Of a stretch of DNA of 64,000 nucleotides, positions 1-64,000 are shown piece after piece (position 1 is the first letter of the stretch; each line of letters begins with the position of its first letter). The stretch is taken from assembly GCA_030704615.1 (NCBI GenBank), contig CM060732.1, positions 60,636,001-60,700,000 on the forward strand. Reading direction: 5' to 3'. A model generated the notes under the pieces. The model had not been told where the DNA came from, made no database searches, and saw nothing but the letters and a program-made list of their open reading frames with translations. This stretch comes from Takakia lepidozioides (lineage: Eukaryota > Plantae > Bryophyta). The translations under genes were made by a program, and so were the position numbers.

Positions 1-182
1 ATCTTTCTCTTCTATACAGAAGACATATGTATCACATTGACTAGAGCTAGTTTTCCATGCACTACTTAGAGAGTAAAGCATGGTTTTTAGAATGGGATAG
101 TAAGGTGGGCATTGACCTTTTGGTATTTATAATTTCAACTTTGGTATTCACAATAAATTTATTTTTGTATGGGGTTTTAAAC

Positions 183-665
183 CAGTGTTGCTCTGGTATG
201 AGTATTAGACCCGAGTATCAACGCTGGTATCAACCCTGGTATCACGGACCAGACCAGCCTGGTCTTAAAGTTCAACAATATCAGGTCATATACCAAACCA
301 GGTTGGTATCCATATTCTCATACCAGCCACAATACCAATACCCCCCACCATCTTCCTCATTTACTCTGGTATGTGTATTATACTAGTTTATGTGGACATA
401 CATGGACTTATTTATATTTGCTTTATGTTTATTGTATTTATTTTCACTTGATATTTGTTTTCACTTGTAAGTGAAATGGCTTTTGAATGATACCAGAAAT
501 ATCCCATACCAGCTGGTATTGTGATCATGATACTCATACTCATACCAATAACTGGAAAAAAATACATCCAACATTATATAGACCAGACTGGTATGAAAGT
601 TTTGTGATTGGGCCGGTACCGGGACCAATCTGGTACGTAAAAAACCTGATACCAGACCAACACTG
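183..665. mobile_element. Non-autonomous hAT-type MITE
   Basis: 17-bp TIR CAGTGTTGCTCTGGTAT / ATACCAGACCAACACTG (1 mismatch); degenerate 8-bp TSD TTTTAAAC/ATTTGAAC; subterminal GGTAT/ATACC repeats. Confidence 0.75.
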
Positions 666-699
666 ATTTGAACCCTTATAGCCATCCATTATAGCATAC

Positions 700-1560
700 A
701 AAATAATGGCCCGAAGGCCTTTAAGAAAATATAGTTTCTGAAATGTGATATGATAAATAACGTGATTGAATGGATTTTGAACTTATTGGGATGATGAAAT
801 CTAAGGTTGAGAACAAGATATAATATATTAATATATAAACATGTTAAATTTTATTTAAAATAAAAATATATATACCATATTATTATATATTCATATTTAT
901 TATCAATATTTAAAATAAACCTATTTAATTTTATATAGATATTATATTTAATATTTTTGAAATTTTTGAAATGTAATATGTTAAATAACTTGATTAATTG
1001 GATTTGAATTGGAATGATGAAATTTGAGGTTGAAACCATGACGTAATATAATAATATGTTATTATTAATTTTTATTTCATATATATTCTAAATTTATAAT
1101 ATAATATTAGTAAACATCTATATTATAATTCTATATGCTAATTATTATTATTAATTTTTAGATAAGTCTATTTATATATGTAGTTCATGTAATAAATATC
1201 TTAAAGCTGAAATATAAAGATATAACAGTAAAATATATATTGATTGAGTACATAGATATGTAGTAAGTGAAGATAAAATATGAATGATTCATACTGGATA
1301 TTTTGTTGGATAGAGTGATAATTGTGTATATGATAAATGATTTATGTCGTTGATAACTGATTCTTGTTGGTTAGAAAGAATTACATTTATATATATTTTA
1401 ATTAAATTTTTATTTTTGTTATTTTTATATTTTAACGTTATATTTTAACGTTATATTTTATTATATTCTATTATATTCTATTATATTCTATTATATATAT
1501 ATTTTATGATTTAACGTATACTACACGCTTGAATATTATATTTACAATACACTTGATAAA
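700..1560. repeat. Very AT-rich low-complexity tract with short (TTATATTCTA)n and ATTTTAACGTTAT tandem repeats
   Basis: Base composition; tandem units at about 1428-1500. Confidence 0.7.
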
Positions 1561-1949
1561 TTTGTTGAAATGATGTAACATTCAAGTGACAGGTTGCAAC
1601 AATCCAAGAGGTGTAACTCTTTTTTATTTTGAAACCTGATAGGGGAAATATCTTTGAATATAGTCCTTAGTTTTTCTTTTCATGCCCGACCAAAGTAGTA
1701 GTGCTTCCGTATTGACCAGTAGGTCTTTTGAAAGTCCGGGTGTCCTCAGATTGGAACATTATGATTATTATGAATAATTCACAATCTCAGATCTGGGAGC
1801 ATGGGGACACACAACCGACCATTATAAAACAACGCCTCACCTCTCAAGAGGTATGGCCGATATTCTCTTTTTCAATGGAAGTCCTTTGGTTAGGAGACGA
1901 ACTCTTAAATGAGTCTTTGAAAAATCCATCGATCTCATATTGACCCTTG

Positions 1950-2483
1950 ATGTATTCTGTATTAAATTTGGTGAAACGTAGCACGCAGAACGTATAGGAA
2001 CGGGTCAAGTTCTTTGCTGACAAGCATAGGAGTTTTCGTGAGTTTTTTGTTGGTGATATGGTGTTCTTGAAAGTTACACCTAAAAGAAGCAATTTAACAC
2101 TGGGCAAGTGTTACAAACTATCACCAAGATTTTGTGGCCCATTTAAAATCCTGGAACACCATGATATAGTAGCATATGAATTCGATCTGCCTCCCATGTA
2201 GAAGATTCGAAGATTCACAAGGTTTTTCATGTCGGCATTCTCAGAAAATATATGTCAGATTCGTCTCATATCTTGCCCACATTGTTGCAGGTTATGACCG
2301 ATGGTCAGTTGATAGCTGATTCAAACTCGACTGAAGCACTTGCGCAATCAACCTTGCAAAGAATATTTGATTAAATGGTTGCACTATCCAGAGACAGAAG
2401 CTACTTGGGAAAGATAATTGAGATTAAATTATCTTTCTTTTTTCTGTCATTGGGGACAATGTGCCAAGTTTGGGAGGGGGAGA
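1950..2483 (+). pseudogene. Decayed chromovirus-type Ty3/gypsy integrase C-terminus with chromodomain and PPT
   Basis: Translates to FADKHRSFREFFVGDMVFLKV...KLSPRFCGPFKIL (GPF motif) and KEYLIKWLHYPETEATWE (chromodomain), with stops and frameshifts. Followed by purine tract GGGAGGGGGAGA and TGTTAG at 2485 (3' LTR start). Confidence 0.75.
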
Positions 2484-4073
2484 TTGTTAGCTGCCAAGAA
2501 CAAGACTGGAATTGTGAACCAGCTCTGAACAAAGCAGCGACAATTGCTAGAGTTTCGGCCTGTTCGATGGACTGACAGCTGCAGGTCGATATGGGCAAAC
2601 TCGTGATTACAACAGGTGTCATGATTTGAATATTCCCCGGTTTCCACCATGGACTCCTTGCATTTTCTTTTTTTTTCTTGCGCAATTTTGTCTTCTTCGT
2701 TCATGGTATTGCCCGGAGGTATGGTTCTTGTAAGACTTTCGACCCCGAATGTCAGTTGCTTAATGCAACGCTCGATCTCAGGACTAGTTACCACCATATT
2801 CAATGTTAATTCATGGATGCGCAGCCGTTGAGTTTCTTCAATGTCCTCCAACTCTTTGATTCGGCGGTCTCTTGCAGCCAGTTCTTCTTCCAATGTTGCA
2901 TGCGCTTACATCTCTCACCCCCTCGTTCTCCGGTACTATTCACGTATTTTCCTCCCATTGTCCCCGAAGTCCGTGTCAAGTTATTTCACTACTAGTGTGA
3001 AACTAGCTAGGAAATAGCTAGCTTTTACATATTGACATTTGGGATTGGCCCAAGTGTCAATCCAGGGGTCAAGGCAGATTTAGGCCCTGGAGTGGTTATC
3101 TTCACGGCAAGTGTGGGAGGCTCATCTTTCTCGAGTTGAGCCTCACCGTGCCTAGCTATGGTGCCGTAGTGTGGATTCCCCATGGCGTGAGGTGCACTTG
3201 GCTTGACTTGTATTTGAGTGATGAGGTTATATATGCATGAGTTTATGCTTCAGCTTTGTGAGCTCGTGCTTGTATTCTTCATCTTTATCACTCGAGAAAG
3301 ATGAGCTTGTATCTGTGAGTGCTAGATACGAGTTAGTTGGAGCATTTGTGGTTTTTGCTTGAGAATGAGAGAAACCAGGTTGTTATGCAAAGAGCACCGT
3401 GGAGCTCTTGGTTGTTAGAGCGGAGGCGATAAGGGTTAAGAGGTAATAGACCTTGGCATTCGATCTTCAGCTTCAGAGATGAAAGCACCATGCTGCAGGT
3501 AATTCCAGAGCACCTTGATGGTTTCAGATTGTGTACATGCATGAGCAAACACGATTGGAAAGAGGACTAGAGTCTCTTGTTTTCAAGCTTTAGAGAGCTA
3601 GAACGGAAGGGCTAGGGCTGGTTTCCACTTGGGGTGAAATAAAAGCACTTATAGGGCCTATGTGAGTTGGGGTTTCAACTTCAAGCTTAAAGGGAGCACA
3701 ACTCTTGAAGCAGCAGGTGCAGGGGCTGGATTAGGTGTGAAGGGCATGCTATGGTCAAGAAAAGCACGTGAATGAGTGCCTACAAGGGCTGGAAGTCAGC
3801 CATGTTTGGTTAGTCGTCATAGGGATCAATGACGCTGTTTTGTGAGTTAAAAAAAAGCTTGTGCACTTAGTTTCGGTTGCAAACATCTTCCTTTGGAATT
3901 AGAGCTACTATTGGTGGTGTGTGGGGGCCACAAAGAGCAAGAATACCTTGCTGATTCCTCACAGCCGCCATAGCTAGGTGCAAAGAAGCCTAGAGCCCAA
4001 GAGACACAAACCCTAGCTTGGCATGGCTAAACCCCTTGGAGAAATGGCTAAACTGCCATGAGTGGCCATGGAT

Positions 4074-4444
4074 GGGGCTGTGACAGGCTGTGCCATGTGG
4101 CCTGTGGGGCTGTGACGGGCTGTGACAGGCTGTGACAAGTTGTGCCCTGTGCCCTGTGGGGTTGTGACAGGTTGTGACAGGCTGTGATGGGCTGTGGCGG
4201 GCTATGACAGGCTGTGATGGAATGTGAGGGGCTGTGACAGGCTGTGGCGGGCTGTGACAGGCTGTGATGGGCTATGCCCTGTGGCCTGTGACGGGCTGTG
4301 ACGGGCTGTGAGGGGCTGTGACAGGCTGTGGCCTTTGGGGGTGACAGGCTGTGACCTGTGGCCTGTGGGGTTGTGACGGACTGTGACAGGCTGTGCTGGG
4401 CTGTGAGGGGCTGTGATAGGCTGTGACATGTGGCCTTTGGGGCT
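4074..4444. repeat. GGCTGTGACA-type tandem array, ~10-bp period (left half)
   Basis: Repeated GGCTGTGAC(A/G) units read directly. Confidence 0.95.
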
Positions 4445-7400
4445 TGATGGAGAAAAAGAAGGGAGTGAGGAAGAAAGGAAAAAAGAAGATGCAGACATGC
4501 AAAGTAATGAAGAGACTTTGGCTGCAGTAATATGTCAGACCAAAGCAGAAATTACCATTGGACAGCTATTAGATGTGGCACCTTATTGTAGGCACAGGCT
4601 GTATCAAGCAATCAATCGAATTGCCCAAGAGACAGGAAACACAGACCTGAACAGCAAGGTGACCAGTTATAATGTGAAGCCAGAAGGGCGAGAACCAGTC
4701 ATGGACTTTGATGATTCTATGCCAGTAATCCAATTGAGAATTGGAAGCACAGAACTAACTGATGTACTGATAGATGGTGGTTCTGGAGTAAATATCATGA
4801 CAGACCAATTAAGAAAAAAGCTTGGTCTAAGTAACATGAAACCAGCCCCATTTACAGTAACAATGGCAGATCAAAGAAGTGTGCAGCCATTGGGATTAAT
4901 AAGAGGAGTTAAGATACAGATACAGAAAATGATCTTTATGATCACAGTAACTGTATTAAAAATGGATGAAGTCATGGAGGCTTACTCCTTATTATTGGGA
5001 CGTCCGTGGCTGAAACAGGCCAGGGTATTCCATGACTGGAATTCTCAGTTACTAACCGTGCATAATGGGATACACGAGATACAAATTACCACAAAGAAAT
5101 CTAGTAGATTACCTGCTACAAGAAGACCTCGAGGAGTCAGAGAGTATGACTGGAGAGGAGGACTGGATGAGGAGCAGGAAGCTACCCTATTTGCTGCACA
5201 CCCAGAGTGGGAGCAGGTTGCAGAGATGCGGCTGGAAAGCCTAAGTTGTTTGAGAGGTATCTGCTGTGGTGTAGTGACAGCAACACCAACTGAAGAGGAA
5301 ACTAGCATTTACCCATCACATTTCTATGAAGAGAGAGAAGGAGAAATAGAAATCCTAGAAGAACCAGCCACTGTGAGCTTACAGGATGAAGTGGTGACTG
5401 GTTGGACAATCACAGCTGATGAGCAGGTGAGAGAAGTAAATGTGGGAACTCAGGAGGAACCGAGGATGGTGAAAGTAGGAGCTGATTTGGAGCCGGAATT
5501 CTTCGAAGAAGCTAAAAGCTTGTTCATCAAATACAGAGATGTATTTGCTTGGAGCTATGAGGATCTAAAAGGGATACCACCTGAAGTTTGTCAGCATAAG
5601 ATTGAACTGGAACCAGGGTCAGTACCAATCAAGCAGGCGAGGTATAGAATGAATCCCAACTACGCACAGAAGGTTGGAGAAGAGATAAAGAAGTTGGCTG
5701 AGGCTAAGTTTATATACCCAATAGAGTATACAACTTGGTTGTCACCCATTGTTATAGTTCCCAAGAAGAATGGCAAACTAAGAGTATGTGTGAACTATAA
5801 GAAGCTGAATGCTTGTACGAAGAAAGATCCTTTCCCTTTGCCATTCACAGAAGCAGTATTAGACACTGTGGCAGGCCATGAGATGTACTCATTCATGGAT
5901 GGCTTCAGTGGTTATAATCAAGTGCAAGTGGCAGAAGAAGACCAAGGGAAAACAGCTTTCATCACAGATTGGGGGGCTTATGCATACAAAGTCATGCCCT
6001 TTGGACTTTGTAATGCACCAGCGACCTTTCAGAGAGTGATAAGTGAATCTTTTCATGAGTATCTGGATGATTTCATGCAGTATTCTTGGATGATTTCAGT
6101 GTGTACAGCTCTAAGAGTGAACACTTGCATAAATTGGAGTTATGTTTGGCCAGATGCAGGATGAGAGGTCTGGGCCTGAATCCAGAGAAGTGTACTTTCT
6201 GTGTGAACTCAGGGGTGCTTCTGGGACACATTGTGTGTAAGAAGGGACTCCTTGTGGATCCCAGAAAGACAGAGTCCATTAAAGCATCTCCACCACCAGT
6301 GAATGTTAAAAGTCTACGGAGATTCCTTGGGCAAACCAGTTATTACAGGAGATTTGTCAAAAGGTATGCACAAATAGCAGCACCATTGAGCAAACTACTG
6401 AAGAAAGATGCAGTGTTTGCCTGGACAGCGGAATGTCAACAGGCATTTGAGGAACTTACACTGTCAGTAACAACTACACCTGTACTGATTAACCCTCACT
6501 GGCATGTAGTATTCCATGTTCATTGCGATGCATCAGGAGAAGCGTTGGGAGCGGTGTTAGCCCAGAATGTTACAGGGAATATAGATTCACCTGTGTATTA
6601 TGCTAGCCGGTTGATGAACAGTGCTGAGAGGAACTATAGCACAACGGAAAGAGAAGCATTGGCAATGATTTATGCAGTCAAGAAATTCAGGCATTACCTA
6701 TTGGGAAGAAAGTTTATGTTTTATGTGGATCACCAGGCTCTGAAATATCTGGTGAACAAACCTTTGATAAGTGGAAGGATAGCGAGGTGGTTAATAATCT
6801 TGCATGAGTTTGAGTTCGAGGTTATTTACAAGCCTGGCCGTTTGCATCTTGTGGCAGATCATTTGTCACGACTAACAACAGGAGTGGCCGCCACAGGAGT
6901 GGACGATCAGTTACCTGATGCGAGTTTATTTGTAATGGAGGTGCAAGGAAGTGCAGATGAATGGTTAGATTGGCAGTGGCCAATCAGATACTACCTTGCT
7001 CATGGTCAGTGCCCACCTAGTTATGGTAAGGAGCAGAGGAAGAGAATTGCTATCAAAGCTTTACCTTATACTATGGTAGGAAGCAGAATGTATAAGTTAG
7101 GACCTGATGGAGTACTAAAACGATGCTTGTACCACCATGAAGTAAATAAAGTTTTGGCGGAAGTTCATAAAGGAGTGGCTGGAGGTTATTTTGGAGAAGA
7201 GACTACCAGTAGAAAGATACTACTCGCAGGATACTGGTGGCCTACTTTGTTCAAAGATGTACACGAGTATTGTCAGAAGTGTGATGAATGTCAGAGGCTA
7301 GGGCCTTTGCAGAGATCTGGAAGGATGGCCTTGCATCCTACAATGCCTACGGAACCATTTCAGAAATGGGGACTAGACTTTGTTGGACCAATTAACCCAC

Positions 7401-8575
7401 CATCCAAGAATACACGAAACAGGTACATAATTACAGCCACTGATTATACTACAAAGTGGGTGGAAGCTAAAGCTTTGAGGGACAACACAGCCAAGTCCAC
7501 AGCAAGGTTCCTGTACGAGAACATACTTACACGATTTGGCTGTCCCTTAGAATTTATTAGTGATCAAGGAAGTCACTTCATGAATGAGACCATTGAGTTG
7601 TTGACTAAAGAGTTTATGATTGTGCATAGAAAGAGTACAACATATTACCCACAGGGTAATGGGCAGGCAGAGGCTACCAACAAAATACTATGTACTATCT
7701 TGACTAAGATAGTCAATGCAAACAGAACGGATTGGGATACGAAGCTGCTGACAGCTTTGTGGTCATACATGACTTCATATAAAGTCACCACTAAGTATAC
7801 ACCATTCCAATTAGTTTATGGTATGGAAGCCTTACTTCCAGTGGAATTCCTGTTACCTACCATGAGAACGGAGTGGGGAAAAAGAATGGAATTGCAAGAC
7901 TCCATCAAGGTCATGAAACATGAATTATACCATGTGGAAGAAGTACGTGCTGATGCAGCTGATAATATGACCAGAATTCAGATGAAGAGAAAGGAACAGT
8001 TTGATGAAGGCAAGTTAAAGACTTTTAAGACGGGGGATTTGGTTCTATGGTTATAAAAGAAAGGAAAGATTCAAGCTTCTAAGCTTAAATCACCATGGAA
8101 AGGACCTTATGTCATACAAAAGATGTATGATAACAACACCGCCATGTTACAAACCATTAACAAAGAAATGCTGGGAAGAGTCAATGCAAATAAGTTGAAG
8201 GGGTACAGTGGTATCCATGACAAACCCCTGCAGCATGATTTGCATATAGAACCGCAAGAGCAGTCACGGGCTGCACCAGTGTTACGAACGGAGTATGGAA
8301 CACTTGTCGCTAGGCCCAGCATATATGACCAGGGTGGGCAAAACAAACGTGACACAGCCTATCACAGCCCATCAAGGCGCAACACAGCCTATCACAGCCC
8401 ATCACGACGTGACACAACCTATCACAGCCCAGCAAGGCGCAACACAGCCTATCACAGCCCAGCACGGCGCAACACAACCTATCACAACCTACCACAGCGT
8501 GTCACAGCCTATCACAGCTTACCACAGTGCATCACAGCCTATCACAGCGTAACACAGTATGACACAGCCTACTAA
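4445..8575 (+). pseudogene. pol: pol polyprotein (protease, RT, RNase H, integrase) with one frameshift and one premature stop
   Basis: Protease LIDGGSGVN; RT KDPFPLPF...DGFSGYNQ...MPFGLCNAPATFQ...FLDDF (frameshift ~6078); RNase H CDAS...NYSTTEREAL; integrase WGLDFVGP...SDQGSHF...PQGNGQAE. TAA at 8054-8056, then in-frame WKGPY motif; frame stays open to 8575. Confidence 0.93.
8351..8572 (+). repeat. CACAGCC array (30-bp higher-order unit of three 10-mers) at the end of pol
   Basis: Units such as CACAGCCTAT CACAGCCCAT CAAGGCGCAA; translate in the pol frame as (TAYHSPxRRx)n. Confidence 0.9.
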
Positions 8576-9260
8576 AGTTACACCATCCATAGAATCAGTG
8601 ACAAGTGGACACATAATAACTTCAGGAAAATGGATGACGGAAGAGGAAACGGAAATTACTTTAAAAATAGACACGTGGAGGTCAGGGCGCGACACACAGC
8701 AGACAATGAAGTGCAAGGACAGGTGTCAAAAAGAAAGAAGACAGGAACGGCCGTCAAAAGGGATGAAAGCCAGGCCCATTAATGAGTACGGAAAAAGGGA
8801 AACGGAACGAACGGCAAGTACAGAAAAGCCGAATTCTTGTCACATGTGTGATCCTAGTGGACTATCCAAGAGGGAAAGTCCACTAAAGAAGATAAAATCT
8901 AAAATCCAGTCACAGCGGATACAGCCAATAGAAAACCAGAGAAAGGATCAAGAAAATGGAGGGAAATTGAGCGCAAGAGGCGGCGTCGTTCTGAGTAACG
9001 GGCGTCTCGACAGGACAGGCCATAAATGCTATAACTTGGAAACTATGGAGGAACTAACAGACTATACGCTCGCAATATTACTTACGCAGTGGCATAGACA
9101 CGAAAGGACAGAGCAGAGCTTTTCTCTTGAGCAATGCTTGCAAGCCCCGCAGGCTTACAAGAAATTACCCATAGCTTTCTGCGGCAACCATACGTTTATG
9201 CTTTGTGCACTACAGGCATTCCTGCAGTTGTTACAGCCAAAGCAGTTCTGTGAGTCTAAA

Positions 9261-11584
9261 ATGAAGAGAGTGAGAGGAATGGAGGAAATCAGGGTGAAGA
9301 GCACCACAATTCTGCAGAAACAAACGATGGCTACCCCACAGGCGATAAAGATACTGGAGGAGCTGAGATTGGAAGGATTGCAAAGCCTAGATTGGACACT
9401 ACACCATAGACAGTACATGTTACAATTTTTGCAGAACTTTGAGCCAAGGACAGGAACAACAACGGTGAAGGGAGTTGAATTAATGATTACTCCCCTATAC
9501 CTCCAGCAATTGTTTCGATTGCCAGCAGGTCAGGTGCATGTGGAGGAACACAGGGCAAGACTGCAAATAGGGGACTTATTCCAAGAAGGGAGTTTCTTTA
9601 AAACTCAGGGTTATGCTTGTACCAAAGCTGTGTACCCAGGGTTAAAAGAGATAGGCCAGGTACTGAACGTTCTGATTGCCCTGAAACAGAACCAACAATA
9701 TTTGAGCAGATCCTTCACAGAGGAAATACTCAAAGGCCTGAAGGGACAAGAGGTACAATGGGCGGACATAATGTACAACGCACTGGTAGAGGAGATGAAA
9801 AGATTACAAGGTACTACCGCAAAGTCTCTATCATCATAGTGTCTGGCCCAATCATTGCTCAAATAATCCTTGATTCTGGCATACTTAATGCACAAGAAAG
9901 GAAAGAAATGGGAGTGTTTGAGCCAGAAACAACTGCAATGGAAGAGCAAGGCTCTTCACACAGTGAGGGTGGACTAGCAGCACAACCCGAGACTAAGAGG
10001 CAGAGAAGGGGAAAGACTGTAGTGGCGGATCCACTGGCTTCACGGATTCCGCATGATAATGTTTCCCAAGCTCATGGCCAGGAAGGGGCACAGCAGCACA
10101 GACAAATGCTATTACTGGAAGCAGGACCTTCAGAGAGGGAGGAGGAAGTTACTTCTGCATCACAACCATCACAGCCACTTGAACGACTTGTCACAAGGTC
10201 ACAAGTTATCCATGCAGCTCAACCCGAAATAATTGATTTGGAAAGTGAAGGGATAGATATTCCAACTACAGAACAGATAGTGGCAGAAATAGAGAAAGGG
10301 GACCTTCTCTATGAATATTCTGGTCTGGTCAAGGAGACAGAAATCCCAGAGGTGCAACAGTTGCCCTAGGGAAATCCTGAGGTGCATATAATACACACAC
10401 CTGTGTCGGAGGTACCACATGCGGAAGGTCATGACACTGTAGCACCGGTGATAGATGAAGTAGTTCAGGAAGAAAATCCGGTGGGACAATGGCCTGAATG
10501 GTTAGTGAGACATCATACTGTTGAAGATCAGGAGGAACAGCAGCAACCTCACCATGATGACCCTCAACAGGCAATGCTGATGAGTTCCATAGGCAGGACA
10601 CTTAATTTGTTGGGGACTTATGTCAAATCCCATGTTCCAATTACCCAATTGACAGCCTTGAAAGAGGAACTCAGGAAGGAGTTTGAGGCTCGACTTGCCA
10701 CTGAGTGTGCAAACAAGGTCGATGAAGAGGTCACTCTCAAGATGAAGCAGGACTTGGGCAATACAGAAATGGCTTTGCAATTGGCCAAGCAACAATTGAT
10801 TGAGGCAGGCCTCGCGCAAGACCAGTTGCACGAAGCACATAAGCAACAGCTATACCAAATGCAGGTGCAGCATGAAAGCAAGTTGCAAGAACTGAATGCA
10901 CTACATACGGAGTTGCAGACAGTGCATAACAGGATGGCGATACAATGTGCTACATTTACAACTATGCTTGACCAATCAACAAAAGAAATAAACAGTCAAG
11001 CGGAAAAATGTACGAAGGCAGAAGAAGAGAATGTTGAGCAAATGAAGCTCATTGTCGATATGAAGAATACAATCTGCCGCAATGAAGATACTTTCAAGCA
11101 ATACAGGCAGATGGAAGCTGATCAAGAGAAACACATCGTGGAGTTGCAACAAACCATCATGGCCAATAGAAATGAAATCGCGGTCAGTAACAAGGCTTGG
11201 AAGGAAGCCAATAATCTACTTGCTGCTTATGCGCAATTGGTTGAACCACAGGCGAAGCGCATGGAGGCTTTACAACAGCAGTTGGAATTGTACAAGCTAA
11301 GAGAGGAGCAAACTCTCAGGGGAACCACAAGCAGCTTGGTGGATAACAGCCTTATGCAGGTCTGGTTAGCACAAGGGCCAGTAGAGGGCAAAGCCCCACG
11401 GAAGCTCACCCAAAGCGAAATGAATGAGCTCAGGCTGCAGGTGCAGAACATTGCCACAACTACTATAGACAATGTCTATAGTAGGATAGCAGAGTTACAA
11501 GAGGATGTAGACGGACTCCAGACTCAAGTGGAAGACCTCACTTCAAACATCACCAAAGAGTCTATATCCCTCAGGAACAGCTAA
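9261..11584 (+). pseudogene. Accessory ORF A: Athila ORF1/plant transposon protein-like N-terminal domain, acidic linker and long coiled coil
   Basis: ORF-track pieces 8559-9839, 9617-10369 and 10382-11584 join through a frameshift near 9835 and an in-frame TAG at 10367-10369. FLQNF...TVKGVELMIT...LFRLP and VQWADIMY resemble Athila ORF1-type domains; E/Q/L heptad-rich C-terminus. Start codon uncertain. Confidence 0.65.
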
Positions 11585-12774
11585 TGGCTTCTTATTTACA
11601 AGCCAGAACTTTGGCTTTTCAGTCTTCACAGGAGGTGCAGGAGATGCCAATGATACAAGAGCCAGTACCACCACCACCACAACAAGTCACTGTACCAGTA
11701 GCTGAACCTGTGGTTACTACAACCACACCACAGCCACCACAGCCGGAGGTATGGGGCAATGCCGCTTTTAACCCACCTAAAACTCCAGCTGCAAGGGAGT
11801 ACAACAGGGCTATGCTTATACCCTTCAACCAAATTCCCATCATGTTGGATTTGGCTTGGAAAGAATTTAGTCCTCCGCAATCATTCGCACATTACTACCA
11901 AATCATGCGTATTTGGCTGCCAGTGGCAACTAGGACTAAAGTTCTTCCAAACAATCGACATATTGAAGATCATCACTTTGCACAATACTGGCACGAGGCA
12001 GGTACCATGTTGAGGGAATTGGTTGCTTTCCAGGTTGTACATGGACTCATTTATACCAAGACCAAGGAGATAGCAAGTATTGTCATGGGGTGCGGGCTAT
12101 ACTACGCTGCTTGTTTTCTGGTACGTTACCACATTGAGCAACAAAAGATGCAAACACGTTTTCAAAGTTATTCCAGTGGAGATCATTGGGTATTACCTTC
12201 GGTGCCACCTCATATGTACCTATATGACCCAAAAGTTATGATGCAAAAGGATTCTCAAATTCGTTCATGGTTTCAAGCTGCCTGCAACCATTTGTCAACA
12301 CAGAAATTCGGACTTGATGACATTTTCTATAAGGGACATGTGGCATGGAAGTACTTGCACGCTGCACCAGTAATTGGTACCCCACTCACCTGGACAGACA
12401 AGGAGCTCAGTGTCTACACCAATTTTGCTGTTCAGCGGTTACACCAAGTTGTAAAATGCAAACTTCCAGACATGGTAGGACAACATTGTATGCCCCAGAT
12501 GATTCCACAAAAGGTTCGAAAATTAAAACATCTGAGAGGTGATGAGGATTCTGATACAACTGTTTCTTCACAGAATTCTTTTGACATGGGAGAAGACTAT
12601 GCAATTCAGATGGCATAAAAGAAGCGACGGGGGTCTCCTATGCCGGAAAGGTTACCTCGATATCAGCCTCCAGAGGGCCTCACTTATCCAGGTAGTAATC
12701 AACCATCTCCGTCAACCAGAGACAGACCTCGGGCTCGTACACACAGTCCGCCACGAAACTCTCAACGTCAATAA
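11584..12774 (+). CDS. Accessory ORF B, unknown function (344 aa; ~396 aa if the TAA at 12616-12618 is a recent CAA>TAA change)
   Basis: ATG overlaps the ORF A stop (TAATG). After the TAA the frame continues KKRRGSPMPERLPRY...RARTHSPPRNSQRQ to 12774. Confidence 0.65.
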
Positions 12775-12835
12775 GGTGCTCACTCACAAAGGTTTGCTAC
12801 TCGGAAACAGTAAACCGTGAGGACACGGCTTTTTG

Positions 12836-12848
12836 AGGGGGGAAGGGG
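12836..12848 (+). promoter_or_regulatory. Polypurine tract
   Basis: GAGGGGGAAGGGG ending 3 nt before TGTTAGAGG. Confidence 0.8.
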
Positions 12849-12851
12849 TAA

Positions 12852-13895
12852 TGTTAGAGGACTGTAGGGGACTTAGACACTTATACGGGATCTGTAGGGT
12901 ACCCTTAATTTTTGCACAGACTGAGACCAACAGGAGCCTTAGGGGTGACAGCAGCGCACTGTAGAGGGGGGTTACACAGCCCGTCACAGTCGTCACAGTA
13001 GACACAGCCAACACAGCCCGTCACAGTCGTCACAGTCGACACAGCCAACACAGCCCGTCACAGTCGTCACAGCCGACACAGCCAACACAGCCCGTCACAG
13101 TCGTCACAGCAGACACAGCCGACACAGCCACACAGCCACACAGCCAGTCACAGCCCGACACAGCCAAACACAGTCGCACAGCCAGTCACAGCCCGTCACA
13201 GTTTCGCACAGCCAGTCACAGCCCGTCACAGTTTCACACAGCCAGTCACAGCTTGACACAGCTGTCACGATCATAGGGAACGAAGAGTAGGACAGGGAAC
13301 GACTGTGGGGAACAACACATGCGAAGGGAACATGTTAGTTCACAGACGACGGTTAGTGAGGAAAACGGTTAGAACCGCGGATAGGAAGATAAAGGGGGAC
13401 TTCGGGGGAAGATGATGATCATTATTCAGAGGAGGACTTCTTAGTCAGGCTGGAGCGGAGATCGGAAGCAGAGATGGAGAGCACGGTGAAGGAGGAAAGA
13501 GGATTAGTAGATGCTTGTTATATGCAAAGCTGTAGTGATATTGTAGAGCAGATTAGAGACACAATGGCTTCGGCCTGATACCTGATAAATCATAATCTGA
13601 TACTTATACGATACAATCACACTGTGTAGAGAGATCTGAGTGAAGCTGTGGATTGAATGGATGAGTGAAGGAAACCGATAGATTGATGAAGCAAACTGAT
13701 ACTTAATTATCAATGGTAAGATAGTTAACATGAATACCATAAGGGAAACAAATAGGAAACAACCCCATGATACACTAGCTGTAGGTCATGACTGATTGTT
13801 CTGCGCGGGCTGAGTACTTAGAGATTTCCAACTCTTCAATCTTGGAGTTTCCGCCTCGAATAGCGAAGGGATGGGTGAGTAAAAGCCGCGTGACA
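12852..13895 (+). repeat. 3' LTR (~1044 bp) with a CACAG array at 12975-13266
   Basis: Starts TGTTA after the PPT and ends CGCGTGACA where the host array resumes (ACAGG). The first ~130 bp recur at 24216. Confidence 0.75.
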
Positions 13896-14284
13896 ACAGG
13901 CTGTGCCATGTGGCCTTTGGGGCTGTGAGGGGCTGTGACAGGCTGTGCCATGTGGCCTTGTGATGGGCTGTGACAGGCTGTGGCCTGTGGGGCTGTGACC
14001 CTGTGACCTGTGTAGGGCTGTGACAGGCTGTGCCCTGTGGCCTTCGGGGCTGTGACGGGCTGTGACCTGTGGCCTTTGGGGCTATGACGGGCTGTGGCTT
14101 GTGGGGCTGTGATCCTGTGACCTGTGTAGGGCTGTGACAGGCTGTGACCTGTGGCCTTTGGGGCTGTGACAGGCTTTGACCTGTGGCCTTTGGGGCTGTG
14201 GCCTGTGTGGGGCTGTGACGGTTGTGACCAGTGATCTGTGTGGGCCTGTACTGGTCTGTGGTGGCCCGTGTTGGCCTGTGCTGA
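13896..14284. repeat. GGCTGTG tandem array (right half)
   Basis: Same units as 4074-4444. Confidence 0.93.
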
Positions 14285-14899
14285 CTCGTGGAGGCACTGG
14301 TGGACTGCCTAAGGACTGACATGTGGTCTTGAAGGCCGAATTTTGACGCTCGTGGAGGGTGGTTTGAGAAGTATCTTCATGATATTCCCATGGTCATGCA
14401 AGTGAGGGAAGAGAGGAGATGAAGAGTGTTGGGATGAGGACATGCTGGGGTTAGGCATTGCTTTAGCTTCTCTTCTTCGTAGTTTTCCACCCTCTCATTA
14501 GGCCAAGACCTTTCCGTAGGTGGAGGCAAGAGTCAGTCTGGGTTTGGGCTGGGGTGTCCTTGCAGGAGCAACACTATGGAGTTGTTTTTGGTATGGGGGA
14601 GTTGTCGTTCTGATTTCTTGTGTTTGGATCCCCTCCATACTTGCATGCTTGACTGTGCGCCATGTTAGTTTTGTGTGGGCGCTTGTTTTTATAGTGATTG
14701 GTCCGGATTTGATCACCGGCCAGTCCTAGAGCATGCTGTCGATGGTGAGGCTGGGGTGATGACCAGTCATGCCATCATTGTTTCTCCTGTGGTGAGGTTG
14801 GAGGTGATGACCAGCCAACCATAGGAGTGCTTGCGGTGGATGCAGGTGCAGGTGTAGGCTATGTTAGGAACCTAATATTCCAAACCATAAGCCGCAACA

Positions 14900-17421
14900 G
14901 GTTCCCCGGTTACCTTGTGGAGAGGGGGTTAGGGACATGTTCATGACCGGTTGAGTGACAGTTTGTCAACACGGAGGTGCCACTAGTTGCTGGGGATAGT
15001 GCCGGTTCGAGCACTAGCGATACTAGTGGGTACACGAGACGAGGTGTGCGGATTAGGCCACCTTCACCTCCTGTGTCTTCTACGGAAGGTTATGTTTCGG
15101 ATTGTGAATCAGGGGGACTCACACCGGCGGTGCAAGTTGTTTCCTTGCCATTGTTTGTGGGACACAATGGAGCAGATGTATGGAGCTACCAAGGGGCCAC
15201 GAATGTACTCTGGGGCGGTGGGCACCATCGAGTTGGATGATTTTATCCAAGAGTTTGATAGTTGGTGTGATTTGCAGCAAATGCGCAATCCACAATTATT
15301 TACGCCTTTCATGGCATGGAAGGGGCTGATTCAGCACCTTGAGGGGCCGCCTATGGATGATTACCATGAGTTTAGGCGGGGGCATGAGGTTGAGATCGAG
15401 GAGTGGAGGATGTACTGGTCACCCGACTATGTCTCCATCACTAGGGGCACTAGAGCCACGAGGGCAGTGGCTACACCTGCCGCTGCACCGGCAGCTTCAG
15501 TAAGCAGCAGTGGGACTAGTGGGACTAGTGGTCCCGTAGCTACGACGTCCACCCAAACAACTGCTGCACCAGCACCAGTGGTGGTGCTTGCCTTCAACCT
15601 TGTTGTGGAGTTCTTCGAAGAGTTGAGAAAGAACTACCAAGGGGTGAGGACAGAGAAGTTGCAAGAGTTCCAACGGAAGCCTACTGAGAGCTTGAGGGAT
15701 GCTTTCACTCGCATGAGGCGCTTGATTAATGTAACCCAAGGGGTTATGGAGGCTCAGGCAGTCCAATTCTAGTATGGGATATTGGACAAGGAGTTGAGGA
15801 GAAGGGTGCGGGATGGAACTCTCCTGCAAGCGGCCCAACTCACCTTAGCAAATGTGTTTTTGCTGGCAAAGCGGATAGAGCTCAACATGGTGGAGGAACG
15901 AGTGGTCATGGTGGGATTCGGGGTAGTGGTGCTCCTAGCCAGCCACTACCTCGACGTGCTCAAGGCAACAAGGGGGCTCAGGTGAAGCCGAGGGAAGGGC
16001 AGAGAGGACCTCAGATGCAGGGGTCTTTCCCTTCATTTGCTGGCCAACAACAGACGGATGTGGTGTGCTGGATATGTGGAGGACCCCATGTCAAGAAGGA
16101 TTGCCCAGAAGGAGGCAATGGTTTGGTAGCGGCACAGCCTGCACAGTTTTGCAGTGTGGGCATTGTGGCAAGTACGGGCATGGAGAAGCCTAGTGCTATG
16201 GTTTGCATCCTGAGTTGCGCCCATTCCAGTTCCAAGGGAACAATGGTGGCCGGGGGCGAGGTGGAGCAGCCCAGAGAGGACGAGGTGGCCAGGCACGAGG
16301 TGCAGGCCAAGGGCAAGCTCAACATAGCCAAGGACACAGAGGTCAGGGTGGTGACCAAGGCATGGCCAACCGGCTTCAGCAGCTAGAGCAGAGGCTCGCT
16401 GCCATGGCTACAGCTCAGGTGGTACCGGCTCCAAGGTCGGATGGTCCACCTTCTGCTCCTGAGGAAGGAAATATGGGAGACATGGGATTCATGTGCGGAG
16501 CAGCACTACCATTAGTGCAGGTGGAGTCTGCTGCAGCCGTGACTCGAGGAGCAGCACGAGTTCCTGAGCCACGAGGTGCAGAGGTGGAGTTGGATCCACA
16601 GCGTGGGGAGGCAAGCCGTCAGGCTAGGCTTCCTCAATCATTTACATTGGCGGAGACAGTGTCAACGCCATCCATGGCACCTAGTTCTCGCCCGACTGTT
16701 ACTGAGGCGGAGGTTACTATGCCATTGGGGAGTGCTACACGGGTAGCACCACTGCCTAGTGTTGCCAAGGCTAGGGCAGCTAGTGTGCTGCTGGGAACGG
16801 CCACATCTGTGTGCCAGGCTCCATTGTTCACGGCTACCATGATTGCGACGCCGGGGGTAAGACCAGCTGAGGTGTTCAGGTTGGCAGCTACAGTCTGTGA
16901 GCGTGGGGGGTTTCTTCATCTTCTGCGGAGATAGTGGGAGGTGTAGTGCCGGAGGGATCCTCGGATTTGAGTGTCAAGACTGTCACGGCGGCGCCATGGC
17001 AAGCTGCAGCTGCCAGGTTGATGGAGCTGCCAGCTAGGTCAGCCATTGAGCGCGCCATGGTGACACCTGGAGTTGTCATGTTAGACAACCAGGATGACAT
17101 TTTCTGTTTGAGTGGACCGGCAGGCAAGAGGCCCCTCGGGTGTCGCTGGCAGGCCCCTCGGGTGCCGCCCTGTGGTCTTTGCCTTGGAACGTCAGTCCGC
17201 GATAAAAAAAATTAAGGTATGTGGGGGCTGTCAAGCTTGGGGCCCCGCTGTTCCTGCCGCGCCCTGGCTTGCCCCCGAGTGCTCTCAGTTGACTTTATGG
17301 GCTCTTCCTCCTAACTCCTTGGAGCTTCTATTGATTATACTCCGGCCAATCCCCGGGCTATACTCCCAATACCTTAGAGCTTCTCGCGGAGGCCACAAGT
17401 GGCGGGAGCCCCTGACTAACA
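14900..17421 (+). mobile_element. Internally deleted Ty3/gypsy element: frameshifted gag, then 3' UTR, PPT and a short LTR (17229-17421)
   Basis: Gag-like LDDFIQEFDSWC...FFEELRKNYQG...FQRKPTESLRDAFTRM; zinc knuckles CWICGGPHVKKDC and CGHCGKYGHGEA*C; pol absent; AAGGTATGTGGGGGC precedes TGTCA...TAACA. Confidence 0.7.
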
Positions 17422-17484
17422 GCTATGGTAAAAAACACTAAAGCAACAAGAACTAGATAACATCTAGATCTAAATCTTAGACCT

Positions 17485-18716
17485 TGTACATGACCTTCTT
17501 TTGACAAGCCGAGTTTCTTTCTCATAACAAAGCCAACATTGGGTGGGGCTAGAATCCAACTTTAGCTCCCACGAAATAATGCTCTTCACTACTAACAAGC
17601 TCGAGCTCTACTTGTTGTCAAGGACGAGAATATGACTGAACACAAATAAGAGATAAGACTAGAAGTACAAGACTAGACAAGAAATCAAGGTCGACGTGGC
17701 CGAACGCATGGTAGGTAAACATGAATCAAGATAATCTTTATAACAATGGACAAGAGTACAAGATACTGGAACTCGACTCGAATACTGGAATGCTGGAAAC
17801 TGGACTGGGGTACCGGATACTGGAAACTAGACTAGAGTACTGGAAGCTGGACTGGAGTATTGGGACTGGGAACAAAAGTAGCTTGAACTTGTGTTGGCGA
17901 GACTGAAGAGTGTACAGTCTCGCCTCTTATATATACTGGCTACTAGGAGGTTCCTAAGAGGCTTCCCTAAATGAGGTTTCTTGATGGAGAAGTTTCCAAG
18001 ATTAAACAAAGGTTTCTTGATAGAGAAGTTTTCTTAAACAAAGGAGGTATCTTCATGGAGAAGTTTCCTCCAAAAGAAGCTTCATGAGCAGTTTCCCAAA
18101 TTACTCTTGGTAATTTGGTAAACTCCCAATAACTTGGTAACTAGTGGTAACTTATGGTAAATCATGGTAGATCACAGTAACTTTAGATAACTTGATAATT
18201 TTTTGTATTTACTCCTGGTAAGTTCCTCTGGGTTATATCCGTGACACTTGCTAGGACTTAAGCTTCTTAAGCAACAATGAGGCTAGATTCCAACTCTAGC
18301 TCCCATAAAAACATACAAAACAAGAACAAAGCAAGAAGAAAGCAAAAAAGTGATGAACGAGGAGGGCTTGCCTCTCTTATATACTACTTTTGGGCTTAAT
18401 AAAAACTGTGAAATAATAATTAAACTACTCTAGTCGATTGGGAAACTTGTTGACCAAGCAAAAACCACTAATAAATATGAGCCATAGATGAATAGATTTC
18501 ATCCAGTTGGATGATTTTTGGCCAACCAATATTCATCCAATATAATTTCATCCAACTAGATGGATGATTGTTGTCGTTGTCGCTTGCGCTGGATGGATGA
18601 AGTTCTCCGCTCATCCTTCAATTTCCCTTGGCTGCTCCGGCCAATCAAATAATGAATAAACCTCTTAAATTAGGTCATCGCGAGTGCTCTTTGTTTCGTA
18701 ATTCGATGCCGCTACA
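17485..18716 (-). mobile_element. Solo LTR (host of a nested solo LTR)
   Basis: TGTA...TACA termini; TSD GACCT/AACCT; minus-strand TATA near 18377. Confidence 0.6.
17616..18246 (-). mobile_element. Nested solo LTR (631 bp)
   Basis: TGTCAAGGA...TCCGTGACA termini; TSD CTTGT/CTTGC; internal ACTGGA and GGTAA short repeats. Confidence 0.8.
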
Positions 18717-19071
18717 AACCTTAACAGAAAATTCCCAAATTTTGTGGATAATTTAGGTAAAGATCTCTTGACGTCCCGGTAAACCTCGGGCGAATCAGAG
18801 TCTTTTAACTCCATTTTGTCGACGTACTCTTTGCATCCCGCCGCTCCGAAAGACTACGCTTCCGTGGATTATCAAACTTGGTGGTGCTTCTCCGGGTCTT
18901 CGACCCTGCCACTGACTCCCCGACTGTTCCATTTTTTTAACTAATATCTTTTATCCAAATGTCCAAACTGTCTACCTAAAGATTAAAAAAAATGATCGAA
19001 AAATAAATATGTACTTAAATATGCATCTACATAAGGGCTTGTTAAGACTATAGTATTTATGCTTTTACATA

Positions 19072-19144
19072 GCCAACATATAGCCCAGTGGTAAAGGCAT
19101 ATACCATCTTACGAATGATTGTGGGTTCAAACCACCCTGTTGGT
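19072..19144 (+). pseudogene. tRNA-like sequence (tRNA pseudogene or SINE head)
   Basis: 73 nt; acceptor stem GCCAACA/TGTTGGT; A box TAGCCCAGTGG; B box GGTTCAAACC; anticodon and T arms pair poorly. Confidence 0.5.
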
Positions 19145-19569
19145 TGTTACAAATGTATCCACCTTCCTATCGAAAGACAGTAGTTCTTTTGGGTCAAGTG
19201 ACACCATAAGTTACGTTTGCTTCGGCAACGCGTCCACATTCTTCTTCTTTTACGCTTTTAGCAAAACGAAAAAAAATCTGTATACAACTTCTGTTGCTTA
19301 GCAACAGAATTTTGAGAAATATATTTACGGGTGATATGTACAGATCCGAAGGAGTAGGAGAAATCATGTAGTTGGAATAGATAAGTGATGAGTTTTGAAG
19401 AAAGAGTTAACTCATTAAAAAACGGTTTTGGCGAAGGGACAATAATATTAGGTCTATGATAGAAGCTTACATCGATCAACTTGCCCTACGCGAAAGAAGA
19501 AGGTGGATTAATGATCGAGTTTGGTTGGATAGAATACTACTAGATGAACGTCAACAACGATTCTATTGG

Positions 19570-20502
19570 TGTCGTGACCGCTAATGTGACTCGATTGCGA
19601 GTGCCCAGGAATTTATTTAGGAGTCCTACACTTGCGATCTTCCTTAGCAACTCACATTAGATGTCATGTTGATTATCTGACGCAGTGTGTCCAGTGCCAG
19701 TATTTTGTAGAACATTACATAATCTGCAGAGAGCATTGTAATGATTGTAACCAACCTCTCCCACTAGAAAGTGGCGCGGCGCGCGCAATATTATTTGCAG
19801 TTGCACGCTGATGTACCCGCACAACCTCTTTTTATTTACAATATATTAATTTGAATTCTTTCATTGTTGTTATGGTTATACACAGTTATATTAGACCTCG
19901 GTCGTATCAGCAACACTAACTGGATAAGCCAAATAGTGACGATGAATGTCGAATTTTGCTTCTAGTTCCCACCACAATTCTAGTTCATTTCGAAGAATAG
20001 ATCCTAGAATTAGACGTAGATTATTTCGCGCAGCAATTAGGAAAGATTTTTTCAATTACCAAGGAGTACACTCCAAGTAACAACGTCTGAAAAAGAAACG
20101 AAGAGAGATTCCGATTAATCAACCCATAAATCATTTGAATTGAGATTTGAACGGACCAGACTCTGAAGGTTCTGAATCTTCAGTATTATCTCTATATATA
20201 AGCCTGGCCACACCCAATAACCCGACATCTAATCCACCGTTGAATCCAAGAGGTTCAATGGCGCAACCACAACCACCTCTAGTACCACCAACACCTCCCG
20301 CATCGGCACCTCCGGATATTCCAATCGTGGTGTCAGCAGGTTTGATTCCATTACCACTACCAAGCTTGAATGATGCATATTGGTTGATTTCGTTCCCTAC
20401 GACCTTAAGGAGAAGGGTGTTGACTTGGTATTGGCAACAACCTTGGGGGTCATTCTAACATTGGACTCAATTTCGGGATGTTTTTCTAAATCATTTTAGA
20501 GC
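19570..20502 (+). mobile_element. Truncated Ty3/gypsy element: LTR (19570-19915) and gag remnant
   Basis: TGTCGTGA...TCAGCAACA termini; gag motif LISFPTTLRRRVLTWYWQQPWGSF*HWTQFRDVFLNHF. Confidence 0.6.
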
Positions 20503-20729
20503 AGTACATTAGTTTACAAGTATTCTTCTGGCCAGACAGCTTATGCTGGTGTAGTGGAGCTAAGCAGGGACCAAAAACGGGTGCGGATGGCTGTAGTCGG
20601 CGCCGACCTCCCCGATTTTCGGAAATTTCGGGAAAGAAAAAAAAACAAAAACAAAAACACTCAGTTATAGAAAACGCGCATATTCCCACGGTATCCGTAT
20701 CAAGAGCACTATTCACTTATAATCGGCAC

Positions 20730-21960
20730 TGACTCTCTAGGTTCGGGAGTTAACGAACCTGCTTTTTGGTATCCGAACCTAAGTTCGATGTCATATTTCA
20801 TTGAGCATCGAACTGTTTGAGTATATGAAAAATAGTCCAAAATTACTTCCACAAGTGCCAAATTTAAAAAATATTTTATTAATTATGTCTTGCTCATGGT
20901 AATTTCTGCTCATGCTCATGCTTAAACCTGCTCAACGCTTATGAAATATACATACCCTCGCCAGCTCTAGCGGTCTCGATAACATCCAAAAATATATATA
21001 TTTTTAATGTTGGTTTTTTCTTGTTCTCTTTCCGAACGACATCAGGTGACGGACGAGAGTATGCGATTTTTTATTATTTTTTATTTTAAACATTTGTTGG
21101 GGTTCGGATGAACGCCGAACGATGGCGACGGTCGGACGACCACGACAGTCCTTTCAAATTACTAATATTTAATTTAATTAAAAAAAATTATATGTGTAAT
21201 TTTAGGATCGCCGGAGTTAGGCGTCCCGAATTTTGTAAAAAAAATTAAATATTTTTTGTATAATATCGGGAATTTTTAAAATTTTCGTCTGGTTTAAATT
21301 TTAGACCGCTAGAGCTGGCGGTTCTTCTCCCTTGCAACGATGAGAAACTATTGAGAATTATAGCGTTTAAATTTGAAATTTTTGTTTAATGTTCTCGTTA
21401 CTAGAGCTTTATACCGAAAAAATCACAATTTTAGGGATTGCTTTGTGATAACTCTGAATTTCTTGCTTTCCTATTAAACCAACTGGGGAATACTTTATTA
21501 CTACAAGATCTTCCCGATCATTTGTAATTATACGTGCTAGGTAAATTTGAAACTTATCTTGGGCTGACAATTGTTGGACGTTTGAGATTATATCTTTGAG
21601 ACGTTTGAGATTATTGTTGGACGTTTGAGACTACATCATTTTTATAATTGTTTAGCAACATACTTAGTTGACAGTAAAATAACCAGTGAAGATGATTTTA
21701 AATCACAAGATGGTCGTCCTAATTTTTCTAATTTTTAAATTTGGTTGAAATTTGAGACCACCAGAGTGTGCAGTCCTGATCTTTAAATGCTATGACGGTC
21801 TTGTCATTTCTTTAAAAAAATAAAATTGGATGGATAAAATTGGGACCTCTAGTTCAAAAAATAATTGGGATCGCCAGTTTTAATTAAAAATAAATTAAAA
21901 CGAATTAAAATAAATTAAATAAATTAAAAATTTGAATCGCCAGAGCTGATGATACCGAAT
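20730..21960. mobile_element. AT-rich DNA-transposon-like terminal region with an internal 18-bp perfect inverted repeat
   Basis: CGCCAGCTCTAGCGGTCT (20959-20976) / AGACCGCTAGAGCTGGCG (21303-21320); related ATCGCCAG motifs; TTGGACGTTTGAGA repeats. Confidence 0.4.
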
Positions 21961-22516
21961 TTATCCAGTTTGGTGGTTCTGATTTATTACCAGGGGCAAC
22001 GCAACCTCTGGGACTACCTCATTCTTGAAACTCTGCGGACCGTTTGGCACCACGAACTACTCCCTCAACCTCCCATTCCTCTACATTTTGTCAGAGCCCT
22101 TGCCCAGCCTATTGCAGAAATGTCTGTGCTAATTCTACTATAAGATTTCAGATAAGCCTTAGTATTATAAACTCATACCCAAATTGCTGCAGACATTCCA
22201 GTGCTCTTCATTGTCTCTCTACTCTTGATAGCAATCTAAAAACAAGACAAGCTGAAGACTAAGGATTGCAAAAACTCTTCTCTTGAAGTTCTCTTCCTCT
22301 CATTCATTCCAAATACACAGAATGCAGAGACATGCATAATAGTAAGCATCCAGTCTGTCATGAAGACACATCTTGTGGGTACAGTTGAGCTGTGAAAGGA
22401 CTAGGATTCTCTGTAACGCTGTCAATAACAAAGGAAGTGTGTCTTTTCTATTTACATGCAATAGTAGTCACTGTGCAAGAAAGCCACACCTGAAGAGTCA
22501 ATAACTAGACCATATC

Positions 22517-23438
22517 TTAAACCCTATCATTGCAAATAGGGCAGATCGTACGTCTGTGCAACCAGTTATCAAATATAATCTTTGTGATTTTGATAACCAC
22601 AAAACAGCTTCCGAATCAGCTATTGGGGAAGGAACGCGTCCTGGCAAATAGTACACACATCCTCACTGAATGTCGTTGTATGAACTTCATACACAGGCAA
22701 GCCAGAGGAAATGACTTCCATTGTCAATCCCTTATTGTGAACAGATGCATCAAGTCCTATGAGAGCCTCGTAGTCTCCCTCATCGAAATCACGGGCCAAC
22801 TGCTCAAGACCCTGTGGAATGAAAGCGGCAGCATCCACTTCCACCACAGGTCGCAGGAGCTGCTGTTGAGCACATGCATCCTCCTCATGGGGGGTGTTAA
22901 GAGCTCGGTCAAGCTCTTGAGTCACTCTCTCATCCTCCATCACTTGATCCTAGTCTCTCTGCACCAGCTTTCTCGCGTAGAGCTTATCTGCCACTCCTAG
23001 TCTGACTTAGAGTCCGAGTCACTCTCAAAAAGGACAATCACTTCTCTATCTTCAGACGGACGCATCTTTAAGGAAGAGGAAGATTCACCTCTCCAATGCT
23101 TTATTGCTCTAATGTCGCGGCCCTTTGCCTTGAGGGCAGGGGGTCGGGACACATGAGGGGCTGCCCCTGTGGTGGGGGCAGCGGCAGCGATAGGTATGGG
23201 GGGCTGAAGCACCCTTGAGTGCCCAAGGCACTCAAGGAGGCGGAGGCGCTCACTAGGTGGAGCCCCGCACACCGGGTTGCGGTGGAGGTGGCTCCACAAG
23301 GGGTGGTGGTAGCTTAGTGGGACTTAGTGGGGGTGGCATAGGACTCACCATGGGGTGGAGACCTCGAGGTGGGAGTCGTGGGGAGTCTTGGGACTCATCA
23401 CGGTCCATTGGGGCCGCGGTGAGTGGGCCAAGACTCAC
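22517..23438 (-). pseudogene. Intronless RING-H2 E3 ligase pseudogene (SDIR1-like pre-RING motif)
   Basis: RDFDEGDYEALIGLD...CTICQDAFLPQ*LIRKLFCGYQNHKDYI/DNWLHRRTICPICNDRV*; stops and frameshifts; TATATATA at 23531-23538 upstream. Confidence 0.75.
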
Positions 23439-24215
23439 CGCGACTCACCACCGGGAGTCGAGGGTTTTCGTGGTGGTTCGCCATAAAATGGCATGGCTGG
23501 TTATGAAACCCCCGCGGACAGCTACAGAAGTATATATAGGGAGTAGTAACCCCGAGAACGGTGCAAGCCCGTTGGTGACCAAAAACTAGTGAGTAAGCGA
23601 GCGAGCCGGAAAGCGACCAAAGAGTGGGGAGCTGTTCCGGACTGCCATCTACCAAAGGGAATTCTCCTAGTCCCAAATAGGTGGAGGGTTTAGAGGGAAG
23701 CGGAAGGGGACCGTTATGTCCCGGTGAACAGCCGAAACTCCAAGTTGGCCCGGCGGCCAGGTTGGGAGTCAGGCGCGCGCATCAAAGCGAGTAACTATGA
23801 CTTGAAGGGGAGTTTACCGAACTGAGGTGTGCGACATCTAACCTGACTGAATGTGTTCAACACAAAGACAATGTGAAAAAGTGAAAAAGACTTCCCCCCT
23901 ACACTAATGTGGAACACCACCAATGTGAACATCCAACTTAATGATAAGAAATATATTGTATGTATGCTAGTATAGTTATATAGATATTAAATTGTTAGAT
24001 ATCCAACCCTCGAATTTCGCATGCGATTTTTTTTTTTTTTTTTTGCATTATTACTATGCTCGATATTTGTTCCAAATATAGTCTTTCACTACCCATCGTA
24101 ATTTAAACATGATTAAAGTAAATATCGTGATATTAAGAACTAATGAAAACTATTCCACGTTCCCTGATTGTCTCAATATTAGCCCTCTTCGAAGGTCCAG
24201 AGGGGCTGTGACAGT

Positions 24216-24345
24216 TGTTAGAGGACTGTAGGGGACTTAGACACTTATACGGGATCTGTAGGGTACCCTTAATTTTTTGCACAGACTGAGACCAACAGGA
24301 GCCTTAGGGGTGACAGCAGCGCACTGTAGAAGGGGGTTACACAGC
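24216..24345 (+). mobile_element. 5' fragment of the same LTR family as 12852-13895
   Basis: Near-identical to 12852-12980; truncated where the CACAG array begins. Confidence 0.92.
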
Positions 24346-24997
24346 AAAGAGCCTGATCGTAATGATGGACAAGTTCTATGAAAACGAATATAGATATTAT
24401 CGATGAGAATTCGGAGATTCTTAAAAACTTTAATATAGATATTATCGATGAGATTCAATGTTGGTTTTCTCTTCTTCTCTTCATATTTCTCATACATGTT
24501 ACCGATACATTTGAACTCAATAAAAGCTAGAATTGTTGCAGAGGTTTGCTTCAACTTGGCTGACCCTGAGGGTTTAGGCAGTAGTGAATGGAAAGACACA
24601 CTCTTCCTACATCGGAGGATACATATCAGAATTTGCATTCCCTTGAGCACTTGCATTAATGTACTGTGCCCCGGAGGTTTTGTTTGCGAATGTAGGGCGG
24701 CCACATTCCAACTAAATGAGCATTGCAAGTGTCTCCATGGGGCTCTAGTGATGTGAGGAGTAGCACGGGAATCTACAAGGGGATAAACCATGTAAACTTG
24801 GCCGAGAAATAAGACTTACATTCGATGGTTTTATAGGTGGTCAGTGCGGTCCTTTGAATTTGGCGCGGTAGCAAGTTTCCATCACAACTTCAGTGGATTT
24901 GGAATCGACATTCTTATGGGAATGAGGTAAGAATTCATGGACACTCATCTTGATGTATTTGGGAAGTGCCAGGAATTAATGAGATTATCTTATCAGC

Positions 24998-25404
24998 TGC
25001 CAGATTGTGGGCACGGGGATTTAGTTGATCTGGATTTCTTAATCTTGGTTCTTTCTTGGGCTCTTTGATCCAAGGAAATCTCTCCTTTAGCATTCTCTAC
25101 TCTTTTCCCGGAGTGAGCCCCTCACAAAGGTGGTGTCTCTTCCTCTTGTTCTGCCCAAACTTGGCACGGGGTCTATGGCCACAAGGCTATGGCAAATAGT
25201 GTCTCAGGAGTACATTCTTTTCCCTTTCCACTTGCACATCTACCAATCCATTTATTGTTGTCAACCTTCGGCACAATATCTACAAAAGTCTCACCCTGGC
25301 TGCCTCTAAATGTTTGTTTGTTGAATGCAATCTCAAACCCACATGGAATGCCTAGGAAAGAAAGTACCTTGTAATGACAACCCATAATTCACAGACCGAA
25401 ATAC
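24998..25404. repeat. Left arm of a 407-bp inverted duplication (partner 44877-45283)
   Basis: Reverse complement matches the partner with ~7 substitutions by eye. Confidence 0.95.
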
Positions 25405-25827
25405 ACAACAAAATGTACAAAGCATGCACAAAGAAAGTGAATCGCCCAAACTTAAAGAGTTCAGACACTTCCCCGAGGCCTTAAGATCGCCGCTTGTATC
25501 TTAATGATCAATGAAGGTCACAGCAAGCAACCACAGCACAGGTAGATCGCCCGCCAAGCATTAGAGACAACCGCCACGGGAAAATTGCAGGTACTGCCGC
25601 CATTGCGCACCCCAAGAGGGGAAGAAGGTACTGAATCTTGCCAGAACACCTAAATGCCTTAATGGCGCAGCTCCATGGCATTCAAGGGCGCCTGAATCAA
25701 GCTCCATGCGCCCCCTGCCACCATCTCTCAGCTCCAGCTATCCCTTAAGCACGATCGGTGTGCCTACATGGCTGCCATGCATGAGTTGCAATCTGTCTCT
25801 GCAACAACTACAGGTAAGCAGGCATCA

Positions 25828-26927
25828 TGCCAGGAATTTTCACTGGGGGACGCCATCCCTGATATTGAGACCTATGGCAAGATCAGACTGCATGATTGTC
25901 TTGACTCAAGCTGGATGATTTTCTCCCACCCCGGTAAGTTTCCATTGTGTCCGAAAGTTCGTTGTTGGGTCGAATACAACATCCTTAAACTTTGATTTTA
26001 TTTGTTGAGCAGCCCTGGGAATTCACCCCCACGTGCACAACGAGTTGGGCAAGATTGCAACGTACATACCTGAATTCAAGAAGAATGATGTGAAGTTGTT
26101 GGCTCTCTCCAGCGACAGTGTCAAGGACGTCGAATCGAAACCTACACGGTATTATCGCAATCTCTCACTTTCTTGCAATATAATGTCATTTTCAGGTTTG
26201 GATTTCGGATTTGAGAGAGAGAACCGTCTCAATTGTCCAGCGAGCTTGAGTGAGATACTGACTGAATACAAGACTGCGATCCAAAGCGCCGTGTATAGTC
26301 CGGGCCAATTCTGAAGTGAAATGTATAACATACTCCGCAATCTGGGAATGTTTCTATGGTACATGAACATTGAACCTCCATTCCCGGCAGTAAACCACGA
26401 GTAGAATATGTATGTGGCTCAGACATTGCAGATTTCGTTTTGGCTCGCATGCTTTACTGGATGTCATCTCACAAAAATCTCGACATTTTCGGGGCAGTAT
26501 TAGTTGCGGTGGTTGTCAATCTCAGCCTAAGGCCAAGTTACGTACCTCATATTGGCAGACCCAGATCAGAAGATAATGACGGCTCTTATTAACAAGCTCT
26601 GACCTAAGGGACCCCTTGGGAAGGCCCCTAGCACCCCGCGCTTTGCACATTGTCGGCCCTGACAAGACGGTGACCTCAGCTGCTCTCTTGCAACAGATAT
26701 GATCGATGCATGAAACGCTTATATATTTCTCAAGCTCACATATATCAGCGTAAGGGAACAACTTGAACATTCATCTTTTCTAAGCTTCGCTGGTTGAGCT
26801 TGCTTGTGGTGCCCGGTGTTTTCCAGGTGAAAGCGAGTTTTCTGTGCCCAAGCACCACCGCAACATTGATGAAGTGATGCGAGTTCTGGATCCGGTCCAA
26901 TTGACCGCCAAGTCATTGCGACCCCAG
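25828..26927 (+). pseudogene. PER1: 1-Cys peroxiredoxin pseudogene (at least 4 exons)
   Basis: LGDAIPD...GKIRLHD...IFSHP | EFTPTCT/ELG...VKLLALS | YLILADPD...RALHIVGPDK | VKASFLCPSTT/RNIDEVMRVLD; GT-AG introns; frameshifts and a stop. Confidence 0.85.
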
Positions 26928-28134
26928 GTAGCTGGCGTCCTTGGGATAGTCATACCTACGCTTTAGTAGAGTACAGTGAGAAGTTACAGGAACCCAGTTT
27001 TCTTTAGGTGATGGGTGGTTTGCATCATGACTGCCCATATGTTGTTTGTGCTGGAGTTGTTGTCCGCAGTGAGATGAAGTTCTAGAACAGACTTTTGGAA
27101 AGTTACATTGGATTGTAACTATATTTTTGTGCCTATCACACAATCTGAGTGATATGTGCGGCATGATCATCTCCCCTATTTGAGATTTCCAGAGTGAACT
27201 CCAGATTGTAAGGTTGGTCCTGGCCGTGTATTATGAACGTGGTTATCCAACTATACATAAGATATTCCGAAGTACATTGCATGACTATCAGCAGGTGTGA
27301 AAGAGAAATGCTTGCAGTGAGTTTTGCTAACATTGCTGCTCCCATTTAGCTAGTGAGCCAGAGAGAGAAATGAATGAAGCAGATTTATAGATACAGAGCA
27401 TTCGAAGTCTCTCGTTGTATATCAGCTACTTGTGTCGCACTTCCAAATCTTCCATAGGCGAACTGCTGGCTCTCTCAAGACATAAAAATTCACCACCTCC
27501 AAATATGTTGGTTTCTTCAAACACTGATGATGCATTGCACTTGTTGTGAAGGGATTAGGGTAGTTATCAGCTTCCTGAACGTGCTGTCAATCTTAACCCT
27601 TCAAGGACGACCACCGTTTTGGTGGGCCAGCCCAAAAATGGTATGTACTGGCATGGATGAGCCCATAACTTCCTGCCCTGAATCATCCACAGAAATGGAC
27701 CTTATAGAAATGTGAGTAACTACTACATCCATCTGCCCATGGATTTTCAGAGACTTTGACCATTGCAATTGGCAGATTATGAGAAAATTGTAATGTTCTT
27801 TTTTCAAGCTACCACCAATTTCACATTGTGCTCAGAGACAATGGTGAAAGTTTTTTGGGATTCTGCCAAAGTGTCATCCTCAGATGTGGATTTTGCCAGT
27901 ATTTGGGTTCCATCCCAACTCAGGCATTCAGCGCCGGAGCAGGTAGCACTTTCCGGTGGGGGTTTTGGGGGGCCACGTCACAAAAACCCAAAAACGCAGC
28001 GGGGCCTCGCCACTCCAACCCGCAGCACCCCCTCCACCCCCCCCCCCCATTTCCCAAATAGTGCGCACCCGTTTTCACTCCAGGAAAGGGTTCTGCTGGC
28101 AAACTGTCAACACCATGCCCTCAAAACAGAAAGG

Positions 28135-28188
28135 CGTTTTAACCACTTTGACTATGGGGTTTGTTCTTGCGGGGATTATCAGAGAAAT
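28135..28188 (+). pseudogene. DYW-domain C-terminal remnant
   Basis: [16 protein letters not shown]; ~48/54 nt match to 43638-43691. Confidence 0.75.
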
Positions 28189-29279
28189 AAGCAAAGTGTA
28201 TGAATGGATGTGTGTGGTCACTTTAAACACAGGTCATTATGTGTCCCTGTTTTTGAGAACCAATAGAAAAGTTGAAAGAAATGATCAATCTCATTCAATG
28301 CCACAGTCAGCACTACACTTCAATTTCAGGAGTGTTTGCATAGCGGCAGTGAAGGCGGAAATTTCTGCAAGCAAAATGGGTGGAAAGAGAGGATCTACTG
28401 AAGACTGGAAGACAATGTGGTTGAGGACAATTGTCTTTGGCATCAGTGGACAATATCAGTGTCTTAATAAATGCTGCCACTGCCATGTCTGTTATTTGGG
28501 TCCGCGTAGGTGAGAGCACACTACCAAGGCAATGCCCGGGGGCAGGGCAGGAAGCTGCCAGGTGGATCCACACCCGAGAAAAATGGAATTACTATCATGA
28601 GACTCACATTGGATTTCAAACCGACAAAAGCTTCTACCCTTCTACCCTGATTTTAGCTGAAAGGCTGAGAAAGATGGACTTAAATCAGGGGCCCTCTGGG
28701 TTTACATACTCAACTGGCTCTCAAGGCTGGCAAATGTTTGGGATGATATTTTTATGTGATTTTCTCTCCCTACCATGGGCCTTACAAGAGTATTTCTTTC
28801 TCTGATTTCTTTGGCAACAACAGACAGACAGTTTTGCTTGCTCCTCTCACGTCCACAAACCATGTCACTCAAGGAATTCTCACTCTCTTCGTAACAATCG
28901 AGTCAGGGATCCGTCCCTGGCTGATATTTGGGTCGTGTGAGAAAACCTTGCAGGCAGCCAGTGTGATTCAAACGGACCAAAGCTAGTGGAGGAAGAAAGA
29001 TGATGGAAAGTACCCTCTAGCATTCCTCCACAACACACCTAGGTCAGGTCAATGTAGAGCTGCCAAGGAATTATGTTTGAGCACAAGCTCTCAATGGAGA
29101 CTTAGATGACTGGAAGTGGGCAATTATCAATTTCTTGTAGTTCTTTCACACAGGCCAAGCAGTTCACATGTAAAGGTTCTGGCAGGAGTTCCTCTCAGTT
29201 CATTCATAAGGGGGGTGTGATGGGTTTGATTAGGTGAGACTATCTTCATTTAGGAGATGAAAGAGTCTATCAGGAAGTG

Positions 29280-29700
29280 TCTTCAAAGGCATGTCATTGT
29301 TTTGTGGACTGGATAATCTTCAGTTCCCTAGATCAATGTAAAAATGAACAAGCTTCAAAAGGGTTCTGCTTATTGCTATTAGTAGGTTGTTGTTCTTTGT
29401 TGTTAGCTTGGTCTGTGAGAGGCTATGTTGATGCTATTGAAACCTTTCGATGGATGAAAACAGAGCTAGCTGCCATATTACCAAGGATTAGGCATATTTG
29501 CCAGTTCGATCTCAAAACTGGTGGCAAGGGTACCATCACCAATGCCTTGAACCAAGAGAGGGGTCAACAAGAACTCTTCTAGCACTTGCAGGACCTTATT
29601 GTGCAAAGATCCACAATGAGGGCATACATCATTTTATTGTAGAAGACAAGATGCATCCCAATTTGAGGAATTTCATGTGGAGGTAAGAAGGATTTGTTTG
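29280..29700 (+). pseudogene. Highly decayed PPR / E+ remnant
   Basis: IHHFIVEDKMHP aligns with [12 protein letters not shown] of the intact gene. Confidence 0.45.
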
Positions 29701-30045
29701 CTATGTATTGGGCTCATTAGCATGCCCCCAGCGACTCCTGATCGTGTCATCAAGAGTGGTGATAGCCACACAGCCGTCATGTTGGTGAGCAGGTGTTCTA
29801 CAAATTGCCAATCACTTCCAAGGTGGACTTGAGTCAAGATTGCACTTTCTTTCAGGTCCTCACAGTAGTGATCAGAGATCAAAGCTAATTGCATTGGTAG
29901 CCAGATCCCATTCACCACATGGTCAGTACCATCGAACAACCTCTGGACCAACACATCCTTCAAGCCACTTCAACAAATAAGCCCCCAGTGCAGTTTGTGA
30001 TAGATAATTGAAACTATGTGGATAATCCTCTCATTTTTTAATAAT

Positions 30046-30602
30046 AGGGTCATGAATGCACGGGCAGGCCCCACCAGTACGGCCCTTGGGGTGAGCTCAT
30101 AAGCCCACCGCCATTCACCGGGTCGGCCATATTCTGAAATTTTTCTAAGTCCTTGTTCATCTACCATGGCGGATCTTCTAGCGGATTGGGCAGACCTTCC
30201 AGCAGACCGACGAGCAGACTGGGCAAACCCCCCTCCAGCAGACCGGCAAACCCTCCAAGCAGACCCCCATCCAGCAGACCGGCATGGACCCTCCAGCAGA
30301 CCTCTAGACCCTTCGACAAAATATATATTTAATAACACACATTACTGCCGCAATACAACCTAACAAAATTTGAACACCAAATTGCTCTTAACCACCACAC
30401 TACGAGCAAGCCCTTGCAATAACTAATGCTTTATGTGCATATTGTGGCCCCCAATAGACTAGCTCATGTGTTTTGTGGTCCCAAGCACACTGCCGCCCAG
30501 CAGCAGACTGGCGGGGTCTGGGTAGGGGCGCTCCCAACCCCCGCGGCCCCCTTTGCCACACGAGGCCCCGCCGTAGCCATACGCGCGGGCATTCATGACC
30601 CT
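30046..30602. mobile_element. hAT-like MITE
   Basis: 14-bp perfect TIR AGGGTCATGAATGC / GCATTCATGACCCT; internal CCAGCAGACC repeats; TSD unclear. Confidence 0.65.
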
Positions 30603-31905
30603 TTTATTGTTCAATGAGAAGCATGTGGATAATATACATGAATTTGTTTTGCAAATCCATCTGTAAATGACTCATCGAACTTTGTTCTGAATATCAATGT
30701 AAGGGCTTTGTCCCACAAAATACATTATAATAAAGTTAACCAGGGCCTAATCCCCCCGTTGACAAAATAGTAATAAATAGTATTAAATAAAAATAAAAAT
30801 AAAATATATCGATGGTTTTCTTTCTTTTTGGTCTCCTTCTTTCAAAAAATAAAAATAAAAATGTAAGGACTGCCCGTCCCCCCCCAACCCCCGGCCCGGG
30901 CCGCACCCTAAGCTAACATAGCCTAAAAAGTTAAAGTAATAGAGTTATCTGTAAAGTGAGCCTGAGTTTGGTACCCTGTTTTGTAAAGCTAGAACCCCGA
31001 CACAAGGATATGCTCGCGTCCGCTGCGGGTTAAGTCATGCACATGGGATTGCAAGCTATAGAACTTTGCCAAGCCGACAGGGAAGGATCTATTGCAGAGC
31101 ACACATACAATCTAAGCCAATCGTTGCCCGCAACAAAGCATCAACACAGTTTCATCCAGCGTCCTTCACACATCCACTGCACCAGTTTGTACACCAAAAA
31201 CATCCTGCCTAAGCCTGATGATCACTTCATTTAAATTATCGGGAGAGGCTAATCTGGAGATCCAGATGCAGCACTCTTATTGGACATGCAGATTACAAGA
31301 CCTCACATCCGCCAGCTCAGTGGCTTATCTCGTGACTGTTAACGTAGGATAATCACATAACCAAAGATAGTCCTTGTTATCATTAATGTCCAACAACCCC
31401 ATGCTTTTCATCCAAGGGACTGACAGGAGAGCATATGCACCGCCATGGAATCCGGAGCTCCACATATGTAAAGCGTGCCCCAGCTAGGAAAGCGAGCTCC
31501 TGCGAGCTAACTGAAATACCTAACTTCCGAAGCTAAGTAAATCACACCATACCTAATACTAGCATCCGCCGCGAGAGGGATGAAAAAACCCTCAGCGAGA
31601 AAACCTTGCACCTGCAAAATGGGCTAAAAGCAAAACTCGCTGGGGGAAAACCCCCTATCACCTTACAATAGTGATGCAAAACACTAACACGAGGCTAAAG
31701 CCTGTGCTAAGTTCGTCCACCTCCTCTAACACCAAATGGCGCAGGTCTGCAGCAGACCATTATTTGCACACCACACAACACCAGAGATGGCCACTGTTGA
31801 ACCATTCAGAAAGCACATAAGAGAGGCCATAGCTTGAACCTCCAGAAAATACACAAGACTGCAACACTCCAGCCTTTAATCCTTGCACTCAATCACACAC
31901 AAAAA

Positions 31906-34900
31906 TCAGCCAGTCGTCCTGCCTTCTACATTGATGCATGTGAGATCGAAGACCAATCGGCTGTGCACCAGGGAGTCCACATGCACAGGGTGAGTTATGG
32001 GTGGCGTGGAGTGATGTTGGGGAAGCAACATGAACTTCCTCCCACGAATTTTTTCAGTGATGAGATAAGGACCCTCAATGCGTTTCGAAGCTTTGGAGAT
32101 AATTTTCCCAGATTGCAGACGGACACACACAGTTTGGCCCACCAAGAATTCTTCTGAGTAGTGAACTTTCCTGTTGTAGTTATGAGCCTCCACAGCCTGA
32201 GCCCGAGAAATGTTAGTCCTGGTCTTAATCTCAAAGACAAGCCGTTTGGAAAGCATAGCATCCACAAATTGCTGCCAATCAGTGGGCTCGGCAATGGGAG
32301 TGAGCAACGGAGTATCATACAAGGGAGTGCGAGCCTTTCTACCATAGAGTAACTCCCATGGAGAATACCTGGTGGTAGAGTGTACAGAGGTCCGATAAGC
32401 AAAAATCAGAGTGGGTAGAGTAGTATCCCAATCACCCAAGAGTGACCCTGTCTTCTCAAGCATAGCACACATGGTATGATTGAACCTTTCAGTCAAGCCA
32501 TTGCATTGAGGATGATAGGGTGCAGTCGTACGATGCTTAACACCCAAATTAAAACACACAATTTGCATGAGCTGATTACAAAATTCAGAGCCTTGATCGG
32601 TGAGGATCTCCTGGGGACAGCCTTGGCGCAAGATGACCTCGTTGAAAAAGAACTGTGCCACAGTGTCTGCATCTTTAGCAGCCAAGGGTTGAACCTCCAC
32701 CCACTTAGATAGGTAATCAGTTGCCACAGCAATGTAACAATGTCCCTTAATCGTAGGCTGGAGTGGCCCAACTAGATCTAGGCCCACTCTGGCGAATGGT
32801 TCAGATACAGGAATGGGTTGCAAGGCAAATGAAGACGGGCCCTAGGAAGCAGTGTCTGGGAGTGATACTCCACACAACAAGAGATAAAGCGTGTAACCTC
32901 TTGAACCATCCATTTCCAATGATACCTCTCTTGGAGCCTCTTCAAGGTCTTAGTGATGCCCAAGTGACCAGCAAAAGCAGAAGAATGATGCAACTCAAGC
33001 AACTCTGAAACTGAATCCCTATTAGGAACCTCCATAGCATGGGTCTGACCTTCCAAGGCAATCCTCATGAACAGTTTACCTTCACGTGCCTCACAATGGG
33101 GAAAATGATAGTTAACATGTCTTTGAGTATCCTTGGATATGCCTGGAAGTTGAGTGCCGTCATGCACTTATGAAGTAGAGCCAAATGCAACTGATTCTCC
33201 ATACCTGTACACTTAGCAAGACCAGCGAGCAGTGGGTTAATATGAGGAGATAGGAGTGTCCGCCTCTGTGTTCTCCTATAACATAAGAGTCTCATACCAC
33301 ATTTGAACATGGTCATGGAGGTAACAGGCAGGGCTGAAGCGCAGGTCCTAAGGGGAATAGATCACTATGGTAGCTATGGAAAAGACAGGATATGCCTAAG
33401 CTGAGAAGGTACAACCACTCTGAAATTTGCAGATGCGATCTGCTGCACACCCTTCCACCCATAAGATGATCAACCAGGGTCAAATGTCATGAGATCCCAA
33501 TCATCCAACAAGTTCATGGACCTAGGCATCTCATCAAGCAAGCTACAAAACAAAAGCTGATCTGCAGTGATGGTAGAAGTAGGAACAGATGCAGGTAAAG
33601 CAATTAAATCATCAAGAGAAGAGTAAGGGGTGGGAACCTTTGTTTCCCCTCTTGTCAATGCATCAGCGTTACCATTTTCTTTGCCCTTCTTATATACAAT
33701 GTCATATTCAAACCCTTGTAGAAGAAGAGACCAGCGAGCCAATCTACCTGATAATTCTCGTGGAGTTTTCAAGGCTTTGAGAGGCAGGTGGTCAGTCTCA
33801 ACAATAAAATAACAACCATGTAAATACTGACGGAAGTGTTTGACACCAAATATAACTGCTAGGCCTTCCTTATCGGTAATGCTATAATTTCTCTCATGCT
33901 TGTCGAGCCGTCTAGATGCATAAGCAACAACATGCTCACAACCATCCTTCTTCTGGCTTAGGATGGCTGAAACAGCTAGGTCACTAGCATCAGTCTGCAA
34001 CAGAAAGGGAATGGAGAAATCAAGATATATGAGGATAGGAGCAGAAGTCAAGGCTATCTTGAGTCTCTCAAAGGCCAACGCTTTTGCCTTACCCCACTGA
34101 AATTTAACATCTTTGCAAAGCAAGTAAAACAAGGGACCAGCTAGCTTAGCAAAATGAAGGATGAACCTTCTATAATAAGATGCAAGGCCTAAGAATGCTC
34201 TTACACAATGTTTGTCCTTCGGGATAGGAAAATCCCAAACTGCCTGGACTTTAGTTAAGTCAGGTTTGATGCCATCCCCACAAAGAACGTGTCCCAAAAA
34301 GCGCAACTCCAGCATACAAAAATCACATTTCTTTGCCTTAACTTAAAGTCTAGCACTTCGTAACCTGCTCATGACTCTTTGCAGGTCCAAAAGGTGAGAT
34401 GCAAAGCTGCTGGAATAAATATTGATATCATCTACATATACAAGAGCACATTCCCATCTTAAATTACCAAGGACCACGTCCATGAGCCTTTGGAAGGTAG
34501 CAGTGGCATTACAAAGCCCAAACGGCATGGTTTCATACTGAAACAGACCATACCTACAGGTAAATGCAGTCTTTTCTTTGGAGTCCTCCGTTAGTGGAAC
34601 TTGCCAGAACCTAGAGGCTAAATCAAGGGAAGAAAAAATAGTTGCCCCATTAAGTTGGTCTAGGGTCTCGTTGATACGTGGCAGGGGATAGACATCTTTT
34701 TTAGTCATTGCATTCAACCTTCGAAAGTCCACACAGAAGCGTGTGGTGCCATCTTTCTTCCCCACAAGCACAATGAGACTAGCCCAGGGGAAAACAGAAG
34801 GCTTTATCACTCCTGAATCCAACATCTTCCTAATTTCTTCTTGAATGACTGCTCTTTCACGGACATATTCTCTGTAAGCATATTGTTTGACTGGTTTTCC

Positions 34901-36103
34901 TTCAGTAATAATTTCATGCTTAAGTATCTTTGTGCAGCCCAGGTCATGTGAACCTTTGCTAAATATGTCCAAGTTCCTTTTGAGCAGCAAATGTAATTGA
35001 GCTTGCTGAGAATCAGTCAGTTCACCCACCTTAATCTCAGCCAGTACCTGTTGAAAGTGAGCTTCTTGCTCAGTAGTGAGGTTGTGACTTGTTGGGGCTG
35101 CAGCTAAACTGGTCATAGCAATCAGACCATCCAGAGGATCATCTTCCAGACCAATATCTCGTAGATATAAAGCTGGTTCCACCGAGGATATGTCATTGAT
35201 GGGCACAGCAGTGAGCCTGGCCAGCACTTGACCCTTCTTGATGGTGACAGGCATACGCTCTAGATTGGCAATCAGAATGCGAACATGACCCCTAAAACCC
35301 TCATCCCAAAGCCCTGATGCAACCAAGCAATGTTTTTGTAATGATAGACGTTTCCATCCCTCAATCTCAAGATATTTGCCTTGTGGGCAGATGAAGGCAA
35401 GGCCTGTAGACATAATGACTTGAGACATAGCAGGTAATTGAACATTAACAGGGGCTCTAAGAAGAAGGGTGTCACCCTCGACAGGCATGGGTGCGCCAGT
35501 CTTGCTGCCAGCAGCAGGTATGTGCCACTGGTGCAAAAGCATCGTTGGGGTGCTCTGAAAACGAAAGAAGCGAGTCCAGTTGTATGTATCTCCAGCCCGT
35601 TGTCTGACTTCTCGTGAGACAACCTTCATGCAAGCAAGATGTCTGGTCCCATTGCCTGCCAGGATAGGGACCTGATTCAAATTAACTTTGCAGCTGCCAC
35701 CTTCACCATCCTTCAAGGTCATAACATTAGTACAAAGATCAATGGAAGCCATGGCTTCAGACATCCAATCTAACCCTAAAAGTAGTTGTTTGCCCATGGT
35801 TACAATCCCTGTGATGGTGACAACCTTGTGACTAATTCTGACTGGTATACTAACTAAACCAAGAGGTTCATAGCTGGTTCCATCAGCTATGGTGACCTCA
35901 ATACCCTTGGCTAGAGACATTTTCAAACCCAGAACTTGAACCGCATGCAAAGGAATGGCAGATACTGTACAGCCCGTGTCTATGACACATTGAAAAGACA
36001 AGTGACCAATATGACACTGTGTCATTAAGGGGTGAATACGCTCTCTATGCTTGGTTTTCACCACCTCAGTATGGAGCAACTTGAAATTTGTGGACACAAG
36101 CAA
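31906..36103 (-). pseudogene. pol: pol (PR, dUTPase-like, RT, RNase H, IN) with several frameshifts and stops
   Basis: VIDTGCT; STGLAFICPQG...GLWDEGFRG...GQVLARL; RFCVDFRRLN...YPLPRI...YVDD; LQTDAS...NYSITDKEGL; VGLDLVGP...TDQGSEF...PQCNGLTE. Confidence 0.92.
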
Positions 36104-36239
36104 AGTAGCTGATGGGTTAGAAGGTCTACACCTGTGATCACCTGGCCCTTCCTTAGCAGATGACCTTACTTGTTTAAAGCACCCTTACCCTTTTGATCTC
36201 GTTTCCATTGCTCATAGATGGCAGGTAAGTCTGGCTGCA

Positions 36240-37295
36240 TGGGGCAAAACTTGGTCCAGTGCTCAGTGCTCTTACAAATCAGGCAGGCTGCTCTTTCCTG
36301 ATAACCTGAACCAGTATTGGTTCGACCTCTATGACCCGCCTTCTTTCGCCATCATCATAAGTCCGCCAATGACTTTCAGCTTTGAAAGCCTGAAGCTCCA
36401 TCCTTACAGTATCCTGCACATTTCTCACTACAACAGGCAACAATTCTAGGCAGCCCTCATCCCCATCAGTACCAGTACATGTATCAACATCATGTAACAT
36501 GACCTGAGACCGTTTGGTAGGAGCTAAACCTCTCTTTGCTGCCTTGATGCGAGCCCTTTCCTCAATGAGCTGAACCATCTCCTTGTCCGTTTTGTATGAG
36601 CTTTTCTCCAAGAACACTTGTTCAGCTGGTGGTAACCCTTTGATGAAAGAAATCTTGGTGGTCAATGGTCTCTCAGCCACCACTGGCACTGCCTTGCATA
36701 CTGAAGTCCTGATTTCTGCATAGTGTTTCCACACACTCTCTCCTATGCAAAATTTTCTTTTAGGAATGGCATAGTGGGTAGGTTTAATTTCCTGAAACAG
36801 CTGATGAGCCAATTCTTTGGCCACCTTCCAGGAGATCTCTCCCATATCCTGGATACTAGCTTCAAACAAAATCTGAGCTTCTCCTTTCAAACAAAACCTG
36901 AACGTGCTGGAAATAAATTCCGCTGGCACAACATTCATCTTCATGCTTAATTCAAAGAACCTTAAGAAATTATCAAAATGGTCACCCAGCTTAAACTCTG
37001 GGTATGTCTGCTTGACAGGTTTGAATTCATGAGGTTTGACAACTGTTTGTGTAGAATTAGTTTGTTTGTTCAACAAAAGTTCCAACAAAGGACAATCAGA
37101 GATAGTTTTCATGGCATCACAAAGATCTTGTAAGTCCAATCCATCCGGATGATTGATGCCTCTTGATGTCGCAACAAGTTGTGTCTCAGGGCCAGGAACT
37201 GAGTCATCACCAAAGATCTCCTCTATCCCTTCCTTCCATTCACTCATCTTAGCACTTTCAGACTCCAACAGTTTAGCACGTCGCCTGGTCAGCAT
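36240..37295 (-). pseudogene. gag: gag
   Basis: 338-aa ORF with capsid-like FDNFLRFFE...CLKGEA...ISWK; frameshifted zinc knuckle CLICKSTEHWTKFC at ~36243-36284. Confidence 0.8.
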
Positions 37296-37336
37296 CCACT
37301 AAGATAACGTAAATGAAGATCAAGGCATAGAGAAAA

Positions 37337-38392
37337 TCACCTGTCACTGGGATGCAACATGCACTTCTCCCAATCCGTGACGGTGTAGGAAGAGATGAAA
37401 CGATGATTGTAACTGAGATACACGGCTTCGCCCTGCAGATGCCAAAGTGATTGAGCCACCATCAGCCAAAATGCAACACGAGTCACCGTGCGCACTACCC
37501 TCTCCTTGACTACCAAGGAGTGCAATGGATACTTGTCAACAGGAGTCTGGACTCGACAGAGCCCGACCTTCTCTTGATCAAAGGTTTTGCCAGGAAAAAT
37601 CACAATATCCCGTGCAGAGAGGTGAAACAAGTGCTAGGGGACGCCAGTAATGGATTGTTCCCACGAAAAATCATTAGCAGGCTGATCGGGAGTCCAGGCA
37701 GGACGTATATTTGTCAGCGCCGCCGCACTCCCACCCCGAACAAGCTCCCAAAAACGATAACCACTAGGAACCTTCGGGTGCAGAAAGCTCTCAAGGTTGT
37801 TGGTGCGATCTCGAGTGACAACAAACTTAGGCACTCCAATCTGTGGCCAAGTGAGCAGCTCGCCTTGTCCAAGTCGCTCACGGATGACCTCCCGAGGTAA
37901 GCACTTGGCGATTTCCTTTGCATGCACCTTCTGTAGCAGTCTGCCAGCAAACACACCTTGCTTGGCTTCAGCAATCTTGCGACGCTGCTCGCGTTTTTCT
38001 CCTTCAGAACTCACAGTCTTGCGCGCTTCATCAACGGCCGTCTGCTCAAACTTCTCTATCCAGTAAGCCGAGGGCACATCAAGTGGAATCTCAGCGTCTC
38101 CCCTCACTGACGGGTCTCCCTCGTAAGGCCTTAGCACTTCAGGGGACGCAATATCATGCACAACACTCAGGAAGACAGCTTCAAACGAATCGTCGTCAAT
38201 CACAAACGAAGCAGCATCAAACTGGAAGCCATAGTCGCCGTTTGCACAATGTTCACTCACAAAGTAGGAAGACACAAGACACACAAAATCAGCAGAAACA
38301 ACATACACCATGAGGGACAAATGATTGAACATAGTGGATCGCGCAACCATCTTTCTAGATTTCCCGTACAGCCGTCTTTCCACCATAGCCAC
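37337..38392 (-). CDS. Extra ORF between PBS and gag, unknown function (~350 aa with one in-frame TAG)
   Basis: ORFs 37634-38392 and 37337-37630 are in the same frame, separated by a single TAG. Confidence 0.6.
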
Positions 38393-38440
38393 ACCGAACC
38401 TAGGCTATCATTAACAGGACACCCAAGCCGTTAGATTTAA

Positions 38441-38459
38441 ATGCCCCCCATCTCCACCA
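38441..38459 (-). promoter_or_regulatory. Primer binding site complementary to tRNA-Ala
   Basis: TGGTGGAGATGGGGGGCAT on the minus strand directly after the 5' LTR; matches the plant tRNA-Ala 3' end (...CATCTCCACCA). Confidence 0.85.
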
Positions 38460-40844
38460 AGAACCCCGACGCAAGGATATGCTCTCGTCCTCTGCGGGTT
38501 AAGTCATGCACAGGGGATTGCAAGCTATAGAACTTTGCCAAGCCGACAGGGAAGGATCTATTGCAGAGCACACATACAATCTAAGCCAATCGTTGCACGC
38601 AGCAAAGCATCAACATAGTTTCATCCAACGTCCTTCACACATCCACTGCACCAAGTTTGTACACCAAAAACATCCTGCCTAAGCCTGGTGATCACTTCAT
38701 TTAAATTATCGGGAGAGGCTAATCTGGAGATCCAGATGCAGTACTCTTATTGGACATGCAGATTACAAGACCTCACATCCGCCAGCTCAGTTTCCAGGTT
38801 GGCTTATCTCGTGACTGTTAACGTAGGACAATCACATAACCAAAGATAGTCCTTGTTATCATTAATGTCCAACAACCCCATGCTTTTCATCCAAGGGATT
38901 GACAGGAGAGCATATGCACTGCCATGGAATGTGGAGCTCCACAGTTTGGACCCGAGTTACGGGTTTCATCCTGAGTTTGAGTTAATCCGTAAAGTGCAGA
39001 AAACTGAGCACGAAGTCAGAAAAGAGGGCACCAAATCATAAACTGGGGATGAGGGCAACCGCTGCTATGGCGCGAGCTCGTGAGCTCTGACTGCCTCCGC
39101 CTCGACGACTAACAAAACTCGGCACCAAACTCCTTTCACCCCCATTTTCCTGGTCCTGGCAGTTTGGTCCCGTGTTTTTTTCTAGTCGCTTGATCCTGAG
39201 TTTCGAGTTTCATACCGAGTTTTGGCCAAACTCAGGGTTCTCATGCCGAGTTTGGGACCCTTTTACGGATAACTCTAATATCTGCCGCGCTTACCAGGCT
39301 AACTATTGTTAAAGTTGTAGCCCCAAGTTGTAGCCCCGTGGTAATGGGCACATACCACCTCATAAGTGGTTGTGATTTCAATCCACCCTTGGTGTCACAA
39401 AGGTGACCACCTTCCTCGTGGAAGGCACTAACCCTTTGGGGTGAAGAGACACCATAATTTACGCTTCCTTGGTGAGGCGTCAAATATTAAATATTACTAA
39501 GGTAGCTTGTGCCGTTGGCCCAAGTGTCATGTATCATCTAAGCCTATCCTATATATCCAATATCCTCTCCCATGTCCAGGCCCAAGTGCGACCTCTAGGG
39601 TAGCCTTTGCCGTTCAGACCCAGTGGTCTCTGTAATCCCCGTACAAAACAGGCTGGATTGCATTATGTGGCAAGGCTGTGGAGGTGAATCGGGTATCAGG
39701 CTTGGCTAATTCAGGCCCCAGAGGCTATGATGGCTACGGTGGCTGATGTGCCTCCAGGGACGGCGGATAAAGGTACGACATAAATCTTTGTGCATTTTCC
39801 TTAATCTCTAATTTGTGGGTGAAGCCATCCAGGCTCCACTCTTGTCCTTGTGCCATTCTAGCAGCAAGTCTACCCATCTTGTTGGCAGAAATTACTTCAC
39901 TGTAGAGACGTGTAATCATACACTTGTCCTCTTTCATCATCACCTTCAATATCTGCTGAATGCATGATATATTGTGGGAATAGCCCCGTGAATTTCTTTT
40001 TGTGGAGATTAGATCCCTAGGGTGAGAGTTTTGACATGCTCTCACAAACACTCTAGTCCTTGCACACAGCCAACACCCGTCTGATGTTAGCTAATTTTGT
40101 ATCTATGTAAGGGCTGGACATCATGGCTCCCAGTCCAATACATGTATTGTGATTGTACTGCCAATCACAAGGGATTTGTGTGTATAGAGAACATAATGTA
40201 CTCATAAGACTTTGTTTGCTGTAGCCTTGTGCCACAGATCCCGTGCCCAGTTTGGACTGTATAGAGAAACAGAAAGAAAGAGAGAGAGAAGCATATGTTC
40301 ATATCCTCAGTAAGGCTCGTACAACGCTCTATGTGTGAGGTGGGTGCATGCAGGTGGAACAATGAGCGGAGTTCGGCACCGGCAGGAGTTCTTTGCAGGT
40401 CCTTCACGGTGGTGGGACATTAGGCTTGATAAGGTGAGGGCTATCTACATTTAGCACATTGGACGAGTTTGTCAAGGACTGAAGCTGGCATGATGATGTT
40501 TTGTTGACTGGATCGTATCTCCAGGTACTTACATGCCTGACAATTTTCCTTTGTCTAGAAAAAGTAGCAAAAGTGTGGGTGTACTGTTGCTATTAGTACA
40601 TGTTCTTCCTTCTAAATATGACATGAGAGTAGGTTGCTCAATGTTGTCCCTGTCATTTAAAAGATGCTTATAGCTTTGGCATTATAGCCTGGTCCATGCC
40701 AGACTGTGATTTAAGCTATTGTGACATTGGTGTTTCTCACAGAGAAGTACAAGATCACCAGACTTCAGACACAAGTGCGCAAAGGAGGCCCTTTGGATTC
40801 AGAATTGGTCGAAGTCACCTTCTGTGAAGGCAGATGGTGCTGCA

Positions 40845-43688
40845 ATGCTGCTAGGTCGAGCACAAGGGGATTTGAGGACGCTGTGTATGGCAGGACAACT
40901 CAAAGAGGCCCTGCACATTTTGAACCAACCGGGTATTTTGGCAGACTCCAATACGTATGTATGTCTCTTGCAGGAGTGCATCAACATGCAAGGCCTACAA
41001 GAGGGAAAGCAGGTGCATGCCCACCTCATCCGAAGTGGATTCAAGCCAAACATACTTCTTCTCAATACCCTTGTCAATATGTATGCCAAGTGTGGGAGTG
41101 TGGTTGATGCACGCCAAGTGTTTGACAAAATGCCTGAACGAGATATGTTTACGTGGAATATAATGATTTCAGGATACACTAAGCATGGGTGTAGTAGGGA
41201 GGCCTTTGTGATTTATGAGCAAATGAAAAGGGAGAGGGTGACGCCCAACAGGATCACGTTCATTTGCATTCTCAAGGCGGGTGCCAGCCTAGCAGTCCTG
41301 GCAAAGGGTGTAGAGGTCCACAGTGACATCACCAGAGCTGGAATTGCACCAGACATCATCATGGAGACTGCCCTTGTTAATATGTATGCCAAATGTGGAA
41401 GCATGGAGCATGCGCGTCAAGTGTTTAACAATATGGCTCTTCGAAATGTGGTCTCATGGAATGTGATGATAGCAGCATATACTCAGCATGGGTGTGGTAG
41501 AGAGGCTTTGGAGATGTATGAGGAGATAAAGCAGAAAGGGTTGACACCTGATAAGGTCACGTTCATTTGCGTTCTCAATGCGTGCGGCAGCTTGGCAGCG
41601 CTGGACAAGGGCAAGGAGGTCCATGTGGACATTATCAAAGCTCTAATTGCAGTAGATGTCATTCTGGAGACATCGCTTGCTGACATGTATGCCAAATGTG
41701 GGAGCCTGAAGGATGCACGTCAAGTGTTTGACAGTATGGCTCATAGAAATGTGGTCTCATGGAATGCAATGATTGCAGGATATGCTCAGCATGGTTGTGG
41801 TAGGGAGGCTCTGGAGATGTATGAACAAATGATGAGGGGAGGGGTGACACCTGACAAGATCACTTTCATTTGTGTTCTTAATGCGTGTGCCATCCTGGCA
41901 GCTCTGGAAAAGGGTAAAGAGGTCCATGCTGACATCATCAAAGCAGGAATTGCGCCAAATAACATTCTGGAGACTGCCCTTGCTGACATGTATGCCAAAT
42001 GTGGGAACATGGAGGATGCACGTCAAGTGTTCGACAATATTTCTCACCCTGACGTAGTCTCATGGAACACTATGATTGCAGGTTATGCTCAGCATGGGTT
42101 CTGTAGGGAGGCTCTCCAACTATTTAAACAAATGCAAAATGAAGGCTTGAAGCCAAATGTAGTCTCATGGAATGCCATGATTGCAGGATATGCTCAGCAG
42201 GAGTCTGGTAGTAAGGCTTTTGAGATGTATGAGCAGATGATACAGGAAGGGGTGACACCCAACAAGGTCTCATTCACTTCTGTTCTCAAGGCATGTGCCA
42301 GCCCAGCAGTCCTGGCGAAGGGCAAAGAGGTACATGCTGCCATCATCAAATCTGGAATTGTGCCAGACATCATTCTGGAGACTGCCCTTGTCAACATGTA
42401 TGCCAAATGTGGGAGCATGAAGGATGCTCGTCGAGTGTTTGGCAATATGGCTCGACAAAATGTGGTCTCTTGGAATGTGATGATTGCAGGATATGCTCAG
42501 CATCAGTATGGTAAGGAGGCTTTGGAGATGTATGAACAAATGATACGGGAAGAGGTGATCCCCGACAAGGTCACATTTATTTGTGTTCTCAATGCATGTG
42601 CCAGCCTGGCAGCACTGGACAAGGGTAAAGAGGTCCATGCTGACATCATGGAAACTGGAATTCCTCTGGATACTATACTGGAGAATACCCTTGTCGACAT
42701 GTATTCCAAATCTGGGAGTCTGAGGGATGCACGCCATATTTTTGAAAATATGGCTCAACGGAATGTGGTCTCATGGAGTGCTTTGATTGCAGCATATGGC
42801 CAGCATGGGTGTGGCAGGGAGGCCTTGCAACTTTTTGACCAAATGCAACAGGAAGGCTTGACGCCAGACGGTATCACCTTTATATGTGTTCTCTCTACGT
42901 GTAGCCATAAGGGCCTTGTTGATGAAGGCCGTCACTACTTTGCTTCAATGAGTCTAGAGCATGGTCTTCCTCCCACAGTGGAGCACTTTGGCTGCATGGT
43001 GGACCTTCTTGGCCGTGCAGGGCGATTGGACGAAGCAGAGGATTTCATTTACAAAATGCCGATTGAACCAAGTGGTTCAGTGTTGGGGGCCATGCTTGGT
43101 GCCTGCAGAATTCATGGCAATGTTGGGCTAGCAGAACGTGTGGCAGAACACATTCTCAAGTTGAATCCACAGGATGCTCCAACTTATGTGCTGCTGTCGA
43201 ACATCTATGCTGCGGCTGGTAGGTGGGACGACACAGCAAAGGTGAGAAAAATGATGAGGTACAGGGGTGTGAGGAAAGTGCCAGGATGCAGCTACATTGA
43301 AGTGAACAACAAAGTGCATACCTTTGTTGTGGAGGACAAAACGCATCCACAAATTGAGGACATCCATGCTGAGTTGAAGAGATTGTCAGGGGTGATGAAG
43401 GAGGCTGGCTATGTGCCGGACACATGTTTTGTATTGCATGATGTGGAGAAGGAGCAGAAGGAATTTTCCCTTTACCACCACAGTGAGAAACTTGCCATTG
43501 GTTTTGGGCTCATCAGCACACTCCCTGGAACACCTCTCCGTATCATCAAGAACCTGCGAGTATGTGGTGACTGCCACACAGCCACCAAGTTCATATCGAA
43601 GATTGTTGGGCGAGCAATCATTGTACGAGATGCCAACCGTTTTCACCACTTTGACGATGGGGTTTGTTCTTGTGGGGATTATTGGTGA
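40845..43688 (+). CDS. PLS-class PPR protein with E1-E2-DYW cytidine deaminase domain (organellar C-to-U editing factor)
   Basis: Open, intronless ORF with ~21 P/L/S motifs, PG box [19 protein letters not shown] and terminal CSCGDYW. First in-frame ATG at 40845; the frame is open from a splice acceptor at 40742. Confidence 0.97.
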
Positions 43689-43689
43689 A

Positions 43690-43929
43690 ATGACGATGAA
43701 GGAGGCTGGCTATGTGCCGGACCCATGTTTTGTATTGCATGATGTGGAGAAGGGGCAGAAGGAATTTCCCCTTTACCACCACAGTGAGAAACTTGCCATT
43801 GGTTTTGGGCTCCCTGGAGCACCTCTCATCAAGAACCTGCGAGTGTGTGGTGACTGCCACACAGCCCCCAAGTTCATATTGAAGATTATTGGGCAAGCAA
43901 TCATTGTATTGGGGGTGGAGGTACGATAG
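43690..43929 (+). other. Tandem partial duplicate of the DYW domain forming a 79-aa ORF
   Basis: Copy of ~43394-43625 with 12-bp and 6-bp in-frame deletions; retains HSEKLA and CGDCH. Confidence 0.9.
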
Positions 43930-44876
43930 GGTCGAGGATATGGATACGAGGGAATGGGAGCTGGAGAGGTTGCAAAGATGGTGCAAAAGATGGAGCTTGG
44001 AACTTGGTCAGAAGAAAAATCAGCGCGAGGGGTAAAAATTGAGGTGGTTTTTGGAATTCCGCTGAACTTGACGAGGCATTGCTATAGAGAGTCTTTATAC
44101 TCGCTGGGATCGGGAAGCAGGGCACGAGCGGAGATGTCTCTCCGCTCGGGCCATCTCGGACGCTGCCCTGAGGTATGTTGGACGAAAGAACGCTCTTGAA
44201 GATCCATGAGGCTTGCAAAGATTACTTGGCAAATGAAGATGCATCATGATTGTTTCCTTGAATTTCGGACGTGTCCATGCACGTAGTTGGGTTTATTTAG
44301 AAGAATGGAGAGTGCAGGCGAGCGAGGCCAGAAAGCTGATTGCAACTACTACATGGGACTGTCTCCTGGACGATAAGCCAAAATCCTTACGGGGAACACA
44401 ACTTTATTGACAATGTTCCAGCCTTATTGTAGGTCTAACTATCACACCTAATCTGTTCTTTTTGTTGTGCAGCAGATCGTATTCCATTTGGAGAATCAAA
44501 ATAACAGTCCAGATCAAAATCGTTCGACAATCGTCTCATGAAGCAGCCGGAGTACCACTGCGGAATGATGGAGCAATCACTTGGTGTGTGAATTGTTCTA
44601 CATATGGTAAGGATAATGACGTTGATCGGGGTACAAATGAACCAGGCAGACTTTATGCTGGCAATCATCAGCTGTTTCATTTCAGATTGGTTTTGACTGA
44701 AGAGAAGTTCCATGCATTTTTATCTGTTTGATTTACTGCATTTGGAGTCATTGTGCGTTGTGATTTCCAAATCCTTGAAAGTTTAGAATTATTCATTGCT
44801 GTTATACCAAACCCATAGTCAAATGCGAGGAGGTGGGAGCAGCTATTGGCAGGTAAAGCTTTTCAGTAGGGGTGGG

Positions 44877-45283
44877 GTATTTCGGTCTGTGAATTATGGG
44901 TTGTCATTACAAGGTACTTTCTTTCCTAGGCATTCCATGTGGGTTTGAGATTGCATTCAACAAACAAACATTTAGCGGCAGCCAGGGTGAGACTTTTGTA
45001 GATATTGTGCCGAAGGTTGACAACAATAAAGGGATTGGTAGATGTGCAAGTGGAACGGGAAAAGAATGTACTCCTGAGACACTGTTTGCCGTAGCCTTGT
45101 GGCCATAGACCCCGCGCCAAGTTTGGGCAGAACAAGAGGAAGAGACACCACCTTTGTGAGGGGCTCACTCCGGGAAAAGAGTAGAGAATGCTAAAGGAGA
45201 GATTTCCATGGATCAAAGAGCCCAAGAAAGAACCAAGATTAAGAAATCCAGATCAACTAAATCCCCGTGCCCACAATCTGGCA
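44877..45283. repeat. Right arm of the 407-bp inverted duplication
   Basis: Reverse complement of 24998-25404. Confidence 0.95.
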
Positions 45284-46952
45284 AACCAGTAGGCTTGTTC
45301 TATATCTTTGAGCCACAATCTGTGGAGGTAACAGATCGAACGATAGGATATCAACTATACATTGGTCCTGTTTGCATTTCATGAAGAGTTGTAGAGTACA
45401 CTTGACAAAATTGCTTGATGTTTATGTAGCACTATCTCCTCTGAGAATGAGAATAAATGTGCTGAACGTCTGTAATATAGAAATTTAGAAGCTTCTTTCA
45501 GTGTGTGTAGGATGCTTCATGTTTGGAAGTTGGGACTGAATGCTGCTAACACAAGTGGGAGTCTGCCCTTCCTCTGAGGCAACAGAATTTGTAAAGAGGA
45601 TCTTTGACTAGACTGTCCTTGGGTTAGATATTGGACATCCTCTTCCGTATGGGGTTTGAGAGAAGAGGTCGAGAAAAAGTGAGCTTTCCATACTGAGAAG
45701 AGATCTCAGAATCTAGTTTGGAGATTTTTGTCAGGAGGAGCAGTGATTACAATAGTGTGGCACCAGTGGAGGGCAGGTGTGCCTTCTCCATCATTTGTTG
45801 CCTTCCAGACATGCCATCCAGGCATATTGGGGTGGCCTCACCAGCCTCCCTGAGGCCATACTAGTGTTTGGATGCCTGACCCTGGGCTGAAAGGTTCAAC
45901 AAGTTGTCTGTACACTGTGTATGTCCCTGTGTAGTTTCCTAATCACATTGCATTGAGATTTGTTTCAGACAGTTTGTTGCGGATTGCGGGGCAGTGGAAA
46001 CCATCAGAGGGGAGACGAGGTTTATGGACAGGGTCATGACTGAGGAGGGACCTTGGAGGTGCAGAAAAATGAGTGGCCTCAACTGAGTGACATTCAGCAA
46101 AGAATTTGCGAACACAATGCACCTCCTTGGCCATGTGGGCTGTGACATGGAGATCAATTACTTGCATACTGAATTTAAGTGTTGGTGAAATCCAGCCTTG
46201 CTATTGCCAAAGACTTATCCTAAAACCTGATGCTCCGTGCTGGTGAGCTATATCTTTCCTACCAAGAGGAGTAAAGAAATTCATAGAGATGGGCTCCAAG
46301 AGACGTTGCCTGGACTGAATTGGGGATACGGGCTATGATAAAGGATGTAGTTTGATTTTGCACAGCACAAGAATTTTTACCTGTCTTCTCAGTTTGTGGT
46401 GCTCAAATCGCCTAAAATCCCTGCAATTGTTCATTTCCCTGAAGAAGGAGCTCTTTGATGGAGATCGATAACGTTCAGTGGTCGCAGGACCAACAGGACA
46501 GGGTAGGGATTATGGTGTGTTGGCTAATAGTGTGGATCTAGTTGTAATGGCACAGGTGGGAGAAGTTATTCTAAATGAACTTCCATCAGCTCTAAGAAGT
46601 CACAAGAGTACCTATGGAGCACTATGGATTGATAGCTACAATAAACCTGAGTGGGAAGATGGTCAATTGAAGAAGCTGGAAACAGCTAGGCAACAGTCTG
46701 TGGTGAGCCCTGGTGGAAGCGAATCATCATGGTGCTTCCAGTACATCAGTCTCAACTTTTTTGAGATGCTGACGATGCATAGTAGTGACCTTTGTGTATT
46801 CTTTGATGCAGTGAACCAACACCCTGTGAATATGTAGCAAGGAGCCTGTCCTCATAAAGATCTTTCTTTGGACTATGTAGGAGCTGTGAAGTATGGAGGA
46901 CATTTGTGTCGAGTTTTTTTAACTATGAGTTCTTAGTCATGCTTACTGGCAG

Positions 46953-48975
46953 GTTGCATTGGGCACAGCTGTCCGAATCAGGGGTCTCCACCATGACCAA
47001 AGAGGACCGAGAGAGAGTCAACAAGAACGGTCCTTCCACTCATGGGGATGTGAGGACACTATGCAAGGCAGGACAATTGAAAGAGGCTCTGCACATTTTT
47101 GAATGAAGGAGGCATTTTGCTAGACTACAAAAGTTATGTCTGTCTCTTGCAGGAATGCATCAAGATGAAAGGCTTGGCAGAGGGAAAGCAACTGCACGCC
47201 TACATAATTAGAAGTGGATTCAAGCCGAACATCCTTTTGCTCCATAACATTGTCAACAATATTTATGTCAAGGGCGGTAGTGTGGTGGATGCATGCCTGG
47301 TGTTTCACAAGATGCCTGAATGAGATGTGTTCATGTGGAATATATTGTGACAGGATATGCCAAGCATGGGTCTAATAAGGAGGCCTTTGAGATCTATAAG
47401 CAAATGAGAGCGGAAGGTGTGACGCCAAACACTATCACATTCATTTGCATTCTTAAGTTGTGCATCCTGGGAGGCCTACAAAGGCAAAGAGGTCCATGAT
47501 GAGATCATCAAAGCTGGCATAGACCAGATGTGATTCTCCAGACTGCCCTTTCTACCATGCATGCCACATGTGGGCACATGGAAGATGCGGTGAGGTGTTG
47601 GACAATATGCCTCAAAAAGGTGCGGTCTCATGGAGTGCGATGATTGCAGGATATGCTCAGCATGGGCCCGGTATGGAGGCTTCAAACTTCTATCTGCAAA
47701 TGATACGACAAGGGGTGATGCCCAGCAAGGTCACTCTCATTTGCTTTGAGTGCATGTGCCAGCCTGACAGCCCTAGAGCAGGGCAAACAGGTCCATGTTG
47801 AGATTATCAAAGCTGCAATTGCGCCAGATGTGAATTTGGAGAATACCCTTCCCTACTTGTATGGCAAATGCGGGAGCATGAAAGATGCACATCAAGTGTT
47901 TGCCACCATGTTTGCACGAAATGCTGTCTCATGGAACGTGATGATGGCAGGATATTCGAGACATGGGTGTGGAAGGGATACTTTAGAAATGTATGAGGAA
48001 ATGAGACAGGAAGGGGTGATGCCTGACAAGGTCACTTCACTTGTACTCTGCATGCATGTGCAAGCCTAGAAACCCTGGAAAAAGGCAAAGGGATGCATGC
48101 TGATCTGGAATTGCTTCTTCTATGAAGTTGGAGAATAGCCTTGTTGACATGTATGCCAAATGTGGGAGCATGAAGGATGCGCATCTAGTGTTTGACAACA
48201 TAGGAATGTGGTCTCATGGAAGTGTTGATCGGAGGATATTCTCAGCGTGTTGATATGGCGGCTTTGGAGAGCTATGAGAAAATGAGCGAGGAAGGGGTGA
48301 CACCTGACAACTTCACTTTCGTTTGCAATCTTAATGCTTGTGCCAGTTTTGCGGCCCTGGAAAAGGGCAAAGAGGTACATGCTGACATCACCAAAGCTGG
48401 AATTGCATCATATAAATTTGGAGAATAGGCTTGTCAACATGCATGCCAAATGTGGGATTATGGAGGATGCACATAAGTGTTTCATAAAATGGCTGAACAA
48501 AATGTGATCTCATGGAATGTGATGATCAGAGGATAATCTCAGCGTGGCCGTGGCAGTGAGGCTTTTGAGACCTAGGAGGAAATGATGCAGGCAGTGGTGA
48601 CATCTGACCGGTCCACATTTATTTGAGCATGACTTCATTTGCAACATGCCAATTGAACCAGACAATTTGGTGTGGAGTGCCCTCCTTGGTGCCTGCAAAT
48701 TTTATGATGGTATGGAGCTATCAGAATGTGTGGCATCTCAAATTGGATCCTGACCCTTTCTAGCCATTATTTTTTTCATCTTTACTTTACCATCCACTGT
48801 CCAGTCGAAGCATATCATTCGATAGCAGCACTGCTGCAGCATCCACAAATTGAAGAAATCCACGCTCAGCTGGAGATGACGGAGGCTGGGTAGGTGCCTG
48901 ACACAGTTTGTATGGCATGATGGAGAGGAGCAACAAGAATCCATGGCACTGAGAAGCTGGGCATGGCGGTTTAAG
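46953..48975 (+). pseudogene. PLS-PPR-DYW pseudogene paralogous to 40845-43688
   Basis: [39 protein letters not shown] and VSWNVM motifs with many frameshifts; decayed E and DYW pieces at 48640-48970. Confidence 0.9.
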
Positions 48976-49681
48976 GTAGTTACACCCAAATGTGAGCGTT
49001 TAAGCAGATATGCCCATACAATTGGTGCAATAAGGGGAAAAATTATATGACTCGATGAGCAATTGAACAAACAGCTTGTGGTTTGAATTGCATGAATTTT
49101 GGACGAAGTGGCTAACTGATATATATTATCAAAGTGGCAGGGCACAAAAATGCTATGCCTGAGCTATAGAGGGTACCATAACTCACTGAAATATTATCTA
49201 ATATGAAGCCTACATGTGACCTGATATTCACGAGATGTGCACTTGAAATGGCCCCCACACATCAACTAGTACACCCAATAACTCATTCAACAGCTCGGCC
49301 CACGAGAGCAAAAGGTGTCTTATAAAAGGCCTCCATTTGGCAAATATGCTGGTCACAGTATTCAGTACGTCTTTGTTCATCTAACAAAGCACCATGGGGC
49401 CCACAATGCCCATGAAGGAACCTAAATCAGCCCGTTGGCAGGAAGGTCGCAGGCAGAACCACTTTACACCCAAAAAATAGGGGTCCATTTTGAGACCTGC
49501 TCATATTTGGGTGTTTCTACCTCATGTGCTTGTTCATGAGCATCTCCCCTCCCCCTGACGCCTCTATGTGCTTCCAGAACTTAGCTTCTAGGAATGTTTT
49601 GTTTTTCAGGAGCTCATAAAAACAAACGACGTCATTCATCCACAAACAGATTATTAAATCCTCAATCTATGATTCATCCAA

Positions 49682-51455
49682 TGTGTTGTAAAACGAAGTA
49701 AAGTTTGTTTAACGGCCAGTGAAAATACAAGGTTGGATGAAAGTAGAAGACCAGAAGGAAACTGGAAAAGGAAAAATTTCTCTAGGAAAATTAGGAAAAA
49801 GATAAAGGTTGGGTAGAAGAAAGGAATGTAAAGTAAAGTAAAGTAAAGTTTATCTACTTTGCATCACACGCCACTCTGCCACTCTGCATAATATATATCG
49901 AGTCTCGTGATCTGAAGTTTTGCTCAGATCTAGGTTTGGTGAGAGATTCAGAAGGAGAGAAGTCTCGTAGTAGAGTTTGCACCCGATTCGCATTGAGTCT
50001 AGTGATCTGAAGTTTTGCTCAGCTAGGTTTTCTGAGAGATTCAGAAGGAGAGAAATCCTCGTAATAGAGTTTGCACACGATTGGCGCTGAGATCATCGTC
50101 ATGGAGGCTTCACTTAGAAAAGGTTGGACAATCAACCGGACATGGAGGACCCGACAGCAGGATTGGAAATCTTACGATCGCAATATTGGGGGACCAAAGA
50201 GAGATTACTCAGGGCTTGGGCAGGGTGAGCAGTGGGCAGCTGGGTTTCAAGGTGCTATAGTACCTATTGAGGTCCTGTTTCTTGTGGATACTATGCGAGG
50301 TTCTGTGGTGAACTTCTCCCAACTCTTGGTGGAAGAGGCTCAAAAGAGTTCCGTGGATGGAGAAACAAGGAATTTGGGCGATATTTTGCACAGTATTATG
50401 CCCCTGGCATCGTTTGCATGGCCCCAAAACCTCGTGTATGGAGTGAGAGCATACGTCAACAACGTCCTCTTTCAAGACTTTGACAAAGTTCGCAACTCGA
50501 CACATAACTTGGAGATGCCCCTCTTAACATTTTGGACAACTAAAATTAGCAAGTCATTGGCCCAAGCACCTCATAGCTGCTCTCTTGGACGCTGCCAAGC
50601 AGGTGTGGCTTATTTCTAGGATCATATTCAGATCTATGGGTCATGCTCCAACCCTTTTCCGCGTCCAAAGGTTGGTTCCATTCAATCAAGACACTATGGA
50701 TGCTAAGCCTTACGAACTTACTTAGAAGATGAAGTCGCTTCCACAGGAGACAAGATGTCCGTGAACAAAGTGGGAGTCATGATTGCTCCGGGGTTTGAGG
50801 TGATTCGCAGCCAAATCTATCTGGAGCCCAAATTCCCCATAGCCTTTGGGGACATCTAGTAATTTTAATCTGTTTGTAGCTAATATAGGCAGCGTGGAAA
50901 GAAGTAGAAAGGATCGATCCAAGCTAGGCTTAGCTCTCTAGGCTCTTTCAGGAATCCTTTAGAACGTTGGTATATTTATAAATCTGTTGTGCTAGCTGGA
51001 TTGAATCCTGGATGCCGCCGCAGATAATAACTTGTCCAACTTCGAAATGTTGATAGAAATAAATTTACATCCACCATTCGGTAGCTCAGTTGACTTGTGA
51101 CTCCAGGCTCCTCAGATCCTGCTACCTTGTTGTATGTGTTGTTTTATCTTCTCCCGGCCTTGTCTGGCTAGTGTCCCATGAGCCTTGTGCTCGTCCCTCA
51201 TATGTTACTTGAAAGAGGTTAGCGTAGTTTTCCCTCCCACTATAATTAAGGGGCTCGACTTATAAGCGGCCGGTTGCTCTCGGGTGTTTCTAACAATACA
51301 AATAGAATTACAGTTTTGGACAGAATTTGCAATATGGACAGAGTTATTTTGAGGACAGAATCCATGCGAGACGCTACCCAAGCACGATCCTTGATTTCTT
51401 CTTTCTCTTGACGAGGATTTGGTGTGAGTATTTGCATCCACAACCCTCCGACACA
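49682..51455 (+). mobile_element. Probable solo LTR or LTR-derived element
   Basis: TGTGTTG...CGACACA termini; TATA-like at ~49888; ~85-bp tandem duplication at 49907-50088; no convincing TSD. Confidence 0.45.
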
Positions 51456-52337
51456 TGTACTACTGACACAATCTTGCCTTTAGATCAGCATTAGGAGGTG
51501 GTCTTTACCTGGGCAGAGAGCTTTCTTGCATTTGAAAAGCCTGTCCAGGGTCCCATGGGCCATAAGTAAGTTATGGGGGCTCAAGTAATGCAAGTACAGC
51601 CTTCTGCCCAGGGCAAAGATGTGAATCTGTCCACCTGCCAGGGGAGTAGTGAAAAACAAACAGCAGGTCTTTACTATATGGAAAAGTCTTGCCCAGTTAT
51701 TAAGGACTTATTCATAGCATATAACCTACCCCATGAAAGCTAAGGCAAGCCTGGGGAGTAGTAAGAAAAACTAACATTTTTCTTCCAAAAAAACGTTAAA
51801 GAATCTTTATCTTTATCTTTCCAAAAAAACCATTTATGGATTATAAACAGCTTTTACCAGAGATTTTACCAGACTTCATGAAATCACGCACTTCCAAGTG
51901 TGTCGGGATGCCGAGATGCCCCCGAGACATCTTATCAATTTTATCGGGGGTAAAAACGGAATGCTTACAAAGTTTCAGTTGTTTGATCTACTTCAGGATG
52001 CTACATCTATTTGATTTTCTTTTCTGTCTATATATTTCCCTTTGCTTATGGGGTGTTACTTCTTCACTTAGCATTTAGGGTGCGGATGATTTTTTTTTTT
52101 CCAGTACAGAGTTGCTAGTTGAGGAGGCTGGCTCTACTTTGCAGCTCCATGTCGTGTAGTGTAGTATTCAGAAACTTCAACCACTTGTGTACATCAACTC
52201 TACATTCTCAATTGATGAGACAAACTTTGTGAGCTAATTGTAATAGCTTATCTTGATGTTTTTGATTTGATCAATACTGTAAATTTTCTTAAAATTAAAA
52301 TTCCTAGCAACAGATTGGATGGGGTGGAAAAAATAAT

Positions 52338-53041
52338 CAGTGTTGTAGTGGTATGTGCCAGTAGGCCGGGGTATGTGCACTGGTATGAGTAAGGGTATTG
52401 TAGAACATACCAGTTGGGTATGTCTTGGGGCATATACCCCGGCTATACCATGGACCCGGGTTTTGAACACTGGACCTACCCCCTACTTACCATACCAGTC
52501 TAAGTATGAACTACTTTCATACTCCGCTTGAGACCCGTATTGAGGATTGATGAACCCAAGCTAGCATGGGTATGTGTAATGATACAATAGGGGTAGAAGG
52601 TATGGCGTACAATGATCAGCATACAAGGTACAATATGCAGGATTTCTTCAGTTTTTGTCATGGCGTCATCGAGCTTTTCTCCCATTTGTTACAATCCAGC
52701 CTTACAATACAAAGACCTTCACTAATTTATGAGCAATACAAATTAGTTTGCATGGGCATGTGTGATTCCATTTTTTTTTAACTTTTGTATGTTGGCCTCA
52801 ATCTGGTTTTAATTTCAGCTTTGAATACAGTATGATGACTGTTAGGGTATACCATACCATTGCACATGCTCCCCCCATATGTCATTTGAGTTTTTTCCAT
52901 ACCCATGCCTGACCAGGGTATCTCAAAATTGGAAATACCCATACCCATCCTATAACCTACCCTGGCCAGTCCTAATCTACCCCGGGCCCTACGAGTTGGA
53001 CCTACCGTTACCAGTCTGGTATGTCTACCAGTACAACACTG
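52338..53041. mobile_element. hAT-type MITE
   Basis: TIR CAGTGTTGTAGTGGTA / TACCAGTACAACACTG (1 mismatch); 8-bp TSD AAAATAAT/AAAATAAC. Confidence 0.85.
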
Positions 53042-54094
53042 AAAATAACCACCACGAGGCCGTGGAGGCTTTTACTGTAGTTCAAGGTTGAAAAAATATG
53101 CATACCCTAGTTGATATTGTATTGATATTGATAAATTTTTTGCCTTTCTATTGATACAATGTATACATCCCCAAAAAATACACTACTCATATTAGTATTA
53201 TACCTGCAAAATTCCGGGATACCAATACCTATATTCACCATACCAGGTTTGGATATTTGTGAGCTCTTGAGAACCAGAACCGGCTGGTATATCAAAAATT
53301 TATACCCGCTGTGTTGCCTTGGGACTGGGTCTCTGTCCCCTGTGTGCCTCCATGGCTCAGAAAGGTGGTTAACATTCCCTCTCAAAGCTCAGCGCCTCAG
53401 TGTGGCTTGGTTCCTTCAGAGAAAATTGTTTTTTTCTCTAATGGGTTTGCTGCGCATAAACAACAAACCATTACTGACGGCCTTATCCATAGACAGTGCA
53501 GGGAGCTGACCCTGCCCGAGTCAGTGCAGTGTCAGTGCAGCCTTCGTGTTTCCGTGTGAGTAAAGATCAGATGTGATTCACAATGCACATTCCTCACGCT
53601 GCAGTGCAATTACTGTTTCAATTTGGTCTACAGCCCAAGTGTAAGGATTTGTGCCTTCGCCATCATACAAAGCAGAGCGGGCAGAGCGCTTACATATTGC
53701 CTACGCTAATAAGGTGATACCACAAGAAGATCGTGAAATTATGGAGGTATTTGTGTTCGTTGCTGAATTCATCATGAGATAAGTAGTAGTTGAAAAGGGA
53801 TTCTGAGTCAGTGTTGAAACTTGAAGAAGGGGACGAGTCCCTGGGTTGGCTGTTCATGGGCTCTTAGATTCCCTTGAACGGGACCCACAGTATTTGATAA
53901 GACGAAGGAACTCAAAGGATAGCCAGCTTCCAACTTCCAACCCACGTTGCCTGTCTATGAGAATACATAAAAAGCGAAAGACTGGGTAGTCAGATTTCAA
54001 ACTTTTTCTAATATATATGCATACAATGAACAAATAGACAAACGGTTTCATAGTTTCTAGCCACCCCTGGAAGGGTGGCGCAGCTGAAGTATAA

Positions 54095-56137
54095 TCAGCG
54101 TCGTCTCTTCACCAACTTGAAGTGTAGCACTACAAAGCAAAGGACGCGATAGACAATAGCAAAGACGAGCATAATGCAAATGTTCACCCATTTGTTTTCT
54201 CCACTCAATCCTGCCTGGACCAGCACATCCTGTCCTGTGAGGAAGCAATGGCCCCCATACACCGGTCCAAAGCATTTGTCGCCCAGATACGAGTACTCGT
54301 TGATCAAAAGGGCATCAAGCGGGTACTTGAACAATGAGAGATAGTGCATGAAGAGCCAGTATTTTGGTATGTAGTCCTTGGAGATGAAGTAGCCGGAGAA
54401 TAGGAAGAAAGCTCCCATGATCCCTGTGACTAGTGTGTTCCCCATGATGAAGTTTGACACGAGCGCACTGAAAAATGAGACGAAGGAGTTGGCCGTCACA
54501 AGGACGAGCCATATCACTAGCAGGAAGAACAAGAAGGCACTGGAATCGCCTGCCAACCCCACCAGGTAGTAGACAGTCCCTGCATAGAGCAGTGCGACAA
54601 AGAACAAGAATGGAAGGAACACTAGTACACTTGAGAGTACGTAGGATGAGACGCGGTATGCCCCTCTTGACGTTTCTCTTGTCAGTATTTGGCGCTCTTC
54701 CAGGAAAATTGGGAGAACCTCAATGCTAGATGTAAGCAAGAATGTGAGGGTGAACGCAAGGAAACCAGCTCGCTCCATATATCCACGCGTCCCATAGCCC
54801 ATGTGGATGTAAATCGTTCCTAGTCCAATGCCTGCGCAAATTGCCTGGAGAGTGCGTGCAGTGAACAGCTGCCTGGTGCGGAAAACATTTTTGGTAAACC
54901 TGTGAGAAAGGATCATGATCTCCTGTGTGCTTGAGTTGGCAAAGGTTACCTTATCTTCTGCCATATCTTCAACACCTCTGCTAGGAGAAGGATAACCTTT
55001 CTCGAGGTCATGGACCCGGCTCGGATCTAACTCAAATAGTTCCTGTAATGTGAGGACAGGAACCTCTGTCTTGCCCTTAACGGAGAAAATTCCACTACGA
55101 TCTGAATCGAGAGAATCAATAGCGCCGATGGCATACTCTAACACATTGATCTGCGGGGGGATGAAGTGCCCTGCTGCAGCCAAGCGAGAAGTAAGCAGTT
55201 CCAGTGATCCATGGTGAACCACAGCACCTTGTGCCAACACCAGAACGGAGTGAAAGAGCTCCAGTATCCGATAACTGGGCTGATGTATAGTGAGAATGAT
55301 TGTGCGTGAATGTAACACTGCCATTGTGCGTAACATGCTCACGACATGTAATGCTGCTGCACTGTCCAGGCCCGATGTGGGTTCGTCCAAGATTAGCACA
55401 GCAGGGTCATGAATCACATCCACGCCAATGGACACCCGTCGCCGCTCTCCCCCAGAGACTCCACGGATATTCTCATTACCTATCCTTGACGTCGCCACAT
55501 GCCCGAGCCCAAGCTCAAAGATGAGAGCCTCCACCCGTGCCGCTTTCTCAGCCAGTGGGACAGTAGATGGAAGCCGTAAGCGGGCGCTGTACAACAAGGT
55601 TTCCTTCACAGTCAACATGGGAAAAAGAGCATCGTCCTGCATTACGTAGCCAGATATCCTGCGGAAGTGCTGCATATTCATGGGTAGCCCGTTGACGAGA
55701 ATGCTGCTGGAAGGGCTGCTCGGGCGAATGCGACCAGCCAACACCTCTAGAAGTGTGGATTTTCCTGCGCCACTGGGCCCTGCGACAGCCAGGATTTCTC
55801 CAGGCCGAGCTTCGCAAGTTATATGCTTCAGCACATAGTGAGCTGGCTTCTTGTACTGACCGACGTCCGGCTTCAAGTATTGAAAAGCCCCCTTCGAAGC
55901 ACCCTTACCTTTGACAATCTTATACGATAGATCTCTCAGTTCAATCTCGTACGTTCTAATGCGTGCCGGTGATGGTGATGGAGATACCAGTACTGCTACC
56001 CGTGATGACTTTACATGAGGCCGTGAGCTGCCCGTATCCTTTGATCTCCCTTCCCTGGACACCCCTGTGCATTCTCCGATGCATGAGCACACAACGTGAC
56101 CACGAGTGCCCTCCTTTCCAGGTTGGCCTGTAGACAT
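54095..56137 (-). CDS. ABCG: ABCG (WBC) half-transporter, intronless
   Basis: NBD-TMD order; Walker A GPSGAGKST, signature VSGGERRR, Walker B ILDEPTSGLD; hydrophobic ABC2 membrane domain. First in-frame ATG at 56137. Confidence 0.95.
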   Translation of the reverse strand: MSTGQPGKEGTRGHVVCSCIGECTGVSREGRSKDTGSSRPHVKSSRVAVLVSPSPSPARIRTYEIELRDLSYKIVKGKGASKGAFQYLKPDVGQYKKPAHYVLKHITCEARPGEILAVAGPSGAGKSTLLEVLAGRIRPSSPSSSILVNGLPMNMQHFRRISGYVMQDDALFPMLTVKETLLYSARLRLPSTVPLAEKAARVEALIFELGLGHVATSRIGNENIRGVSGGERRRVSIGVDVIHDPAVLILDEPTSGLDSAAALHVVSMLRTMAVLHSRTIILTIHQPSYRILELFHSVLVLAQGAVVHHGSLELLTSRLAAAGHFIPPQINVLEYAIGAIDSLDSDRSGIFSVKGKTEVPVLTLQELFELDPSRVHDLEKGYPSPSRGVEDMAEDKVTFANSSTQEIMILSHRFTKNVFRTRQLFTARTLQAICAGIGLGTIYIHMGYGTRGYMERAGFLAFTLTFLLTSSIEVLPIFLEERQILTRETSRGAYRVSSYVLSSVLVFLPFLFFVALLYAGTVYYLVGLAGDSSAFLFFLLVIWLVLVTANSFVSFFSALVSNFIMGNTLVTGIMGAFFLFSGYFISKDYIPKYWLFMHYLSLFKYPLDALLINEYSYLGDKCFGPVYGGHCFLTGQDVLVQAGLSGENKWVNICIMLVFAIVYRVLCFVVLHFKLVKRRR

Positions 56138-57529
56138 CCTTGTTGATCTTCTGGGCAACCCTGAAGAAGATGATCCGGACTCCAAATGAGACGTTACGGT
56201 ACGTGTTCGTCAGGTCCTCAGGTAGGCGACCCACCAGGGGGTGTCCTACAACAACTTATCTATCAAACTGGAACTGGTCCCTCCTCTTCGAACTGTACTC
56301 CAGATCCCCAAACCTCAAGCTAACCAAATCTTTCTCCAGCTCCATACTTTCAACCATCACTATCTGACTTCATGAACTCCCAGACCAACAGACCTGCACC
56401 CGTTAGGTTCTTGGAGGTAATGCAGCTCAATCTGCAGACATACCTAGAGCTGTTTCCCCGTGTTCTCTTCTCAGTACACGCACAACAGGAGCTTCCAGAT
56501 ACCTCTTCCTGAGCTTACCTCTTCCTAGACTCATAAACATATGGCCTAAAATCTTCACAGTATGTACAAGATTCTAGCGGCACTGGACTTGGAGCGGAAT
56601 GGAGCGGAATTAAGGGAATCTTGCAGGCACATGGATCACAGACACGAAGGTAACTAGTAACTGAGCTCACTTCAAATAAGAATCCAAAAGAGACAAAGAA
56701 TGAGCTGCTCGGGCACGGCAATGCAGGAAGCATGGCTTAAATGGGAGCAGCTGAACCGACCGCCATTCGCTGGAGAGAACGCGGCGACAGTGCGAGTCGA
56801 CCGGTGCCTTTACTCCCTTCTTCATTGCCTCTTTTCCCTCCCCTGTCTTTTCTAAGATCTCTCTCATTTAGAGCCCAAGAACTTTCTCAAGCATTTCTCA
56901 GGTTTTAGGTCTCTGCCATGGGATTAAGACTGCGATTAGTACTAACCCAGTTCATGGTTGCATAGATATACAGTCAAAGATTTGCACTAATCTGAGGTTA
57001 GCGCTGGATCAGCTGTTTTCTAAGGACTAAGAAAATCTAGGTTGAATCTTGCCTGTATTCAAATCCACCGCCTCTACCAAATGATTGGGAAATTCCCCAC
57101 TAGAATATTTAGCGGTGTGGTTCGGTGACCACCTCTGTCTAGTCATGAAGAGTCACCAGTAGAATAGTTATAAAATTAGCTGACATCAACCACACAGAGA
57201 GACTATACTCAAATACAAATCCAAGGTAACCCATTTATCATCAAGAATTTTGCCCAATCCGATGAGCCCCTTTGACACTTTGGAGTTTTTACATATGATA
57301 TATAGTGACCGAATGAATGAATGGGTATAAGTTAGTGCCAATGAGCATTCCAATAAAAACTGGTGCTTAGTCTTCAAGGCCGTCCCAGTCTCCAGACAAG
57401 GCTTTGTGGACTTTGTGGAGCATTCATCAGAGACTTTATGGCTCTTGCTATCTGCGTGACATGATGGCTCCTCTTCTTGCTCATATGTACATGAGGTTAG
57501 CATGTGTGTGTAATGTAATGGCACTTGAA

Positions 57530-57700
57530 GTTACTTAAGTTAAGTTAAGCTACTTTGTAGTAAACTAAATTACTTAAAACAGGGGTGGTGTGAACATTCA
57601 TACTTAAAAACCTATTGTTAGCACTAAGTAGCTGGTGGTGGGAATGGTGCCTTTAAGTTAAGTTAAGTTAAGCTACTTTAAGTTAAGTTAACTGTGACCG
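57530..57700. repeat. (TTAAG)n-rich small repeat or MITE-like element
   Basis: TTAAGTTAAGTTAAGCTACTTT occurs twice. Confidence 0.45.
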
Positions 57701-60528
57701 TAAGCTTCTGTTTGTAAGCACGACTTCAATCTCTCAATCCTTTCTCAATCCTCTTATAACTTTGTGTTGTAACTTGTCTTCACAGGGGGGCAAGGCCGGG
57801 GAAAGAGATGAATCAGATGATGCACCAGGTCTCTCAAGTGGAATCTCAAAAGAGAGATCCGGAGTCCGGACCCAGTGCCAGGCTTGAATATTCAAGCTAC
57901 AAGATTCAAAAGCTCTGTGTGTGTGCACTAAAGAGATCCCGCACTTTCTCTACTGGTTTATCCACTGGGCAGTACGTCTTCTTCCCTGGGTACCATGGGG
58001 TGTTGTTGTCGTTCATGGCCTATCCATGTCATTGCTGCAATGCTGCTCCAGATAGGGGTTCTTTATCTTGGGTAAACGAGATCCATGGCAGTCTGGCGGC
58101 AGTATGGAGGTTCCCCAAATCGAGGCTTGGGATTCTGAAATTCTCCTCCAAAAATAGGGGAGCTCCATTTAAGTTGGTGAAAATTTGAATGAGGGTGATG
58201 ACATCATGATGCTGTATTATTGGTGAGAATGGAACTGCAAGAAAAAAGGAAGAAACTGCACACGTTATTATTGGGTTATGAGTTAGCAGGTAACAAATGT
58301 GCAGTTACTGTAGAAATGACTCAGGGCTTATCCTCATGTCTTCAATACCCTGTTCACTCAGAGGTGCTACCTGAGCAGCTCCATATGAACCTCTTTGGGA
58401 TTCTTGAATATTCATGTTTCGATATTGCGAGAGTTGCGATTGGGCAACAGAATCTCCCATCTCCAAAAACAATGTCATGTATGTTGCCACAAAAAGAGAA
58501 GGAAAGTTGCACAAAGATGATGTAAAGAGTGCAGAAGGAGTGGGCCATGTCTATCCTTCAAGTTGGACGCTCCCTCACTATTTTGTGGGCTTCATAAGCG
58601 CCTCACATAAAGGAAAAACCGTTCACATTTATACTCACATTTGGGCTGCTCACTATTATACAATTTCTGCAGCACCAAAGTCAAATTTAACAAAGTTGGA
58701 GGCATATGTAGCAACAACCATAATGCGGTATGCAGGTGAGAAAGTGGGGGTGAGGGGGCTTGGGGGCGTGGACATTAAGAGGGGCAAGGCAGGCATTCAA
58801 AGTGGAGTTGAGTTGGAGCCTGGAGGGCATCAAAGTTCGGGGAGGGAAGCGAGTGGGGGCGGGGCCATCGCCTCCGGAGCAGGCAGGTCAACGATGCAGT
58901 CCAAGCTGCCTTGCCACAGCCTTTATGACGCCCCTGTGTCCGGCTGGCCTGCCACTCCACTCCTGCACAGAGCCTGGCGTACACCTCCCCTCCTGGCATC
59001 CCCAGGGTGACTTCCCAAAAAAGTCAAAATGAAGTGAAGTTTGGCAGGAATGTGCGCTGGTTCGAGGCTGTGTCAGTCTGCTTCAGACTGTACATATAGA
59101 TCTACCAAGCCATGGGTTAGCAAAGACTGTGGGCCCCAACTGTCCAGCTACCGAAAGTCTAGACTCTAGAACAGCCCGCTGAGTGGAAAGAAATGCGAAA
59201 TAGAGTTTGCCACAATGCCATCTCGGGGAATAATAAAGTGGGTATTGCCAGTGAGTGAGCCCTGGACCAGCTTGTGTGGGTTGTTGGACGCGTTTGTCAA
59301 CAGGGCATCACACAGATGGACATAAGATATCTAAACTACCTACAACAGAGAGCTGGCATTGAAGTGCATGACCCGGATCGGACGAGCCACCGGCCAAAGA
59401 GAACCCCTTGGATCATGCGAATCTCGTGAGAGCAAGAATAGATAGCACTCAATCATACAAAATTAAGGCGCTGTAACGGATGCTCAACATTGAAAATACC
59501 GAAGGAAGGTAGGGCTCTAGTTCCGTAGTGTAGGACCAAAACGTGTGTCTTGCCGCCTATGCCTGTGCAGTGCCATAAAACCCAACGACGAGCTGCTGGA
59601 ACCAAGCACATGTTATGCTTGATGAGATAATCACAGTGTATTGAAGTTGGGCGTTACTCGCCACCACGTTGTGGTTGTGATACAACTGTCAGATATACTC
59701 AAAGGCAAGCTAGAAACGTGGACTCAGACTTTGTCGACACTTTGTGCAATTTTTAGTGGGGGTGACAGGGTGTTGGTAGTTTCCAGGCAGTCTTTACTAC
59801 ACACACGGTGCAGGCCTGGGCTTGTGTCGAGGTAAACGGTAGGCTGAAGGTGGTGGTTTGGATCCGGCAGCTTGAGCGTGGACCACCCTTGTGGCAGGTC
59901 TACAACAAGCGGCATGCTATGGGCAGGTGTGAGGGGGATGGAGTAGCGGCAGCTGGTTGCTAGGGTGGCTGAGCGTATGGAGGTGAGAGAGACAGTGAAG
60001 GCAAGGGACTCCGAGCATGCACTGAGTCGGGATAGGCATGTGTAGTACTCAGGTGCGCTTCGGGTTACAGGCTGAACAGGGCGATGTGGGGAGGAGGTCT
60101 AAATACCCGCATATCCAATGCCATGGACGGCTAGTGGTCGTGGCGACGGGGTAATCGAAATGGCAGCTTGGACAGTGCATCTGTACTCGTGCACTTTGCG
60201 TAAGTAAATTTCTTCACGCCATCAGTTTGGCACCAGTGCTGAATCTGCTTACATACTCAAAGCCAGGTTGACAGGCTCCGGAGTCGTCTCTCTCTAATCT
60301 TTCTCTATCTCACTGAACCCAACGGTCATCGCCCGTGTGATCGCAATGGTAGCTTCGGTGGAGTAATATATACCCGTGGGATGAAAACCACAGCTGGATC
60401 CGGGAGAGTTGGTATCTCTCAGTGACTGAGCTTATGCGCTGAAGGAAATTTTACCGATGAACGCAGGGAAGGGTGGACTCATAAGTACACTCTTCATTCC
60501 GAGCTCCCAGCCTTTCTCAGGCCTCAAA

Positions 60529-63226
60529 ATGGCGGTTGAAAGAGCAGCTTTTGGGACTAAAGTCAGACTCCACTTGAGAGCTGGCGAAGCATCGCAGCTC
60601 TATGCGCTCACCTTCTTCTTCCTCTCTACAATCGCGATGGCAAATGCGGTGGTGCCTTCTATCCAGACGGATGCCCAAGCGCTGATGGATTTCAAGAATG
60701 CGGCAGACCTGGGAAACCACACAAGTTTAAGTGGCAGTTGGGGCGTCGGGAACCCCTGCGATGCCCAACGGGGCTGGGTGGGAATCGGTTGCAGTGTTAA
60801 AGGACGCGTGAAGTTTGTTGTACTTGAGAACATGAACCTCACAGGGACGTTCCCAAACAACACCCTAAGCAGGCTCGGCAGTTTACAGGTCAGTTTTAAT
60901 CTCCTGTGTAGCTCTTTGTGTTGAGACTTAACTATAGAAACTGTGAAGTCTCTCGTATGAATCATTTATCCCTCGCCTTTAAAGAGCAATTTTCTGTTTT
61001 GGGATCACACCCGTTTCCCTCACAATGAAGTTCATGGATGCAGGTCCTGAGTTTGAGGGGGAATGCGCTAACCGGCAGCATTCCTGCAGATTTGACAGAT
61101 ATTGTGAACTTGAAACAGATCTATCTAAGTGAAAACCGATTTTCTGGTGGTATACCGGTTAGCTTCTCCCTTTCCCGCCATCTCAACACTCTTATTCTTT
61201 CAAACAACAACCTCACTGGCCCAATTCCAACAGAGATTGCTGGAATGCCAACGCTTGACAGACTAAGACTCGAGAATAACCAGCTTTCCGGTGGGATTCC
61301 AGCAACAATTGCAGCAAGCAACTTCAATGTTTCTAACAACGTTTTGAGTGGCCTTATCCCTCCCAATGTGGCTGCGAAGTATGGTCCTACGGCTTTCTCT
61401 GGGAATCCAAATCTTTGCAGCACAGCTTCGGCCTGTGCGGCCCGAGGTGCCGGTGTGCCCCCAAGTTCAGCTGTAAAGCCTCTTTCCCCTGCTTCATCCT
61501 CCAATTCAGCAAACCCTTACCATGCTTCATCCTCGAGTTCAGCAAATAGTTCGCCTGTTTTATCCTCCACTACATCTAAGAAAGGTTTGAGTCCAGGCAA
61601 GATAGCAGGGGCCGTGGTTGGGAGCATAGTGGTGCTGATTATCTTTACTCTTGTCATTTCTGTTATCTGTTGGAAAAAATGTGCCCGGAGACCGGACGGC
61701 AGGCCCCAAAAGGGAGCGGATGCTCCGTCATTCTATGAATTCTCAGGCCAATTTTCTGGACCATATTCAGCCCAAATTGTGCCAGAAGAAGACAACTCAA
61801 TGGCGAAGCTTATCTTTGTCGATGGGTATGACAAGCCGTTCAGTCTTGAAGATCTATTGCGGGCATCCGCTGAAATGCTGGGCAAGGGCAGCTTAGGTGC
61901 CGCATACAAGGCAGTGATGGAAGGGGGTCATGCCGTCACAGTCAAGCGACTGAGGGACCTAAAAGACACAGGGAGGAGGAATTTCGAGCACCAAATGGAT
62001 ATTGTGGGCAGGCTCAAGCACCCCAATATGGCGCCCTTGAGGGCCTATTACTACGCCAGAGAGGAGAAATTGCTGGTGTATGATTTCTACCCTAATGGCA
62101 GCCTCTTCACCTGTCTTCATGGTCAGTGCTGCTTGCTCACTCCTCTCATTGATATGTACATACCTCTGGTAATCCTACATTTAAGCACTCCTGGGAGGCG
62201 TACACAATATGGGAGGCAATCAATGCGTTTCAAACAGTCTGAATGGGAAGATCCGGCATCAAGGAACACCCCAACTCATTCAGAATTGCATTAAGACCAG
62301 TCCTTCTGTGTGTGTTTCAGTAGAAAGAGTGTCACAGGGTAGCTTTCTTATAAAACATCTTAAATCTCCGTGACCTTCATGCGGAGTCTGATAATACGCC
62401 TCCCTTTCTTCTCGAGGCATCGCCTATCGATCTGGCTATGTGGAAGAGATCTTGCTGTGAGTATGAAGTTTCTTTGTTTGTGTAGTTAGAGAGAGCCATG
62501 CAAGCAGCCTAACAGGCATGCCGCAGGGAAGAGTCCAGAGCAGCCCCCGCTTGATTGGACCGCGCGGCTCAGAATCGCCCGCGGGGTGGCCCGCGGGCTG
62601 GACTTCGTGCACCGCGCGCCTGTGCGGCCGCTGCACGGGAACGTGAAGTCGGCGAACGTGTTTCTGGACAGCGCGGGCGAAGCGCGGCTGTCAGACGGCG
62701 GCCTGACCGGGCTGCTGGATCCCGCGGCGGCCGTGGCGCGCCTTGCGGGCTACCGCGCGCCGGAGTATACGGGGTCGCGCCGTATGTCGCAGAAGGCGGA
62801 TGTGTACAGTTTCGGTATTCTACTTCTGGAGCTGCTGACGGGGCGCATGCCGGGGCAGCACACCGACGCCGTCGACCTCCCGCGCTGGGTACGTGTGGCT
62901 TGTGTGGGCTTTTGTATGGGGGAGTGCGTGCGAATTGTGGGTTGATGGGTGTGTGTGAGTGCGCGCAGGTGAACGCGGTAGTGAGAGACGAGTGGACGTC
63001 GGAGGTGTTTGACAAGCAGCTGATCAGCACGTCCAGGAGGGAAGAGGCGGACATGTACGCGCTCTTGAAGGTGGCTATGGAGTGTGCGGCACACAATCCC
63101 GACAAACGCCCCAAGATGAGCAAAGCGTTGGAAGATATTGTAGCCATAAGGATGCCCATGGAACTGCGAGGACACTGTGAGGATATTTCAGAGGAGAACC
63201 CTCTCAACTCTTCTTACAGGATCTGA
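60529..63226 (+). CDS. LRR receptor-like kinase, LRR-III subfamily (probably catalytically atypical); exons 60529-60888, 61044-62121, 62527-62888, 62969-63226
   Basis: Signal peptide, LRRNT (SW...PC...WVGIGC), ~5 LRRs, TM helix, [28 protein letters not shown] (no catalytic Asp), DGG in place of DFG; GT-AG introns keep the frame. Confidence 0.92.
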
Positions 63227-64000
63227 TGACACTGAGTTCAATGCTAGGCCAGGCTGAAACATCTGCGGGTGTTGACGAGTGTGCGCATTTGCAGAGTGTA
63301 GAATTGCAGATATTCATTTCTTCAAGGATTGATGTGATGTAACAACAAAGGTTTCGGAAGGGATTGAAGGTTTGTGAAGTACTAGGGCATATTGATTAAG
63401 CAAGAGAGGGCCTGCTTTCTACTTCCTGAAACTCAATAGTGTAATCATATATACATGTGGGCTCATTGGAGCCCACAGTACATTGGACATAATGTGTCTG
63501 AAAGCTCTTGTGAAGGGCTCAATATGAGACACACCATCTACTTGAAAGAAGGCCGAAGATCTACTCATGGCTTGCTCATTGAACCTAATAGACCATGGCA
63601 GGACCCAAGAGCCCAACTGGACAAAATGTGGACATCAAGTTGTGAGAGACCTTTGCAATGCTCCTACACCCATCATTATGGAAATTCGAAAAATCCCATT
63701 TCGCTAAATCCTGCATTACACTTTGGAAGCCATCTCACTAACTCTGATCATACACGATTTTGATTTCTAGAAATTATTGGAAGTTTCATTTCGCTGCAGC
63801 CTATAATATGCACAGCTGCGTGACCATCTGCCAGGATATACAAGAGCAAATTAGAGCAGAACAAAGAGTTCAGTGTCACATACTTCACTTGCCAGAGTAG
63901 GTCCTTGAATACTGTTGCATTGCAGCCAAGTTTCCACTGAAAACTATAATGCTGCACATGCTTAAACTGAGGATACCATCATACCAGCGCTGCAGGGTCC

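Follow-up and report, generated by a model that had tools for sequence, protein, structure and literature searches.

A Ty3/gypsy retrotransposon within an array of its own reversed motif in Takakia lepidozioides: one insertion or two

The question raised by this locus is whether an LTR retrotransposon of Takakia lepidozioides may find its target through a short motif that it carries itself. In the window (the whole stretch of DNA analyzed here, 64 kb), two LTR junctions of one family are located beside GGCTGTG-type sequence, the reverse complement of the CACAGCC arrays inside the element. A preliminary description had taken them for two insertions at the same phase, made by an element that might home to its motif. 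We refer to this element as element A and to the gypsy fragment on its right side as element B (Table 1). The junctions at 13895 and 24216 are probably not independent, but the right and left ends of one insertion, which would leave the homing idea with a single case (n = 1).

Table 1. Features of elements A and B and of the adjoining arrays, with positions in the window
Feature	Position	Strand	Basis or remark
GGCTGTG-type array, left part, copy 1	4073..4447	+	TRF, motif map, sequence
Element A pol (protease, RT, RNase H, integrase)	4448..8056	+	Pfam, tblastn of relatives, ORFs
Internal CACAGCC array 3' of integrase	8352..8557	+	TRF, motif map
Accessory ORFs, about 4 kb, frameshifted	8559..12618	+	ORFs, Pfam, protein searches
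Polypurine tract, directly 5' of 3' LTR	12835..12851	+	sequence; gaggggggaaggggtaa
3' LTR of element A, 1044 nt, TGTTAG...GTGACA	12852..13895	+	sequence, TRF, self-BLAST
U3 CACAGCC array inside 3' LTR	12974-13262		TRF, motif map
Putative right target-site duplication ACAGG	13896..13900	+	sequence; pairs 4/5 with 24211-24215
GGCTGTG-type array, right part, copy 2	13896..14290	+	TRF, motif map
Element B: leader, gag with CCHC knuckle, pre-protease region	14291..17131	+	no pol behind
Array-unit-identical 15 nt plus T	24200..24215	+	last 5 nt ACAGT (24211-24215), left target-site duplication if the insertion is single
First 130 nt of A-family LTR	24216..24345	+	sequence, self-BLAST

Structure and classification of element A

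The pol ORFs of element A span 4413-8056, and Pfam matches to an aspartyl protease, RVT_1, RT_RNaseH, Integrase_H2C2, and rve were obtained in the ORFs at 4413-6164 and 6086-8056. The domain order protease, RT, RNase H, integrase identifies the element as Ty3/gypsy (Metaviridae), and its best pol relatives in the protein search were bryophyte, fern, and gymnosperm elements about 50% identical to it. Pfam gave no Chromo match in 6086-8056 or 8123-8575, and the element is thus not a chromovirus, a group defined by a chromodomain at the integrase C-terminus.

The short motif CACAGCC is arrayed in the noncoding parts of element A. As described previously, there is one array in the LTR (12974-13262) and another directly 3' of the integrase (8352-8557). 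The accessory ORFs that follow the latter had no homologs in a set of 5.8 billion proteins. For the accessory protein, Pfam contained nothing relevant even at E ≤ 10, a protein atlas search yielded no usable match, PDB sequence searches gave no match, and the single-sequence AF2 model had a pLDDT of 35.

Element A is 5'-truncated, with no 5' LTR, gag, or PBS within the 64-kb window. The gag ORFs of its lineage relatives had no tblastn match anywhere in the window, a PBS search with the initiator-Met consensus gave matches at chance level only, and the window contained no tRNA genes. The 3' LTR begins with TGTTAGAGG at 12852, immediately after the purine tract gaggggggaaggggtaa, and terminates with ...gccgcgtgaca at 13895, followed by acaggctgtgcc. 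The previously described end ...GTGACA at this position, with ACAGG in a GGCTGTG array after it, can thus be read from the sequence. The placement of the LTR end is further supported by its fit to the lineage: a complete relative of element A, L006, has LTRs of the same TGTT...ACA type (TGTTGG...GCAACA), and its flanks have GGACA in common. A join by microhomology at 13895 was rejected, since a GTGACA-mediated join would not leave the extra ACA seen at the junction.

Arrays and element B beside the 3' LTR

The GGCTGTG arrays (4073-4447 and 13896-14290) have the opposite orientation to the CACAGCC arrays and a period of 10 bp according to TRF. Copy 1 runs directly into the pre-protease sequence of element A, and the insertion point at 13895 is located in the spacer between two cores. 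The 11-mer GGCTGTGACAG occurs 11 times in the window, against 0.03 expected, with 10 occurrences in the two arrays and one at 24204. The 2 copies are only 72% to 75% identical to each other by self-BLAST, and a duplication after the insertion was rejected as their origin for this reason. It was also noted that the flanking array is 72% to 75% complementary to the U3 array over about 240 nt, and 88% to 92% over 25-nt stretches. There is zero similarity outside the array, and the flanking array was therefore rejected as an old inverted A-type LTR. No GGCTGTG arrays were present in the metagenome-contig relatives of element A (L005, L006) or element B (L001 to L004), so the arrays are not a lineage-wide trait.

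Judged from its sequence, element B is a different, older, and GC-richer gypsy fragment than element A. It is colinear with L001, a relative from a moss metagenome, over a region that begins with gag and stops just short of the protease of L001 itself. The same region is unrelated to the pre-protease and protease sequence of element A, with which it would overlap. Together with the gag queries of A relatives, none of which matched in the window, these results led us to reject element B as the missing gag of element A.

They also bear on the possibility that 13896-17131, with its GGCTGTG array, leader, and gag, is the 5' internal region of family A itself. In that case, the LTR at 12852-13895 would be common to 2 tandem elements, and either the LTR would continue past 13895 or this position would mark no insertion junction. 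Element A without gag and element B without pol do look complementary, and arrays stand before both. However, the available evidence runs counter to this explanation, which we regard as already contradicted and extremely improbable. In addition to the colinearity with L001 and the overlap that would result, the GC content is 52% to 58% in element B versus 40% to 47% in element A, no LTR is located upstream of copy 1, and no PBS-like TGG is found within 15 nt of 13895, compared with 3 nt past the LTR in L006.

One insertion or two

The LTR start TGTTAGAGG recurs at 24216, where it is preceded by gaggggctgtgacagt (left flank GAGGGGCTGTGACAGT). The preliminary description of a near-identical LTR start directly after ACAGT in otherwise non-array DNA was borne out: 12852-12980 and 24216-24345 are 98.5% identical over 130 nt by self-BLAST, and the 145-bp piece at 24200-24345 has AT-rich non-array DNA on both sides. 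Apart from 12852-13895 itself, the LTR matched the window only at 24216-24345. This second match is limited to 130 nt and breaks off where the U3 CACAGCC array begins, at its first CACAGC, and the 145-bp piece consists of the spacer with one motif on either side (GCTGTG...CACAGC). The 15-mer GAGGGGCTGTGACAG at 24200 is an array variant that occurs 3 times in the arrays and nowhere else in the window. This restriction to arrays, and the excess of GGCTGTGACAG, led us to reject a chance adjacency of motif and LTR start. A hairpin in the present 145-bp piece was also rejected, as the fold was no better than those of shuffled sequences.

The junction sequences confirm the earlier observation that ACAGG and ACAGT are in one register and orientation; compared on the assumption of a single insertion, they match at 4 of 5 positions. 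Several fits suggest that they belong together. The part missing from element A is exactly the part represented by the fragment at 24216-24345. When the left flank of 24216, minus the 5-bp duplication, is joined to the right flank of 13895, the sequence across the joint matches the adjacent array unit at 13927-13959 exactly over 33 nt. Furthermore, the end of copy 1 (...CCTTTGGGGCT-TGA, 4447) and the array piece at 24202-24214 are array-contiguous with an edit distance of 1, a value reached by just 0.8% to 4.7% of random cut positions, although the exact end of copy 1 is defined only within 4444-4452, which gives the abutment test some post hoc freedom. Placed in sequence, the end of copy 1, 24202-24214, and the start of copy 2 rebuild successive 41-nt units.

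The fragment at 24216-24345 is most likely the lost 5' LTR of element A itself. The reading that we favor, with confidence that is evenly balanced, is a single insertion, with the duplication ACAGT/ACAGG, into the array upstream of element B, followed by a local rearrangement in which the 145-bp junction piece was moved by about 20 kb and about 3.4 kb were lost. In the order of events that we infer, element A, as a young Ty3/gypsy element without chromodomain, would have entered a GGCTGTG array of about 780 bp through the action of its integrase, in the spacer that separates two GCTGTG cores. This array would have been located upstream of the leader and gag of the unrelated, older element B, and a 5-bp duplication of ACAGG would have resulted. 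The event would also have left the U3 CACAGCC array of element A and the flanking array in inverted orientation, about 130 bp apart, as a quasi-palindrome. Later, the left junction would have been broken at 3 points, one about 13 to 15 nt inside the array, another at nucleotide 130 of the LTR, and the third at the border of gag and protease. The 145-bp piece, with the array tip and LTR start, would have come to rest at 24200-24345, in intergenic AT-rich DNA some 20 kb farther right, and the remainder of the LTR, the PBS, and gag (about 3.4 kb) would have been lost. On this reading the common phase and orientation of the junctions follow automatically and are uninformative about target choice.

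Other observations weigh against a single insertion. In-register fits in repetitive arrays arise by chance at the level of a few percent, and the T versus G difference between the duplications has a chance of about 0.15 at the observed LTR divergence. Moving a 145-bp junction piece requires a rearrangement with multiple breaks or a repair with a captured fragment, and such a relocation is much rarer than a second insertion of which a remnant stays in situ.

A real preference for the array or its phase, expressed in two independent insertions, is a possibility to which we give clearly less credence than to a single insertion. In one form, which we consider unlikely, GGCTGTG arrays or units are the preferred target of family A, with the cut in their ACAG(G/T) spacer, an element-encoded CACAGCC binder tethers the preintegration complex by binding both cDNA and target, and the copy at 24216 lost everything past LTR nucleotide 130 in a single deletion. 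Both junctions have the features expected of an integrase (TG...CA LTR ends, a 5-bp stagger, no microhomology join), in situ LTR remnants are far more common than relocated pieces, and chance placement beside the 11-mer GGCTGTGACAG is about 1e-7. Element A has motif arrays, a large accessory gene, and no chromodomain; gypsy-type errantiviruses do integrate in a sequence-specific manner (PMC5408687), and the short motifs bound by VANC proteins are arrayed in the transposons that encode these proteins (PMC5735166). However, a motif-guided landing at 24216 requires either that a 15-mer identical to one array variant stood alone in AT-rich DNA, or that a third array was present there and later deleted. 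Such a landing leaves unexplained why copy 1 stops where the piece at 24200 starts and why exactly this part is missing from element A. The target is non-palindromic, in contrast to those of errantiviruses, the accessory protein gave neither a Pfam match nor a homolog, with an AF2 pLDDT of 35, and there are 2 junctions at most.

A preference for arrays without reading of the motif is still less probable. Arrays phased at 10 bp could represent strongly bent or rotationally positioned DNA, or open, hypomethylated chromatin, that attracts integration, and a weak integrase preference would then select a single one of ten registers in every case. On nucleosomal DNA, retroviruses integrate with a 10-bp periodicity, which agrees with the 10-bp period of the arrays and with an insertion in the spacer between two cores. 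However, the independence of the junctions is as problematic here as for a motif-guided landing, and one array unit at 24200 cannot phase a nucleosome. Very improbable in our view is an origin of the 145-bp piece as captured filler DNA, copied from a third element of family A that is embedded in an array elsewhere in the genome, at the left junction of that element; the two junctions in the window would then be independent. This would account for an array-derived 15-mer in AT-rich DNA and for the T/G difference between the duplications. Left unexplained would be the agreement of the piece with the end of copy 1 and with the array unit right of 13895, as well as the absence of exactly this part in the neighboring element.

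No other copies of family A were recovered by exact scans for the LTR start (0 matches in metagenome contigs and viral contigs), and the ORFs of the window were absent from the protein collection searched. We consider it doubtful that family A generally prefers reverse-complement CACAGCC arrays, always in the spacer ACAG(G/T) and in one orientation, with the integrase guided by an element-encoded motif binder or by a phased structure. A lone insertion into an array of the element's own reversed motif is nevertheless suggestive.

Known systems and implications for family A

Illegitimate recombination and fragment capture at double-strand breaks reshape nested LTR retrotransposons in plants. Similarly, element A is located inside a noncoding region of another element and is 5'-truncated at a non-homologous join, with a short junction-bearing piece in unrelated DNA nearby. 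It differs from these in that the host sequence is an array of its own motif reversed, and that the resulting quasi-palindrome may have caused the breakage. Tethering of LTR elements is known for Ty3 at Pol III starts, Ty5 via Sir4, Tf1 via Sap1, and chromoviruses via the chromodomain. To our knowledge, these tethers are host proteins or histone marks. For element A, too, a tether has been proposed that joins the integration complex to a factor at the target, but this tether would be self-encoded, which would be new, and a chromodomain is absent.

The Drosophila errantiviruses gypsy, ZAM, and Idefix, which like element A are of the Ty3/gypsy type, integrate sequence-specifically into the short palindromes TATA, CGCG, and ATAT (PMC5408687). 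Their insertions recur at a short defined sequence, whereas here there are at most 2 junctions and probably one insertion. The target of element A, ACAGG with its putative 5-bp duplication, is non-palindromic and falls within the spacer of a repeat with a 10-bp period; as read from the sequence, GGCTGTG-ACAGG-CTGTG has no dyad symmetry about the duplication, and the junction at 13895 is not of the palindromic errantivirus type. In Arabidopsis, the motif arrays associated with VANC21 of VANDAL21 and with VANC6 are found in DNA transposons and serve anti-silencing rather than targeting (PMC5735166). As in VANDAL21, a short motif forms fast-evolving tandem repeats in the noncoding parts of a transposon with an extra gene, and the occurrence of the motif of element A in the unrelated element B resembles that of the VANC6 motif in the unrelated AT9TSD1. 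However, element A is an LTR retrotransposon, and its accessory protein, without detectable sequence similarity, is only a putative motif binder.

The window alone cannot carry a claim of targeted landing, because the junctions probably represent one event. If motif homing were true, a plant LTR retrotransposon that reads its own carried motif at the target would represent a new targeting principle, and family A would be the first case in plants of an LTR retrotransposon that homes to a motif by means of a self-encoded tether. Such homing would be usable as a tool for directed insertion. It would also explain the spread of motif arrays between unrelated elements, with elements that copy the motif, such as element B, becoming landing pads. 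As this locus suggests, a quasi-palindrome is built when an element inserts into an array of its reversed motif, and this structure may have destabilized the junction; if so, this instability would be a cost of such targeting.

Element A and its surroundings

The pol region of element A, a Ty3/gypsy retrotransposon, is about 50% identical to its nearest relatives, which are elements of bryophytes, ferns and gymnosperms, and no chromodomain was identified in the element. Downstream of the integrase are accessory ORFs that span about 4 kb, are frameshifted and have no detectable relatives, and then the PPT and the 1,044-nt 3' LTR. The right end of the first flanking array (copy 1) was joined directly to the pre-protease sequence of element A near position 4447, and no 5' LTR, PBS or gag of the element was found in the window, in which gag ORFs from relatives of its lineage matched nothing. 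The only LTR match beyond its own 3' LTR was a 130-nt piece at 24216. A complete relative, L006 (positions 2510-12545 of a 13.8-kb metagenome contig), contained LTRs of about 450 nt, a tandem repeat (51-nt x 7) upstream of the protease-encoding ORF and, after the integrase, a 682-aa ORF unrelated to the accessory ORFs of element A. The lineage seems to be characterised by 3' accessory genes that are large and variable.

Features located in the 64-kb window
Feature	Position	Strand	Description
GGCTGTG array, copy 1	4073-4447		flanks element A
Element A pol	4413-8056		protease, RT, RNase H, integrase; Ty3/gypsy type
CACAGCC array	8352-8557		within element A
3' LTR of element A	12852-13895		
CACAGCC array	12974-13262		within element A, in LTR
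GGCTGTG array, copy 2	13896-14290		flanks element A
Element B	14291-17131		gypsy fragment
RING-H2-like ORFs	22620-23299	minus	two ORFs
145-bp piece	24200-24345		array tip and first 130 nt of LTR
Inverted repeat	24998-25409, 44872-45283		two 412-nt arms
Second gypsy element	30991-38943	minus	pol at ~32053-36043
PPR-DYW gene	40824-43688		long, RNA-editing type
Second PPR array	~47000-48650		more decayed

The second gypsy element differs from element A and is older, since its LTR pair (~484 nt) is only ~95% identical. The long PPR-DYW gene contained internal 303-nt repeat units, and the second PPR array was located 6 kb downstream of it. The presence of a PPR-DYW gene identifies the window as land-plant DNA. 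The arms of the inverted repeat are 98% identical, located 19.5 kb apart, and enclose another LTR element and PPR-DYW genes; no matching target-site duplication was seen at the outer edges, and the arms could represent one repeat present in two inverted copies, or the scar of a rearrangement. On the minus strand, two ORFs without a match in Pfam look like exons of a RING-H2-type host gene and have a C-x-I-C-Q-D motif where the ORF ends; the 145-bp piece is located upstream of them, at a distance of about 0.9 kb.

Relation between the two junctions

The preliminary description reported two same-phase insertions of one LTR family, and the junctions were found as described. The 3' LTR starts with TGTTAGAGG at 12852, directly after the purine tract, and ends with ...GCCGCGTGACA at 13895, followed by ACAGGCTGTGCC, while a second copy of the LTR start at 24216 is directly preceded by GAGGGGCTGTGACAGT. 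The segments 12852-12980 and 24216-24345 were 98.5% identical in a self-BLAST of the window, with mismatches at only 2 of 130 positions. TRF and motif maps bore out that the element itself carries CACAGCC arrays, and placed the GGCTGTG arrays in the opposite orientation. The 11-mer GGCTGTGACAG occurred 11 times in the window against 0.03 expected, and was confined to the two GGCTGTG arrays and position 24204, which excludes chance placement.

The 15 nt to the left of 24216, GAGGGGCTGTGACAG, were identical to an array variant that, elsewhere in the 64 kb, occurs only within the arrays (3 times). Since the DNA on both sides of the 145-bp piece is AT-rich and, as first described, non-array, the piece is derived from an array rather than being a native lone site. 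When the left flank of 24216 was joined to the right flank of 13895 with one 5-bp duplication removed, the result matched the next array unit (13927-13959) exactly over 33 nt that span the joint. Copy 1 ended with ...CCTTTGGGGCT-TGA, a unit continued by the array piece at 24202-24214; this join was array-contiguous at edit distance 1, as reached by only 0.8% to 4.7% of random cut positions, values for which a several-fold penalty should be allowed because the end of copy 1 was placed with some freedom. Successive 41-nt higher-order units were rebuilt when the piece was set between the end of copy 1 and the start of copy 2. Finally, the LTR fragment at 24216, located 10 kb from the 3' end of element A, is exactly the part that the element has lost. 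Judging from these sequence matches, the sequences and phase of the junctions are real, but the junctions are probably not independent and would be the two ends of one insertion.

Element B and the LTR end

Downstream of 13895, array copy 2 is followed by a leader and then by a gag that contains a CCHC knuckle; these belong to element B. We rejected element B as the missing gag of element A because it was colinear with a relative, L001, on a moss-metagenome contig. The colinearity extended from the gag start to just before the protease of L001 itself, and this region was unrelated to the pre-protease and protease sequence of element A. Element B had a GC content of 52% to 58% versus 40% to 47% in element A, contained more frameshifts, and was followed by no pol. 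No PBS-like TGG was located within 15 nt of 13895; in L006 it was located 3 nt after the LTR, which has termini similar to those of element A (TGTT...ACA) and flanks that share GGACA. Position 13895 is therefore a credible LTR end, as first assigned, and the junction there is an insertion junction.

Element A is nested in the array upstream of the leader of element B. No GGCTGTG-type arrays were present in the fetched relatives of either element from other organisms, and the array of element B in this genome thus looks acquired. The 20-nt dimer of the GGCTGTG arrays was 88% to 92% complementary to that of the CACAGCC array in the LTR of element A, and element B may have copied the motif of element A, by analogy with the unrelated Arabidopsis element AT9TSD1, which carries VANC6 motifs (PMC5735166).

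One insertion or two

We consider a nested insertion of the ordinary kind, followed by local rearrangement, to be the most likely story, with moderate confidence. The target-site duplications ACAGT and ACAGG, which match at 4 of 5 positions, would belong to one insertion, making the shared phase and orientation of the junctions automatic. As a result of the insertion, the U3 CACAGCC array would have come to lie inverted relative to the flanking GGCTGTG array, at a distance of about 130 bp. These arrays were 72% to 75% complementary over ~240 nt and 88% to 92% over 25-nt stretches, and the relocated piece consisted of the spacer with one motif on each side (GCTGTG...CACAGC). Breaks at the quasi-palindrome base and the gag/protease border would have resulted in the loss of ~3.4 kb and the capture of the 145-bp piece at a break ~20 kb away, leaving the 4447-24346 segment circularly permuted. 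As the present piece folded no better than shuffled sequences, this breakage mechanism stays a conjecture. Copies 1 and 2 are read as two halves of one array; they were too diverged for a post-insertion duplication (72% to 75% identity, longest common exact stretch 30 nt).

Against a single insertion, relocated junction pieces are rare, whereas in situ remnants of separate insertions are common, and the duplications mismatch at one base. Two independent insertions, which with chance excluded would imply a real target preference, are possible but rather unlikely, and other readings account for the rest. Such a preference could be motif-guided via an element-encoded binder, as initially proposed. 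Sequence-specific integration of the gypsy type is known from errantiviruses, although at palindromic targets (PMC5408687), and VANC proteins bind arrayed motifs of their own elements (PMC5735166). It could also be structural, combining 10-bp-phased DNA with a weak integrase preference. The homing interpretation is based on one event, or at most two, and is undecided. Even with a single event, the landing of element A in an array of its own motif reversed is a notable coincidence.
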